Virus record (IMG/VR): IMGVR_UViG_3300045988_072096
Origin: a virus
Length of the DNA: 64,000 bases
Reading direction: 5' to 3' (one strand)
Position numbers and translations under genes: made by a program
Shown: piece after piece, positions 1 through 64,000 of the stretch
How the letters are laid out: the number at the start of each line of letters is the position of its first letter
Position numbering within the stretch: position 1 is the first letter of the stretch
The notes under the pieces: model-generated
Databases searched by the model: none
Told to the model about the DNA's origin: nothing
The model's input: the letters and a program-made list of their open reading frames with translations, nothing else

Positions 1-215
1 ATTTTTTTTGTTTTTTATTTTTTAAAATTTTTTATTTTACGGGCATATAAAGAGGAAACAAAAGTTTTTTGTAATATGAGTGTAGAAATGAGAAACTGTA
101 ACCAGCGATCCCCCGGACCAAACTTAGTGATGGCAGTACCCCCGGCATGAAACTGAGATCTAAACCAATCTATACGGAAAAGTAAGCTTAATTTGGTTCT
201 AATATATAATTACTT

Positions 216-272
216 CGTAACAAAACCAAATACTGTGATCAATCGGCCATCGGAACGATGACTATACAGTGC
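216..272 (+). promoter_or_regulatory. Copy A of a duplicated ~57-nt upstream element (conserved 32-mer plus triloop hairpin)
   Basis: CGTAACAAAACCAAATACTGTGATCAATCGGC matches 1066-1097 at 29/32 nt. It is followed by hairpin CATCG-GAA-CGATG, where copy B has CGGGC-TTC-GCCCG (same shape, different sequence), then CTATA..GTGC. It lies ~30 nt upstream of ATG 305. Confidence 0.5.
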
Positions 273-304
273 AATAGTGCCTGCATGACTAAAACAACAT
301 TTCT

Positions 305-532
305 ATGAAAACATTATTTTATCTTCGTATTACGACATGGTCGAAAACGAAGGAATCGTATGTAACCGAATACAAAGATTCAGTAACCTACGACCTTGAG
401 TCTAAGGAAGACAGAGCTTCCTTAGCCAAAACTGCTCTCCGCCACCTCATGGAGGGTGCGGAAGTCAAGCTTTATCAACTCGTTGATAGAGCTCAACTTT
501 CGAGCAGTATCAAGGATGACGACCTATTCTAG
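305..532 (+). CDS. Hypothetical small early protein (75 aa); terminates at TAG
   Basis: Intact ATG ORF in the track. Its stop is TAG (530-532). A hairpin plus T-run follows directly. Confidence 0.5.
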   Translation: MKTLFYLRITTWSKTKESYVTEYKDSVTYDLESKEDRASLAKTALRHLMEGAEVKLYQLVDRAQLSSSIKDDDLF

Positions 533-544
533 GTCGCCTATCCG

Positions 545-569
545 GCCCATGCAAATGGGCTTTAGTTTT
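545..569 (+). terminator. Intrinsic terminator-like hairpin
   Basis: GCCCAT-GCAA-ATGGGC stem-loop followed by TTTAGTTTT. Confidence 0.55.
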
Positions 570-688
570 CGTAGAATGATGTGGTCGATAAGCAGAATTG
601 TCCAACTAAAATTACAATATTATGCTGAAAATTAACAAAATGGCGTATTACGCAAAGCTTAGAGTTAATTATATCTCGTATTGGTTTT

Positions 689-952
689 ATGGCATCAACT
701 AATCCAGGATTAGGCGATGCTTTAGTCAATGGAATAGCTGTTGACGTCAAAATCAAAAATCCAGACGCTCTACGGAAATATCTCCGTGGCGAAAAGATCA
801 CCGAGATGAAAGTTTCCATAAAAACATATAGTGGTCTCGAACAGAGTATCAAAATAATGTACTTGGAAAATGACAAAAAATTAACAAGAGAGCTTTATAT
901 AAGCTCTTTAACTTCAGAAGAACAAAGTATGTTCGAGATTGAGTACGTCTAA
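689..952 (+). CDS. Hypothetical protein (87 aa)
   Basis: ATG ORF with a TAA stop, followed by a terminator-like hairpin. Confidence 0.5.
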   Translation: MASTNPGLGDALVNGIAVDVKIKNPDALRKYLRGEKITEMKVSIKTYSGLEQSIKIMYLENDKKLTRELYISSLTSEEQSMFEIEYV

Positions 953-967
953 TGTACTTAACTGGCA

Positions 968-990
968 GCCTGGAAAGACAGGCATTTTCT
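968..990 (+). terminator. Intrinsic terminator-like hairpin
   Basis: GCCTG-GAAAGA-CAGGC followed by ATTTTCT. Confidence 0.5.
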
Positions 991-1065
991 ATTGATCTCA
1001 TAGAATGTTGTTATTATAACATGGGAGCATGAGCATTAGCTTGTGTTCCCTAGCTTTTTCTAATG

Positions 1066-1122
1066 CGTAACAAAACCAAACGCTTTGATCAATCGGCGGG
1101 CTTCGCCCGGTTGCTATAGTGC
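1066..1122 (+). promoter_or_regulatory. Copy B of the duplicated upstream element
   Basis: Matches the 32-mer of copy A at 29/32 nt. It carries the covarying hairpin CGGGC-TTC-GCCCG and lies upstream of gene 1268. Confidence 0.5.
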
Positions 1123-1267
1123 TCTTTTGCCTACAGTAGTCCACCGCCATGATAAGCATATGCTTGAGAGGATGATTTCACTAACTTACCTTTTCTAAGT
1201 ATTTTATGCTTACCACAAGTACAACCGGATATTAATATATAGCGTTTAATCATTAAAATCAAAGGAT

Positions 1268-1984
1268 ATGAACTACAAGAAAATCAATTTCGAGATCGTA
1301 ACCAGAAAAGGTGGCGCAACAATTAAGGGTCAAGAAGGCGAATACGCCAACAAGTATTTGAAATTCGACTGCATCAATCCTATCAACATGGATGAGAGAC
1401 CTCATCGTGTTGTATGCTTTGCAGAAGCTGTAATAAAGTACTACGAAACTCTTCTTCCAGAAAGCAGAGGCGGTAAATTGCCGAACTCTGATGACTGGTC
1501 TGAAGACAAAATGCCTGTAAAGGATCGTATCTTCACTAACGGCGAAGCAGTTGAATATGACTTTGGTGGCCAGTATGTACAAAAGTACAGCCAAGACATC
1601 ATGGACGGCGAAAAGGTTATCCATGCTGCAGGCGACTACGTATGTATGAAGGGAACTAACTCTCCAAAGATCACCTCACGCAAGGTTGTATTCTGTCAGT
1701 ATTATTACGAGACAGAAGCAGTCCTAAACGAATGGGGTCAGCCAGAGATCGATCCAAACACATTCGCAACCAAAGTACGCATTGTCCACGACAAAGACGG
1801 TCTGCCAATCAAGCGTTGGGTTGAAGGCTGGGATCCTGAGACTGTAGGCAGCAACCTAAAGAACGCATTCTACATTCCTATCGCAGAATACGTTAAGGAG
1901 ATGGGTGCTTCTACTCCTAAAGAAACATCTGATGTAGCAAACCAAATTCCCAAAACCCAAGATGCAACAGACGATGATGCCTAA
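1268..1984 (+). CDS. Hypothetical protein (238 aa) with an acidic C-terminus (..DATDDDA)
   Basis: Long clean ORF that is GC-richer than its neighbours. Stop is TAA. A 10-bp hairpin (2018-2054 region) and a hammerhead follow. Confidence 0.8.
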   Translation: MNYKKINFEIVTRKGGATIKGQEGEYANKYLKFDCINPINMDERPHRVVCFAEAVIKYYETLLPESRGGKLPNSDDWSEDKMPVKDRIFTNGEAVEYDFGGQYVQKYSQDIMDGEKVIHAAGDYVCMKGTNSPKITSRKVVFCQYYYETEAVLNEWGQPEIDPNTFATKVRIVHDKDGLPIKRWVEGWDPETVGSNLKNAFYIPIAEYVKEMGASTPKETSDVANQIPKTQDATDDDA

Positions 1985-2088
1985 ACACTAAACCTATGCA
2001 GATAGCGAGAGCATATTGCTTATCGCTACCTGCTTGGTTCCAGTTAAAACGAATGCTATGATTAATAAGCAAAAATAAATATTTAAAA

Positions 2089-2154
2089 ATTCCCTGATGA
2101 GTCTTTGAAAATTAAGACGAAACATTCTCACACGCATTACGAGAGTGTCGGGAT
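2089..2154 (+). ncRNA. Hammerhead ribozyme HH1 (type I, canonical stem II)
   Basis: Core CTGATGA (2094-2100). Stem II is GTCTT/AAGAC. GAAA at 2119-2122. Stem III is ACATTCTC/GAGAGTGT (8 bp, one GU). Cleavage triplet is GTC, with predicted cleavage after C2149. Stem I is ATTCC/GGGAT. Confidence 0.8.
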
Positions 2155-2499
2155 ATCAAATAAGACATCAAATGGTTTTGTAGGCCTTAGGACCCATTAG
2201 TAAAAGACCTTCAGCAACTGTGATACGCTAAACAAATTGGTCATCATGGCACAGCATGGCGAACTATCGCTTAAATAGTAAGTATTTAGAATTGGATGGG
2301 CTCCCTCGACCAATCCAAATATAATAGAGGGTGTATTACTGTGCAAAAATTGTTTGAACAAATTGTTGACATGGTACAAGGTTTGTGAAGAACAATGTAA
2401 TACAAAACATGACTATCCTCAACAGTAGACATGTATTATTAAACTCGAACAATCTATTATTTTTGCAATAGATTGGCGACGTGACCCACGCGTAAAGTG

Positions 2500-2608
2500 G
2501 CGTCATCCAGGAGACGTAAAAATTCACACTGATGAGACTGGACGAAACACAGAGAGAAACTATTAACTCAACTTACCAGTAGTTAATAATGGCTCTGTGT
2601 CTGTGAGT
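2500..2608 (+). ncRNA. Hammerhead ribozyme HH2 (type I, stem II reduced to G-C plus a pseudoknot to an upstream hairpin loop)
   Basis: CTGATGA at 2529-2535 and GAAA at 2544-2547. Stem III is ACACAGAG/CTCTGTGT (perfect 8 bp). Cleavage triplet GTC, cleavage after C2601. Stem I is ATTCACA/TGTGAGT. Loop-II CTGGA (2538-2542) is complementary to TCCAG (2506-2510) in the loop of hairpin CGTC/GACG. Confidence 0.75.
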
Positions 2609-2712
2609 AACAATCACGACAAACACGTTTGCTTCGATTCTTTATGCATTCTTTGTGAAGGAGTTCTTCGGTTTTCTTTAAGTAAAAGAAAATGGAAGTA
2701 ACTCTGACAGAC

Positions 2713-2786
2713 GGACTTATAGCTCAGTTGGTTAGAGCAGCAGACTCATAATCTGAAGGTCGTGGGTTCAATCCCCTCTAGGTCCA
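2713..2786 (+). tRNA. tRNA with CAU anticodon (elongator Met or Ile2-type)
   Basis: Cloverleaf: acceptor GGACTTA/TAGGTCC, D arm GCTC..GAGC, anticodon loop CTCATAA, T loop TTCAATC. There is one mismatch each in the anticodon and T stems. Confidence 0.85.
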
Positions 2787-3011
2787 CTATAAATAACAAC
2801 TAAAACCCTCGCGATAGTATAAGGTAAATCGCTTTATCGATTATGGCAACATTACATTTAGAATTTACTATAGAACTTACTATGGAAAAAGATTACTGCT
2901 TTCATAACAAAATATGGACAAAATTATAGCATAACTGAATTTGAAAATATGATGAACAGTTAATCCGATCCTGGAGAGCGTACATGGGACCTTTCTTAAA
3001 AATAATATTAT

Positions 3012-3227
3012 ATGAGATACATTTATATTTTAGCTTATAAAGATATAAACGGAGATACGACAATATGTAAATTAGATATTAACCTCAATCGAATTATTCG
3101 ATTAGGATGTAGAGAAGCAGATCGTCATCAAGAACGTCGCTATATAATATATAGACAACCGATAACAGATGATGGTGAGATTTCTCTTTACTGCAAAATA
3201 TCTCCATCTACAACACATATCAACTAA
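3012..3227 (+). CDS. Hypothetical small protein (71 aa)
   Basis: ATG ORF with a TAA stop. Confidence 0.45.
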   Translation: MRYIYILAYKDINGDTTICKLDINLNRIIRLGCREADRHQERRYIIYRQPITDDGEISLYCKISPSTTHIN

Positions 3228-3265
3228 AAAATAATACAATTATACAAAGAAGCAGGTTATCTAAA

Positions 3266-3478
3266 ATGAAACGGAAACATCAATTTCATCGCGAAAATTG
3301 TTCCAGCACAATTCGCGAAGCATTTAAGGACATATTCGATAGAACTATAGTCCTAGCTGGAAAACACGCCTTTGAATGGTCTATTATGGTATGTGACCAT
3401 GGCGTAGTTACACGAATAACCTTCTCATGCAGAGAAGATGCTCGTAGGGAGTACACAAGATTGAAAAAATTAAAATAA
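3266..3478 (+). CDS. Hypothetical small protein (70 aa)
   Basis: ATG ORF with a TAA stop. Confidence 0.5.
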   Translation: MKRKHQFHRENCSSTIREAFKDIFDRTIVLAGKHAFEWSIMVCDHGVVTRITFSCREDARREYTRLKKLK

Positions 3479-3562
3479 TTCTTATGTTCCTGCCGTATTG
3501 GCAATTTTATTGTAAAAATCCCATTAGATTACATTCGTTGTGAAACGCATGTAATCATTTAA

Positions 3563-3631
3563 ACTCAGCCGAGGAGAGTATAAAATTGTGACTGACGAGA
3601 CTCGGACGAAATATGCATAACATATCTCACA
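3563..3631 (+). ncRNA. Hammerhead ribozyme HH3 (same pseudoknot architecture as HH2)
   Basis: CTGACGA at 3592-3598 and GAAA at 3608-3611. Stem III is ATATG-CATAA-CATAT. Cleavage triplet ATC, cleavage after C3626. Stem I is TGTGA/TCACA. Loop-II CTCGG (3601-3605) is complementary to CCGAG (3569-3573) in the loop of hairpin ACTC/GAGT. Stem I, the upstream hairpin and the pseudoknot all covary with HH2. Confidence 0.75.
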
Positions 3632-3740
3632 TAATAATAAATGAATTATATTTAATTTTACTCATATTTACCATTTTAGTGCATAATTGATAAATTTTAG
3701 TTGTGCGCACACCTGGTATGTGAATATAGGGTGTGCATTT

Positions 3741-3811
3741 TGGAGTATGGTGTAATGGTAGCACTACAGATTTTGGTTCTGTCAGACCTGGTTCGAGTCC
3801 AGGTACTCCAA
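3741..3811 (+). tRNA. tRNA-Gln (UUG)
   Basis: Clean cloverleaf: acceptor TGGAGTA/TACTCCA (U1-A72, as in bacterial tRNA-Gln), D stem GTGT/GCAC, anticodon stem ACAGA/TCTGT, loop TTTTGGT, T arm CCTGG-TTCGAGT-CCAGG. Confidence 0.9.
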
Positions 3812-3935
3812 CGAAATATTGTAACAGTTTTGCATGTTTTTACGTGAATAATAGTAGCGTATCTTAAAAACATGCTGGAGAGAGATCGAAAGGTCTATTT
3901 TAGCATTAATTAAAGTCCCTGCTAAGGACAATTTT

Positions 3936-4175
3936 ATGTCAAACAATCTTAATTCATTTCAAGGCAAACATGTACAAGGATTCTGTTCAGCTTCAGAATT
4001 AACAGTAGTAATCGATGGCGAAAAACATCAGGTATCTATACAATTTGATAGATTATATCAGGTACACGACGTATGCCCTCGTAGCATAGAGCTACCAACG
4101 AGAACTATTCATCTATTTGATGACTTACACGGTCGTCCAAAAGATACACTTACAGAATACTTTATGCACATCTAA
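3936..4175 (+). CDS. Hypothetical protein (79 aa)
   Basis: ATG ORF with a TAA stop. Confidence 0.5.
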   Translation: MSNNLNSFQGKHVQGFCSASELTVVIDGEKHQVSIQFDRLYQVHDVCPRSIELPTRTIHLFDDLHGRPKDTLTEYFMHI

Positions 4176-4186
4176 TCCATATCAAA

Positions 4187-4696
4187 ATGGGAAAATTATT
4201 AAAATTTATGCCAGCATTCTTGATGTCTATGTACATTATAGGAATGCTAATGATCATCGGTGCACTTGTAGCAATTTGCGCCGGTCCAACCATACTCAAT
4301 GAAGTGTGGCAATTTGTAGTGTTAGGTATAATCCTGACTCTAGGAACTAGTGGTTTTTACAATGATATCTACAAAGATATCTTGAAGAGAACCGGAAAAC
4401 TATATTTATTCCCTGGCGTACGTCGGAATAGATTCTTTGCGAATACTATAATAGCAGTATTATTATTTCTTTTAGCAATTGGGAGTAAAGATACCTCTGA
4501 TACCATCAAAGGTCTTGAATTCAAGTCCAAATGGCAAGCTATAGAAATACAGTATCTTAGAGAGTATCATAATGCTTCTGAAACACTCTTAGACAGCTTA
4601 GGTGTAGATTGCGATCATCCTATGCTTGAGAGTGATGCAGGTTCTGATTACTTAAATGCAAAATTTAACCTTGACGAATATGAAAACGACCGTTAG
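4187..4696 (+). CDS. Membrane protein (169 aa, ~3 hydrophobic segments); stops at TAG with TGA one codon later
   Basis: Hydrophobic stretches FLMSMYIIGMLMIIGALVAICAG, FVVLGIILTLGTSGF and IIAVLLFLLAIG. The stop TAG 4694-4696 is followed by CAT TGA. Confidence 0.65.
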   Translation: MGKLLKFMPAFLMSMYIIGMLMIIGALVAICAGPTILNEVWQFVVLGIILTLGTSGFYNDIYKDILKRTGKLYLFPGVRRNRFFANTIIAVLLFLLAIGSKDTSDTIKGLEFKSKWQAIEIQYLREYHNASETLLDSLGVDCDHPMLESDAGSDYLNAKFNLDEYENDR

Positions 4697-5072
4697 CATT
4701 GACTCTTTTGGTGAACTGTATCTCACTTTTACTATCGAAAAAAGTTATCTTTGTAGTACATCACTTAAGCTATTACAAGAAGCACTTAACGATATACATC
4801 TTAATGCGAAAGCTGTAAGATCAAAAGATTTCCTAGAAGTCATAATCAATTTAGAAAGTACTAGTGCGGATATAGATACACTTAAATTTTTAAGTGAAGC
4901 AATCGTAGCTATTGTATCTGCTGTACATATGTTTGAAACAGCAAAGATAGAGTATCAAAGAAAACTAAACACATTAAAAAACGACTTACGTAATGTATTA
5001 GAAAAAAGTTTGCATGAAGTATCAGAACCAACTACATCCCCCACGGAAGAAAGCAGTTGTAAAGGACAATAA
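4680..5072 (+). CDS. Hypothetical protein (track ORF 4656..5072; the ATG at 4680 gives the typical overlap with the upstream stop)
   Basis: The ATGAAAACGACCGTTAG overlap with the preceding gene favours the internal ATG. Confidence 0.55.
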   Translation: MKTTVSIDSFGELYLTFTIEKSYLCSTSLKLLQEALNDIHLNAKAVRSKDFLEVIINLESTSADIDTLKFLSEAIVAIVSAVHMFETAKIEYQRKLNTLKNDLRNVLEKSLHEVSEPTTSPTEESSCKGQ

Positions 5073-5235
5073 TGGAAATTTGAGGTATAAAATGTACTTC
5101 AAAGTTTCCGGTTGTACAATGCTCTTCACCGAGGGGATTACTCCGAATGCGGCCAAGTGTCTTGAGAAGATTATTGATAGTTTTCTTGGGAGACTTGGCT
5201 TAAAAAAGAATGTGACAGTAATAGTCACAAAATAA
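5014..5235 (+). CDS. Possible small protein (the real start may be ATG ~5092)
   Basis: Track ORF that overlaps the end of 4680..5072. Support is weak. Confidence 0.3.
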   Translation: MKYQNQLHPPRKKAVVKDNNGNLRYKMYFKVSGCTMLFTEGITPNAAKCLEKIIDSFLGRLGLKKNVTVIVTK

Positions 5236-5289
5236 CCTGATTAGCAGCAGGAGGTCTGCTAAAAGTAAAATACCAAAATTATCAAAATT

Positions 5290-5670
5290 ATGGTTAATAA
5301 ACAAGACAATTATGAGAATCCTAGATTTATGCTAGGACTTCTCATAGCACTACTGATTTTATTCTTTAGTGCCGTAAGATGTTGTGCTCAAACCAAGACA
5401 AAAGCACAAATCGACACAATGGTGTGTCATAGCGAATGTATTGACAAATACGTTGAAGCAACAACTTCAAACGGAAAAGTTCATTACTACGCTGTTTACA
5501 ATGACACAAAAAATGACGTATCTGAGCTAATTCCTGTTACTCAGTCAGTCATGTCGTACATTAAACTATGTAACGAAAACAGTATTAAACCATCTCTAGG
5601 TATTAAACTAAGAAATGGCCAAATACAGTCTCTTATAAAGTACAAACCAAGGTATATCCGCAAAAAATGA
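5290..5670 (+). CDS. Signal-anchored or secreted protein (126 aa)
   Basis: N-terminal hydrophobic segment FMLGLLIALLILFFSAV. Confidence 0.6.
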   Translation: MVNKQDNYENPRFMLGLLIALLILFFSAVRCCAQTKTKAQIDTMVCHSECIDKYVEATTSNGKVHYYAVYNDTKNDVSELIPVTQSVMSYIKLCNENSIKPSLGIKLRNGQIQSLIKYKPRYIRKK

Positions 5671-5676
5671 TGCGTT

Positions 5677-6135
5677 ATGAACAAGTATAAAGGAAGACTT
5701 GCCCATCCTATTGGAAAAAATGGACAAACAAAGCCATTATGGGTATATATTACGGACGCTCACTATCCTTATTGTAGTTGCATAATCGCAAAAGGTAAAA
5801 AATACTTACGTAACTACAATGTAACAAACGCACACTTAGTACCAACTAAAAACCTTATTATAGCAGAAACATTCTGCTTAACAGTAAGTAAGCAATTGCT
5901 TGAAAAGTTTAGGGTTGGAACTATAAATACAGCAGACTTTCCATTCGATTTACGATGTGGTAGAATGCTAAAGCGTTTTAGGGACCTTAAGGGTAAACCA
6001 GCAATAATGCGCCTAAACGCGGGAACCGAAGAAATCCTGTGTTTTCCAATTGTCAATATTGACACCCATACGTATATGTATTCACTTGAAACAGTAATAC
6101 GTATTACATTGGATGAATGTATTTGTACTATATAA
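5677..6135 (+). CDS. Hypothetical protein (152 aa)
   Basis: ATG ORF tightly spaced after the previous gene. Confidence 0.6.
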   Translation: MNKYKGRLAHPIGKNGQTKPLWVYITDAHYPYCSCIIAKGKKYLRNYNVTNAHLVPTKNLIIAETFCLTVSKQLLEKFRVGTINTADFPFDLRCGRMLKRFRDLKGKPAIMRLNAGTEEILCFPIVNIDTHTYMYSLETVIRITLDECICTI

Positions 6136-6144
6136 AAAGACAGT

Positions 6145-6333
6145 ATGAAAAAGCCTAGACCTGGACAATTCTTTTCTGTACACGGAAAAGTTTACCGGGT
6201 TATGAAGCGTAAGAATGGATGCGACGGATGTGTATTGAATGAAATATTCCTCTGTCCATCCATTCGCGATATTCGCTACAATACTTTTAACCCGGAATGT
6301 GCCGCAAATGGCATAATATTTGTAAACGTATGA
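6145..6333 (+). CDS. Small Cys-rich protein (62 aa)
   Basis: ATG ORF with six Cys residues. Its TGA overlaps the next ATG (ATGA). Confidence 0.5.
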   Translation: MKKPRPGQFFSVHGKVYRVMKRKNGCDGCVLNEIFLCPSIRDIRYNTFNPECAANGIIFVNV

Positions 6334-6524
6334 CATACAACATGTGTAGATTTTTAATATCGCTATTGGTAGGATTATTTCTATTCCTTGCGATAATTGG
6401 GATAATATTTCTTATCGTAAATCCCTTGCAGTCGTTATTTCTGACTATTATTCTAATAGTACAGTTATTGGCAGCATTCATCTTCTATGTGCTCATTCTA
6501 TGTGAGATACTAGATAATCATTAA
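6330..6524 (+). CDS. Small two-TM membrane protein (track ORF 6297..6524, start moved to the ATGA overlap)
   Basis: Two hydrophobic segments, FLISLLVGLFLFLAIIGIIFLIV and LFLTIILIVQLLAAFIFYVLIL. Confidence 0.55.
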   Translation: MTYNMCRFLISLLVGLFLFLAIIGIIFLIVNPLQSLFLTIILIVQLLAAFIFYVLILCEILDNH

Positions 6525-6546
6525 CAAATTAAAACATTTATCAAAA

Positions 6547-7029
6547 ATGAAACATTCAATTTTGCATTTGGCGATATACACAATCGCCATAGCAATAGCA
6601 TTTGTAATGCTTTTACACGTTACTTCGTGTAATGGTAGCCCTGACAAATCACAAAGGGCATCAGTAGATTCTGTCGTAGTGGCAGAACAGATTGAGGGTA
6701 TTGTAAACCCACAGTTTGACAACGTAAGTGCTGTTCTAACCTATAAGGATGAACTAAGCACAAGTGAATACGAGGATTCAGTATTCAGACAAATGAGTCC
6801 AACAATGGTCTTTAATATTGCAACCGTCGTAATAAATCGCGATGGTTTCGCAACGAAAACCTCGATTGTTAAAGAGTATGAACACGGTAAGCAAATATAT
6901 GACGGTTTGCCGAGAAACATACCCGATTCTCTAACGCATCCAAACCAATTATCTAGTGAGATATCAACAAAAGATACCATGATAAATGGTAAAAAAGTAA
7001 GAATCAAAACAATAAAAGAATATGAATAA
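6547..7029 (+). CDS. Putative lipoprotein or secreted protein (160 aa)
   Basis: Signal-like N-terminus ending ..LLHVTSC-NGS. Preceded by the conserved leader box. Confidence 0.7.
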   Translation: MKHSILHLAIYTIAIAIAFVMLLHVTSCNGSPDKSQRASVDSVVVAEQIEGIVNPQFDNVSAVLTYKDELSTSEYEDSVFRQMSPTMVFNIATVVINRDGFATKTSIVKEYEHGKQIYDGLPRNIPDSLTHPNQLSSEISTKDTMINGKKVRIKTIKEYE

Positions 7030-7498
7030 AAATTTCATCGTACTTTCGTTCAACAGAAACGAAAATGTAGACTCATTTGACCAGTTCTCTGAAAAAGTAT
7101 CAAGGACAATCAATCAAACAGTAAAATCATTGATTGAACGATTTGGTGTAGAAGACGTAACTGTTCATGTCATGGATGAGACAGACCTTATTAAGTTGAG
7201 TGCTCCAGCAATGATTGCAATTGAGAAAAAAGCCAGTGAAATAGTTACGCCAGAAGAACATGCAATAGTGTTCCTCTGCTCGAAATACGTAAAAGACCGC
7301 CAGTTTTTACGCAAAAAGTTCATATCTGATATCCTATCAAAGGAGAAAGAGACAATGAATGCTGTAAAAATACTTGGTAGGTCAGAACTGTCATACGATC
7401 AACTTGTTGACATAGTCGACAAGAAGATGGTAGTAAAATTGGCTTTTACTCGGCCAGTCTATGAGCAAATACAACTTGCATATTCATTCATCTTGTAA
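7022..7498 (+). CDS. Hypothetical protein (158 aa)
   Basis: ATG ORF that overlaps the upstream stop. Confidence 0.65.
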   Translation: MNKNFIVLSFNRNENVDSFDQFSEKVSRTINQTVKSLIERFGVEDVTVHVMDETDLIKLSAPAMIAIEKKASEIVTPEEHAIVFLCSKYVKDRQFLRKKFISDILSKEKETMNAVKILGRSELSYDQLVDIVDKKMVVKLAFTRPVYEQIQLAYSFIL

Positions 7499-7502
7499 CA
7501 CC

Positions 7503-7634
7503 ATGTGTACCAGAGACAAACGGGAAGATCCTAAAAAGATCTATAAACCCAAACACGTTAATGCAAAGCCCTATAAAAGGACAAAAGCAAAAAAAGATTT
7601 CCGTGATTATACGGACGAAGATACAGACTATTAA
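7503..7634 (+). CDS. Possible small basic protein (43 aa; below the track threshold)
   Basis: Hand translation gives MCTRDKREDPKKIYKPKHVNAKPYKRTKAKKDFRDYTDEDTDY with a TAA stop. Confidence 0.3.
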   Translation: MCTRDKREDPKKIYKPKHVNAKPYKRTKAKKDFRDYTDEDTDY

Positions 7635-7669
7635 GTCTAATTTGTTTAATTTTTAAAATCATTATCAAA

Positions 7670-8122
7670 ATGGCAAAAGAAACTAAAAAAGTAGAGGTAG
7701 CAAAAACAGTAGTTGACGAAAACAATGTTCTTGACACAATCAAGAATGGTAACAAAATGCCCGATGGCTTGGCTGATGAAGTAAAGAACGAAATCGCCGA
7801 AGAGGAGAAAAAGAAGAAGAAGAGTATCCTCAAGGAGAAGATCTTGAAGGCCGGCTATTGGAACAAGAAGGAACTGCTGCAGTTGCGCCAGCGTCGTCGC
7901 GAGGAGAAGGCGACGAAGGAAGCTCTGACTCGCTCAAAAGAGCAGTTAGACAATTTGGCAAGTGGCAAAATCACGCCTGTCGAGTACGAAGAAGAGCTTA
8001 AGAAGTCTCAACAAGAGAAAGATAAGGCCGTTCGTGAGAGCAATGAGGCATATCGCAAAGAATTGCGTGAGCTTCAGAACTCTCTCGAAGGCGACTACGC
8101 CTGGGATTGGGACCGCTACTAA
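7670..8122 (+). CDS. Lys/Glu-rich coiled-coil protein (150 aa)
   Basis: Charged low-complexity sequence (EEEKKKKKSILKEK..). GC-richer than neighbours. Preceded by the conserved leader box. Confidence 0.75.
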   Translation: MAKETKKVEVAKTVVDENNVLDTIKNGNKMPDGLADEVKNEIAEEEKKKKKSILKEKILKAGYWNKKELLQLRQRRREEKATKEALTRSKEQLDNLASGKITPVEYEEELKKSQQEKDKAVRESNEAYRKELRELQNSLEGDYAWDWDRY

Positions 8123-8169
8123 AAGCTCGATTCATAAATTGAATTCAGATCATAGAACCTTTGAGTCAC

Positions 8170-8307
8170 ATGATTAAGTGGAAGGGAAAGTTTACGCCTG
8201 AAGTCTGGCATTATGCAGCAGTTGCGGAACGCCACAGACATGAATTGACATGTCATACAGAGCCTAGAGCCAGTTATGAATTCAGATGCCGAACTTACGG
8301 TAGTTAA
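8170..8307 (+). CDS. Possible 45-aa ORF directly behind an AGAACCTTTGAGTCA box
   Basis: Hand translation gives MIKWKGKFTPEVWHYAAVAERHRHELTCHTEPRASYEFRCRTYGS with a TAA stop. Confidence 0.3.
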   Translation: MIKWKGKFTPEVWHYAAVAERHRHELTCHTEPRASYEFRCRTYGS

Positions 8308-8714
8308 ATATAAGTCACATGATCAAAAGAATTGAATCTTAGCGAGTCATTGGAGCCTCGACGAGGTTAGTGTAGGCTAACTACGTCGACTGAGATGTAA
8401 ATCAAAAATGTTGAAAGCGACATGCAAGAGTCTTAGAGCCAGTCATATCACCGCTTATATTGAGCCAAATAAAGCCGTTTTAAAGCGTTATTAATCAATT
8501 GTGAAGTAGCTAATCACATGAGACCAAATAGCGTCTTAAAACGGCTTAAAACAGGCTTAAATCAAATGTTCTATCTGATCAATAGAACATTTACAAAGAA
8601 TAATAGCATGTATGAGGTAATTTACGAAGACGAGGGTTCGACTCCCTCATGGTCCACGTCTACATATACATTCTCATAAAATATAATTGATCCATCGTAA
8701 AACGAAAATTATCG

Positions 8715-8747
8715 CCAATGTGGTTCGTGAGAATAGCATTGGTTTTT
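8715..8747 (+). terminator. Terminator-like hairpin with conserved 14-nt loop (copy 1)
   Basis: CCAATGT / GGTTCGTGAGAATA / GCATTGG followed by TTTTT. Confidence 0.55.
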
Positions 8748-8890
8748 AACAAGGGCCATACTGGATTTGATTCGTAAAGGAAGTAAATACGTTAAGTGCT
8801 ACTATATAAATTCAACTGGCAACTATAATGTTGTAGACTACACACATGTAGCATGAGTGTAATCTGAGTGTTTCCTACTAAAGTGGAGGA

Positions 8891-8938
8891 AGATGTAATA
8901 CGATAGGCGTACATTGTGGTTCGAGCCCACTACATCTA
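8891..8938 (+). ncRNA. tRNA-like element lacking an anticodon arm (acceptor, D-like hairpin and T arm)
   Basis: Acceptor AGATGTA/TACATCT (7 bp). D-like hairpin TACG-ATAGG-CGTA. T arm GTGG-TTCGAGC-CCAC. Only CAT occupies the place of the anticodon and variable region. Confidence 0.55.
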
Positions 8939-8982
8939 CGAAATTTATTTGTCTATTGTTTATGAAAAGTTATTAGAGTAGT

Positions 8983-9013
8983 AATGCACGGTTCGTGAGA
9001 ATAGTGCATTTTT
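8983..9013 (+). terminator. Terminator-like hairpin with conserved 14-nt loop (copy 2)
   Basis: AATGCAC / GGTTCGTGAGAATA / GTGCATT followed by TTTTT. The loop is identical to copy 1 and the stem covaries. Confidence 0.55.
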
Positions 9014-9022
9014 AATTTGATT

Positions 9023-9475
9023 ATGAGCAATACAGGATATAAAGCTATGTTACGAGACAGAGTCCCGTACGTAGTAAATCTAGCATTACTATGGTGTAAT
9101 TCCAAAGGAAGCTGGATTAATCATGTTTATGAAACGCAAATCGCTATTTATGTGAATAAAAAAGATCGAGATGATGCCACACGAAACGTATTAGGTCTTA
9201 AAAAACATAATAAAGGATTTAACTTTCATAAATCTATTGATTGGGGTAACCTAAGTGTAGATGATAAAACCAAATGGGAAAACATCGAAGCGTGGGTTAC
9301 TTGGTTCCAAGTTCATCATATGTATATCAAATATATATGTGATTGTGCTTTAGCGAAAGGTGAAAAAATAAACACTATTAAAGAAAGTGTCAAAAAATAT
9401 CTTTCGTCCTCTGTTGATCCCAGTTTATGGGATAAATTGGTAACATTCTTAATTAATAATTTAGTTTATGAATAG
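9023..9475 (+). CDS. Hypothetical protein (track ORF starts at TTG 9017; first ATG is 9023); stops at TAG
   Basis: Clean ORF. The TAG stop at 9473-9475 overlaps the next ATG (ATGAATAG). Confidence 0.65.
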   Translation: MSNTGYKAMLRDRVPYVVNLALLWCNSKGSWINHVYETQIAIYVNKKDRDDATRNVLGLKKHNKGFNFHKSIDWGNLSVDDKTKWENIEAWVTWFQVHHMYIKYICDCALAKGEKINTIKESVKKYLSSSVDPSLWDKLVTFLINNLVYE

Positions 9476-9914
9476 TTTCCCCTATATTTTAACACAACGT
9501 CTAATGTTAGAAAAACTAAGATTGGGCGTAAACGTTGATGTTTCTAATGTAAATACTATGAGTAAAACTTTAACGGCGTTGCGTATCGCAAACAATCAAG
9601 GCGTTAATGCTGGAAAAGTGTATATACCAGAAGTATTTATTAGAGGCAATTCGTGGTCAAAACAAAATCAAAGAATCTTAGAATATTTAGCTTCAAGTAA
9701 GATATTTCAAAATAGAGCACTATGGATATATCGTAATATAATCATAACCTGCAACACAGATGAGTGGACTACAGGTGATGTCAAAATACGAATAGTTTCC
9801 AGCGCTATGAGATGTTTGTTTGACAAAGACGATTACATATATGTATGTGATTCTCTTTTAGCCAATATTAAAGATTTGAGAGAATGTTTGATAAACGAAT
9901 CGCTGCCATTTTGA
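9468..9914 (+). CDS. Hypothetical protein (148 aa)
   Basis: ATG ORF with a TGA stop. Confidence 0.65.
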   Translation: MNSFPYILTQRLMLEKLRLGVNVDVSNVNTMSKTLTALRIANNQGVNAGKVYIPEVFIRGNSWSKQNQRILEYLASSKIFQNRALWIYRNIIITCNTDEWTTGDVKIRIVSSAMRCLFDKDDYIYVCDSLLANIKDLRECLINESLPF

Positions 9915-10024
9915 GCAGCACCCGTGTCTCCAAAGAGAGTAGTGTTTAATCACAGCACGGGACATTATGAGCACCGTCTCTTACGTTAGTGACAGACTAA
10001 TAACCGGTTTAAAATTTGTTGATT

Positions 10025-10579
10025 ATGAAGAATCCTAAGATTACCCAAGAGGAGATTCGTCTAATCAAGGACGCAAAAGCTGGTAATATACTAGCTTTTA
10101 ATAAACTTTTTTATCGCTATAAAGGCTTCGTAGACAATGTGCTGTATCAGTACATTAAAGACTACGATGAAGCGAAGGACATTACTAATATAGTATTCCT
10201 TAAAGTTTATGAAAAACTCTCGACTTTCGTAGATTATGACTCCTTTGGAGGATGGCTACGAATTATTGCTAATAGAACGGCTATAGATTACCTGCGTAAA
10301 ATCGGGGACAAAAACAGAATGCTTGGAGATAATGACAACAAAGTGTCGCTGGAACAAATAGATTCTACGGAGCACGATGCGGTCAATCGAATTACGTATG
10401 AACAACTATTGAAAGAGTTTGACCAACTCAACCCAGTCCACAAGCAGATATGCCTGTTATTCTATAAAGATAATCTAACGGTTGATCAAATTAGTAAAAC
10501 TTTAAACATTTCACCTGGTACGATTAAGTCTATACTTTCTCGTACGAGAACAAAAATCATTAAACGCTTTAAACAGTAA
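10025..10579 (+). CDS. ECF-type sigma-70 family RNA polymerase sigma factor
   Basis: Region 2-like segment DEAKDITNIVFLKVYEKLSTFVDYDSFGGWLRIIANRTAIDYLRKI. Region 4-like HTH segment LTVDQISKTLNISPGTIKSILSRTRTKI. Confidence 0.85.
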   Translation: MKNPKITQEEIRLIKDAKAGNILAFNKLFYRYKGFVDNVLYQYIKDYDEAKDITNIVFLKVYEKLSTFVDYDSFGGWLRIIANRTAIDYLRKIGDKNRMLGDNDNKVSLEQIDSTEHDAVNRITYEQLLKEFDQLNPVHKQICLLFYKDNLTVDQISKTLNISPGTIKSILSRTRTKIIKRFKQ

Positions 10580-10580
10580 A

Positions 10581-11009
10581 ATGGCATTATTTTGGTTCAT
10601 TTGCGGGATATTGTTAATATGCGGAATCGCCCGATATAACGAATCCAACAAATTGTTCTGGACATTGCTGGTATCCTTCGTAGGTACCTTTGCTGCTGCA
10701 AGCATCATTATTGCAACATGTAATAACGACACGAAGAACGTTGAAGCTAATGTTAGCCCCACACAGTTGTATGTAAGCACACAACCTTCATCGCTTTACG
10801 CCATGGACATGACTTACGATACCACTTACGATGTACCTACAAATACATCAGTCACTGTGAGTAAGGATTACTACATTAGTAACAACGTTCTTTCGGACAG
10901 CAGAGTAAGTAACTTAGAAGACAAACCACCACAATCCAAACAATTATGTTACAATATTTCGATACCTCCTAAATTAAGTAAGTTTAATCCAATTAAAGAT
11001 TCATCGTGA
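10581..11009 (+). CDS. Two-TM membrane protein immediately downstream of the sigma factor
   Basis: Its ATG is 1 nt after the sigma factor stop. TM segments LFWFICGILLICGIA and LLVSFVGTFAAASIIIA. An anti-sigma role is inferred from position only. Confidence 0.65.
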   Translation: MALFWFICGILLICGIARYNESNKLFWTLLVSFVGTFAAASIIIATCNNDTKNVEANVSPTQLYVSTQPSSLYAMDMTYDTTYDVPTNTSVTVSKDYYISNNVLSDSRVSNLEDKPPQSKQLCYNISIPPKLSKFNPIKDSS

Positions 11010-11067
11010 ACTACTTGTATATCACAATGAGTTCACAAGTTATTAACATTAAAAACATTTATCAAAA

Positions 11068-12435
11068 ATGACAAACAAAAATAAGAAGAGCGTTATTCCT
11101 ACCGCTCCTAGAACTAAGAAGGAAGAGACCGTAAATAACGGTGAGAAGACAAACACCACCGTAGAAGTAATTGATGCAAAATCGCTGAAGAACTTGACTC
11201 AGCCTAAACAGCAAGCAGGTCTTGATGCAAACCATCAAGTAGACATGCTGATGGGCCTTAAGGCCTATTTCCACGACGATCCGTCTGCAGAGGCTAAGTT
11301 CGGCAAAGACCCTGTTGATAAGATCAACCGTCTAACAGCGATTGGTTTCGCCACAGCATTCGTACAAGAGGCCTTTAACGGTGATAACAACTGGGCAGCT
11401 ACAATGCGTACAGCACAGTTGGAGGAACTTAAGGCAGTAGCTCCGATGATCGGTTTTACGATCGATACGAAACTGCTTCCAAAGCCTGACGAGGCGGGTA
11501 ACGTAGTTGTCCCTGCAAAAGCTGTAAAGGTAACTAAGGAGACCAAGAAAAAGCTAGAAGCAGAGAAGAAGGTTATCAACTCTACGCCGATCATTGATCC
11601 AACTAAGATCGAAAACGAAGATCAGCTGAAACAGAGCTTGACCTTTATGTTGTCCGATCCGTCTGTACGTCGTCCCTATGACAGAATCGTACGTGCAACT
11701 GAGTTTCTTCGCTCCTATCAGCTTTTACAGGCCAATGGTAACGAGGATACCACTACTTCCACTAACAGTAAGTCCATATCAGATCTTCTTGAGGAAGTAC
11801 GCGTGCTAGTCGGAGAAATCCCATTCTCTACTGTAGGTCTCAGTCACTTCATTTACCTCAAAACTTCAGAGTCAAAGAGTCCAATATTCGCATTCTGTCT
11901 GTTGCGCAATGCGTCTAAGAATAAGGACACTGATGTTGTTCCTATAAACGACAATGTAATTGCAGCAATGGTTCGTACTCTGGTAAACTGGACAAACGAG
12001 CCTAAGCTTATTGAAGCTACTAAGAGTCTTGAGCGTGCTAAAGCAGAACTTGCTGCCGGTAACACAAATCAAGACTATGTTGATGCTGTACAGCACAATG
12101 TAGATTATCACAAAGAGATATTTGAGGCAGTTACAAACTGTCCAACAGACTTTGCAGACAACTTGCTTGACAACCTTAATAGTGAAGATACAGAGCTGCA
12201 TAAAGCTACATGTCTAGCAGAAAGTGGCATACTTAAGTCATACTATCCTTCATTGGAGAGTGTTGACGCAGCCGGAGAACAGAAGGATCAGCTAATGCAC
12301 GACATACAGCAGCGTGCGGGTATCATCACCAATCTGTTCCGCGATCCTCTCTCACAGGATATCCGATACAGTGAGACAAACCTCTCTTATGAGGCACCTA
12401 AAGCAGAAGAAAAGAAGGCTGAAGAAAAAAACTAA
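11068..12435 (+). CDS. Hypothetical protein (455 aa), probably abundant
   Basis: Long clean ORF, GC-richer than neighbours, preceded by the conserved leader box. Confidence 0.8.
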   Translation: MTNKNKKSVIPTAPRTKKEETVNNGEKTNTTVEVIDAKSLKNLTQPKQQAGLDANHQVDMLMGLKAYFHDDPSAEAKFGKDPVDKINRLTAIGFATAFVQEAFNGDNNWAATMRTAQLEELKAVAPMIGFTIDTKLLPKPDEAGNVVVPAKAVKVTKETKKKLEAEKKVINSTPIIDPTKIENEDQLKQSLTFMLSDPSVRRPYDRIVRATEFLRSYQLLQANGNEDTTTSTNSKSISDLLEEVRVLVGEIPFSTVGLSHFIYLKTSESKSPIFAFCLLRNASKNKDTDVVPINDNVIAAMVRTLVNWTNEPKLIEATKSLERAKAELAAGNTNQDYVDAVQHNVDYHKEIFEAVTNCPTDFADNLLDNLNSEDTELHKATCLAESGILKSYYPSLESVDAAGEQKDQLMHDIQQRAGIITNLFRDPLSQDIRYSETNLSYEAPKAEEKKAEEKN

Positions 12436-12530
12436 TTCAGTCCACTAAAGAGAAAATCTCAGCTTTAGGAGGACGAGTGAAACAATGGTGGGACAATGTT
12501 AAACCATATTAGAGATTATCAAAATCGATT

Positions 12531-12965
12531 ATGCGAAAGTTAACAACAATCCTATGCAGCATTGCCTTTGCATTATCAGGTATTTGCCTGGCAAAGATAA
12601 CAACTGCTAATTCTTCAACATCATCTCAAGTTGTGGCAGCTACTATGCCCGATATTAACTTGAATGATATAAAGTTGCCTAAAGACCTTACATTAGATCT
12701 ACAGCAACAGGATAGTATCCGTTCACCCGGCAAACCGGATACTGTCTATTTAGAAAAGCCGGAAGTAAAAACCAAAAAATCTAAGAAGGTTCGCGCACCT
12801 CGAAGAGTAGCAACGAAGACAGTCCACGTCCCAGTTGTCTATCTAATAACGCGTATGGATAACAAGGAAGACTCCATTAGTCATGACAGCCTACCGATCT
12901 ACAAAGTAGAGAAAATAGGAAAGATTGATCTAAAAAAGTTCAATTCCTCCATAGATATTAATTAG
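12531..12965 (+). CDS. Secreted or signal-peptide protein (144 aa); stops at TAG
   Basis: N-terminus MRKLTTILCSIAFALSGICLA. TAG stop at 12963-12965. Confidence 0.65.
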   Translation: MRKLTTILCSIAFALSGICLAKITTANSSTSSQVVAATMPDINLNDIKLPKDLTLDLQQQDSIRSPGKPDTVYLEKPEVKTKKSKKVRAPRRVATKTVHVPVVYLITRMDNKEDSISHDSLPIYKVEKIGKIDLKKFNSSIDIN

Positions 12966-15122
12966 TATTTTAGTTTTGGATTGTGCAGCTGTGCGCTACA
13001 TGATCCAAAACCTATGGGTAAGTACTTATAGTAGGTCTCATTAGCCTATGTACGAAATTTATACTTGATCCGAGAATATGTTAGCCGTCTCAAACGGTGA
13101 GATCACTCAAAAGGTAGGATGAAATGCATTGTATACTGAAAATATATAATGTAAGTAGGATTAGCGCTGTATCAGATCCTAGAAACCATATAACTGGACT
13201 TGTGAGAACCGTTTGGAGACAAGCTGGATGAAGAAGTATGGTTTTGAAACGCATAAGTCTCAAAAAGAGCATAATGAACCGTATCGGAATTATATTCAAT
13301 GATACTAAGAATATACGAACGAGACACGAGATGAACATATCTATCAATACTGAAAATTTATATTGTGGGAAATTACATACATGGTATGGTGTAATTTGCA
13401 ATGATATCAATATAAAACGAGAGTAAGTGACCAAAAATAGGTATGAGTATCACTAAAAATAGCTGTAGCATAGTGTTCCTTGGTTCCAACCCAAGTATGA
13501 AGGTGTGAAGAAAATACACAGATTGTTCTATATCATAAGGATAATACTTATGAAGTGTATCGTAAATATGCTGTCTATGTAAGTCCCTGCTGTTAGATTC
13601 AGCACATCTCCGTTGAAGGGGAGCCAGTGATGGGGTAAAACGACTGATACAAGATGAAGTGTGACCGACAGGCTTTTGTAGTTTATCGGTATATAAAAGA
13701 GAAACTACCAGGAGGGTAGGGCAGACCCTTAGTTAGGTTATGATAACCGTACATCGTAATCTATGCGCGATACGAGGCCGCGAACAAAGTCTGATATGAA
13801 TACACTAAGTTCAGTAAGCAGAATGATGTGTATTGGACATAGTATAAAAAACTATGCCAATTCCGGTGATTACGTTATAATCAAAAAACTCTTGATCAGA
13901 GAACAGATCACTTACGTAAGTCGATTCGACACTGTACACGCCAGTACTGCATGAGATCGCTTTCGTTTCAAGACAGATGATAGTTAGAAGGTTCAACTAT
14001 GTATACATATATTACAGTCCCTATGGGATAGAATCCGTTATACTGTAACTGCGTATACATTTTGAAATAAGATACTTCTTACAAAGATAAGTCAGCGATA
14101 AAATTAAGAATTAACATGTTTAACAAAAATTAGGTGTCCCCAGATAGCGAAAAACCTACGTTGTAAGTAGGGAGTAGTGAAGTCTGAAACCTGAGTACCA
14201 ACCGTTATATGTAACCAGAACTAAAGTATGGACAGCAAATCCATGCGTAAACTCTAAAGGTAGGCATAATACATGGAAATGATGGGCAGCTTTAAGGAGC
14301 TATGAGACGCAGTGCAATAGCGTATGCAGGTGATGTATCGAAAACATCTCTTACTATCCACTGTCTCTGGATGTGTAAGAAACTCTTAAAGTGGGTGACA
14401 AGTGAAAATGTATGAGTTGAAATCTCAATATTCGTGTACTATAAATAAATGAGGTAGAAACACCAAGAACAGAAAGTCCGTAGGATCGCAGATGCCCCCT
14501 GAAGGCATAGATCGTTCGATAATGAAACGTACTCCTTGCGTAAACAGCTACACACGCACGTAGCAAACAGGAAAACCGTCAACAGGACATCCTCCATGAC
14601 GTTAAACCGAAGGATGCTCAAACAGAATGTTTTTGTAGTTAAAATAGGGAAACTGTCAAAGATATTCAAGACATTGTGGGTTAAGATACATATTGCGCAT
14701 TAGTCCAATTGGAAATTTTGCCGATTGTCTAACAATCAGTATCAAGAAACGTACGGAAGATCTTCGTACAATATTTATCTATAAATAAATATGGCATCGT
14801 ACATAAACGTAGATGTCTAAAACAAGATTGATTTCTTCATAGCAGCATTCAAAGCTTTACCGAAATACAGACGATGGGCTTAGCCAATCATACCGTTTGA
14901 TTCCCGTTGTGCAATTGAGCTTCATTTTAAGGAATATAAAACACAACTATATCTGTATAAAGCGTGGTTCCCATTAGCACACCAACTGTATGCAAGCAAT
15001 ATATTTAACATAAATACACCTAAGTGACTCTCCGAAGCAGTGTATTTTCTTTTTTTAATTAACATTATTAACAAAAAATATCGTTGGTTTAATCAAAAAC
15101 GATATCAAAAAGGATATTTTTT
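12966..15122 (+). other. 2.16-kb ORF-free, hairpin-dense region: candidate large structured RNA(s)
   Basis: Stops of all three kinds occur in every frame I checked. Only short low-complexity track ORFs are present. Many 5-9 bp hairpins and long-range complements occur. The strand is assumed from the flanking genes. Confidence 0.6.
14406..14898 (+). ncRNA. RNase P RNA-like candidate (hypothesis)
   Basis: GAAAGTCCG (14472-14480) resembles CR-I. ACAGA-CGAT-GGGCTTA (14867-14882) resembles CR-V. These two can form a P4-like helix, AAGTCCGT/ATGGGCTT. A 13-bp P1-like helix pairs 14406-14419 with 14885-14898. GTAAAC..AGCAA lies at 14540-14565. Confidence 0.3.
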
Positions 15123-15731
15123 ATGGCAACAACAACAATTAACGTAAACGTACAAAACGCCCTGTCGGGCAACCGTAACCCTATCTCATTGATGGGTGCT
15201 AACCTTGGTAAACAATTCTTCACAACAGAGGTCCGCGACTGTTGGCCCAACTTTGAGAAGGAAAAGAACACCATCCAAATGAACGATCAGAAGACGCTGA
15301 TCACTAATCGTTCACCTCGTCGCTATCGTATTAACGCTAAAGATATCTATGGTATCATAATCGATACCGATATCAACAACAATCCGGTGATCAAGATTAA
15401 TCCTCATAAGGACGGTCTTGCTGATGCCACCATCGCAATCTCTTCAGATATGAAGGATTACGGTGTAGTAACCGAAGAAGCTGTCAAGGAGGCATTGAAG
15501 AATGCTAACGATCCTAACTTGACAGTAACACACGCATTCAAGGATCCTCAGAAGCTGATCCAGTTTATAAATATGCTTAATCAGAGTGAGTACGAAAGTA
15601 TTCAGACTCTGATCGATGCTCTCTGCAAAATGCAGCAGAGTATCAAGTCAGCTATGGCTGATAACACAAAGAAAGTAAACGACTATATGGAACAACTCAA
15701 TAGTCGTGTGGACATCAACATTCATGACTAA
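15123..15731 (+). CDS. Hypothetical protein (202 aa)
   Basis: Clean GC-richer ORF with a TAA stop. Confidence 0.75.
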   Translation: MATTTINVNVQNALSGNRNPISLMGANLGKQFFTTEVRDCWPNFEKEKNTIQMNDQKTLITNRSPRRYRINAKDIYGIIIDTDINNNPVIKINPHKDGLADATIAISSDMKDYGVVTEEAVKEALKNANDPNLTVTHAFKDPQKLIQFINMLNQSEYESIQTLIDALCKMQQSIKSAMADNTKKVNDYMEQLNSRVDINIHD

Positions 15732-16306
15732 TGAAACGCTGCTTGTCACCTGGTTCGGTAGCACTCATCAAGTATTTGTTGAGTGACGAACGAATCTCTG
15801 ACAAGGTATTTAACAACACTAAAGATAAAGCTAAGTATAAATCGATAACTATCCGAGAAGATGGTACGATTATACTTGGCAAAACAAGTTGTCTTTGGTG
15901 GAATCAGTTATTGGCTTGTCAGGATAAAATTCCATTCAACGATTTTGCGTTGAAAGTATGGGACGCTTTGGTAAACCTCTCTACAGGAGGTAATTCTGAA
16001 GCACTTGAACACGGACTTAGTACTGAGATTGCGAACTTATCACAACGCGAAGGCGATTACGATAATTTGGTTCATCGTTTGGTGGACTGCTATGAACATG
16101 TATGTAATAACAAGGGAAAACTGCCTCTCGAGGGAGGCTCGGAGAAGTCGGATCTGGAAGGGACTCTTAAAAAGCATATTAATGTTCCAAGTAATATTGT
16201 AATCAACGTCGATGGAGTGAAAAAGAAAACTCTCTCTTTTAACGATAGTTTTGGTGATAAATGGATTGATGTAGACTTAGGAGTAACAGGAGTAAGTATT
16301 CGATAG
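15731..16306 (+). CDS. Hypothetical protein (191 aa); TAG stop backed by TAA
   Basis: ATGA overlap with the upstream gene. Ends in the tandem stop TAG TAA (16304-16309). Confidence 0.7.
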   Translation: MKRCLSPGSVALIKYLLSDERISDKVFNNTKDKAKYKSITIREDGTIILGKTSCLWWNQLLACQDKIPFNDFALKVWDALVNLSTGGNSEALEHGLSTEIANLSQREGDYDNLVHRLVDCYEHVCNNKGKLPLEGGSEKSDLEGTLKKHINVPSNIVINVDGVKKKTLSFNDSFGDKWIDVDLGVTGVSIR

Positions 16307-16613
16307 TAATTAAGGTAATTATATAAATCTTGCGGGATTTCGTGCTGTATTACCGAGGTATTTATAGCACATCTTACTGAGATTACTAAAGAGTATTTAT
16401 AAATGTTATAACTAATCTATATTACCATATATCAGCAAAATAGCGGCGTATCTATCCTAAACGATTTGTATTACAAATCAGAGCATTGTATCTGCGGATT
16501 TCAATGTTCAAGGGTAGATATGTCAATTTATTATACAGTTGTACGTATAATAAATACAGGTAGATGATGAACTCGAATTCAACTAACTGAAGTTTAATTT
16601 AAATCAAAACTAT

Positions 16614-17159
16614 ATGAATAAGACATCAATGAAATTGAATTCAAGTAACATTATTAACATTCGTAAAGATCTTTGTGAGAAGATAACGAAGTATTGGCGA
16701 ACTATCCGTAACGAAAACGTTATGTCAACTAAAGCAATTAAGGCAGGACTCGGTTCGGGTTGTGACCTTAAATCTCTGCATAATGAGATTACTCAGATGG
16801 CAGAAAAGCGTATCATAGTTAAAGGTATGCTGATGTATCTTAATATGGGCCTAAAGTTTGACTTGGCCGAATTTAAGAAGAGCAATAACTATGTTATTTT
16901 TGCAGCATGTGAGGCAAAAGAAGCAATTGCTCAACTCAAAATGATTCCTACTATCAACCCTGTAGAAAAATCGCAAAAAGGGCTAAAGGGTACTGGAAAG
17001 AAGGAAACATTCACTAGTGCAAAAATTGCACAATTGATAAAGAATCTTCAGTTGAAAGCGAACAAATATGACTCTCAATTGGAGAAATTTAATACAGAGA
17101 CTACAATCGATATTCCAGAAAGCTTATCTAATATGTTTAAGGATGATATCGCTGTATAA
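16614..17159 (+). CDS. Hypothetical protein (181 aa)
   Basis: ATG ORF with a TAA stop. Confidence 0.7.
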   Translation: MNKTSMKLNSSNIINIRKDLCEKITKYWRTIRNENVMSTKAIKAGLGSGCDLKSLHNEITQMAEKRIIVKGMLMYLNMGLKFDLAEFKKSNNYVIFAACEAKEAIAQLKMIPTINPVEKSQKGLKGTGKKETFTSAKIAQLIKNLQLKANKYDSQLEKFNTETTIDIPESLSNMFKDDIAV

Positions 17160-17279
17160 AATAACTCTGACTCGGTGTGAAGGACCTTATAGGTAACTAT
17201 AATTACAGATCGTGGCTGTAACGAGTCACTTCCCTTTTTCTCTAAGTAATAACATGTTTAATTAAAAATCATTATCAAA

Positions 17280-18113
17280 ATGAAAAAGAAAACTAAAAAT
17301 ATAAAGGCAAAGAAGTCTGTAACATTGAACAAGTCTAATAAGACAGTGAATAAAACTGAAGTAACTAAAGCGAGACAGGAAAAGGCAGACAAACTTAAGA
17401 AAGAAAAGAACGAACGAAAAGAACAAAATATAGCAAACAATCAGTTAGCTTTAGATAAGTTAAGTAAAGCCGCTATAGATAAATTAAGTAAGGCATTGTT
17501 GTCGATGGGTGGAGTTAAGAAAACAGAACTAACTCCGAAAGACAAAGAACTTGTTAAAAAGAAGACAGAAGAACTGCGTGAACTACGAAAACAGCAATAC
17601 GAGCAACGTAGATTGCGTTCACTGAAACGTCGACTTAAGCTAGGCAAAAAGTCCGAAGAAGAGATGAAAAAGTCTCTCGAGGAACTAAAAAAAGAAATGG
17701 CAGAACAAAAGCGCTATGACGTGCTACTATTGTTCAATCCAAAAGAGAAAGAACCTATTTCTGCAGCATTGGTGGAAAACAAAATAACAGCAACTTATAT
17801 AAGCAATGATTATCTGTGGATAAAGAACACAGATATCCACATTGTCAATAAACTGCGTGGTCTGCCATTGAAGTTTAACTTATGGCCGTACAAAGCAGTA
17901 GAGCCTAAAGAGCCGAAAGAAAAAGCCACAAAGAAGCCTACTGTTAGCAAGACTGTAAAAAAGCCTACTGCCAACACTGTACAAGTACGTAGAGCAGCAA
18001 AAGCACGTAGAAAGACTACGAATTTAGCTAAATTTATGGCTAAACACGCTCATGCTGTGGCTAAAATAGCTGAACGTAAAGCCATCAACAAAACCATTAA
18101 ACAAGCCGCTTGA
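17280..18113 (+). CDS. Highly basic Lys-rich protein (277 aa), possibly nucleic-acid binding
   Basis: K/R/E-rich throughout. Preceded by the conserved leader box. Confidence 0.75.
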   Translation: MKKKTKNIKAKKSVTLNKSNKTVNKTEVTKARQEKADKLKKEKNERKEQNIANNQLALDKLSKAAIDKLSKALLSMGGVKKTELTPKDKELVKKKTEELRELRKQQYEQRRLRSLKRRLKLGKKSEEEMKKSLEELKKEMAEQKRYDVLLLFNPKEKEPISAALVENKITATYISNDYLWIKNTDIHIVNKLRGLPLKFNLWPYKAVEPKEPKEKATKKPTVSKTVKKPTANTVQVRRAAKARRKTTNLAKFMAKHAHAVAKIAERKAINKTIKQAA

Positions 18114-18115
18114 TT

Positions 18116-18850
18116 ATGAAAAAGACTATAAATAAACAAAAGTTAGCGCAAGAGCGCAGCTATAACCGCAAATATAACGTTAATAACAACTGTGTGCCTC
18201 CTGTTGTAAAGAATCCGTATAAAACGACGGATAAAGAAGGAAACATACATATAGAATGGAAAGCTCTTAAGGTTACCATTCCAAAAAGTCTAACGCATAC
18301 ATCGCGTTATGACAAAATTGACGATAAAAAAGTAAAGATTCCATCGGAACAGGGTGAATTTCACAAAAAATATACCATAAAAGGTATAGTGAAAAACTCT
18401 AAAGAGTATGTTGAGGCATGCGCCAAGTATAAATTGGCTAAATGGGAGAAGAAGAATCCTTGCCCAATAAAATTGGATGGAATTCAGCAGGATATGTTTG
18501 AAACCGAGTTCCTTATTCCTTGGCAAGAAAAGCGAAAGGAAGCTGAGAAGAAAGCATATGCCCATGCTGTACGAGTGTACGGACAATTTTCATTAGTCGG
18601 ACGATTTGAAACAGATCGAGAAGGCAAATATGAAGAACATACAATCGGAAAATTACGTGATATAGATGGTAGTACCGCTAAATACGGCGGTATTAACCAT
18701 TGTCCCGAGAAAGTACCGATTATTCAAGCTGCTACACTAATAGCAAATACAACAAAAGCTAAAATAAAGACTCTTGTATCAATAGTGGTAAAAGATTCTT
18801 ACAACACACAAGGCCGAATAATTCTGCCTAAGTTGTCAGAAGCAGCTTAA
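18116..18850 (+). CDS. Hypothetical protein (track ORF starts at TTG 18110; first ATG is 18116)
   Basis: Clean ORF with a TAA stop. Confidence 0.7.
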   Translation: MKKTINKQKLAQERSYNRKYNVNNNCVPPVVKNPYKTTDKEGNIHIEWKALKVTIPKSLTHTSRYDKIDDKKVKIPSEQGEFHKKYTIKGIVKNSKEYVEACAKYKLAKWEKKNPCPIKLDGIQQDMFETEFLIPWQEKRKEAEKKAYAHAVRVYGQFSLVGRFETDREGKYEEHTIGKLRDIDGSTAKYGGINHCPEKVPIIQAATLIANTTKAKIKTLVSIVVKDSYNTQGRIILPKLSEAA

Positions 18851-18861
18851 TAATTTTTCCA

Positions 18862-18952
18862 TGCAGTGAAGTCTATGTGCGCATAGCTCCTGAAGAGAGA
18901 TGACATCGTAGCGGATAACGTCTCTTAGTGGGTTCGAGTCCCACCACTGCAA
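18862..18952 (+). ncRNA. 91-nt tRNA-like element with canonical acceptor and T arm but a non-canonical core
   Basis: Acceptor TGCAGTG/CACTGCA (7 bp). T arm GTGGG-TTCGAGT-CCCAC. The central 59 nt fold as CTAT-GTGCGC-ATAG plus AAGAGA/TCTCTT rather than as D and anticodon arms. Confidence 0.5.
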
Positions 18953-18978
18953 CTATATTAACTAAGAACCTTTGAGTC

Positions 18979-20862
18979 ATGATAATACGAAATTCCGTCG
19001 TAGTAGTATACGACATAGAGATCTTCCCAAACGTATTTCATTGTACTTGTAAAGACACAGAGGAAAATAAATTGTACTTTTTTGAAATATCAGATCGTAA
19101 AAATCAGCTAACAGAATTAGTTGATTTTTTCTTTTATAAGAATATAGGCGATAAGATGTTTTGTGGGTATAATAACAAACACTATGATGATGTAGTAATA
19201 AACTATCTTATAGATTTTTATTATAAAATGGATACATTATCATATGATAAAGTTTGTACATCTTTGTATAATCTTTCAAATACGATAGTTACGGCAGAAG
19301 AAGGTGATACTAGTAAATTCAAGCGATGGAAATATGCAAAGTATTTCTACTCAATGGATTTGCTAACAATGTTGTTTAGTTCTAAGTTACGTGTAGGTCT
19401 TAAAGAAATGCAAGTAACTATGCACTACAAAAATGTAGAAGAATATTCTGGTGACTTTAGTCAGTTTCTACCAGATTCAGAAATAGATAACATGATAAAA
19501 TATAATATAAACGATGTAGAGTCAACAACTGAACTTCTAAATAGGTTGAAAGACGATGTACAACTACGTCTGTTTATAGAAAAAGAATACGGTATTGATG
19601 CCTTATCGATGGATAGTGTAAAATTCGGAGAGACACTTCTATTGAAAAAGTATTGTGAACAAACAAAACTTAGTGAACAATATGTGAAAACATTGCGTTC
19701 ACCTATGGATTACATTCCGTTAAAAGACGTCATATTACCGTTCATATCGTACAAAAATCCAAAATTACAAGACGTTCTTGAGGATATGAAGAGCCAAGTA
19801 GTATATTCTAAAGAACGCAAAGGCTATGAGAAGAAGTTTGTTCTCTCAAACGTACGCTATTCTGTAGGTGTAGGAGGTATACATTCCTTGCATACACCAC
19901 AAATCTTCGTTCCTAATGACAATGAATACATAGGTCATTCGGATGTGGCTAGTATGTACCCTTCGTTTATCATAAAGTATAGATGGATTCCACGTCATTT
20001 AGGTAAAGAATTTTGGCAAGTATATTCGCAAATATATAAAGAGCGAATAGAAGCAAAACATAGTGGACAGAAATTAAAGAACTTAGCTCTAAAGTTAACT
20101 TTGAATTCTGTCACCGGAAAAATGCAACAGGAAACCAGTTGGATGTACGATCCATTCAGTGTCTTTAAGATACGTATCAATGGACAATTGATACTATTGA
20201 TGTTAGTGGATCGACTGCTGGAGTTGAACTGTAAGATTGTGCAGGTCAACACAGATGGTGTGATGTATATTGCTCAAAAGACACAACGTGAAGCAGTGCA
20301 GGAAGCTGTTTCAGAAGTTGAGCAATTAACACAACTGACTTTCGAGTCCGATGACTATGAGGCGTTTTATCAGTACGCCATAAATGACTATTTTGGTGTC
20401 GAAAAAGGGTATTCACAATCTCACGACCCTAAACTGATAGAGAAAAAGGGAATGTTTATCACAGATCCTAGATTGGGTAAAGGGTTAGCACCAGCCATTA
20501 TTCCAAAGGCTGTGATAAACTATTTTTTAACCAAACAACCAACTTTTGAGTACATCAAATCGTCCAAAGACATTAAAGACTTTATGATGTACCAGCGCGT
20601 AGATAAGAAGTTCAAAGTTCTACATGGTGATAAACCTGTACAACGAATAAATCGATTCTATGCGTCAACAAACGATTATTCCTTGTTCAAGGTAGATGAC
20701 ACAGGTAAAGTAGCGAATATGCTTACTAAATCTGGAGTAACTATCTTAAACGAGATGAATGATATCCCAATTGAAAACAGACATATAAATTACCAGTATT
20801 ATATTGGTGAGGCAAATAAAATCATATCAGAATTTGTCTGTCAACAGTTGGAGCTGTTTTAG
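18979..20862 (+). CDS. Family B DNA polymerase with 3'-5' exonuclease domain
   Basis: Exo I VYDIEIF, Exo II YNNKHYDD, Exo III YNINDVEST. Pol motif A DVASMYPS, motif B KLTLNSVTGK, motif C VNTDGV. Ends in TAG TAA. Confidence 0.95.
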   Translation: MIIRNSVVVVYDIEIFPNVFHCTCKDTEENKLYFFEISDRKNQLTELVDFFFYKNIGDKMFCGYNNKHYDDVVINYLIDFYYKMDTLSYDKVCTSLYNLSNTIVTAEEGDTSKFKRWKYAKYFYSMDLLTMLFSSKLRVGLKEMQVTMHYKNVEEYSGDFSQFLPDSEIDNMIKYNINDVESTTELLNRLKDDVQLRLFIEKEYGIDALSMDSVKFGETLLLKKYCEQTKLSEQYVKTLRSPMDYIPLKDVILPFISYKNPKLQDVLEDMKSQVVYSKERKGYEKKFVLSNVRYSVGVGGIHSLHTPQIFVPNDNEYIGHSDVASMYPSFIIKYRWIPRHLGKEFWQVYSQIYKERIEAKHSGQKLKNLALKLTLNSVTGKMQQETSWMYDPFSVFKIRINGQLILLMLVDRLLELNCKIVQVNTDGVMYIAQKTQREAVQEAVSEVEQLTQLTFESDDYEAFYQYAINDYFGVEKGYSQSHDPKLIEKKGMFITDPRLGKGLAPAIIPKAVINYFLTKQPTFEYIKSSKDIKDFMMYQRVDKKFKVLHGDKPVQRINRFYASTNDYSLFKVDDTGKVANMLTKSGVTILNEMNDIPIENRHINYQYYIGEANKIISEFVCQQLELF

Positions 20863-20893
20863 TAACCAGCTTGTTAACCAAAGAGTATAAGAG

Positions 20894-21460
20894 ATGATTA
20901 TTGAAGTAGATACAAAGCTGCTAAACGCAGCACCAAATATCAATCTAAATCAGTTGATATTCCTAAGTATGGTATTGAATAAGAATCAAATTCCAAATCA
21001 AGACGTTCGCAAAATTGTCAGCCTTATTAGCGACGATGAAATATCATACTTAATTTCTCAGGGACTTGTAACCTTGATAGAGAAAGGTAGTTCAAAGATA
21101 TATCAGGAAACAGACCTACTTAAACAAAAAATAGCACCCGATAAAGACTATTTCGATCTGTTTTATGATATATACCCAGTATACGTATTACGCCCAGATG
21201 GTGTTAAAAGCTATCTTCGTGCAAACGTAAATAAATGTCGTCATTTCTTTAATGTTACAACTGGTAATAGTATAGCAATGAAGGAACATCTAATTAATTG
21301 TCTTCAATACGAGATAAATAAAAAGACTCGTGAAGGTAAAATTGGTTATATGAAAACGATGTGGAGATGGTTAATAGACCATCAATGGGAAGAAACTGAG
21401 GAAGAGATGGCAGATAATAGTACAACAAACACAAATGCTTATGGAACAGAGTTATTGTAA
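20894..21460 (+). CDS. Hypothetical replication-module protein (188 aa)
   Basis: Clean ORF between the polymerase and the helicase. Confidence 0.7.
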   Translation: MIIEVDTKLLNAAPNINLNQLIFLSMVLNKNQIPNQDVRKIVSLISDDEISYLISQGLVTLIEKGSSKIYQETDLLKQKIAPDKDYFDLFYDIYPVYVLRPDGVKSYLRANVNKCRHFFNVTTGNSIAMKEHLINCLQYEINKKTREGKIGYMKTMWRWLIDHQWEETEEEMADNSTTNTNAYGTELL

Positions 21461-21473
21461 TGTCGTTAGACCA

Positions 21474-22373
21474 ATGTCAGTTGTAGCACAAGAAGCTATA
21501 AACTACATTGCGGCAAGACGAGATCACACCGTTACGTCGCTTAAGACTAGATGGAAGAAGTTTAATAAGCAATGTATGGGAGGTATAGAACCCAATACTG
21601 TTTATACTATTGCTGGCATTTCTGGAAGTGGTAAGTCTAGTTTTGCTAACTTACTACAAAGTGATGTGATTGATTTAAATTCTTCAGAAGATGTTATTGT
21701 GCTAAACTTCTCACTTGAGATGGTTGGATTTAGGCAAGTTGGAAGGACTCTTTCTAATAAATTACGAAAGACTACTTCGACTCTGTATAGTTCGGAAACG
21801 GACCTCGACGAAGAAACATTTAGAAAAGTCGTCGCTGTTTCCAACCAGCTAAAGGAGTATCCTATCTATTTTGTAGATAATCCGTGTACTCCCACGCAAG
21901 TTGAGCAAATAATATCTAGTTTCTATAACACCTATGTAAAGGGAACAAAGAAGCATTTTGTTATTTTGTATGATCATGCCCTATTGACGAAACAAGTAGG
22001 CTCTGTAATAGAGACTATTAGTGAACTTGAGCGCGTATTTATCCAAGCTAAAAAGTTACCACTTACGTCGATTATACAATTAGCGCAAATGAATCGAAAT
22101 ATAGAAGCGCCTGAAAGGATTAATAACCCGCTTTCGCATTACCCAATGCGTAGCGATTTATCATCATCGGATGCAATTTTTCAAGCAAGCGATTATGTGT
22201 TAGTAATCCATAGACCGGAAATATTAAACATATCAGAATATGGACCGAATCATCTACCTACACAAAACAAGGTGTATATGCATATCTTAAAAAATAGAGA
22301 TGCAGGTAAACCTTGTATACTTGAATTCGAGAACGATCTAATGTATAACAACTTGATTGAAAGTGTATCTTAA
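21474..22373 (+). CDS. DnaB-like (RecA-fold) replicative helicase
   Basis: Walker A GISGSGKSSF, Walker B-like FVILYDHA, and QLAQMNR. The start was moved from 21435 to ATG 21474 to avoid overlap with the upstream gene. Confidence 0.85.
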   Translation: MSVVAQEAINYIAARRDHTVTSLKTRWKKFNKQCMGGIEPNTVYTIAGISGSGKSSFANLLQSDVIDLNSSEDVIVLNFSLEMVGFRQVGRTLSNKLRKTTSTLYSSETDLDEETFRKVVAVSNQLKEYPIYFVDNPCTPTQVEQIISSFYNTYVKGTKKHFVILYDHALLTKQVGSVIETISELERVFIQAKKLPLTSIIQLAQMNRNIEAPERINNPLSHYPMRSDLSSSDAIFQASDYVLVIHRPEILNISEYGPNHLPTQNKVYMHILKNRDAGKPCILEFENDLMYNNLIESVS

Positions 22374-22400
22374 GTAAAAACAAAATTAAGGCTGAATTTT

Positions 22401-22865
22401 ATGAAAACATATACATTTACTAAGAGTGATTTTAACAACAGTAAGAAAAACTTTATCGATGAGATTATCGGCAAAAGTAAGTCTACAAACTATTCTAAGA
22501 TTATTGACAACATTATATGTGCTGATGTGATCAAGAAGAACCAGTATTTGTTTACTAAACCCACTGTATGTAACTCTTACGCCGAGGATATCACTTCTGA
22601 CTTCCTCAAGGCAGCTAACTTCTTGGCAAACTATAAGGAACCTAAGAATAAGCTGTATGACTTTATTATTGGTCGAACATATTACCTGTCTGACAATACG
22701 CCCATTATCTTCTACGATGATGAGATCCAGATCGGTTTTGATGTGTTTAAATATTCGGACTTTACGTCAACTGATTTTATCAGCGCGATTGCCCCGAAGA
22801 TGAAGAATACAATCATTGATATTTATACCAATGCTCGTAACTTGACCATTAATATTAACTTATAA
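22401..22865 (+). CDS. Hypothetical protein (154 aa)
   Basis: Clean ORF. Confidence 0.7.
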   Translation: MKTYTFTKSDFNNSKKNFIDEIIGKSKSTNYSKIIDNIICADVIKKNQYLFTKPTVCNSYAEDITSDFLKAANFLANYKEPKNKLYDFIIGRTYYLSDNTPIIFYDDEIQIGFDVFKYSDFTSTDFISAIAPKMKNTIIDIYTNARNLTININL

Positions 22866-22887
22866 TAACATAACAGAGCTATAAGCC

Positions 22888-23637
22888 ATGTCATTAATAT
22901 TACCTACTAAGAAAATCCCAGCAAGTACAACTAATCCGAAATTTTTAGTATTGTTCGGTCGTGAAAAAGTCGGAAAAACTTCTGCTTTGGCGCAACTGGA
23001 TAATAATCTAATCATAGACCTAGAAGGCGGTTCTACATTTGTCGATGCAATGGCAATACAATGTAGAAATATAAACGATTTAGGTGAAGCTGCTCAAGCC
23101 ATTAGAGCTAAGAATAAGGAGGTAGGGCATAATTTCTATAGACACATAACTATAGACAACGCAACTTCTCTCGAGGAGATGTGTTTAAGTTATGCTGCTA
23201 CGTTGTATAGACAACAACCAATGGGTAAAAATTGGACAGGTACAGATGTTAGAACCCTTCCACAGGGCTCTGGTTATTTGTATTTACGAGAAGCCGTATT
23301 AAAGGTTATCGATATGTTCAAAGAACTATGCGATGAATTTATTCTGATCGGTCATATTAAAGATACTATAGTAAATGATCCTTCTACAGGCGAAGAACTG
23401 TCAGAACGATCATTAGACCTGGTAGGAAAATTATCAGGAATGGTGTGTCGAAAGTGTGATGGAGTAGGATATATGTACAGAGATGGAAACGAAGTACATA
23501 TTAAATTCAAGGCAGGTAAAAACATTTCTATGGGTTGTCGTAGTGACCACCTTAGAAATAAAGACATCGTCATTTCAGAAATGGATGAAGAAACAGGTGT
23601 CTTAACTACTCATTGGGATAGAATATATAAAGATTAA
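22888..23637 (+). CDS. AAA_24 / Sak4-like RecA-fold ATPase
   Basis: Early Walker A FLVLFGREKVGKTS, and FILIGHIKD. It sits directly upstream of the SSB, as in Sak4-SSB pairs. Confidence 0.8.
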   Translation: MSLILPTKKIPASTTNPKFLVLFGREKVGKTSALAQLDNNLIIDLEGGSTFVDAMAIQCRNINDLGEAAQAIRAKNKEVGHNFYRHITIDNATSLEEMCLSYAATLYRQQPMGKNWTGTDVRTLPQGSGYLYLREAVLKVIDMFKELCDEFILIGHIKDTIVNDPSTGEELSERSLDLVGKLSGMVCRKCDGVGYMYRDGNEVHIKFKAGKNISMGCRSDHLRNKDIVISEMDEETGVLTTHWDRIYKD

Positions 23638-23664
23638 GAACTATAAGTCAAAATAATAGAGATT

Positions 23665-24258
23665 ATGTATAATACTAAAACAGCAATTGTAAATAACGAA
23701 GAGTTTAATTCAAACTATATGCCTGTAGGCATTAACAACGATGTAATGTTGAAATCAGTAGCAGTTGAAAAGAGTCCACAGGGAAAAGACTTCCTTCGTG
23801 TAACATTCGAGAATGGCGCAGGACAAACTGCTGAATTCACAGAGTGGAAAAACGAAAAAAATATGTGGATTAAAACTGATGAAGATTTGCAGAACCGCGA
23901 CAACATTCAGTTTGGACGCATTCTACAGTTGATCAACAGTTTCACTACTGCTCCTGATGTAGAGTTGAACTCTTTTACGGATATGATTAATTGGGTTAAA
24001 ACCACCTTAGACCCTTTTATTCCTACCAATAAAAAGCTTAGACTTAAAGTTATTTACGACAAGAAAGGATATACACAGGTATCTAAGTATGGAACATATG
24101 TAGAACCTATGGATGTCGAAGAGTCTCAGATTAAATTGTTTAAGAACGACCTTCTTGAACGTCCTGTAAAGGCTGATGAAGAGAAGCCTATAGACCCGCT
24201 TGCTGCCACTATAAGCAGTACTCCGGTTACTGAGAAAACGGATGACCTACCGTTCTAA
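23665..24258 (+). CDS. Single-stranded DNA-binding protein
   Basis: C-terminal acidic tip ..EKTDDLPF (bacterial SSB ends D-D-D-I-P-F). Located within the replication module. Confidence 0.65.
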   Translation: MYNTKTAIVNNEEFNSNYMPVGINNDVMLKSVAVEKSPQGKDFLRVTFENGAGQTAEFTEWKNEKNMWIKTDEDLQNRDNIQFGRILQLINSFTTAPDVELNSFTDMINWVKTTLDPFIPTNKKLRLKVIYDKKGYTQVSKYGTYVEPMDVEESQIKLFKNDLLERPVKADEEKPIDPLAATISSTPVTEKTDDLPF

Positions 24259-24289
24259 TAGGTCTGGTGGAGACCGGTTAACTCCGGGG

Positions 24290-24331
24290 TATCGGAATGG
24301 TTTTAGAGAGGTTCGATTCCTCTCCCGATAA
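24290..24331 (+). ncRNA. tRNA-like minihelix (acceptor stem, 10-nt GG-containing linker, T arm)
   Basis: Acceptor TATCGG(A)/(C)CCGATA (6 bp). Linker ATGGTTTTAG. T arm AGAGG-TTCGATT-CCTCT. Confidence 0.5.
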
Positions 24332-24534
24332 CATTGTCTAACCCGAAAATGCTTTCAGCGGAAAGTTATAAATGTCGTCCTTAAGGCGGACGTGAGGTTG
24401 AGAAACCCTCTATGTTAGATTTATTAAAAGTTTTCTTTTAGACAATTGAGTCGGCATATAAAACGTGCATTATCCGACAGTACGGCCTGCAAAGGTAGCA
24501 ACAAGCAGCTATGCTTGGTACAAAAATAGCATCT

Positions 24535-24620
24535 GGCTTAATGGTGAAATTGGTATACACACAACACTTAAAATGTTGCGTTCCGAAAGGAACTTGGGGG
24601 TTCGAGTCCCCTTTGAGCCA
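24535..24620 (+). tRNA. tRNA-Leu (UAA), class II
   Basis: Acceptor GGCTTAA/TTGAGCC. Anticodon stem CAACA/TGTTG with loop CTTAAAA. Long variable arm GTTCC-GAAA-GGAAC. T arm GGGGG-TTCGAGT-CCCCT. Confidence 0.9.
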
Positions 24621-24639
24621 CTAAGTGATATCGCTTAAC

Positions 24640-24705
24640 AGAATATACATATAGTTCAGGCAAATAAAAGACTGCGGCCTAAAGTGGTCTCTATATGTAT
24701 ATTCT
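24640..24705 (+). repeat. Perfect 15-bp inverted repeat (long hairpin)
   Basis: AGAATATACATATAG (24640-24654) pairs with CTATATGTATATTCT (24691-24705) around a 36-nt loop. It lies between tRNA-Leu and the next tRNA-like element. Confidence 0.8.
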
Positions 24706-24707
24706 AC

Positions 24708-24777
24708 CGCCGTAATAGCATTTAGGAATTAATACACTCTTACGAGAGATATTTAGGTTCGACTCCTAATACGGCAC
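24708..24777 (+). ncRNA. tRNA-like element whose anticodon arm is replaced by a 4-bp stem capped with a UACG tetraloop
   Basis: Acceptor (C)GCCGTA/TACGGC(A). GG at positions 18-19. CTCT-TACG-AGAG in place of the anticodon arm. T arm TTAGG-TTCGACT-CCTAA. Confidence 0.5.
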
Positions 24778-24803
24778 AAATACTAACTAAGAACTTATAA
24801 GTC

Positions 24804-25781
24804 ATGTATAGTACGAGAACAGCAATTACAATGAGTCTAAAAGACTTGTTAGATAAATTGACTGATTATGACATATATTCTTACTATGTTGGGCAATTTA
24901 AGATAGGAAAATTGTTCAATAGTCCACTACGATCTGATGATAAAAATCCTTCGTTCGCTATCTTTAAAGGTATGAACGGAGGGCTGTTTTTCAAAGATCA
25001 TGGTAGTGGAGAAGGTGGAAATGCTATTAAGTTTGTAAAACTATACAAGAACATCAACACAAAAGATGAACTTGAACGAGAATTGTTGCGCATCGTCCGA
25101 AAAATGAATCCTAATAGTGGTAATGCTATACGTACGTACTCCTACTCGGTGGATTCAGGGCCAACAGATATCGGAATAGTAAGACAGCCTTTTACAGATG
25201 TAGATAAACGATACTGGAAACAATTTCATATATCAATAGATACATTGAGAAAGTTTCAAGTATTTAGCATTAAATACTTTCTTTGTAATAGAGTCGTCAG
25301 AGGAACCTACAAAGAAACTAGTCCTATGTATGCATATAAAGTTGACGATAAGTTTAAAATATATCGTCCGCTTGCTTCCAAGTATACTAAATGGCGTACC
25401 AATCTGACAAATCGGAACGTACAGGGACTATCCGAATTGCCTGTGGAAGGAGGTAATCTACTTATAATCACGAAAAGTCTTAAAGACGTGATGTGTTTAT
25501 ATGAGATGGGTTTTAATGCAATAGCTGCATCTAGCGAAACAACGTTTATTCCAGACGATATTTTAGATTCGTTACGACATAAATGGAAAAATGTTATAAT
25601 GTTGTACGATAGAGATAAGACAGGAATGTTAGAATCTCGCAAGTATAGTAAACAGTATAAACTGGATGCTTTATTTGTACATAAACGCTTTAAGGCAAAA
25701 GATATATCTGATGCTGTAAAAGATAATTCATACAACGAAGTCAAACAATGGTTAACACAAACATTGATGAAATATGATTGA
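24804..25781 (+). CDS. DNA primase (TOPRIM domain)
   Basis: TOPRIM-like segments LLIITKSLKDVMCLYEMGFNAIA and VIMLYDRDKTG. N-terminal RSDDKNPSF motif. Located within the replication module. Confidence 0.8.
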   Translation: MYSTRTAITMSLKDLLDKLTDYDIYSYYVGQFKIGKLFNSPLRSDDKNPSFAIFKGMNGGLFFKDHGSGEGGNAIKFVKLYKNINTKDELERELLRIVRKMNPNSGNAIRTYSYSVDSGPTDIGIVRQPFTDVDKRYWKQFHISIDTLRKFQVFSIKYFLCNRVVRGTYKETSPMYAYKVDDKFKIYRPLASKYTKWRTNLTNRNVQGLSELPVEGGNLLIITKSLKDVMCLYEMGFNAIAASSETTFIPDDILDSLRHKWKNVIMLYDRDKTGMLESRKYSKQYKLDALFVHKRFKAKDISDAVKDNSYNEVKQWLTQTLMKYD

Positions 25782-26007
25782 AACTTTGATTCTATCGGTA
25801 TTAAGCGGATTAGCTGGAGGTATTTTAGTAGCAGTAATGTCATCATTACGGCAAAAGCACTATTTTACTATAAATACCGGTACATATGGATATATATACA
25901 GAGATAAAAATGGTAAATTCTCTGTATCGATTAAATCGAAGAATAATTCTGTATACTTCTTCGGTGATAAGAATGGCGTAAACTCTATAAATTATGCCAA
26001 AAAGTGA
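25774..26007 (+). CDS. Small single-TM protein (77 aa)
   Basis: TM segment LILSVLSGLAGGILVAVM. Overlaps both neighbouring genes by a few nt. Confidence 0.5.
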   Translation: MIETLILSVLSGLAGGILVAVMSSLRQKHYFTINTGTYGYIYRDKNGKFSVSIKSKNNSVYFFGDKNGVNSINYAKK

Positions 26008-26386
26008 AGGTAGAGTTAAGAATGCGACTAAGGTCGATAAGTATGGTCTGCATTTTCGCAGTAAACTCGAATGCTATACTTATGAAGCTTTTATGAAAGC
26101 CGGAATACCGGTTGAGTATGAGCCAAAGCATTTCACTTTACTTAATAAATTTGAGTTCAACAAAGAAAAAATCAGAGCAATTACATATCTACCTGATTTT
26201 ATTGGAAGTTACAGAAACAATAAGTTTGTAGTAGAGTGTAAGGGGATGATAACTGAATCATTCCCGCTCAGATGGAAACTTTTTAAATATTATTTAAAAC
26301 GTCATCGCAGTAAATACAAATGCTATATGGTACGTAATCATAAGCAAGTTGACGAGATGATAAACGATATTAAAAATGGAGCATAA
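25994..26386 (+). CDS. PD-(D/E)xK nuclease (endonuclease I / DUF1064-like, possible junction resolvase)
   Basis: Motif YLPDF ... VVECKG. Confidence 0.7.
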   Translation: MPKSEGRVKNATKVDKYGLHFRSKLECYTYEAFMKAGIPVEYEPKHFTLLNKFEFNKEKIRAITYLPDFIGSYRNNKFVVECKGMITESFPLRWKLFKYYLKRHRSKYKCYMVRNHKQVDEMINDIKNGA

Positions 26387-26516
26387 AGAAATACGCCGTG
26401 AGATAACTCAAGTACGATTACAAATAATAAATGCTTTACGTAGTATGAATGCTATAGAAGTAAAAAATTGTATAAAACGACTTAAAGAGTTAGATCGCAA
26501 ACTTTATGACGAATAA
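26376..26516 (+). CDS. Possible 46-aa coiled-coil ORF (below the track threshold)
   Basis: Hand translation gives MEHKEIRREITQVRLQIINALRSMNAIEVKNCIKRLKELDRKLYDE. Overlaps the upstream stop. Confidence 0.35.
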   Translation: MEHKEIRREITQVRLQIINALRSMNAIEVKNCIKRLKELDRKLYDE

Positions 26517-26527
26517 CTTAGACTAAT

Positions 26528-27538
26528 ATGATGGATTTATCAATCCCATACTACGAGGATCTTACCCGTATAAGTAATTCAAACATAGGCTGGTTTCTGA
26601 ACAGGGGACCAGCCTATTTACATAAAATGCTATCTGGCAAAGGTGAAGAGGAAAAATCTTTAGCTTTGACTAAAGGTACCATGATACATGAGTATCTTTT
26701 ACAGCCTGAAGAATTCCAAAAAGACTATGTAGTCTGGGATAAAAGTAGACCTTCTTCTGTACAAGAAGAAATGTTCTGTCAGGAATTAGCGGATAGCATT
26801 GAAATAGAACCAAATAAAGCCCTTATAAGCGCATATAAAGCAGCTTACAGTACAAGTGGAAAGAGCGACGATAAAGTCCTCTCAGAAGCCATTAAAAAGG
26901 CCTCTACGCTTAAGGATTATATTGACTTTAAGAAGTCAGGAGATAGGCGAGAGATGATTACTAATTATCAGGCTATGCAGCTCCAGACAATTAAATCTAA
27001 TATATCTAAACATAAAGCAGCTTCAAAACTATTAAAACCAGCAGACAATGAAAAAGTTTTTCATGAATTTCATATCAATTGGACGTACAGTAGTTCGTCA
27101 AATGGCAAAGACGGTATTATTACTTGCCGTTGTAAGTCTTTACTTGATAGCGTTACCTTTAATTTTGATAAGAAACAAGTTACTCTAATGGACTTGAAGA
27201 CAACATCTCATTTACACAATTTTGCAGATGCTGTCAATACGTATGATTATACAAGACAATTGTATTATTATACATTAGCATTATACTGGTACCTTAAAAA
27301 TGAATTACATGAAAATCCAGATAGTTGGAAATTTAGCTGGTATATCATAGCCATAGATAGTTTTACATCCGATATCCGTGTGTTTGAATTTGATGAAGAT
27401 CAAATATATTATGAAAAAAACAACATTGATAGAGTAGATTGTGCAATACGAGACATAGTATGGCACATGGAAAATAATCTATGGGAACATAGTAGAGCGT
27501 ACTATGAGGGAACAGGAGTCGAAAAATTGAACCTATGA
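26528..27538 (+). CDS. PD-(D/E)xK (RecB/RecE-like) exonuclease
   Basis: Motif VTLMDLKTTS together with upstream GTMIHEYLL. Confidence 0.7.
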   Translation: MMDLSIPYYEDLTRISNSNIGWFLNRGPAYLHKMLSGKGEEEKSLALTKGTMIHEYLLQPEEFQKDYVVWDKSRPSSVQEEMFCQELADSIEIEPNKALISAYKAAYSTSGKSDDKVLSEAIKKASTLKDYIDFKKSGDRREMITNYQAMQLQTIKSNISKHKAASKLLKPADNEKVFHEFHINWTYSSSSNGKDGIITCRCKSLLDSVTFNFDKKQVTLMDLKTTSHLHNFADAVNTYDYTRQLYYYTLALYWYLKNELHENPDSWKFSWYIIAIDSFTSDIRVFEFDEDQIYYEKNNIDRVDCAIRDIVWHMENNLWEHSRAYYEGTGVEKLNL

Positions 27539-28005
27539 GTCTTTTATACAAATTAGCAATTCCTCTTCTTGATAACGATTTACGTAAAGAGGATTTTGAT
27601 ACAAAAAAAGGATTTGTAAATGCATATTCATATAATAAGAATAGACCAGATTTAAATAATCATGTATTCTTACTATATGATGCATCTATTCATGATCCTG
27701 AACGTGAATATAGATTTATTAAATTAAAGAATTTATATAAGCGTTACGTTGAGTACATCGGAGATAAACCGTATTACATTTACGTATTTCCGTGTATAGA
27801 AAAAGATTTAAAAAACTTATTAAGTAAAGGTGTTAAACCAAAAAACGTAAACAATTCTTCACGAATAGTCACATTTTGGTGTGGATGGGAAAAAGACGTT
27901 AGTGATTATATGTTTTATAAATCATATACATTATATAACGATTGGGAGTCCGTGCCAGAATACGACTACAGAAAAAGTGAGGCAGAATTGTTATTATGTC
28001 AATAA
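27535..28005 (+). CDS. Hypothetical protein (156 aa); last gene of the plus-strand module
   Basis: ATGA overlap with the upstream gene. TAA stop. Confidence 0.65.
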   Translation: MSLLYKLAIPLLDNDLRKEDFDTKKGFVNAYSYNKNRPDLNNHVFLLYDASIHDPEREYRFIKLKNLYKRYVEYIGDKPYYIYVFPCIEKDLKNLLSKGVKPKNVNNSSRIVTFWCGWEKDVSDYMFYKSYTLYNDWESVPEYDYRKSEAELLLCQ

Positions 28006-28011
28006 ACAAAT

Positions 28012-28056
28012 AAAGCGAGAGTATGACCAATCGGTCGTACCCTCGCTTTTTTATTT
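28012..28056. terminator. Bidirectional intrinsic terminator between the convergent modules
   Basis: AAAGCGAG..(inner GACC/GGTC)..CTCGCTTT. Flanked by a T-run on the plus strand and TTTATTTGTTT on the minus strand. Confidence 0.7.
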
Positions 28057-28112
28057 ATATCTAATTATTGTCTGTATTTTGAGAAGTTCTCGCGCCAATA
28101 GGCGGCAAAATA

Positions 28113-31100
28113 TTAAACACCAGGAAGTCTGGTATCGATAATTTCGTATCCGCCGTTTTCTTTTATTCGTTGGCGCTTTTCCTTAGCCTCTTTAACGTTC
28201 GTATAGAAATCTTTGATTGGAGAAATCTTTGTATACCATTTTAGTTTCTACTTAAGTCCAATTATACTTAGAGTAGACCACACATTATGCGTACCTAAAC
28301 TATTAAATGTATACATTAAATCTCTGAATATTTTCGGCTTGTGTTGATATGTACCATATCCTTTAACCATTTCCCATTCTTTATGTTTGATATAATATGC
28401 AATATCCTTAAATACATTAATTATATATCCTTTTTTATCCCAGTCTGAAGATGCTGCAGTAATACTGGTTATAATATCTAACAATGTATCTGGATTCAAC
28501 ATAGTCATTCTTTCAATTCCAAGACGCATTAGTATCAAATCTATTAATTGTATTTTCCAATCATCTGGATTATCTAATGCTACTTTATTATGAAACGCAA
28601 TACTAGCTCCCATTAGCACAATTATAATAGTCATTTCTGTAGCAAGTCTCTTTGCAGAATATACATCTACATCAGCAATATTTAATTTATCACGCATATC
28701 GGCAGTTTCTTGAGCGTATTGGCTTGTAAACGGATGTGTAGCAGCCCATTTTAAATACCTTAAATATTTATAATCGGTAGATTTACTGAATAAGTGAATT
28801 AAAGCATCTACTGCACGTCTAGTTGCACCACTTTCAATCATTCCAGATTGGAAATTATACATACCCATGTCTCGCGCGTATTCTTTAGATAATCTTTTAC
28901 GGTTGATCTTTTGTTCGTTTTCTTCGTATAAAGTGTCATCTTCTATTTGAAAATCTCTTCCGCCTTTCCATCTATCCCATATACCAGCTATCATAAACGT
29001 ACGCATAATAAGTGCCATTGATGATAATAGATTAGACTGCATTTTTGTAGTTTCAGTCGCACTGGGTTTTAATAAATACGTCTATATTCTATTCTAAAGG
29101 TATTTTTGTATATCCATTTCAGTTTTTTCGTCAATAGCTTTTCCATATTCATTATCTCGTTTTATCAATGCACCATTCTCAGCTTTATATGCACTAAATA
29201 ATGTATGGCTTCGCATACGTTTAAATTCGTCAATAGCCTCTTCTCGAGTCATCTATCCTGTAGAAACCATTTCTTGTATAAACTAGTCACGCCTGTAATA
29301 TTTACCATTATAATACCTATACTGTTGAAATGTAATTGCTGTACATTGTGCTCCAATCATATATTCTCCTAATGAGAATGGACACATCAGCATATCAAAC
29401 GTAAACATTTTATTCAATATAGTTTTATCGGCTCTATTATACTATATTGCGCCTTCATTATGCACGTTAAAATGATTCATAGCTGTAGGTATCATACTAT
29501 AACCATTACCTATGCTATATGATTGAGCACTTCCTATACCAGCTATCATCGATGGAACTGCGCATATTCCAGCAAATGTTCCAGATACATATTCCCACGG
29601 AGTCATGTATTTTCCAGCAACGGCTTCTACTGCTATACTAATAGCAGGGTCTATCCAGTTAATAATACCAGGTATCATAGATAAAGCTAACAGACCGGTT
29701 TGAGATAAACTTTTAATCTTAGGAACGATTTTTAAGAAAAACTTAGACTGTCTATCGTTGTATACAGCAGGATTGTTATCATCAAAATCAAAATTACGTT
29801 TTCTGTCGTAGAACTGTCTATTTATCATTCCTCTTAGAAAATCTCGTTGTCCAGTGTGCAAACTATCATTCGATTTAAGCTTATTATAAATCGTTTGGAA
29901 TAACGGTAACATTTTCGTCTTATATTTATAGTTCAACGACATTTCGTAGAATTTCATTACAGAACCGAATACGTCACCAGTTATTGAAGTCGGGTCAGCC
30001 AATCGCTAAATATATCTAACCGGAACGTTCATAGAACGAGTTCCATCTGGACGTAACTCAAAATCGCTATTAACATCAGTATCTACCTCCGTAATAGAAA
30101 AATTGCGACTAAACATATATGCACCGTTTTTTAGAATACTGAATGGATGTCTCCATCCAAATTGCCTAGACGTAGCGCCTATTTGAGGGAGTCTGTTATC
30201 GTATTCATGCAAGAATCCTATATTAGACCACGCTTCTTGCATTGTTTCCATAAGTTTGGTGTAATAGTTGTTTAAATCTTCATTTTTTGCAATTTGTTGT
30301 GCAATAGGATTAGTGTAAGATACACTACCACGACCAATCGTATTGTCAGTAAACGGCTACATTGTTACTTTTGATGTTTCGTCAAATCTGGTATCAACCC
30401 AATTAGGATCGCTATTTTCAGCATCCAACTTAGAGTATAATTGCGTAGGCTGTTTTACTAATGCATCTATCCATTTGCCATCAATGCTGACTTTACTAGC
30501 TTTAGGTGCAGTAATAGTAAAGATACTAAGCGGTTTTAATGTATTATCGTTTACGTCTTTGAACATGAATTTTGCTATTTCCTATTGTACTCTAAGTCCG
30601 TTGTTTGGATTATTAGGGTGTTCGCGCTCTATGCGCAGTCTAATAGACTGTTCTATTTTCTGTATCCACGGTGTTTTTAATCCAAATTTATCTTCGTACT
30701 AAGCAGAGATTTTTCCAAGTAATTCAGCGTATCTTTCAGCCTAGTCTTTTGATACTTTATTACCTTTAGATATTTTATATCTTTCTTTGGAGATTTGTTC
30801 ATCAAGTTTTTTAAGATTTTCAAAGAACGGTTCATAGCCATCACGAATTTTTCCATTCTCCAAATCAAATACCTTTTCAATATTAGGATACGAAATACCT
30901 TTTAATTTTATCAGAGACATAAGTTTTCTACGCTTATTCTACAAATCCTCAAGAACTTCTGATGTCCTGTTTCCAAATATTTTTGCAATTTCGTCCCATA
31001 TTTTTGGGTTAACTGCAAGATACGTATTATTCTGTTCAAATAATTGTTTATTTGCAGCGTGTTCATATGCAGCTTTATATGATTCTTCGTCTAATTTATA

Positions 31101-34100
31101 AGCGACTTTATCTTTTATAAACATTTGCCATGCAGATAATTCATCTGCAATCTTACGTTCTACAGTACCGATTTCTTTTTCTTTTCCATTAGAATCGTAT
31201 ATTGAAGATAATTGAGCCTTTTGTCTCTCTAATCTAATCAACTCACGTTGTTTCGATATTGGCAGCAAATCTGTTCTTGTAGGCCCTTCTGGAAGAGATT
31301 TTCTGATGGCATTTATATCTCGATCTATTTGTTCCTAAGCTTTCAACGTAACAGATGACAACATATCGATTCGTTTATCGTAGTAAGCCTTAGTAAATCT
31401 ACGAACACAATGCGTAGCATACCAGTCATTTAATTTGTGACGATATTTCTTTTCAATATCTTCGCATCCATCTGGAAACATTATTTGTCCATCATCATCG
31501 AATTGTAATTCATAGTCTTTATTACCTAATCTATCTGCTATCTGCTATTCTACGCCGTCTTTTCCCTATAATATGACGTTTAAGAATTTATTAAGCTCTC
31601 CATAAAACTTTCCGTAGTTGATTTCAGTAACCCAGTTACCAGTAAATCCGTTTTCATCTTTTTCCATGAAAAGTTTTTCAACATTAGTTATGAGCTCCTT
31701 CCATTTACCTCCATTTGCTGCGATGGCTTTTTTACGGAGAATATTTAGTTCTGTACCACGCTTTTTGACTTCATTATTTCTATCATTAGTAATGGTATTT
31801 ATAATATCTCCAAGCATTCTAATGACAGGTGAATTTACATGCTGAGTTAGTCCAACAAATACCTGGAACACATTCATATCTCCAAATACATTTTGGTCTT
31901 CTATCCAAGTATGCATACTATATTTCATACGTTCCTTTAAATCGGTAGAAAGGTTAACGTTTTTATCAACATAATCATCAACAAATGCATAAATCTGTTT
32001 AGATATTGCATTTTCATACAATTGCTCACAATCAGCGATAATACTTTCTATTCCAGCTTGTGATTGTGTGCCCTTTAACATATCTAACAAATGCTGTTTA
32101 ACTTCTTTTCCGTAGTATAATTCAAATGTTGGATCTGCTAATGCGCGGTTTAATTTAGATATAACATTTCTATAGAATTCAATCGTATTTTGCTTATACT
32201 CCTGTAAATCTTTAAACGTTATTTCTTTATCTTGAATTCCTTCTTTTCCTTGCTCATTTATATCAAGATACTGTATTCTGGTTTCTCCAGTATTTGGATC
32301 GACTATTTCTCTATAACACAGTCGTTTATACTTACCCAATTCTGCAGCACGTAAGATATTTATCATCTCTTCTATTTCGTCAAACGCTCTTTCTGCAAAT
32401 CTTGTTATCAGCTTAACATTCAAATCAATTTCTCCACCAGTATGCGACATATCGCGTTTATCTTGGTAAGATAGACGCTTTTTATTTAGATCTTTGACAA
32501 ATGCTTCACGTTGAACACGTATTCCTTCAACAAACTTTCTAACCTCTTCTTCTGCTAATTGCATATTCATCAAGGTTATAGGATTTTCCTAGGTCTTACG
32601 GTAAGATTTATTTCTAGATATCGTTCCTGTTATAATATTTTTTATAGCACTTTGTACTTTGTCACCAAGAAGCGCCTAATATTCTGGATTATTACGAGCC
32701 TATATTCCTTCATGTTTAGCTTCTTTCATTAACGCTTTTATGTCTTTCTTTTTGAACATTCGCTAATCGGCCATTTTAAATAACAAACGCTCTTTTTCGT
32801 TCATTTTTTGTTGCTCGTTTATTGCGAATGCTATAGCCATATTATTTAATAAAGCATTGCGTGTAAGACTATTGCGTATTTTAAATGTTTTATATAACAT
32901 TGACCCAAATCTAGTCCAAAAATGTGCAAAGAATGAATCGTTGTTTGCATAATCCATGAACTAATTGTCCATAGTTTTCATAGTAAGTAGATCGACTAAA
33001 GTTTCTTCACGTTCTTCGTCAGTCATTCCTTCTTTATTTACAGCACGTAATGCTTCTTGTACCAGTTTACTGCGCCAAAACATACGTAAATAATGGTGAG
33101 CCATCTCATGATTAAAAGTAGATGGGTCTGCTGAATTCAAAGCTATTCCTATTATATGATGCGCCATAGTCGATTTGGTATTATAATCATAATATCCATT
33201 TGCATCATCTAGATATTCAAAGAATTGAACTAATAGCGAATCCTTCCCGTCTGCTGTCTTCCATGTGCCGTCTGACTATCTATGTAATCCAAATGCTGCT
33301 GCTAATCGTAACTATGTAGATTGCATTATTTTGCTTTGTTGCTATTCTACAAATTTATATCTAGCGTCTTCTACAGCCTACATAATGTCCGTATTTGGAT
33401 CTTTTTCCAATCTTTCTTTTACAGCTTCTACTACAAAATCATCTTCTGTTTGAGATAGTTTTGTTAAGATAGTTTCTGTTTCAGAGTCCTATTGAGATTC
33501 AGACTCAGTAGATTCAGAGTCAAGTAATTCGTCTACATTTATGGAATCATCCGCATACTTTGATACAGCCTGTTTTGCAATTTCCTATGATTGATCGAAT
33601 GTATATCCATTATTATCCAAAATCTATAATACAACGCCTTCAATCTAAGATTGTGAGTTTTTATGAATAGAGTTGTCGATAATAGATACAACATTTTCTA
33701 AAGCGTTATTAAATTTATTTTCATCATACGCAGGAATATATTTAAGTAATTCCCTAAAGTTTGGATTTGATACAAATTCTGCAATGAACTCGTGTTCGTT
33801 TTTAAGTCCATATACGTCGAGCATTGAAAAATATCTTGATTTATTAGCATTGTCGTATGCATTTAGGTAATCTACATATCCTCTAAGTACTGCTTTTATT
33901 TTAGGGTGCTCGTCTATATATCTACTAGTAACATAATGTACCGCTTCGTGTATTATAATATTACTTATGTGCGTATAACTACGAACGTTATTATTTAACG
34001 ATATGACTTGCCCGTCTTCATCGTAGGAACAAACGCCACCGATAGATTCGTATTGTTCATTGAATTTAAAAAAATAAACTTTACCGTTTGTATATCGTTT

Positions 34101-35297
34101 CAACGTACTAAGCAAACTACCAATATAAGTTTTTTGTTTGCCTTCCGGAGTAAAATTATAAATAATATTTACCAGATTGGATAGCGAATTTTCTTTTTTC
34201 AATAATCCTCTAACGAAGTCAATATTATATTTATCTTCAAATATAGCAGAGTCTCTTGCGTTTTCATATATAGCACGAGAGTTCTTAGCTAAAGAATTAT
34301 CGTATATAGAAGCATATTTAACAAACTAGTTATATAATTTGTTTTTTATCTTATCTGAAACATTTGGTTTAATATCTACTATCTACTTAATTCTTTGCAA
34401 TTTGTTATATTTTTGCTACAAAGCCATTTTATGTAAATTATGGCCTTCTATGAATATCTGTATCGCAGTATAAGCTTTGCCTTTTTGAGTCATTAATTGA
34501 TGTTTATAATGTCCAAAATACTTATTAAGCTGTGCTTCAGTTATACCTGCTTTAAACAAATTTGGAAAGAATTGTCGTATTCTCTATTGTGTTATTATAT
34601 CATAATCAGATATATCAGTAGTGTGTTTTCTTAAGAACGATAGCATGTTTTGGACATACCATTCTCCATAAACAGACGAATTGTCAAGCTATTTTTTATA
34701 CTCAGATATTTTTTCCTAAAGTACTGGTTGTAAATTTTGACATATATAGTCTATTCTATTGTACACATCGTCTAATGATACGTCACCTTCTTGTACACCA
34801 TCTAATTCATCTCTTGTAAATAAACCTACTCCAAGTAAATCTCTTACGTAGTCATTGTATCTTACTAAAAAATTACGATAATTGTCTACATCTTGCAGTT
34901 TTCTTAGTTTACCTTTTGTTATTCTAAGTTTACTAACAAAATTAACGTAATAATCCAATAAATCTTCTGGTATATGTTTTTCTATCATTCCAGAAAGTGG
35001 TTCCCTATTCTCATCTTGGAATACTGTATCCATATTAAACCAGTCACCAAATTTACTAAGGAACTATTTTGTGAACACTTTAGCTTTTGAAGCAATTGCT
35101 CCAGCTATCATTCCACCATGTATTTTAAGTAGGTCTTGAAATAGTATAGAAGGCTCCCCATTGGGAGCCATGTCTATACTGTTTCCATTATTTTTAGACC
35201 ATATATCGTAGGCACCTACTTCTCCTACAACGTCTTTAATCTAATTAAATTTCTCAGCAACTTGTGGTCTACTGAGTATTGGACACATTATTGCCAT
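28113..35297 (-). CDS. Giant late protein, 2,394 codons if TAG is read as sense (~36 TAG); carries two zincin HExxH motifs
   Basis: Ten track fragments (28248..35033) share one frame. In every gap I scanned, the only stop triplet is CTA(+). The ATG at 35297 lies 5 nt after the upstream TAA. The true stop is TAA 28113-28115. HEAVH at 33936-33950 and HEMAH at 33096-33110. Confidence 0.75.
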
Positions 35298-35302
35298 ATT
35301 AT

Positions 35303-38300
35303 TTATCCTTTACAATGTTTACGTACTGTATCATCAAATTTATCGCTTGATTTAGCTTCTTCTTTTTCATTTTGTAATTCACTTCTAGCTATCGTTAATG
35401 ATTTCGTAACTCCATCTTCATTACCTTTACGTATTATTTTAGCACTTTTTGTATTCAAGAGCTGTTTTAAGATTTTAGGATTCTATTTAAACGATTCTTT
35501 CATATTGTCAACCATCATGTCCACTGTAACCCTTACACTTTCATCTCCATATTGAGCTCTAGTGTCATTTAATGTTTGTCGCATTACAGTGTATGCTGAA
35601 GAACTATGCAATTCGTTTAATATTTTATCTTTAGCGTCTTGTGGAATCATCGAACTGTTCATTACTGCTTCACAGTAATTAGCCTGTATTACATTATCAT
35701 ACTATATACCATTTTTTGTAAATGGCCTATTATACGTATTGCCAAATTGTTCAGCGTCTTTATGAGACAGATCGATCGGTTTTACTTCTTCTATATCATC
35801 AACATCGAAGTCATCATTCAATGAAGTATCTGATTTACCTTTTTTCTCGGAAGATTCTTTTTCAGATTTTGAATATTTATCAATTAAAGCTTGCATATAA
35901 TGCAAAATCTCATCTTCATCGTTCTATAAATTCTCTGACTTCTCTAGTGATTCAAGCTTTGCTTTAAAGCCACTATAAATATCATTTGGAGATCTCTTTA
36001 TTGCATCATAATACAGTTGTTTAACCTTTTCTGCAAAATCTTTAGCACTAAGTTGTTCTTTTTGTAATTCTTTAATCCTCTCGTCTTTAACTTCAATGTC
36101 TTTAGCTCGAGATTTAAATTCATCAAGACTTTCTTCTTTTACTTCAGATTTAGCTTTATTTAAATCTTTTCTAATCTTAGTTAGTATCTTACTTAATACA
36201 CCACCTTGCTGTTCTACACCTTTAGAATTCTCATGAGAAATTGTCTTATCACCAGTATCTAGTAATGCCTTTTTAGCTTCTTCATTCTACTGGAATGATT
36301 CTGTCATATATTTGGCGAGTAATTCATTATAGTCGTCACTCCACTTATTTGTATCAAGACCTTCTATATTCTTACCATCTTTACGTGCTTGTATTGCTGA
36401 TTCATCAGAAACTTTTTGCAATTTATCAAACAGTTCTTGTCCTTCGTCTGTTAAAATAATGTTTCCAGAAGCATCTCTCTCTTTTACATATTTACCTTCA
36501 TCTGTATATAATAATTTAGTAGCCTAAATAGCGCCTTCAACAGAATTAAATTCAAACTTGCCTAACCCGTCTATAGTAGCAGTAAACTTACGCTCTGATA
36601 GATTACTAAGTTCTCTATGTTGATCGTTGCCATAATGTACGTTTACAACCTTATCATTAGTTTTCTTATCGGATTTTTCAGTAGATTTACCTTTAGATTT
36701 TTCATCAGAACGCAATTTTATACGATGATCTTCATCTATATATTTACTGATTATCTCCTGAAGTTTAGTTTTAGTGACGTCTAATTCGTTATACTCAAAT
36801 TCATCACCTAAACGTTTAATTAATTCAGTTTCAGTAAATAAAACCGGACTATTGTTGATAAGATTTGCAAATTTATCAATAAGAGTGTCTTCTGTAAATG
36901 GCTTATCTGACATCAAATGCTTACCGCTGAAGAATTTGTTTATAGCTTCTACTGTAGTATCATCATACATAACCGGTCTTGTATATTGTGGTCTAATATA
37001 ATCGTAATTATAACTTCCTGCACGCAATGTTGTAGAATTAGGTATAGTAATTGCGTATATCGGATAAACGCCTTCTCCTGCACTTGCAGTATTTAAAGGT
37101 TTTGTATCTACAAGGCGATACAGTATGAAATTATCTGGGTCATATTTATCAAATCCGCGTTGTCTTACTTTTATAAATAACGGGAATTCCTACATTCCAG
37201 TTTTTTCATTCATAAAAGGTTTTATTGTAGAAATACGTTTTCCGTCTTTAGGGTTTGTTTTTACACATGCCATTAATAAATTGACAGTCTTAGATTTTGA
37301 TCTTGTGATAAAACTAGGTTTCCCGCCAGATTTACGCTGTTTCTGCACTAATATTTTCTTTGTAGAAACAGCTTGTGTGTAAAACGAAGCCTGCCATGAT
37401 TTATAACGTTTAGTTCTAAATTCACGTACGATTTGTGGATCTGTCCAGTTATTATAACAAATCATTGCGTACATTTCATCAGAATCCATCGGATAGGTTC
37501 CATCCTTAAAGTCGTCTTGTGCATTCGCCATTAAATCATTATATCCAGAATCAATTCTAATTGTGTTTGGAGCATACTTAAAGAACTTAGTTCCGCCTGT
37601 AGTGTCACCAGAAGTGTAAAACGCATATACAAATAGGTTTTCAGCAAATTGCTTAAATGTAATTTTCTGTTCTCCGTATTCTATGTAATGTTCTTCATCG
37701 TGATAGAGTTCGTCCCATGCGCGTTCTATTGCATTAGCGTTGTCACTATCATCGAGAACTGCATTTTCCAATTTTATGAATTTTGGATTAGCATACCCTT
37801 CTCTTTCTTGATATACGTCAGCCTATAATGCTTTTAATAGGGGATTTATTATAGTTCCATTAACACCATAACTTGCAAACGAACCTTTCTTGTCATTTCT
37901 GATTTTATTCTATATCTTAAGTAGCTGATCTTGAATTGTATTATCGCCAAAAAACAAGCTTTCAGCATAATCCATAGCTGTCATTCCTCTATCTTCTGCA
38001 TAGTCAGAGACGATGTCATCATCAAATATAAGCTATTTGACAACTTTCATCATACATCTTGATACTTTTTTGCTCAATTCTTTATTTTGTTCAGAAGAAT
38101 GGAACTTTGCCATAAGATCACTATGCATGTCTCTATATTGTTCAGTTCCTTGCATAGAAATTTGACTAATTATACGTTCATATAAGCTTAATGCATTATT
38201 CGTCTTTTCCCCAATAAACGATTCGTTTTTAAGTCTATTAAGACCGTATTGTTCAAACAGTCTGTCATCGTTATCAAACACATCGTTGTATTTTGACTTA

Positions 38301-41300
38301 AACGCCTATTGTTCAACATAACTCTTACCTTGTTTTTTTGTATCAATTTTACAAGCATTAACTAAATCAGAAAGTTTTTGTCCATATTTAGACATTTCCT
38401 AGTTTATATATGCCACGTACAATTGTACTTGTTTTGGTGATAAATCTATTGTTGTATCTACAAGTTGGCCATCATCGTTCTATACTTTAACATTAATTCT
38501 ATATCTAGAAATCTTGTCTTCAAGATTATCAAACGACAATTCTTTATTTATATTATGTAAGACGTCCTTATTATTAAATATATCTTCAAGTATGCATCCA
38601 GATTTTGTTATAATCTCTCCATTATCTTGGATATATTCAAACTCGTTGCTATATGAACCATCGTCATTTATTCCAAATAATGCTTTTGCAAATGATGCTA
38701 TTGATTCCTCTACGTCAGTATTATTATTTCCAATATCTTGTAATGTCTTCTTTATATTTTTAAGATTTCCTGTATTTGCGGCATCTTTAAAGTTATCGAG
38801 TATATAGTTAGTAACTGCAAATCTTTGTCTAGCAGCTTTGGATATAGTAATATCCTCCATATAATTTCCACCTGCCGTTTCGTATACAGAAGCAAGCTCT
38901 TTCATAATAGGCTGCGATAAGAACATAAATGTACGCTCTCCCATACCTGTTCTAACTAATAAGTTAGTTGTATTATACGTAAACGTATTGATGTTTAATC
39001 GCTATATATACGGATCTTTGGCTACGTCCACATGAGCATTAATTAATCCTGATAGCCAAGATAATTTTAAATTACCCTATTTATCTTTAAGACTGCTTAA
39101 ATCAAGACATCCTAATTCTCTAAGAAGAGGACAATGGTCTGAGTCAAATTTAACACCATATAGCTGAGTTAAAATTTGACTATTGTTATTTAACGCAAAC
39201 GGACCAATTCCGAATTTACCAACCACAAAGGATCCTCTAGTTCGTACCTAAAATGCAATATTACCAAACTTATATGCATATTCTTCTTGAGCCTATTTGT
39301 TTGTTTCAATTTTAGCCAATACGTTCTTGACAAGATTTGTATCTGAATCGATAGAGCGTAAACTGATACCTGCACTTGCGCCATTTACAATTCCATTCTT
39401 TCCGAGATCTTTTCCATGATCTTTTAATATTGTAAGATAATAATTAAGAAGATTATTTCTAGATTTATCTTCAGAATCTTTCTTAAAATCAGTCGATACT
39501 TTGTCTATGGTAATCTTCTTTCCATTAGATTCTACCTCAATCTTATATGACCTATAACTTAATCTTGACAAATACAGTTTATCGATGTCGAAGTCAGAAC
39601 CCGTAACCATTGTGAACTCTTTAGGAAGTACTATTGTATCTCTAACTACTGGCAAAACATCAACGAATCTTAATGCATGAATTGAAGATTGAGCCTGTGT
39701 AGGAATACGTGAAGCTATAGTGTTAGCTTTAGCATCTTTTCCTATAATCTTATTCTTTATAAGCCACTTTCTACTTGCCTCAAAATCGTTTTTAAGACCT
39801 TCTGGTATTATATCCATAAAGAAATCTATAGATATAACAGCGTCCATACTTCCTTCCTCATTGACAAGCTTAAGTTCGTTTCCATCATTAATTGTAGGAG
39901 AAAGTTGGTCGTCACCTAATATAGTCGGTTTACCTTCCATACTCCAGACAGATCTTTGATAAAAAGCATTTCCTTTTACATTAATGTCTACTATCTTTTT
40001 GTTTAGCTTTGCTACAAGTATACTCTGTATCCAATCGATAGAGGACATTGCTTCAAGATTAACTTTAAAATGTTTCTTTCCATCATTATCGACCTCTACT
40101 TGAATGCCATCAATCAAATTTTCATCAGCATCACGTGATTCTAATTCTTCTTCTAGGAATCTACTAAACTTTTCGATGTCTAATTCTCCAGAATCGTCAA
40201 ACATCTCACGCTCGAGTTCTTCCATTCCGTACGTAGACAAATTATTGATCTCACGCATTATTTCTCGCAATAAATCTCTACCACGTAAAGTCTTTCCATC
40301 TGGAGTAGTATACTCTTTATTTTGTATAAGACTAGTAAGCGCAACTTTCGTCATCTGTGTACCCATTTGAGCAAATTGCTTTTCATGAGGATCTGTATTC
40401 AACTGTTTACGTATGAATTTATATTCTTGATCATATGTATCAAACTAGAATGCTTCAAATGCCTCCTTGTCGTTAAGTAGTTTCTCTGTCAATTCTGCAG
40501 GAGATTGAGAACCTATCTTAACGGCACTATGCATCATTAGCATATCTATGTGTTGAGATTCCATTTTACTAAGTATTTGTTGAGTATATCCGGTGGCCAT
40601 TTGCTTGAATAGTGGGAATAATGCAAACTTATTATAGTACTGTATTTTTATATCTCCTACAGGTCTATATCCATATGCACTGTATTTTTGTGCACCAAGC
40701 ATTGCTTCGTATATAACTTTAAATGCCTACTTATTACTAAGAATATTGCTTTTTCGCTTACCCTCTAGATATTCAAAGGCCTCTCTTACAGGTTGTGTAT
40801 ACTTTCCAAGTTGACGTAATAAGTTTTTAGCCATTTTTGGTGTTATAAATGCAGCACCGTCTGCCACATTTATCTAAGCTCTGCCTTTTTTATCAAGTCC
40901 AAATGAAGATGCTTCGTCTTCACCACGCTTTTTTGCTACATTAAATAAAGTAATCTAACCAGCAGACTCAAAATCATTCTTGATTTCATCAAGAGACATC
41001 TCATTTACACCATTTTTTCCATATATCCTATCTGCAAGTTTGTCTAATTCATCTTGATCAACTATATCCTTAGACTTATATTCATAATAAATTTGACGTA
41101 TTTCTGCATCTTGGAACAAAGAATTAAGCATATCCAATTGGTTAGATACAACCATTTGATCTTCTACTTCTGCGCATTTATATTTGCTACGTATTCCAAC
41201 CATATATGGCCTATTTCTTTCTCCAGTAGAGCCAAGACCACCAAGACGCTTAGTTTGATCGCTATGTCTATCTACAAGACGTTTTACGCCATTTACAATG

Positions 41301-44300
41301 TCATATACCCATTTATATGATATCGGATTTCCAGTATATAAACGTTCTATTTCTTCTTCTGAGATAATACCTCTTAAATATACATCCCACATATAAGCAA
41401 GTACAGCCTAACTTCGTGCTTTTGCTGCATTTTCTATTGTTATATTAGATCCACTTGGAGTTAATTCAGCTTCATATTTAGCTTGAAGCTTATCTATACA
41501 TACACTGTCGAATGCGACGTTTTTATATGTATAAAGTCTTCCTAACTTCTCAACACCTTCGTTGTCGTTTACAATTGCTCCACAATGTTCTGCTAAAGCT
41601 AAGTCATCGTAAAAACCTTCTTCCAGTGTTAATGCCATCATTTCTGCGCGTTGCTTGTCAGTAACATGATCTCCAAAGAATAAATCATCTGCTTTTTGTA
41701 AATAATACAACGGATCTTTATCGCCAGTTAAATGTAACCATCCGATACTTCCATCGTCTTTTCTATACGCAATCTTCGTCAAAGAACCAAAGCGCATTCT
41801 ATTATCACTAACACGCTCTATCTTTTTCAATATATTAAGAATAGATTTATCCTTTTCTTCATTTCGTTCTATTTCTCGTGCTATGGCATTTCTTTCACAA
41901 AAAGCATATTCGATCATCTGTCTGATCTATAAATCATATGGATTTACGCTTATGTGTAATTCACCGCCAACTTCTGTTACATGTAACAAATCGGAAGTCT
42001 ATGTGTTTGTAATATTATGATAATCGATACCAGGAGTTTTTATTCCATCCAAAAAGAACCATGTTGATTTATCACTCAACGTAGGAAATACAATTCTACC
42101 TGCAGCAAGCATACCGCATTTACCTACAAAATCTTCACGCTCAGACGTCTTAGTATATTTTACACCTCCTTGATAATCGCTATCAAGTCTAGCACCATTG
42201 TATGTCTACAATTTAAGTTTAAACTTATCTCCTGTAGCAATATACTTCATTATAAGAGATCCTATCCTTTGAATACGGCCTGCAACTTTTCTAGTTGACC
42301 AACAGTAATTCCACTTAGATGAATCTTTAAGAATTTTACTTCCAGTAAAACTATCATTTTCCTTATCATACCCACCTTCATTGATATCTTCAGTCATATC
42401 ATATGCAGTGTGTCTCTGTGCCATTGTGTAATTCTTAGTACCTTCTGGACCATTTGTCATAAGGTCTGTAGATGTTTTGTTATATCTGCTGACAGCTTGC
42501 GCACACCATTTTATAAAAGAGTTGTCTGAATAAATATTTGTTCCAGACGCGAATTCCCTACTTCTGCCTTCAATTACTTCTTTCTTACCGGTCATCAATA
42601 TATCGTTAATTTTTTCTTGATTTCCTTTAAGTAATGTTTGGCACAATGAATTTCCATTTTTATTATATACGACAGATTCTATGAACTTCTAAAATGACAG
42701 ATCTTGTTTAGCACTTGTGATTAGATATCCAAATGCCTTCTAAATAGATATTCCATTGCCGATAGTATCAAAATGTTCTCTTAGAGCCATTTCTAATGCA
42801 GGCTTTTGGATATCTATACCCAAGATATTCAAGCTGTTTATAAATTGCTGTTCGATATATATAAAATCATCTTTGCTATTTTTATCGACATCTCTTTCTC
42901 CGATTTTATGTGTTTTTGCGACAGTTGTATACAATTTGTATATTTCACCCAATGTATCTTGCGCTTGTTTTAACAAAACTCTACCAGTTTCTTCTTCACC
43001 ATTTTTAACAAACTTTATATTTCCATTTTTGTTCATGAAGAATATTCCGCTAACTCCAGTTCTAAATTGTGCGAACCATTGCTTAGGGAACATACTTGCC
43101 GCATAACCACTATCTGAAGATTTAATACTGCTTGTATATTTACCATCCACTGGCTGTCCGTCCTCATCGTGTACTTGAGAGAATACTACTTGCATAAAAT
43201 CAAGTTTCTAACATGATACGAAATTAAATAACTGAGTAGCTAATGCTTCACTACTTGTGGAATCTACATCGTAATCATATTCACTGATTACATTTCCGCT
43301 GTCTTTTCCATCTTTATCTGCTGATGTGAAATAAATTCCGTCTTCTCCATTATGCTAGAAATATGAGTTTTTCTTTAATGGTTCTCCATCTTTGCCAATC
43401 AGTATATACTTACCATCATCGTGTTTTTTAATAGAGTTATTTAGCAAAGCATTTAGCTTATGCTCAAGTCTATAAAATACAGGTTCAGTTTCTGCTAATT
43501 CATGAAGTTTCTACAATAGATCTTCTGCAGACTTACAATCGTGACATGCAGATAACAATAGATTCTTAACCTGGTTTCTAGGTACATATCCTGTAAAGCC
43601 TAATATTCCTCTATTGTTTGGTATCATTACTCTACTACCATCTTTATTCATTGTAGATTTTACTCTGCCAACTTTAACGTCTTCTTCAGTAGCAAATCTT
43701 TCGTCTGGAATAGTACTTAACATAAATCTTACTGCAGCAGTTGTGTCTTCAGAACGATCGTGCGTGTAAAAAGCATCATCATGTGCCGCTATTTCTTGAC
43801 CTATATATGAACTATTCTCATCATCTGCTACATCGTTTTCATCATCTTCTTGTTTCTGTAGTCTGTCTAATTGAGAATCGATTCCGAGAACCTATAAACG
43901 TCTATTTATTTTCTGTTCGATTATATCCCAATTATTCTTATCGAATAACTGAGCGAACATTTTTTGAGATTGATTTAAGTCTTCAAATTTACGCTTATTT
44001 TCCTGTTCACGTATAAGAATAAGGATTTGTTTCTTTAGTTCGTTTATATCACCCTTTTCTACTTTAGCTGCAGCCTATCTTGTTAACTCTGCTATTTCCT
44101 ATGATCCGTAATTTGTCTTATAGTACTATATAGCATCTTGTACAGTCATACCGTCATTTATATATTCTCCAGTTAAGACTCTAAAGAACGCAGAATGTTC
44201 AGTACTTTCCTTTCCGTGAAATAATTTTTGCATTGAGCTTAAATCAGTAACAATTCTTGCTGCATTTGATGCAGTCATATCTATACTATATCCCTGAATG

Positions 44301-47300
44301 ATTGTAGATACTATATGATCAAGAGCTTCTTCGAACATCTGCATTCCACCAAATGCAGGAAATTCAGACAAATCTATATGAACTCTTTCAGATGTACGTT
44401 TACCATCTTCATCAGTGTGGTAACGTTTTCCGCTGATGGTAAGATACATTTGCCCATTAAAATCATTGACAAAACGTTCAATATTAGCTTGTTTAGGTTT
44501 AATGTGTCTAAATATTCCAGAATTGGCCATAATAAATAACATAGCGAATTTACGGTCTCCTAACGCACGAAGTGCTTGTATATATTCTTTTATTTCATTG
44601 AATATCTTACTAACTTTCCAAAAGTTATTCCACTTAATGCTTATATGTTCTCTGTCAATCATAAACATTCTAAACATTTCTGCCAATCCTTCAGCTACAT
44701 CACGTTCTGTAAGCTTTCGTCCATGTGATTTTTCAAAGGCCGCTCCGTAATGTTCAGCATATCTCTAGTAAATCTTTTTACGTCGTTTTTCTCCTACAAG
44801 TAATTCAAGTATTCTATGGAATGCTTCATGATATTGAGCACCTTCTGGAGCATGCTTACTTAATGTGATGGTATCTGTTGATATCATACCGGCTACTCTT
44901 GCTCCATTGGATAACGTTGAAAGTTCATGCTCTACGAATATTAGTGGAACATTGCCTACAAGACGCTTTGTTTCTTTTTCAACAAACCTCTATTGTTCTT
45001 CAGTTAATCTACTATTTGCCAATTGATCAGTGACCATAAGCATACCAGGAGCACCATCATCAAATAGATTACCGTCCATCCAAGACGACCCATTACTAGC
45101 ATCATCCAATGCTTGATCAATACTAGCATCATCCCAACCGTCATCGATTTTACGTTTATTTGGTTCTTGCTCAGTCTATTCGCCTTCTTTAGTCTGCTGT
45201 TCTTGACTTTTTTCTGGCTTATGTTCTGGCTTTATTACAGATTTTTCTTCAACTTTTGTTTCTTGTTGAACTCCAACCTATCCTCCATCTGATGCTGGTT
45301 TAGCATCGTCTTCTGCTTTTTTCTTTTCAGCTTCATCGGATGTTTTTTCTAATTCTGTTATGGAAATCAGAGGATTTTGTAATGATTCTGCATTAGTTCT
45401 AGCGTACCCATGCTTTATCATCCATCCTGCAAAATCAAGACCTTGCTCATAATCATCTCGTGTGATTTCAAAATCTCCAAATTTGATTCTAGTTATATTA
45501 TAATCGGTATTTTCAAATATACGACACACGCTGCCAAAGAACCCATTTTGGTCGTTTAGTTTAGAGCGCATTATACCAGCTTGATTTATATGCATGTCGA
45601 CCAATGCTAATATGCGTCTAAGTCTTGCTAAATCTCCAGCATCAGTAATATCTAAAACGATTGTCGGTCTTGTTAGTAGTTTTGTCTTAGGATCTACAAC
45701 AGGAGCCTACTCCATATCTGTTATCAAAATCATACTTCGATTTTGCGTCTTCTAATCCGCTCCTACTGCATATTGAAATATAAAATCGTGTCCAGCAAAA
45801 CTTGCCTATCTACCAAAACGAGTTATCATTTTTAGTATCTGCTGGCAGCTTATTCGTGACATCTCATTTGATACTTCACCTTTATCGTCATATATATGTA
45901 TTCCGTTGAATATAGTATCAGTGTTCTGATCATTTGCACTCGCAATCTACTGCAAACAATTTACAATTAAATCAACGTCATTAGTTTCAAATTTTTTACC
46001 TCTAAGTGTTATATACACAACACGCATTGGTGCATCTACTGGGTCTTCATCGTACTTAAACTTATATAAGAATACTACACTACCTGCTGGCATATGTTCA
46101 TCTTGAGTAAGCTCATTTCCTGGCAGAGGAGTATATCCCTTCGGTAACGGTTTACCATTTTCGTCCAATTTATTTGTATCACCTATAGTAGATCTATTCG
46201 TGTCACTGATTTCAAATATTTCACCGTTTTTACCAACAACTCCAAGCAAACTATCTTCTCCATTGAGCAATTTAGTAAGTGTAGACTCGCCAACTATAAA
46301 TTGTGTATCCATTAACGAATGGTTGTTTTCGGAATACACCAATTGTCCATTGGTACGTTTAACATTTTTAGCTACGATATATTCACCGGGCTTCAATGAA
46401 TTAAACAATGATCTGTATTGACGAATTAAATTTCTAGCCATTATACTGTAATTACTTGGATCAGATTGTACGTCCGAGTTACTTCCAGGTTCATTACCTA
46501 ATTCATTGCCCAAACGTATTCGCATAGATTTGCTAAATTTAATGACCTTACTGCCCTTTGGAGCATATGTGATAGTTACATTAAACGTTCCGTCGTCGTT
46601 TCTATATATTTTAAACTGTGAATTAACTATAAAATCTGATTTTATTATTGATTCCAGATAATGAGGAATAGTCTTTAAGAAATCAATAGTGGAATGAAGA
46701 TTGTTAAATTGATACCAATGCTATTTTCCAGCTTCAGGAACAATTTCAGTCTGGCTATCTTCCCAGTTTTTATCAAGTAAGTGTTTGTCCTAATTATTTA
46801 AACTATCTGGAGATGGAGAACTATCTGTTGAAGATTTATATTCTTCAAGTTCCTGATCAAACTGTTCACCAATTGAAACTATATTTTGTTTTAATAAATC
46901 ATATTCCTGTAATATAGATGCATGACTATCATCAGATACTAAATTATTTATGTGATTAATAAACTAGTTTGCAAGCTTTATAAAATCCCGCATTTTATTT
47001 TCAAGATCGGCAGAAACCCAATGATAAATATCTACATAATCTAATATATCTTGATACTACTAAATACTACTCTATAAGTCATCACAACATTTCTAATAAT
47101 ATTCACGATGATTTGTAGCACTATCGTCGCTCTATAAGTAATTATCTAATGCAGAGAATTCATCTTCAACTATAGTTCCATTTAGATTAACAATACCCTA
47201 TGATTGTACAGTACTCATGTGGTCAACATCATTGCCGGCGTTGTCATAATCTACATAAAATGGCAATATTTCAAGAGATGTTACTTTTACTCCAGTTTGT

Positions 47301-50300
47301 TCTTGAATCATAAGCCTATACATATGAAGCTATCTAGCATATTGCTGCGCATAATTACGTTGATATCCTGCACCAAGATTTTCATCAAAAAATGGCAATT
47401 GCGTTCTCACTTCCGCGCCTTCCGGAGCCTCCATACCGTCCTGTATGTTTTGCCATACTTCCTCTCCTGTTATAGGATTTTTAGATTTAAATTGTCTTGT
47501 TGGTTTAAACCTACGGCTATTTTTAGTAGTCTTAAAATCAAGTACGCGTATATTACCTTCTCTATCAATAGCTATTAAGTCTGTTTCACCAGCTACTCTT
47601 TGGTGATTCGGTAGTGTAAAATACCATGTATATGGAGTCGTATCTACAACCCATCCTCGTTTTACAAACTCTGCCTATATTTTTTCAAATTCTTTAACTG
47701 TGTCTTTAAATATAGCATCAGTCATTTTGTATTCAGGCTTATTTGTAAGATCTTCTCCAGCAAAAAACGCTCTACCTATTTCATCGACAATCTGCCCTGC
47801 AATTACAGCTGGTCCTGGTACTTTATTAGTTACAATTTCAGATATAGCATAAATAGTGTTATCAATTTCGCTATCAGATAACATTTGCTGTTTCGTATAC
47901 ATTTCCAGATTGATGCTGTACCGTTTATACTCAAAAGAATCTTTTCCGTAAGTATCTGCAAGGTTTTGATTGTATTCATTCTGTAATGCGCGTATTTCAT
48001 TTTTTATATCCTAGGATTTACGCAATCGCTATTCTGCGATCTTTTGATCAACACTTCGAGATATGTCGCCTACAAACTAGGGGCCTATTATGCCGTGTAC
48101 ACGTATAAATGACATGAATACATGTCCAACTTTAATAAAGTAGTTAAATGCAGTTACTACTTTATTTCCGTCTTTATCAGACTTGACTAATGACTTATCT
48201 TCTTCCTACTTCTTCTTAAGTTTGTCTAATACCTCCTACTATTGCTCATTCGGAGTTACTCGAGTTTCTTTCGGTTGTTCAGACGGCTGTTCAATCTAAT
48301 CTACATACTGCTGCAGCTAGTCTTCTCCGGCAGCTAATGCATCTATGTTTCCACCATCTCTACGTTCAAGGTCATATACAAAATTCCCGTCCGCACCTCG
48401 AATACCTAAAATTTTGTAAACCTATCCTCCGTATATAACTTTATCTCCAGTTTTGTATTTTGGGGTATTATCTGTAGCGTCGTTAGCAAGTAATGATATA
48501 TCTTCAGTATTTACAGAATAAGTGTTTCCATCAGCAGTCTATACAAATACATGATTGTCTTCTGGTGCTATATTAATTGGGCGAATTACTTTTCCTACAT
48601 ACTATTCACCATTATATATAAATCGTACAGTCTTACCTTCTAATTGATCTGTAGAAGAAGCTGGTTTTTGCTCAGCTGATTCACTTGGCTGTTGCTATGC
48701 CTATTGTGTACCATTATTTGGCTATTCGATTAAAAGCGATGTAGATTCTCCAGTTTGCGTAGATTTATCTGCATTTTGATCCTAAGTTTCACTTGTAGTC
48801 TATTCTGATGTCGTAGCAGTAGATGGTTTTGTATTTTGTGTCTACTTATTACGCTCGCGTGCAGTCTCACGTTCTGTTAGAGAATCGTGATATTCCATTT
48901 TACTAAACTGAAGATCTTCAGAATCGATTTTTCCGCTATTCGGATGATATCTACGTTTTGTCCAAGTTTCAGTACCATCTTTTTGTTTTTTACGATGTGT
49001 AATATACCAGTGACCGTCATTACCCACAAATATGTCGTTGTCTTTAACTTCTCTTACTGCAGCGTCTTCAATTCTACGAATAGAATTTACGTAATCTTCT
49101 TCAAGAATACGATTTATATTTTTATCAGTCTGAAGTTTATTATCATACATTTTAAGTTGATGATTCGGCATCTGCAGAAGGTCATTTAGCATATGTTGTT
49201 GTAACAATGCGTCATATTCTTGCATATGTCGTTGACGATATAGTCGCGCGATTCCATCAAATTGGTTGTCGCCATTAGATAAATAAACATCATTGTAATC
49301 AGTATCTTCTCTAATATTGCCATCTAATAAATCTTTTATTGTAAAATTACTTATATCAATACTTTGTGACTAAAGTGCTGGCTGTAATAATTGTATTAAA
49401 GTATTTCCGACTTCTGTATTATTGAGAGCCTTGAGTACATCTTCTTTATTTTCAACACGTATTCCATGTTTTTCTAATGCCTTTTTTAGCATATTTGACT
49501 ACATCTTGAAATGATTTGACAAAGAGTGTTCTTTGCCCATCTAATGTTCAAGTCTGCTGTAGTCATCATACAACTGATAAAGTGCGTATAAAGATGCTAA
49601 CGCTTTTGCATCATCTTCTCTCGTATCGCGATCAACATTTTGATCAACATCATCTTCATAGTAATTATCGTCCGGCTCAATATGTGTACCAAACATCTTC
49701 TGTATCTCGGCATCAGTCTCCATCAACTATTGATATGACTCATTTCTACTATTAAGCCGATAATTCAATAACGAAACGAGCTTAGCATAATTTCTCTGAC
49801 TAGAGCCACTCTTATAAAATGCATGTGGATTTATTCCAGCTCTTTGCGCTATTACATACATCTGTTCAGAATGAGCAAGATCGTAGATATCTTCACATGT
49901 TTTATACAGATCGTCTATTAATTCTCTAGGTATGGCATCTTCATCTTCTTCAAGTAAAGTTTCTCCGCGAGCTCTACGGTATGCATTTTCTCTGTCAGTA
50001 GCTCTATCGTGAGTGCCTACAATTCTTGCAAAATCTATAAACCGTTGTCTTGTGGTCTATTTATCTTCCATCATTGCTAATTTTGCAAGCAATTCTCCCT
50101 AAATTAGCTGAGTATCTGTAGTACGTTTTAATATATCTAGATTGTTTTGTATAATATCAATAGCCTTAACATCTGATCTAATTTTACTTGCCGACGTCAT
50201 TAAAGATATTGATGGCTGTAATCCAAATAACGTCAATAAAGGAGTAGCATTCATTGATGGAACTACATCTGCATCTGTATAGTAAGCAGGATCATTCTAG

Positions 50301-52903
50301 TTAATCCAATACCATACAGCTTTACCTCCAGTAATAATATCATCAAATGCGCGTTTTGCTAATCCGACATTAGACTATTGATCATATCCCCAATCACTAT
50401 CTTTTGCTTTTTGGGCATTTAATCCTTGTACACCTTCTTGCGTCATTTCTGATGCAGTATTGATACCCATACGCATTCCTACATTTGCGACACCTTTCGT
50501 TATAGCAGCAGCTTTCAGATATCTGCTAGGAACTGTTGTTGCAAATTGACGAACTCTATTAAATGCTCTAGCTATACCGCTTTCTCTTCCTATCCACTTT
50601 GCACCTTTTTCAGTATATCTAAGCGGTGCTGAAAGTGCATGTCCAACTTTTGCTGCGCCGTTTTTAGCTTTTATTAGTCCTGTAGTTAATGCACGTCCTG
50701 CCTCAGACTCAAGGGCTTTTTTAGCAGCTCCGTGAACTCCTTCTTTAAATCCAGCGAACTTTAATCCAGCTGCTGTTTTTCCGAATTTCATTCTTGCCAA
50801 TCTTCCAGCTGCTACTACTTTTGATCCTAATGCCAATTTTTCAATCGGCTCTAGACGAAGAGTTGTTGCTAATGTTCCAACTAAAGCATCAGTAGAGTTT
50901 ACAGGTTCGTTTGCATAGAAAAGGTTATTTGTTCCTACAACTGCATCTCTATGTAGCATTGTTATTTCTGGATTTGTAGAATGCCACATTCCATTACAAT
51001 ACATTTCAAGTATGCGCTGTTCGGTTTGCTCTTTATCGCCAAGTTTTTGTAAGTCCTTAATTTCTCCAAACTTACTCATTCTAGACAAGCCTTCTTTTAT
51101 GAATTCATCATACAAGTTGTTGTTTATTAAAAAAGACCTCATCTAATCTGTAACCAGTGTACCTGCTTCAATGTTATTTTCTTCATTAGAAGCAGCTTTT
51201 TGCGCATTGTATCCGATACCGATAGTAGTGGCTTGTGTAAGTAATTTTGCTCCTACCAGTTTTCCAAAACCATATGTACCGCCGACAAGTGCAGATCCTG
51301 TACTTATTGCGCTTTTCCACCAAGATGAATTTGAACCACCAGCTATTCCTGACCAACCAAAAGCAGCCATTTTAATTGGATTTTTCCACGAATACTGTGA
51401 ATATTGCAATGCTTCTGCCTCAGCTTTGTAATAATCGTCTACTTTAGCGCGGGCTTTTAATATATTATCACCTGTAACCCAATCTTGAATATCTTTCAGA
51501 TCAGTGGTATAATCATCCTACCAACCTTTAATTCTGTCTTCAGCAGCTGCATTGAAATTATTAAGCAAAGTACGTATTTTTTTAATACTTCTGTTGGTAG
51601 AATCAATCCATCCTTGATTGTATTCACGTGATTGCATTTTTTTAGCTAAGTCATCTGCCATTCCTCCTAATCCATTCAGATAATTTCTAATGCCGCCGAT
51701 ATCCAAATCTAATTTTGAATCTATTGCTTGTGAAATAAACCCCATTGGGCCTCCTGCAGACCATGTAGATAAGTTATTAAGGCTATTTCTCCATTCTGGA
51801 TGCTCATTCAATGCTTGACGTATCTTTTGGTTTTCTTCAAGTAGTAAATTAAGCTTAGTCTTAGTGAGATGTAGTACGCCAGAATCAAGATGCGCATCAT
51901 GACTTCCATATCCTGTAGCTAATTGTAGTTTTTGTATTTCTGCCAAATTATTAGCATATTTTTCTGTAAGTGTAAGGTATTTATCAACATCATTTGCCAA
52001 ACCTTGTAACTCTTTAGCTCTAGAAACCTTACCTGTACTAATCTACGCTTGATTTTCGTTTGTTTTTATAATAAAATCCGACGCAAAACTTTTACCGTAT
52101 GCAGAATTTACTGCTCCAAGAAAACTCATTGTGGTATTATACATACCACCAGTCCCTTGTACACCCATAGCATTGTAAGCATCTCCACTAATATCTTGTC
52201 CGTAATAATCATTAGGTTTAATTTTTTCAAGGTCTGACGCCTTCTTCTCTGCAGCTTTCTACTGTATCTAATACTATTTATCGAAATCTTCCAATGCCGC
52301 TTTTAGGTAATCTGGATCATTCATTAATCGATAGTTATGGATCTCTAAATATTCTTTATCTGTTAAAGCTTTATTTTTATTAAGTTTTCCAAACGTACGA
52401 TTTTCAAGTAAACGTCTATTCAGCCTTTCTACTGTACTCTCATGTTTTTTTGAATCAAGTATTTTTTGTAACTCATTGTCAAGATATCCTTGCGCAGCTT
52501 TGGTAGCTGGAAAAAGCTGCGCAGTACCAGTTTTGTCTTTTTTGGCTCTACGATTTGTTCTTTCAGCCCACGCTGCATATTCAGGCGACATTGGATCTGG
52601 AGAGATAGCGTCGTAGAAAGCATACGGATCTGCAGTTTTACTACTGTATTCCTGCGGAGACATTGTGCTGTATGCATTAGCCGGCTATGTTGGAGTAGGA
52701 TTTTGCTGAGCCTATTTAGCTGGTGCATTTGAATTAGTCGGTTTTAATGTGTTATCCTACTCCTCTAATTCTTTTTTCTTTCGTTCATTTTCAGCTTCGA
52801 TCTATAATTCCAGAGCTCTTTTTTCTTGCTCTAAAGCAACATTGTTGCCCATTACTTCTCGAAATTGTTTAAACGAAAAATGATTTTTATCCTTTTTTGC
52901 CAT
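35303..52903 (-). CDS. Giant late protein, 5,866 codons if TAG is read as sense (~87 TAG); contains an RNA polymerase-type DFDID motif and a zincin HEAFH motif
   Basis: 33 track fragments (35702..52663) share one frame. All gaps were scanned by hand: only TAG interruptions, no TAA or TGA. The ATG at 52903 lies 5 nt after the upstream TAA. Stop is TAA 35303-35305. TGSDFDIDKLY at 39581-39595. YHEAFHRI at 44816-44830. Q/T/S/E-rich linkers at 48.2-48.8 kb and 45.1-45.3 kb. Confidence 0.75.
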
Positions 52904-52908
52904 AACTA

Positions 52909-54606
52909 TTAATTTATTCTAGCGTCTTCAGTTGTTCTGCTCGCTTTATCGTTAAATAACTTACCAATATTTACATCCATAGATTCAGTTTCTGGAGCGG
53001 ACCTATCGTCATAATTCGGGTTTATAATGAAATCTTTATTTTTTACATCTACAGAGCTTCCTTGAGTGGTTATATGAGTATCGTACCAATATGTATCTCT
53101 TGTACGATTCCATTTTCCAGATTTCTTTATTGCTTCATTACCATTAGCGTTCATCACATCTTCATCGCTCTTTTTATACCAAACTTGTGTTTCAGCAAAT
53201 GTTCTAACTTTACCGTCTTTACATAACGTAGTCAATATTTTTCCGGTAGGCCTCATTTTATAATCATAATTATTGAAATCAACACTCTTATTTTGTGACA
53301 ATACGGTGGTTTCGCCGGAATTGAGTTTAACTCTGGCCGTTCCGTACATATGGTTAGATACAGCTTTTGCAGAATATAATCTATTACCCATTGCGTTAGA
53401 CAAAGAAACTGTATTATCTGGACCGACATTTAAACCTAACGACTTTGATACATTTGACGCTAAATCAAAGGTACTCATATTACGTAAAAATTGAGTTCTA
53501 GTGTTAAATCTATTTGCATGTACTTTCTTTCTCTAAGCGGTTTTGATATCTAATGTCAACTATTTCATATTATCCGTTTTACCAGAATTAATATCTTGCA
53601 ATAACGATTTCTTTATATCATTTACACTTCTTCCACTAATATGTGCGAATCCTGCAAACATATTCTCAGATATGTGCGAATGTCCTTCACTGCCACTACC
53701 GTCACCGTTTCTATATTTTGCAGCTTCTCTAGCATTTATTTCAGCCATTGTGAGCGCATGTTCATATTTTTTGAGTGCAAACGGATCTACTTCATATTTA
53801 TCGGGAGATAAATAACGCATGTTCGCGTCAGCTATACGTCTATCTAATATATCATATGCTTTATTAATAAGCTCTTCTTTAGACGCATTCGGATTTTGTT
53901 TTGCAGCTTGTTCTTGTGCCAACTTCCACTCGAATGCACCTCTTGGAGTATTGATGAAATCTTGAGCGTTTGATTTTGCAGCGTTCAACAGATCATTATA
54001 ATCATATGAATATCTTCTCTGTCCATTTTTCATGCCTTTGTACAACGGCTGACGTCCTTTGTATATATAGTCCGTAACCTCTCCTAATCCCTAGAATGGA
54101 CTAAATGTGCTATTGTATACACCGTCTTTAAGTGTATCCCAATCTTTAAAGCTAGCTCTACCGGCTTGCTGATCTAAGAAATCTTGATAAGCTTGACTAT
54201 ATAAACCTTTAGATTCAAGTTCGGCTTTAACCTTCAACGCATTTAATCCTTGCAATGCAGATGCTTTCAATTTAGCAAGTTGCCCACCAGGAGCTGCTGC
54301 TATAGTCTATGCAATCCTAGCTCTACCTTCTTGGCTACGTATCATGTCTGGGCCGTAATTCTATAATAAATTACGTATTGGTTCATTTACTAGTTGATCC
54401 CAGTTCTCGTTATCTTTCTCATATGGACTATAGAATTCGCCATATTTACTATTATATTCTTTTAAATCCTATGCAGCTTGCATATAATCTTGGCGCACAG
54501 CATTTGCATAATTCTACTGTGCTGCCAAGAATAATTGTGCAGTTGCAGGATCAAACATGTCATCTATCTTATAGATAACAGGTTGTTCTTGTCCTAGTAT
54601 ATTCAT
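52909..54606 (-). CDS. Late virion-module protein, 565 codons (7 in-frame TAG)
   Basis: Fragments 52909..53478 and 53560..54045 plus an upstream stretch are in one frame. ATG at 54606. TAA at 52909. Confidence 0.7.
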
Positions 54607-54613
54607 TGCTATA

Positions 54614-57016
54614 TTATTTATATAGTGCCGTATCAATCCGTGGAATTAAGTTTTGGAAATAGTATGGCTAACTATTTCTCCACTTGTTATATTGTCTAGA
54701 ATAATCTGTTAGTGGATATTTCGGTGCGCTCAACTAATACATTATAGGAGTCTTCTTTTCGTACATTGGAGTACTTGTTGCCATGTATTTATACAATCTA
54801 TCACCAAATGATTGTCCAAATGGATTGAAACTTATTTTAGCTTCTGTACTCGAACCATTCTTAGCTTTATTTGAACTGTTCTTAGCATTAGCAAGATCTC
54901 TATTGAAACTCCTTTCTTCCAGATCTGCTTGACGGTCATATAAGTCAATAAGTCTATTATTATAATCTTGAGCGCTTTCAAATTCTTGTTGCTGGAATAG
55001 ATTCTTTCCGAGTGCTCCAAGCATATTAAGTCTACCTTGGTTAGCATTCTCCATACCAAGCAATCTACGTGCTACAGCCTCCCTATAAGCTTGCTGTTGC
55101 TGTGCAAGAGCAGTTTGTTGTCTAGCAGCATCTTTCTCACCAGCCTCCATTAGCGCTTGTGCATAAGCTTGTTTGTACTTATTATTAATATCGTTAGCTT
55201 CTCCATACAATTTGGCCATATTCATCATATAGTTGTTACCATGTGCAGCTAACATTTTAGTACGCTGTCCTGCACTAAGTCCGCCTTGTTGGTTTATATT
55301 ATAGATACCTTGTCTATATGCATCACGTACCTATTGGGCTTGTTGATACGGATCAAAATGCATTTGCCCAAGTATACTCAATGCTCTATCTGCATTACTA
55401 TTACGAACATAACTATTAGCAGCTTGTGGAGCTGAATTTTTATAATAGTTGTATTGGCTGTTAGGTATTCCGTATGCTCCAGCATATATTAATGGCTATA
55501 GCCAATTTAAATTAAATTTACCTTTATCATACTGAGGCATTGTGCCGTCATATATATTCTATATCTTATGTTGCATTTCTTGTCTATTTAACGGTTCTTT
55601 CGTGCTTTCTACAAGCTGCTATTGCATCAAGTCTAACTGCTTGAGATTAAGCTCTTTAGTTTTGCTGTCAGCATTTTTATTAGACTCAATTAACTTGCGT
55701 AATTTTTCATTTTTGGCATACTGCTTAGACATAGGAGCTACTTGATCTGCAAATGATTTTCCATTAGTCCAGTCTATATCGTTACCTGCAATGTAATTAT
55801 TGTCGCCTTCTTGTACTGAACTATATTGATCATCTGCACGCTTTTTACCTTTGTCTATATAGGTCATCTTACCTTCATCGAAGTTTACAATAGTCTCTCC
55901 TTTGCCAACCTTAGAGTTTATCGGACCAAGACGATACCCATCTTTATCGAATACCATTCCATATCTACCTTTGCTAGGTTGGTCTATTAAGTTATAATTT
56001 ACAGCTGTTTTTCCTCTATCGGCATTGTATAAAGATGTACCAGTATAAGCATCATTATCGAATTCATTTCTAAGTCCTTCTGATGCTGCTACAGATTCAG
56101 CTTGTTTATTCTGATTAGCGTAACTTGAAATCAAAGCTTCTTTTCTGCGTCGTAATTCGCGCTTGCGTCGTCTACGTCCAAATAATGACCCTATGCCACC
56201 TATGAGACCACCAATTAATCCACCACCAATGATTCCAAGCGGACCGAGCGATGTACCAAGCAACGATCCTACTGCTAGTGCAGATCCTACACCAGCTCCT
56301 GCTCCAGAAATACTATTTGATAATATTCTATTATTTTCTCCGTATTTCAGCATTCTATCGTACGCAGAAGTATCTCCGAGGTTTTTAGTAGTATAATCAA
56401 CTCCATTTACAGATTGAGTGATTTCATTGTGACTTTGGTCCATCATGCCTGAAGTTGGAATACTCGGACCTTTTGCCAAACCACTTCCGAGATTATATAA
56501 TCCGTATGCAGCACCTGCTGCACTTAATGCAGTTCCAGCAGTACCTCCTAAAGCTGATGTTGCTTGTTTTGTAGTCTCCTATATTGATTTCTTGGCAGCT
56601 TCCTATCCAGCCTATTGCGCTCCAGCGGTTATTGTACTCCAAGGTGCGTTATCTATTGTATTATTTACGGTCGCCTTAAATGCATTATTCATCATAGTCT
56701 TCGCAGAAGCATCCAATGATGATTTAACAGCTTCTTTACCTGCTCCCGCCATTAACGATGAATATTTTAACGCACCAGTCAATGGTTGTTTTAACACGGT
56801 AACATAAGGCATACCTGTACTTACAGCACCTTGCAATGATGGTTTATACATGCTGGCCTCTGCGGACATATCTTGTCCTTGCTATATTGAAGGAGTACCT
56901 ATGTTAAAGTTATCACTTTGCTAATAACCAGATGCAGTCTGTTTTGCTGCTAAATCATATCTAGGTAGTCCGTTTCGTATTTGTTTATATTGTAATAATC
57001 TATCTCTTTTATTCAT
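54614..57016 (-). CDS. Late virion-module protein, 800 codons (11 TAG), with a Gly-zipper hydrophobic segment followed by an Arg/Lys cluster
   Basis: Fragments 54734..55255, 55619..56479 and 56612..56869 are in one frame. ATG at 57016 lies right after the upstream TAA. TAA at 54614. Contains GAGAGVGSALAVGSLLGTSLGPLGIIGGGLIGGLIGGIGSLFGRRRRKRELRRRKE. Confidence 0.7.
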
Positions 57017-57018
57017 AA

Positions 57019-60000
57019 TTAATTGTATGATTGTCTAAATTTGGTTATTATATGTGATATTGCATGATCGTTGTTATTACTATTCATCAACAGTTCTTCT
57101 ATCATCCATTTACCACGTAATCTACGAATTCTATCTGCACACCTTGGTATCGGGAAGCATATATTTCCTTCTCTATTTGTATATTCATCGATCGTTCCAG
57201 CTTCATCTAAATCTGTATAGAGATTGCAGTTGAAATTATCGTAATCAGCAGTTTGTTTAGTATGACTCGAAGTAGTATTATATAATTGCGGGAAGACTAT
57301 TTGCTGATTATCAAATACTTTTGTAACTGATGCATTTGGATTTACTACAAAGTTCAACCTGGCTGTATCATCATTAGTTGTTGGAGTTTCGCCATCATTA
57401 CACCAACGTGTATATGCTGCAAAATTAGATCTTATCGAAATTGCATCAGTCTGATTTGTTAAATTATTATATACTGTAGCTAATTGCCCATTTAACACAT
57501 CATACATAGACTACGCTATACCTAATTTGCAGTTAAATGCTAATGTCATTTCCCCGATTAAAATAGCATTATTTTTAATCGGATGAAATAATAACTCGTC
57601 GTTAATTGCGTCATACGTAATTGTAGGTACTTGAACGTTGTCAGTAATATTTATCTACATTAGCGTCTTTACATTACAACTTTCTGTAAAGTCTACTACT
57701 GACATTTTAGCACCACCATATGCGCCAGATGTAGCTTTGTATGCTGCGATACATTTATTGCCATAATCAAACCAATATATATCATTGTCGACATTTACTT
57801 TACACATATCCTGTGCCCTCATTCCAAACTTGGTACTCAAGTAATCGAATCTCTGTAATACAGTTCCCTATCCAAGTTGTATAAGGTTACTGTTTTCATC
57901 TTTGACAAGTGAGCGTTCATTAACAGATAACTTACCGAACGCTTTTGTTTGCCAGAAATATAATGTATCTTGTGCAGTAAGCATGTCAGTTAATTCTCCA
58001 TATGTTGAATTAACATCTATATAATCTACAGGCTTAAATATATTCCAGCTATTTAAAAGTTCTCCATTGGTCTTTAGCTGTGAATAACATATTCTTTGAG
58101 AATAATTATTTTCCAATCGCTCAGTACTTTGTGGTGAATATAGATCATTGCTAGTTCCATTATCAGAATAAATAAGATTATACTGATGTACCGGTCTATC
58201 TTGCGAAGCTACACCCTTTATTTCACCAGCTTCAGCTTGTAAGTTAGCGTTATTTGTATTACGATAATTCATTCCATAATCGAAATACTGGTTAATAGTA
58301 CTCTCCATTGGGATGTAGTGTATTGTCTACATAGATTGCAATGAACTCTTATCGTCATTAAAGTCATATGCCTTATACATACCTTCTATCTCGTATATCT
58401 GTGTATACGTATCACCAGTAAATATATTTATCTTATTGACACCATCTGATGAATACGCCTTATAATCACCGAATCCGTAATATGTATCATATTGTTTAGA
58501 TGACATATCTTTGCCAGAATAATGAATAGCTGGATGTGTAATTTCACATAACAATGTACCAGGATAACTATTTAATTTAGATATTTCTTCAGGGTCTTTA
58601 TAATCTATATTACTATCAGGTTCAGGATGTGAATATATTAAAGTTCCACCATAATAGGATGGAGTAGATGCGTTTTCTATAAGATTAGTCGTTATAACTT
58701 CTCCAAATACATTTTTTAGAGAATACGACACTGTAATATCTTCAAACGGTATTAAATCGTCTAATGACTATTTATCATTCGGCAATTGTACTATTAAGCA
58801 CCTTGCTGCAGGCCCAATTGGTCCAATTGATGGATATGTTCTTGTTGTATGTTTGCCGGAATTATTAACGTTTGTAAACTCGACAACATTTTTCCAAAGA
58901 CTAGTGGTCCATCCGAATTCATTATTTGTCCCTACAGGAATATCATATTTACTACTACAAACCCAATTCAAATAACTAGATGTTGATATATTTTTAGCGT
59001 ACGATTTGTACTTCTTTACGGCATTTTCTAATACACTGCCATTTGTTACATGATTGGAAAATCCATCCTCCCAATTGAGCATTTTCACGCTAGAAATATC
59101 TTGTATTTGTTTATAATAATTGTTTTGATTTAACTTAAAGACTGTTTCTTTCGTATAAAAGACATTGTCTATATCTGCCTTGTCGTCAAAAGCCCTAAGA
59201 TCTAAATTATCCCAAACCTGTGTATAATCATCGGGATTTAACATAAAAAATCTTCTAGAATATACCGTATTTGTAGAGTCTAAATACTATAATTTGTTTA
59301 TTTTATTCGATTTGTCTGACTTCGAGTAACTTAATGTTTTATAATTTATATTAGTATATTTCCCAAATGTATAGTCATGTCCAACTTCTATCTATGAGTA
59401 ATCACTATTTTTTCCTATTAGTGGAATAAAACTTAATGAAAAGATTTTATTTTTTTGTGCCCGATTCGATACATTTATCTATTGCTCAGTTGAATCACTA
59501 TATGCGTCATCTTTTGTAAATTTTACAATTCCGTCTGTTGTAGAAGAGTACAAATATAAGGAGGGGACTAATGAAATCTAGTTTACCTTAAGTTTGTTTA
59601 AAACATTATCCACATACGTCTATATTTCAGGACAGTATATCTGATATAACATGTTATCAGAAGCACCACTTGTCATTTGTTTTGGCCATTGCGTTGTAAC
59701 TGCTCCGCCATCATAATCACACGGAGTATATCCAATATACTAAGGATTGCTTATAATAAATCCAGTAGGATAATATGGAGAATATGTACCATCGACAAGT
59801 TGTTGCCTAACAGTGCTTGCTATCACAACTTGTTGTAGAGATCTAGAATATTCATTTGTACGTTGACAACGTACTATTTCGTATCCGCATATATTATTGT
59901 CAGTAGCAAATTTTTTAAACGCTTCATTTAATGTAAATTCTATACCTATCTGTTTTGTAGTATAGTTTTTGTTCAATTCAACTATATCCGGTCCAGGAAT

Positions 60001-61710
60001 TCTAATGTCACCTATCCATACCACGTCACTTCTTGTGCCATCATTCTTATATAATATTATACCATAGCGATATACTTCACCACGTTTAAGCGACTTAATA
60101 CAGCTGCTTGTAATAGCATTATTATGTGATACTTTGTCTGGTTCTGGGAAACCACAATCGGAAATAATATCCGTCTCTTTTGGTGCATTTACCTAAGATT
60201 CGTCTTTTCCGGAATATTCAAATTTGCCAGACTAATTATTATAATATATATAATCTGAATTATAAGTAATGGCTGTTTCTTCATCGGTGACTACGTTTGC
60301 CACTAATAACTTCCATGAAATGTAAACACCACTGCCACCGATATAATTATTATAATCGACCATTACATTATTAAATGGTTCATCGAATTTATGGTTTATA
60401 TCAGAATATGGGTTTGAATAATCTGCTTCATTAAACATAGGATCATTTATAAAAGCAGTTATCCTAGAATCTACGTCAGTTGTTTCTTCAACACTAGTTT
60501 CTACATGATCGTAAGTAGTTGGTACGAGATATGGAATGGTATGAGCATTATGGTAAATTGGTATAAACTATATAGCCCAGAATTTCTTAAGATCATTTCT
60601 ACTTAATTGGAATGTAGTAGTATCTTTAACGTTTCCAGCGAATAAATAGCCTTGATTTTGTTCAAGTAGTTTAGGTATAATGTCCTGTCCATGTATCTAA
60701 GCGAACTCTTCCACGGATATAGTCTGTAAAGTCTTACGCCCGTTATCTATAACACTAATATTTGTGCCTGTAAACTCACCGTCATATATCAGATCAATCT
60801 AAGCATTCTAATTAGGTTTTATATATTGTATTCTATATACCTGTAGCCTATCGAATTGATCTATCTTTTCATCAACTGCTATTCCTAACTATAAACCTAT
60901 TGACGTAACTGTATCTTCAGCACAGCCAATTTCAGTATCACGAGAAGGATTTATGACTTGATATTTACGACTCAATGGTGCTAACTTACTAGTTACTCCA
61001 TATTTCTTATAGAACCTATAAGTATATTGTACCTATGAAGCTTTAAGTTGTCCTCCTACGATTGCCTTATATGTAATAGCATGTTTTGGGAAATACCTAT
61101 TTTGACTAATTAAATCTATATCAATTTCTCCTTCTGTTTTGTGGGTTGTTTCATCTATTTTATACAGACTTTTAATATAATCAGTATCCTTTACATTGAT
61201 TATCATTATCTTATGCTCGCCGTCTGCAATGTATAAATTTACTACAGCATCGGTTTCATACTGTAATACTGCCGAAACATTTCGCAAGTCAACTGCATCT
61301 TCTACTTTTTCTCGAATTTTTATCTTGCACAAGAACGTCCATCTATATCTTGGTAATTCATCAGAAGCCTCTACTTTATACAAATATACGTAATTATTAT
61401 GTAGCTTAATTAAGATATTAGTGTCTCCTGATGTAATTATTTTTATTATCCGCTGAGTTTTATCGTCGTCGAATTTAGGTACAATCTAAGTCGTATAAGT
61501 AATGTCTTCATTTAACGCTTTAACTGGAGTCATTACGCCGTATTTTCCATATGCAGCAATATCATTAAAGCTATTTATTTTCGACGTACCATACGGGCGT
61601 AAATTAATAGCATATATGTACTGGTTATTTTTAATAGTGTCATACGCAGAATCAGTATTCATACCACCAGTAAAAGTATTTATAAACGTATTATTCTGTT
61701 CAGTAGCCAT
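57019..61710 (-). CDS. Large late structural (tail-type) protein, 1,563 codons (~20 TAG)
   Basis: Nine track fragments (57019..61773) share one frame and all gaps were scanned. The ATG at 61710 (MATEQNNTFINTFTGGMNTD) overlaps the upstream TGA. TAA at 57019. The tail function is inferred from size and position only. Confidence 0.7.
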
Positions 61711-62563
61711 AGTAATAATCATTATATAAAGACTGTTGTTTACCAATATTACTAAAGAATGTTTCATCACCATCCCAATCTGGTATTAACTTATTCCAGT
61801 CTCTCTTTATGTTCTGCATATCATCTGCTGTAGGCATCATAGCTTCTGCATATGCTTGATTTCTATAAAAATTCCATTGTTGCTGTAAGTAAGAATAAAC
61901 AGCACCATTATTGTTCACACCTTTACCGCCGAGCTTTCCTTTAAGGTATTTTGAAAAGTTTATTTTCATTACTACATACCAATATATTGCCTCTTGATAC
62001 GATGTCGTATCTGGGATAAGCGGATAGCCACGTTCATCTGTAGCGATTGCTTTATATTGTAATTTAATGTACCCATCTCGCATATTAGTAGAAATCCAAC
62101 CTGGCTTAATAAAATATTCTGGTTTTTCATTAAGTCTATTGCGCAAATACTTCATTCCGTTTACTGTAGCAAACTGTGATTGAGTGGTTGGATATTTATA
62201 CTTCATCTACTCGTGTTCGGGCTTAATTTCTTGCCTTTCTGCGGCTAAATTATTTGGGTCTGTAGGAAGTACGTATTCTTCTTGAGCCTTAGGTATTTGT
62301 TTGCTTTTAAACAATCCTGTAGCAGTACTCATAGGCTGCCATGGTCCATTTTCATTCTTAGAATATGCCACACCATCTAATACAATTAAATCGGCAGGCA
62401 TCGGTATTTGATAGTCTTGTATTTTAAATATAGGTACGCCATCTATGCCAGACTCTCTGACTATATACTGCATAGGTGCGCCTATCTTTTCAGTAGCTTC
62501 AAATATCCATTCTCTAATATCCTCAATACGCTATCTTACCTCAGGCGAATCGAGGTCTGCCAT
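61700..62563 (-). CDS. Late protein, 287 codons (2 TAG); an alternative ATG exists at 62608
   Basis: Fragments 61700..62206 and 62207..62473 are joined by TAG. The true stop is TGA at 61700. Confidence 0.65.
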
Positions 62564-62588
62564 AATCTTAGCTATGACAGCCTCACAC

Positions 62589-62993
62589 TTAGTATACTTG
62601 TATATCATTGATATCTATATAATCTTGTTTGTTGAATATTAACTAAGCTAGTTTACGTTTATTCGCGCGTACCAAATTAAGTTGATATCTATATCTGTCT
62701 GGGAACACCCTAGGTATCTTAGACCAATATAATCTAAATTTATACCCATCTGAATGTTCATTTAAGTGATATATTCGCTTACCGTACTCTTTACTAGCTT
62801 TATAATCTACAGATAGAGACTTGCTATCATAGTTCTTAGGTCTATATTTACCAACCTATATCATACCTAACCCATAAGGCATTTTAAAGCCTTCTGAGCG
62901 CATGAATACGTGTTCTAGTATAATCTAGCACATACACTCTAATATGCGCTTATACGTAACGTAATCAACCTCTATCGGCATTCCTTTGTACAT
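62589..62993 (-). CDS. Late protein, 134 codons (3 TAG); invisible in the standard-code ORF track
   Basis: Hand translation gives MYKGMPIEVDYVTYKRILECMC*IILEHVF..KRKLA*LIFNKQDYIDINDIQVY with a TAA stop (* marks TAG). Confidence 0.55.
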
Positions 62994-63012
62994 GTCTCTA
63001 AATGTAATTGAT

Positions 63013-63723
63013 TTACTATTGTTCATCTTGTGGCCCATGCGGTTTAACACTAGCTAATGTAGCATTATTACTATCATCGCTAGGTCTATTTAACATAAAC
63101 GACAGTTCGTTTTTAAGTATATTATTCTTGATTGGAGGAACTAACCATGCTGGTATCTTTACTTCATCCTCATCGATATCATCTCCATCTTCAGCATCTT
63201 CTATATCTTCGTATACAGCCATTACCCAAATATACTTAAATTTACTATCATCAGGCAATCCTTGTACGTATATATAGCCTCCGTCATAGTAAGCAGTAAT
63301 AGCATTACCTGTATACTTTCTAAATGCTTGGTAATGTTTACGTACGTGATTCATGTATTGTATTATACAACCATTTTGATCATGTACGCTAAGTATACTT
63401 GATTCGTCGTTATTATATATACCTTCTAATTTTTCCTTGGTACGCTTAGTGTTGTTTGGCCAATGATCATCTTCTGTAGGATCTATTAACTCTAATGGAC
63501 CTTTTTCTCTAATAAATATATCATCTATATAATCCTCAAGCAGTTCATCGTCAACAGCCTACTCCTTCTATTTATCAAGCCTGTCTTTAAGGATCATCTA
63601 CTTATAAGCTCTAATCCAAACGGCTATTTGATGTCTTGACAAATCTTCACTTTCACTAATATTGTTATTGCGTACTATTAAAAGTATATCGTCTATGAAT
63701 TCTCTTAGTGAAATATATGTCAT
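63013..63723 (-). CDS. Late protein, 236 codons (4 TAG, the last one directly before TAA)
   Basis: Extends fragment 63016..63354 upstream to ATG 63723 (MTYISLREFIDDILLIV..). Ends ..DEQ-TAG-TAA. Confidence 0.65.
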
Positions 63724-63728
63724 AATTA

Positions 63729-64000
63729 TTAATTGTTTGATTCAACTATTCTTACATCTTTACTTTTAAGTAAGTCGTTTGTATTTACTATATTGTATTT
63801 ATACTTAGTAACTTTCTTAAAGTCCAATGTAAATAATCGTTTAAAGAAATTCTTTTTATTTTTATATTCTCTTTTAGTATATACGTATAAATATTGTTCA
63901 TTCTGTAAATCTATTGCTATATTTACAGTATCATTACCTATAGTATATTTAACTTTAGTTAGAGGGTTATATAATATACTATCTGTATATATACTATCTT
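63729..64000 (-). CDS. 3' end of a late gene (5' part lies outside the window)
   Basis: The frame is open from the window edge to the double stop TAA TAA (63726-63731). The next ATG is 2 nt downstream. Confidence 0.55.
   Translation of the reverse strand, partial: DSIYTDSILYNPLTKVKYTIGNDTVNIAIDLQNEQYLYVYTKREYKNKKNFFKRLFTLDFKKVTKYKYNIVNTNDLLKSKDVRIVESNN

Follow-up and report, generated by a model that had tools for sequence, protein, structure and literature searches.

A 17.6-kb TAG-recoded late gene of a crAss-like phage and its probable gp47-RNA polymerase-NADAR cargo protein

The 64-kb window, the whole 64,000-nucleotide stretch of viral DNA analysed here, carries on its minus strand a genuine, single protein-coding gene of 17,601 nt (35303-52903; 5,866 sense codons and a terminal TAA) whose multidomain product is ~660 kDa in size. 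This is a late gene of a delta-group, Suoliviridae-like crAss-like phage, and it very probably specifies a cargo protein in which a gp47-like part, an RNA polymerase and a NADAR tail are fused. We propose that two adjacent genes, which other crAss-like families keep apart, were joined in frame to give this one, and that its product would be packed in the capsid and, before or along with the DNA, extruded into the Bacteroidota host, as suggested by homology (23-33% identity) to virion proteins of ΦcrAss001 and phi14:2. The polymerase module would transcribe the early genes, namely the plus-strand standard-code genes of the window, with the nuclease, the HExxH module and the NADAR domains serving as co-injected effectors, as proposed for polyvalent proteins. 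A polyvalent or polyprotein-type virion cargo had been suggested by a first-pass annotation made from the sequence; the suggestion fits, the homologous parts being virion proteins verified by mass spectrometry: gp47 (262.5 kDa), gp49 and gp50 (276.9 kDa) were detected in ΦcrAss001 virions (Bayfield et al., 2023), and the phi14:2 g065-g067 annotations are based on MS/MS.

Modules of the giant protein

The N-terminal half of the protein (aa 1-2840) resembles, as judged from homology, the ΦcrAss001 gp47 "RNAP-associated" protein, with a variable N-terminus, a PD-(D/E)XK nuclease and a C-terminal HExxH...E. Its first 1,320 residues (48944-52903; this and all following features lie on the minus strand) evolve fast, are confined to the lineage, include amphipathic stretches rich in Gly and Ala and contain no recognisable domain: searches of Pfam, PHROG and, by tblastn, phage GenBank gave no match, and just eight relatives, four of them large (1,808-5,688 aa), were found among 1.84 billion representative proteins. 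Two short beta-rich repeats read from the sequence (GKxVxF.../GDKVIYGG..., aa 1435-1523, 48335-48601) lie between two polar linkers and are possibly SH3-like; their sole Pfam match, to CBM_5_12, is sub-threshold. The nuclease module (aa ~1532-1997, 46913-48310), with the core motif ...ETDLIAID...VLDFK (LDFK, aa 1788-1791), matches PHROG 298 "exonuclease" (E = 1.5e-8) and Pfam PDDEXK_1 (22.3 bits, cut-off 22), and residues 1586-1874 of the Kehishuvirus gp47-like protein are homologous to its aa 1532-1844; a PDDEXK domain has been noted in crAss-like transcription-block proteins (Yutin, 2021). It is followed by a globular region flanked by polar linkers (aa 2066-2502, 45398-46708), for which a Pfam search gave no match.

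The half ends in a zincin-like, gp47-type HExxH...E module (aa 2609-2840, 44384-45079). HEAFH, within YHEAFHRI, occupies aa 2692-2696 (44816-44830), and the Glu of the downstream VAEGLAEMF is E2738 (44690-44692); H, E, A, H and this Glu are unvarying in an alignment of Suoliviridae and Kehishuvirus sequences. By profile, the module matches the C-terminus of the gp47-like protein (E = 1.5e-25), with residues 2104-2278 of that 2,310-residue protein falling on aa 2643-2827, and the profile places residue 95 of phi14:2 gp66 at aa 2845.

There begins the predicted virion RNA polymerase module of the phi14:2 gp66/ΦcrAss001 gp50 type (aa 2845-5370, 36794-44371), probably a single-chain enzyme with a DFDID magnesium site (aa 4437-4441, 39581-39595, within TGSDFDIDKLY). 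It is similar to PDB entry 6VR4_A, phi14:2 gp66 (phmmer, E = 5.5e-22), in an alignment that includes the catalytic GSDFDIDK; the blastp alignment to gp66 (E = 1e-24), in which GSDFDIDK is identical, covers gp66 residues 958-1658 and thereby takes in the connector 1095-1238 placed between its two DPBB domains (Drobysheva et al., 2021). Collinearity of the family profile extends over gp66 residues 95-2015 and over residues 186-2345 of the Kehishuvirus gp50-like RNAP, and tblastn found the module in 105 crAss-like records. On this homology the DFDID segment is assigned to a crAss-like virion RNA polymerase, in agreement with the metal-site role given to the motif in the first-pass annotation. That annotation had also put the two motifs about 1,750 codons apart and described long Q/T/S/E-rich linkers: both motifs were located, with 1,745 codons between them, and seven polar Q/T/S/E/K-rich linkers were mapped (aa 20-96, 1321-1434, 1524-1589, 1998-2065, 2503-2608, 5375-5439 and 5649-5723).

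Beyond the polymerase, aa 5427-5832 would form a two-NADAR (ADP-ribose-processing) tail, found in a sub-lineage of the giant protein. Domain 1 (aa 5427-5558, 36230-36625) scores 36.0 bits alone against Pfam PF08719 (cut-off 35.1; whole tail, 53 bits) and matches PHROG 1017 at E = 3e-15; the divergent domain 2 (aa 5716-5832, 35408-35758; E = 2.8e-5, 24.9 bits) is below the PF08719 gathering score on its own. Virion-packaged phage NADAR domains have been discussed (PMC9503650).

The gene is closely flanked on both sides. Five nucleotides past its stop starts a 2,394-aa gene for a phi14:2 gp65-like "RNAP-associated" protein (28113-35297), in which a motif survey found two more HExxH motifs, HEAVH (33936-33950) and HEMAH (33096-33110); blastp aligns it to gp65 residues 169-350 (E = 3e-9), HExxH and "HEFIAE" included, and a zincin has been assigned to gp65 orthologs (Drobysheva et al., 2021). 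A late gene of ~578 codons (52909-54645) ends 5 nt ahead of the giant's ATG and, by synteny only, fills the slot of phi14:2 g068 (579 aa) and of the relatives' cargo genes; sequence similarity was not detected.

Role of the HExxH module

The structure models are those of the homologs P0001 and P0032, not of the giant frame's own sequence. For P0032, a close homolog, the AF2 model has a helix and three strands ahead of the HExxH helix, an insert helix and the Glu helix, with pLDDT values of 80-93 over the core, a predicted topology that agrees with the published definition of the zincin/MPTase core (Iyer et al., 2017). The zincin motif of the first-pass annotation is thus real in its HExxH and downstream Glu, which are invariant and fit this topology; a significant match to any known peptidase or zincin was not obtained among Pfam families, PDB sequences or PDB folds, and matches in BFVD, to polyvalent proteins, are borderline. 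Overall, the balance tips slightly toward the module being an active metallopeptidase.

What such a module would act on is a separate matter. There is a sizeable chance, if short of even, that the giant stays uncut, like the N4 virion RNAP, and that the module is a host-directed metal hydrolase or effector, acting on peptidoglycan or a host protein, or else a structural or regulatory zinc site for packaging or polymerase switch-on. Peptidoglycan digestion or RNAP activation has been proposed for the crAss zincin (Drobysheva et al., 2021). The N4 protein is not cleaved, its MPTase-containing region is needed for encapsidation, and its C-terminal domain, which includes an HExxH subdomain, binds the polymerase and autoinhibits it. 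In the giant protein the HExxH module runs straight on into the polymerase, and the two further HExxH modules of the next gene suggest diversified roles. However, known peptidoglycan metallopeptidases show no similarity to the module, and its predicted core follows the general MPTase arrangement, one that usually goes with proteolysis.

It is rather doubtful that the giant is a self-processing polyprotein, cut by its HExxH module as a zincin autopeptidase in the capsid or after injection to free polymerase, nuclease and NADAR parts. In its favour, Steigviridae make the two halves as distinct proteins, which can hence work unlinked; the module lies right where the halves are joined; its catalytic-type residues are invariant; and cleavage could plausibly occur in the long polar linkers that separate modules. 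The polyprotein and zincin proposal of the first-pass annotation is not novel: a "single huge polyprotein, likely cleaved", next to a protein that bears a zincin domain, has been put forward for crAss-like phages (Drobysheva et al., 2021), and self-processing likewise for polyvalent-protein MPTases such as P1 DdrB (Iyer et al., 2017). Yet the module is equally conserved where the halves are separate genes (the C-terminus of Kehishuvirus/ΦcrAss001 gp47-like proteins, P0001-P0037), so its role is older than the fusion, and cleavage of the fused protein cannot be what it primarily does. Obligatory self-cleavage is further argued against because the linker map places no polar linker between module and polymerase and because the N4 virion RNAP, which retains an MPTase, is packaged unprocessed; proven peptidases also lack significant similarity to the module.

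TAG as a sense codon

The first-pass annotation proposed one frame from ATG 52903 to TAA 35303 with about 87 sense TAGs, and the exact count is 87 TAG, no TGA and one TAA, the terminator; ATG 52903 is the first start codon past an in-frame TGA (52928-52930). Base composition predicts ~235 TAA and ~124 TGA, together ~359, in 5,866 codons, giving ln P ~ -370 for their absence, and the remaining five frames over the same interval hold 155-704 TAA+TGA apiece. In-frame stops were also counted in 80 relatives fetched from IMG/VR: all 80 independent contigs contain 28-136 in-frame TAG and neither TGA nor TAA ahead of the terminator, in ORFs of 4,043 to >5,780 aa, a recurrence which shows that the frame is not an assembly artefact.

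The recoding is confined to one strand. The late genes on the minus strand all read TAG as sense, and each of the eight ORFs there has 3-88 in-frame TAG and is closed by TAA or TGA; plus-strand genes keep TAG as a stop, 5 of 25 ORFs terminating in TAG. Its meaning in the late genes is most likely Gln, to judge from alignments in which relatives' TAG lie opposite Gln of the giant protein with 7.0-fold enrichment and its own TAG opposite relatives' Gln with 4.0-fold enrichment. TAG as sense holds family-wide. Since 71 TAG precede DFDID, this site can be made only with efficient TAG reading; with 95% read-through per TAG, ~2.6% of ribosomes would reach it. A suppressor tRNA(CUA) was not found in the 64-kb window, whose only tRNA genes are tRNA-Met, tRNA-Gln(UUG) and tRNA-Leu(UAA); the decoding tRNA may be encoded elsewhere in the genome, and such tRNAs often escape detection (Yutin et al., 2021).

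That tRNA result, together with standard-code gene callers breaking the region into 150-384 aa pieces, of which public databases contain many, could suggest that the frame is not one protein, with TAG terminating or partly read through to yield nested products, or is an assembly or pseudogene artefact, but this is close to refuted by the missing TAA and TGA, by all RefSeq relatives being likewise uninterrupted by them, by homology that crosses TAG positions, by conserved catalytic modules lying past 53-82 TAGs, and by the sole real interruption found in a relative being a LAGLIDADG intron in cr131_1.

Relatives and known systems

A comparison of gene boundaries shows the two halves fused in Suoliviridae and separate in Steigviridae. 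The fused gene is not new: Suoliviridae entries in RefSeq, cr130_1 gp79 (YP_010113266.1, 5,801 aa) and cr272_1 gp23 (YP_010113476.1, 6,386 aa), already carry it, and further giant transcription-block ORFs are cr131_1 gp50+gp48, cr52_1 gp34, cr109_1 gp53 and cr114_1 gp021. The family comprises RefSeq proteins of 4,272-6,386 aa, the 80 IMG/VR loci, P0041 and P0047, so the first-pass description of one of the largest phage ORFs is overstated: the length is not exceptional within the family, cr272_1 gp23 being longer. By sequence comparison the frame is a new, divergent addition to a known type, ~40% identical to its closest public relatives, P0041 (38.5% over aa 32-5300) and L011 (41% over aa 767-5361), both of which, like cr130_1 gp79, are collinear full-length homologs. 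It shares with the Suoliviridae giants an identical late-operon position, homology that runs collinearly from the HExxH module across the polymerase, one YHEA[F/W]H ~1,500-1,760 aa upstream of GSDFDID, in-frame stops that are TAG only and a TAA terminator; gene order agrees with cr130_1, cr131_1, cr109_1, cr114_1, cr52_1, cr272_1 and phi14:2. The NADAR-containing tail is common to cr130_1, cr272_1 and cr131_1, whereas shorter members (4,272-4,464 aa) do not align to it. The RefSeq giants differ in being just 22-36% identical, with the N-terminal ~1,500 aa not alignable, and cr131_1 in having its homing-endonuclease intron inside the DFDID codons.

In phi14:2, gp66 has the similar polymerase and a gp65-like HExxH protein downstream, but it is a free-standing protein of 2,180 aa in standard code; here the polymerase is the central part of a 5,866-aa frame, followed by NADAR domains and preceded by the gp47-like part, in which no similarity to phi14:2 gp67 was detected. 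ΦcrAss001 and Kehishuvirus possess both the gp47-like PD-(D/E)XK protein with its C-terminal HExxH and the gp50-like polymerase, but as separate genes, convergent on opposite strands in Kehishuvirus. Some Steigviridae variants add an ART-PolyVal domain past the HExxH module; the lineage described here adds NADAR at the polymerase end. As in other recoded crAss-like and gut phages (Yutin et al., 2021), TAG recoding affects the strand of late virion genes alone, the standard code is kept in early genes and Gln is the inferred meaning, the difference being that no suppressor tRNA is visible in the window.

N4-type virion RNAPs are always fused to an MPTase, and N4 gp50 and the polyvalent proteins are giant injected virion proteins that combine RNAP, HExxH MPTase and effectors and deliver early-acting domains jointly (Iyer et al., 2017), a likeness that extends to the present protein if it is packaged as proposed. 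No significant sequence or fold link was obtained between the N4 HExxH and the module described here, and the MPTase lies C-terminal to the polymerase in N4 but N-terminal to it in the giant protein. Because the N4 polymerase is T7-like rather than of the double-psi-beta-barrel type, the association of an RNAP with an HExxH module in the two systems would be convergent.

The recoded frame and its relatives

The minus-strand gene at 35303-52903 is a late gene recoded at TAG; it belongs to a divergent Suoliviridae-like phage and encodes a cargo protein with a fused virion RNA polymerase. The first-pass annotation had described a single frame from ATG 52903 to TAA 35303 with about 87 internal TAGs, and a recount agrees in every particular: 17,601 nt, 5,866 sense codons, exactly 87 in-frame TAGs, no TGA and one terminal TAA. 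Reading on from an in-frame TGA at 52928-52930 (-), this ATG is the earliest start codon. Base composition alone predicts ~235 TAA and ~124 TGA in this frame (ln P of finding none ~ -370), and each of the region's remaining five frames contains 155-704 TAA and TGA codons.

When TAG is read as sense, every minus-strand ORF at 28-64 kb becomes a long frame (166 to 5,874 codons) and the plus-strand genes at 1-28 kb are essentially unaltered; GC and AT skew reverse sign at the strand switch near 28 kb (1-28100 (+) vs 28113-64000 (-)). In-frame TAG occurs in all eight long late ORFs (3-88 per ORF), which terminate in TAA (seven) or TGA (one); as a terminator, TAG is used by 5 of the 25 long plus-strand ORFs and never by minus-strand genes. 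Treating TGA as sense leaves the late ORFs no longer than before, which rules out recoding of TGA. The alignments point to glutamine: window Gln is 7.0-fold enriched opposite the TAGs of relatives (352/1,327; 80 relatives), and Gln opposite window TAG positions is enriched 4.0-fold, in agreement with an earlier tally with RefSeq relatives. An apparent enrichment of Cys at window TAG positions (37 alignments) most likely reflects one column in a near-identical clade and was not taken as a coding signal. Judged from these patterns, in-frame TAG restricted to late genes and aligned to Gln is the recoding trait of crAss-like late genes (Yutin et al., 2021, PMC7886860). As 71 of the TAGs lie upstream of the DFDID codons, the catalytic site could not be produced unless TAG were decoded efficiently.

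ARAGORN and Rfam found no suppressor tRNA(CUA) in the 64-kb window, which is about two thirds of the genome; suppressor tRNAs frequently go undetected in recoded genomes (Yutin et al., 2021, PMC7886860), and a phage-encoded one is thus not a strictly defining trait. Two RAGATH-1 hammerhead ribozymes (RF03152) exceed the gathering score at 2500-2606 (+) (62.5 bits) and 3562-3631 (+) (68.1 bits), ~110 nt upstream of tRNA-Met 2713-2787 and tRNA-Gln(UUG) 3741-3812, respectively; such pairing in a recoded phage may be relevant to tRNA processing. A permuted 'tmRNA*' called by ARAGORN at 8567-8947 (+) is probably a false positive, with no Rfam tmRNA at the gathering threshold.

The same architecture, one uninterrupted frame with YHEA[F/W]H and GSDFDID at a syntenic position, characterizes the Suoliviridae-type fusion. 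Five RefSeq phages carry it as a single annotated CDS in the same late-operon place: cr272_1 gp23 (6,386 aa), cr130_1 gp79 (5,801 aa), cr52_1 gp34 (4,464 aa), cr109_1 gp53 (4,328 aa) and cr114_1 gp021 (4,272 aa), each interrupted in frame by TAG alone (37-74 copies) and ending in TAA. Among IMG/VR contigs retrieved with the DFDID region, ORFs range from 4,043 to >5,780 aa, and all 80 loci are open under TAG-as-sense alone; with 80/80 contigs concordant, an assembly artefact or pseudogene is rejected. Identity to the nearest IMG/VR contig is about 41% across 4,600 aa. An exhaustive HMMER search recovered P0041, a database protein of 5,688 aa with 38.5% identity over aa 32-5300; it shares the HExxH/DFDID layout with P0047 (5,596 aa), another full-length homolog. 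Given these relatives, the window gene adds a divergent member to an established group and is not a novel kind of gene.

In cr131_1 the giant is distributed over three ORFs (4,372, 242 and 1,401 aa). A LAGLIDADG homing-endonuclease ORF, gp49, lies exactly inside the DFDID codons (NC_055902, 18238-19031) in a predicted intron and splits the gene into this phage's gp50 and gp48, so that exon 1 ends in ...ITGSD and exon 2 begins with FDIDHLYL; introns of this kind have been reported in the group (Yutin et al., 2021, PMC7886860).

Recoding hides the 17.6-kb gene from standard gene callers, which break it into >40 fragments, and the public annotation of its relatives is poor to match. The giants of NC_055901, NC_055892, NC_055888 and NC_055899 bear product names such as 'DprA-like DNA recombination-mediator protein', 'nuclear pore complex protein-like protein' and 'DNA helicase'; such names find no backing in the domain content, and none of them points to a polymerase.

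The polymerase and the fusion layout

The RNA-polymerase-type DFDID motif claimed for this frame, a metal-binding DxDxD string, is present at aa 4437-4441, and phmmer matched the protein to PDB 6VR4_A (E = 5.5e-22), the structure of gp66, the virion RNA polymerase of Cellulophaga phage phi14:2 (Drobysheva et al., 2021). The TGSDFDIDK segment equals that of gp66 residue for residue at the catalytic D1361-D1365, and DFDID is kept in all relatives; a tblastn search with aa 3400-5270 matched 105 phage records, all crAss-like. By blastp, the window aligns to gp66 residues 958-1658 (E = 1e-24), a stretch that covers the connector (1095-1238) and the segments on either side of it. In gp66 the connector joins two double-psi beta-barrels (Drobysheva et al., 2021), and the alignment suggests that the window polymerase likewise would have two such barrels in a single chain.

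Submitted to phmmer as one query, aa 2901-5866 had no match in PDB, a negative that is due to query design since a focused 622-aa query reached 6VR4. Pfam and PHROG tiling recognised neither the polymerase nor the HExxH module and found only NADAR and PD-(D/E)XK domains, and megablast of the 17.6 kb had no match in phage GenBank.

A profile built from seven full-length Suoliviridae proteins runs collinear with gp66: gp66 95-890 corresponds to window aa 2845-3868 (domain E 3.6e-9) and 942-1674 to aa 3986-4687 (2.3e-65), followed by weak matches of 1717-1789 to aa 4823-4894 (0.0028) and 1941-2015 to aa 5085-5162 (0.036). Residues 186-2345 of a Kehishuvirus (Steigviridae) gp50-like RNAP correspond to aa 2930-5371 (best segment E 1.3e-36). 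The N-terminal half matches another Kehishuvirus virion protein, the RNAP-associated gp47 (gp47-like protein of 2,310 aa), whose residues 1586-1874 and 2104-2278 align to aa 1532-1844 (domain E 3e-8) and aa 2643-2827 (1.5e-25), respectively. On this evidence the giant joins a gp47-like protein (aa 1-2840) to a gp50/gp66-like polymerase (aa 2845-5370), with the fusion point at about aa 2830-2845. A tail with two NADAR domains detected by Pfam (aa 5427-5558 and aa 5716-5832) follows the polymerase. Phi14:2 gp67, the neighbour of gp66, has no detectable homology to the N-terminal half (E = 8).

The gene sits in a late virion/cargo block syntenic with phi14:2 and six Suoliviridae, and the downstream ORF matches phi14:2 gp65. 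In virions of ΦcrAss001, gp47, gp49 and gp50 were found by mass spectrometry (Bayfield et al., 2023, PMC10172136), and g065, g066 and g067 are annotated in the phi14:2 record as virion proteins on the strength of MS/MS. By homology, the window protein would be packaged in virions and ejected into the host. Transcription of early genes, shown for homologs alone, is predicted for the window polymerase.

Accessory domains and neighbouring genes

A PD-(D/E)XK nuclease near aa 1750-1880 is recognised by PHROG 298 (exonuclease, E = 1.5e-8) and by Pfam PF12705 (22.3 bits vs a cut-off of 22), with the catalytic motif ETDLIAID...VLDFK at aa ~1771-1792; it matches the PDDEXK domain reported in some transcription-block proteins (Yutin et al., 2021, PMC7886860). 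With a gathering cut-off of 35.1 bits, PF08719 scores 53 bits over the whole NADAR tail and 36.0 bits on domain 1 by itself; the second copy alone is sub-threshold at 24.9 bits. The proposed role of NADAR domains is the processing of ADP-ribose adducts or signals, and packaging into the virions of some phages has likewise been proposed for them (PMC9503650). In P0038 and P0039, two Steigviridae-type database homologs, ART-PolyVal (PF18760, E = 2e-17 and 9e-12) lies between the HExxH module and the conserved gp47-like C-terminal tail, which connects this family with polyvalent proteins. Cargo is thus repeatedly linked to ADP-ribose-based conflicts, through NADAR in this phage and ART-PolyVal in some Steigviridae, and these domains join crAss cargo proteins to the counter-defence theme of polyvalent proteins.

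Pfam and PHROG assigned no domain to the N-terminal ~1,300 aa or to aa 2066-2502, and an exhaustive HMMER search with the N-terminal fragment yielded eight relatives among 1.84 billion representative proteins, none with an annotated domain. At aa 1435-1523 (48335-48601, -), with polar linkers on either side, are two short beta-rich repeats that match CBM_5_12 below threshold; we would guess that they are possibly SH3-like binding modules.

The next gene, 28113-35297 (-), encodes a phi14:2 gp65-like protein of 2,394 aa with HEAVH at 33936-33950 and HEMAH at 33096-33110. Its HEAVH falls opposite HEIMH of gp65 in alignment, and both proteins have 'HEFI[A/S]E' further downstream; from these motifs, the published gp65-type zincin is present twice in this gene, in variant forms. 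Counting the motif of the giant, there are three HExxH modules in these two neighbouring cargo genes, each of a different sequence type. On the other side, the 579-aa upstream ORF has no detected similarity to phi14:2 gp68, a protein of equal length. Between consecutive large late genes (about 578 codons, 5,866 aa and 2,394 aa) lie exactly 5 nt, TAGTT at 52904-52908 and ATAAT at 35298-35302 (-), with no obvious Shine-Dalgarno sequence; spacers this short suggest tightly coupled translation.

The HExxH module and the fate of the fusion protein

The zincin motif with a downstream Glu had also been read correctly: HEAFH lies at aa 2692-2696, followed by '...VAEGLAEMF', and 1,745 codons separate it from DFDID (about 1,750 had been claimed). 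Each Suoliviridae giant has YHEA[F/W]H once, and so does the Kehishuvirus gp47-like protein. Only 11 columns are invariant where the aligned sequences share 22-29% identity; H2692, E2693, A2694, H2696 and E2738 are five of them, and H2692, E2693 and H2696 are unchanged in 8/8 divergent sequences; E2738, 42 residues past the second His, would be the third metal ligand.

An AF2 model was made not of the window sequence but of P0032, a homolog 40% identical to the window module over 93% of its length (mean pLDDT 69.9, pTM 0.66, core pLDDT 80-93). It contains a helix (14-28), three strands (33-36, 51-54 and 57-61), a helix (68-81, pLDDT >80) that bears HExxH, an insert helix, and a helix with the Glu (112-129). 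The MPTase core of polyvalent proteins consists of an N-terminal helix and a three-stranded sheet followed by the HExxH helix, with variable inserts permitted between its two conserved helices (Iyer et al., 2017, PMC5512222), and the predicted topology of P0032 is this core. An earlier model of a Kehishuvirus-type sequence (379 aa) was poor (pLDDT 56), and the Foldseek result from it was uninformative.

The module had no significant Pfam family and no match in a PDB profile search, a database homolog search with the window HExxH region returned nothing, and Foldseek of the P0032 model against PDB gave no hit at E <= 0.001 (MATCAP and BlaR1 at E = 2-3). Among predicted viral structures (BFVD), the best Foldseek matches (E down to 5e-9) were copies of this module in other crAss giants, followed by 'large polyvalent protein-associated domain' proteins (E = 5e-3, probability 0.99). 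Against the published gp65-type zincin, hhalign gave a probability of 60% (P = 9e-5). The alignments thus place the module in a gp47 type, distantly related, if at all, to the gp65 type. It is very probably a metal-binding, zincin-like domain and may be a peptidase.

Whether the giant is cut is a separate matter. That the zincin cleaves the polyprotein was already proposed by Drobysheva et al., so that the reading of the first-pass annotation is in print, and this interpretation is plausible; self-cleavage by the HExxH module of the window is nonetheless doubtful. The halves of the giant are separate proteins elsewhere, but the module is equally conserved where nothing is fused to it. It is located at the fusion junction, yet it directly abuts the polymerase without a linker; the claimed polar linkers between globular stretches do exist and join other modules of the giant, where cuts could fall. 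Polyvalent proteins offer precedents for cleavage, but in phage N4 the virion RNAP, which always comes joined to an MPTase, enters the virion without being cut (Iyer et al., 2017, PMC5512222). An effector or regulator role for the HExxH module within the intact protein is comparably likely.

The finding is real and its interest modest, as a divergent representative of a known kind of gene: RefSeq and the literature already contain the fused RNAP polyprotein, the recoding and the idea of cleavage by the zincin, and no new question is raised. Specialists may find use in the fusion point, the gp47-type HExxH module that abuts the polymerase, and the ADP-ribose-related cargo domains.

A more speculative scheme, which we consider improbable, takes the association of HExxH modules with the N4 and crAss virion RNAPs as independent in origin, the module as an injection switch and NADAR as counter-defence. 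In Suoliviridae, the gp47-type module next to the polymerase N-terminus, distinct from the gp65-type zincin, would restrain or cut the polymerase so that the enzyme gains activity only after injection, and the twin NADAR tail, injected along with it, would strip ADP-ribose marks or signals of host immunity during DNA entry. The polymerases themselves are unrelated enzymes: the N4 virion RNA polymerase is T7-like, whereas that of crAss-like phages is built on double-psi beta-barrels.
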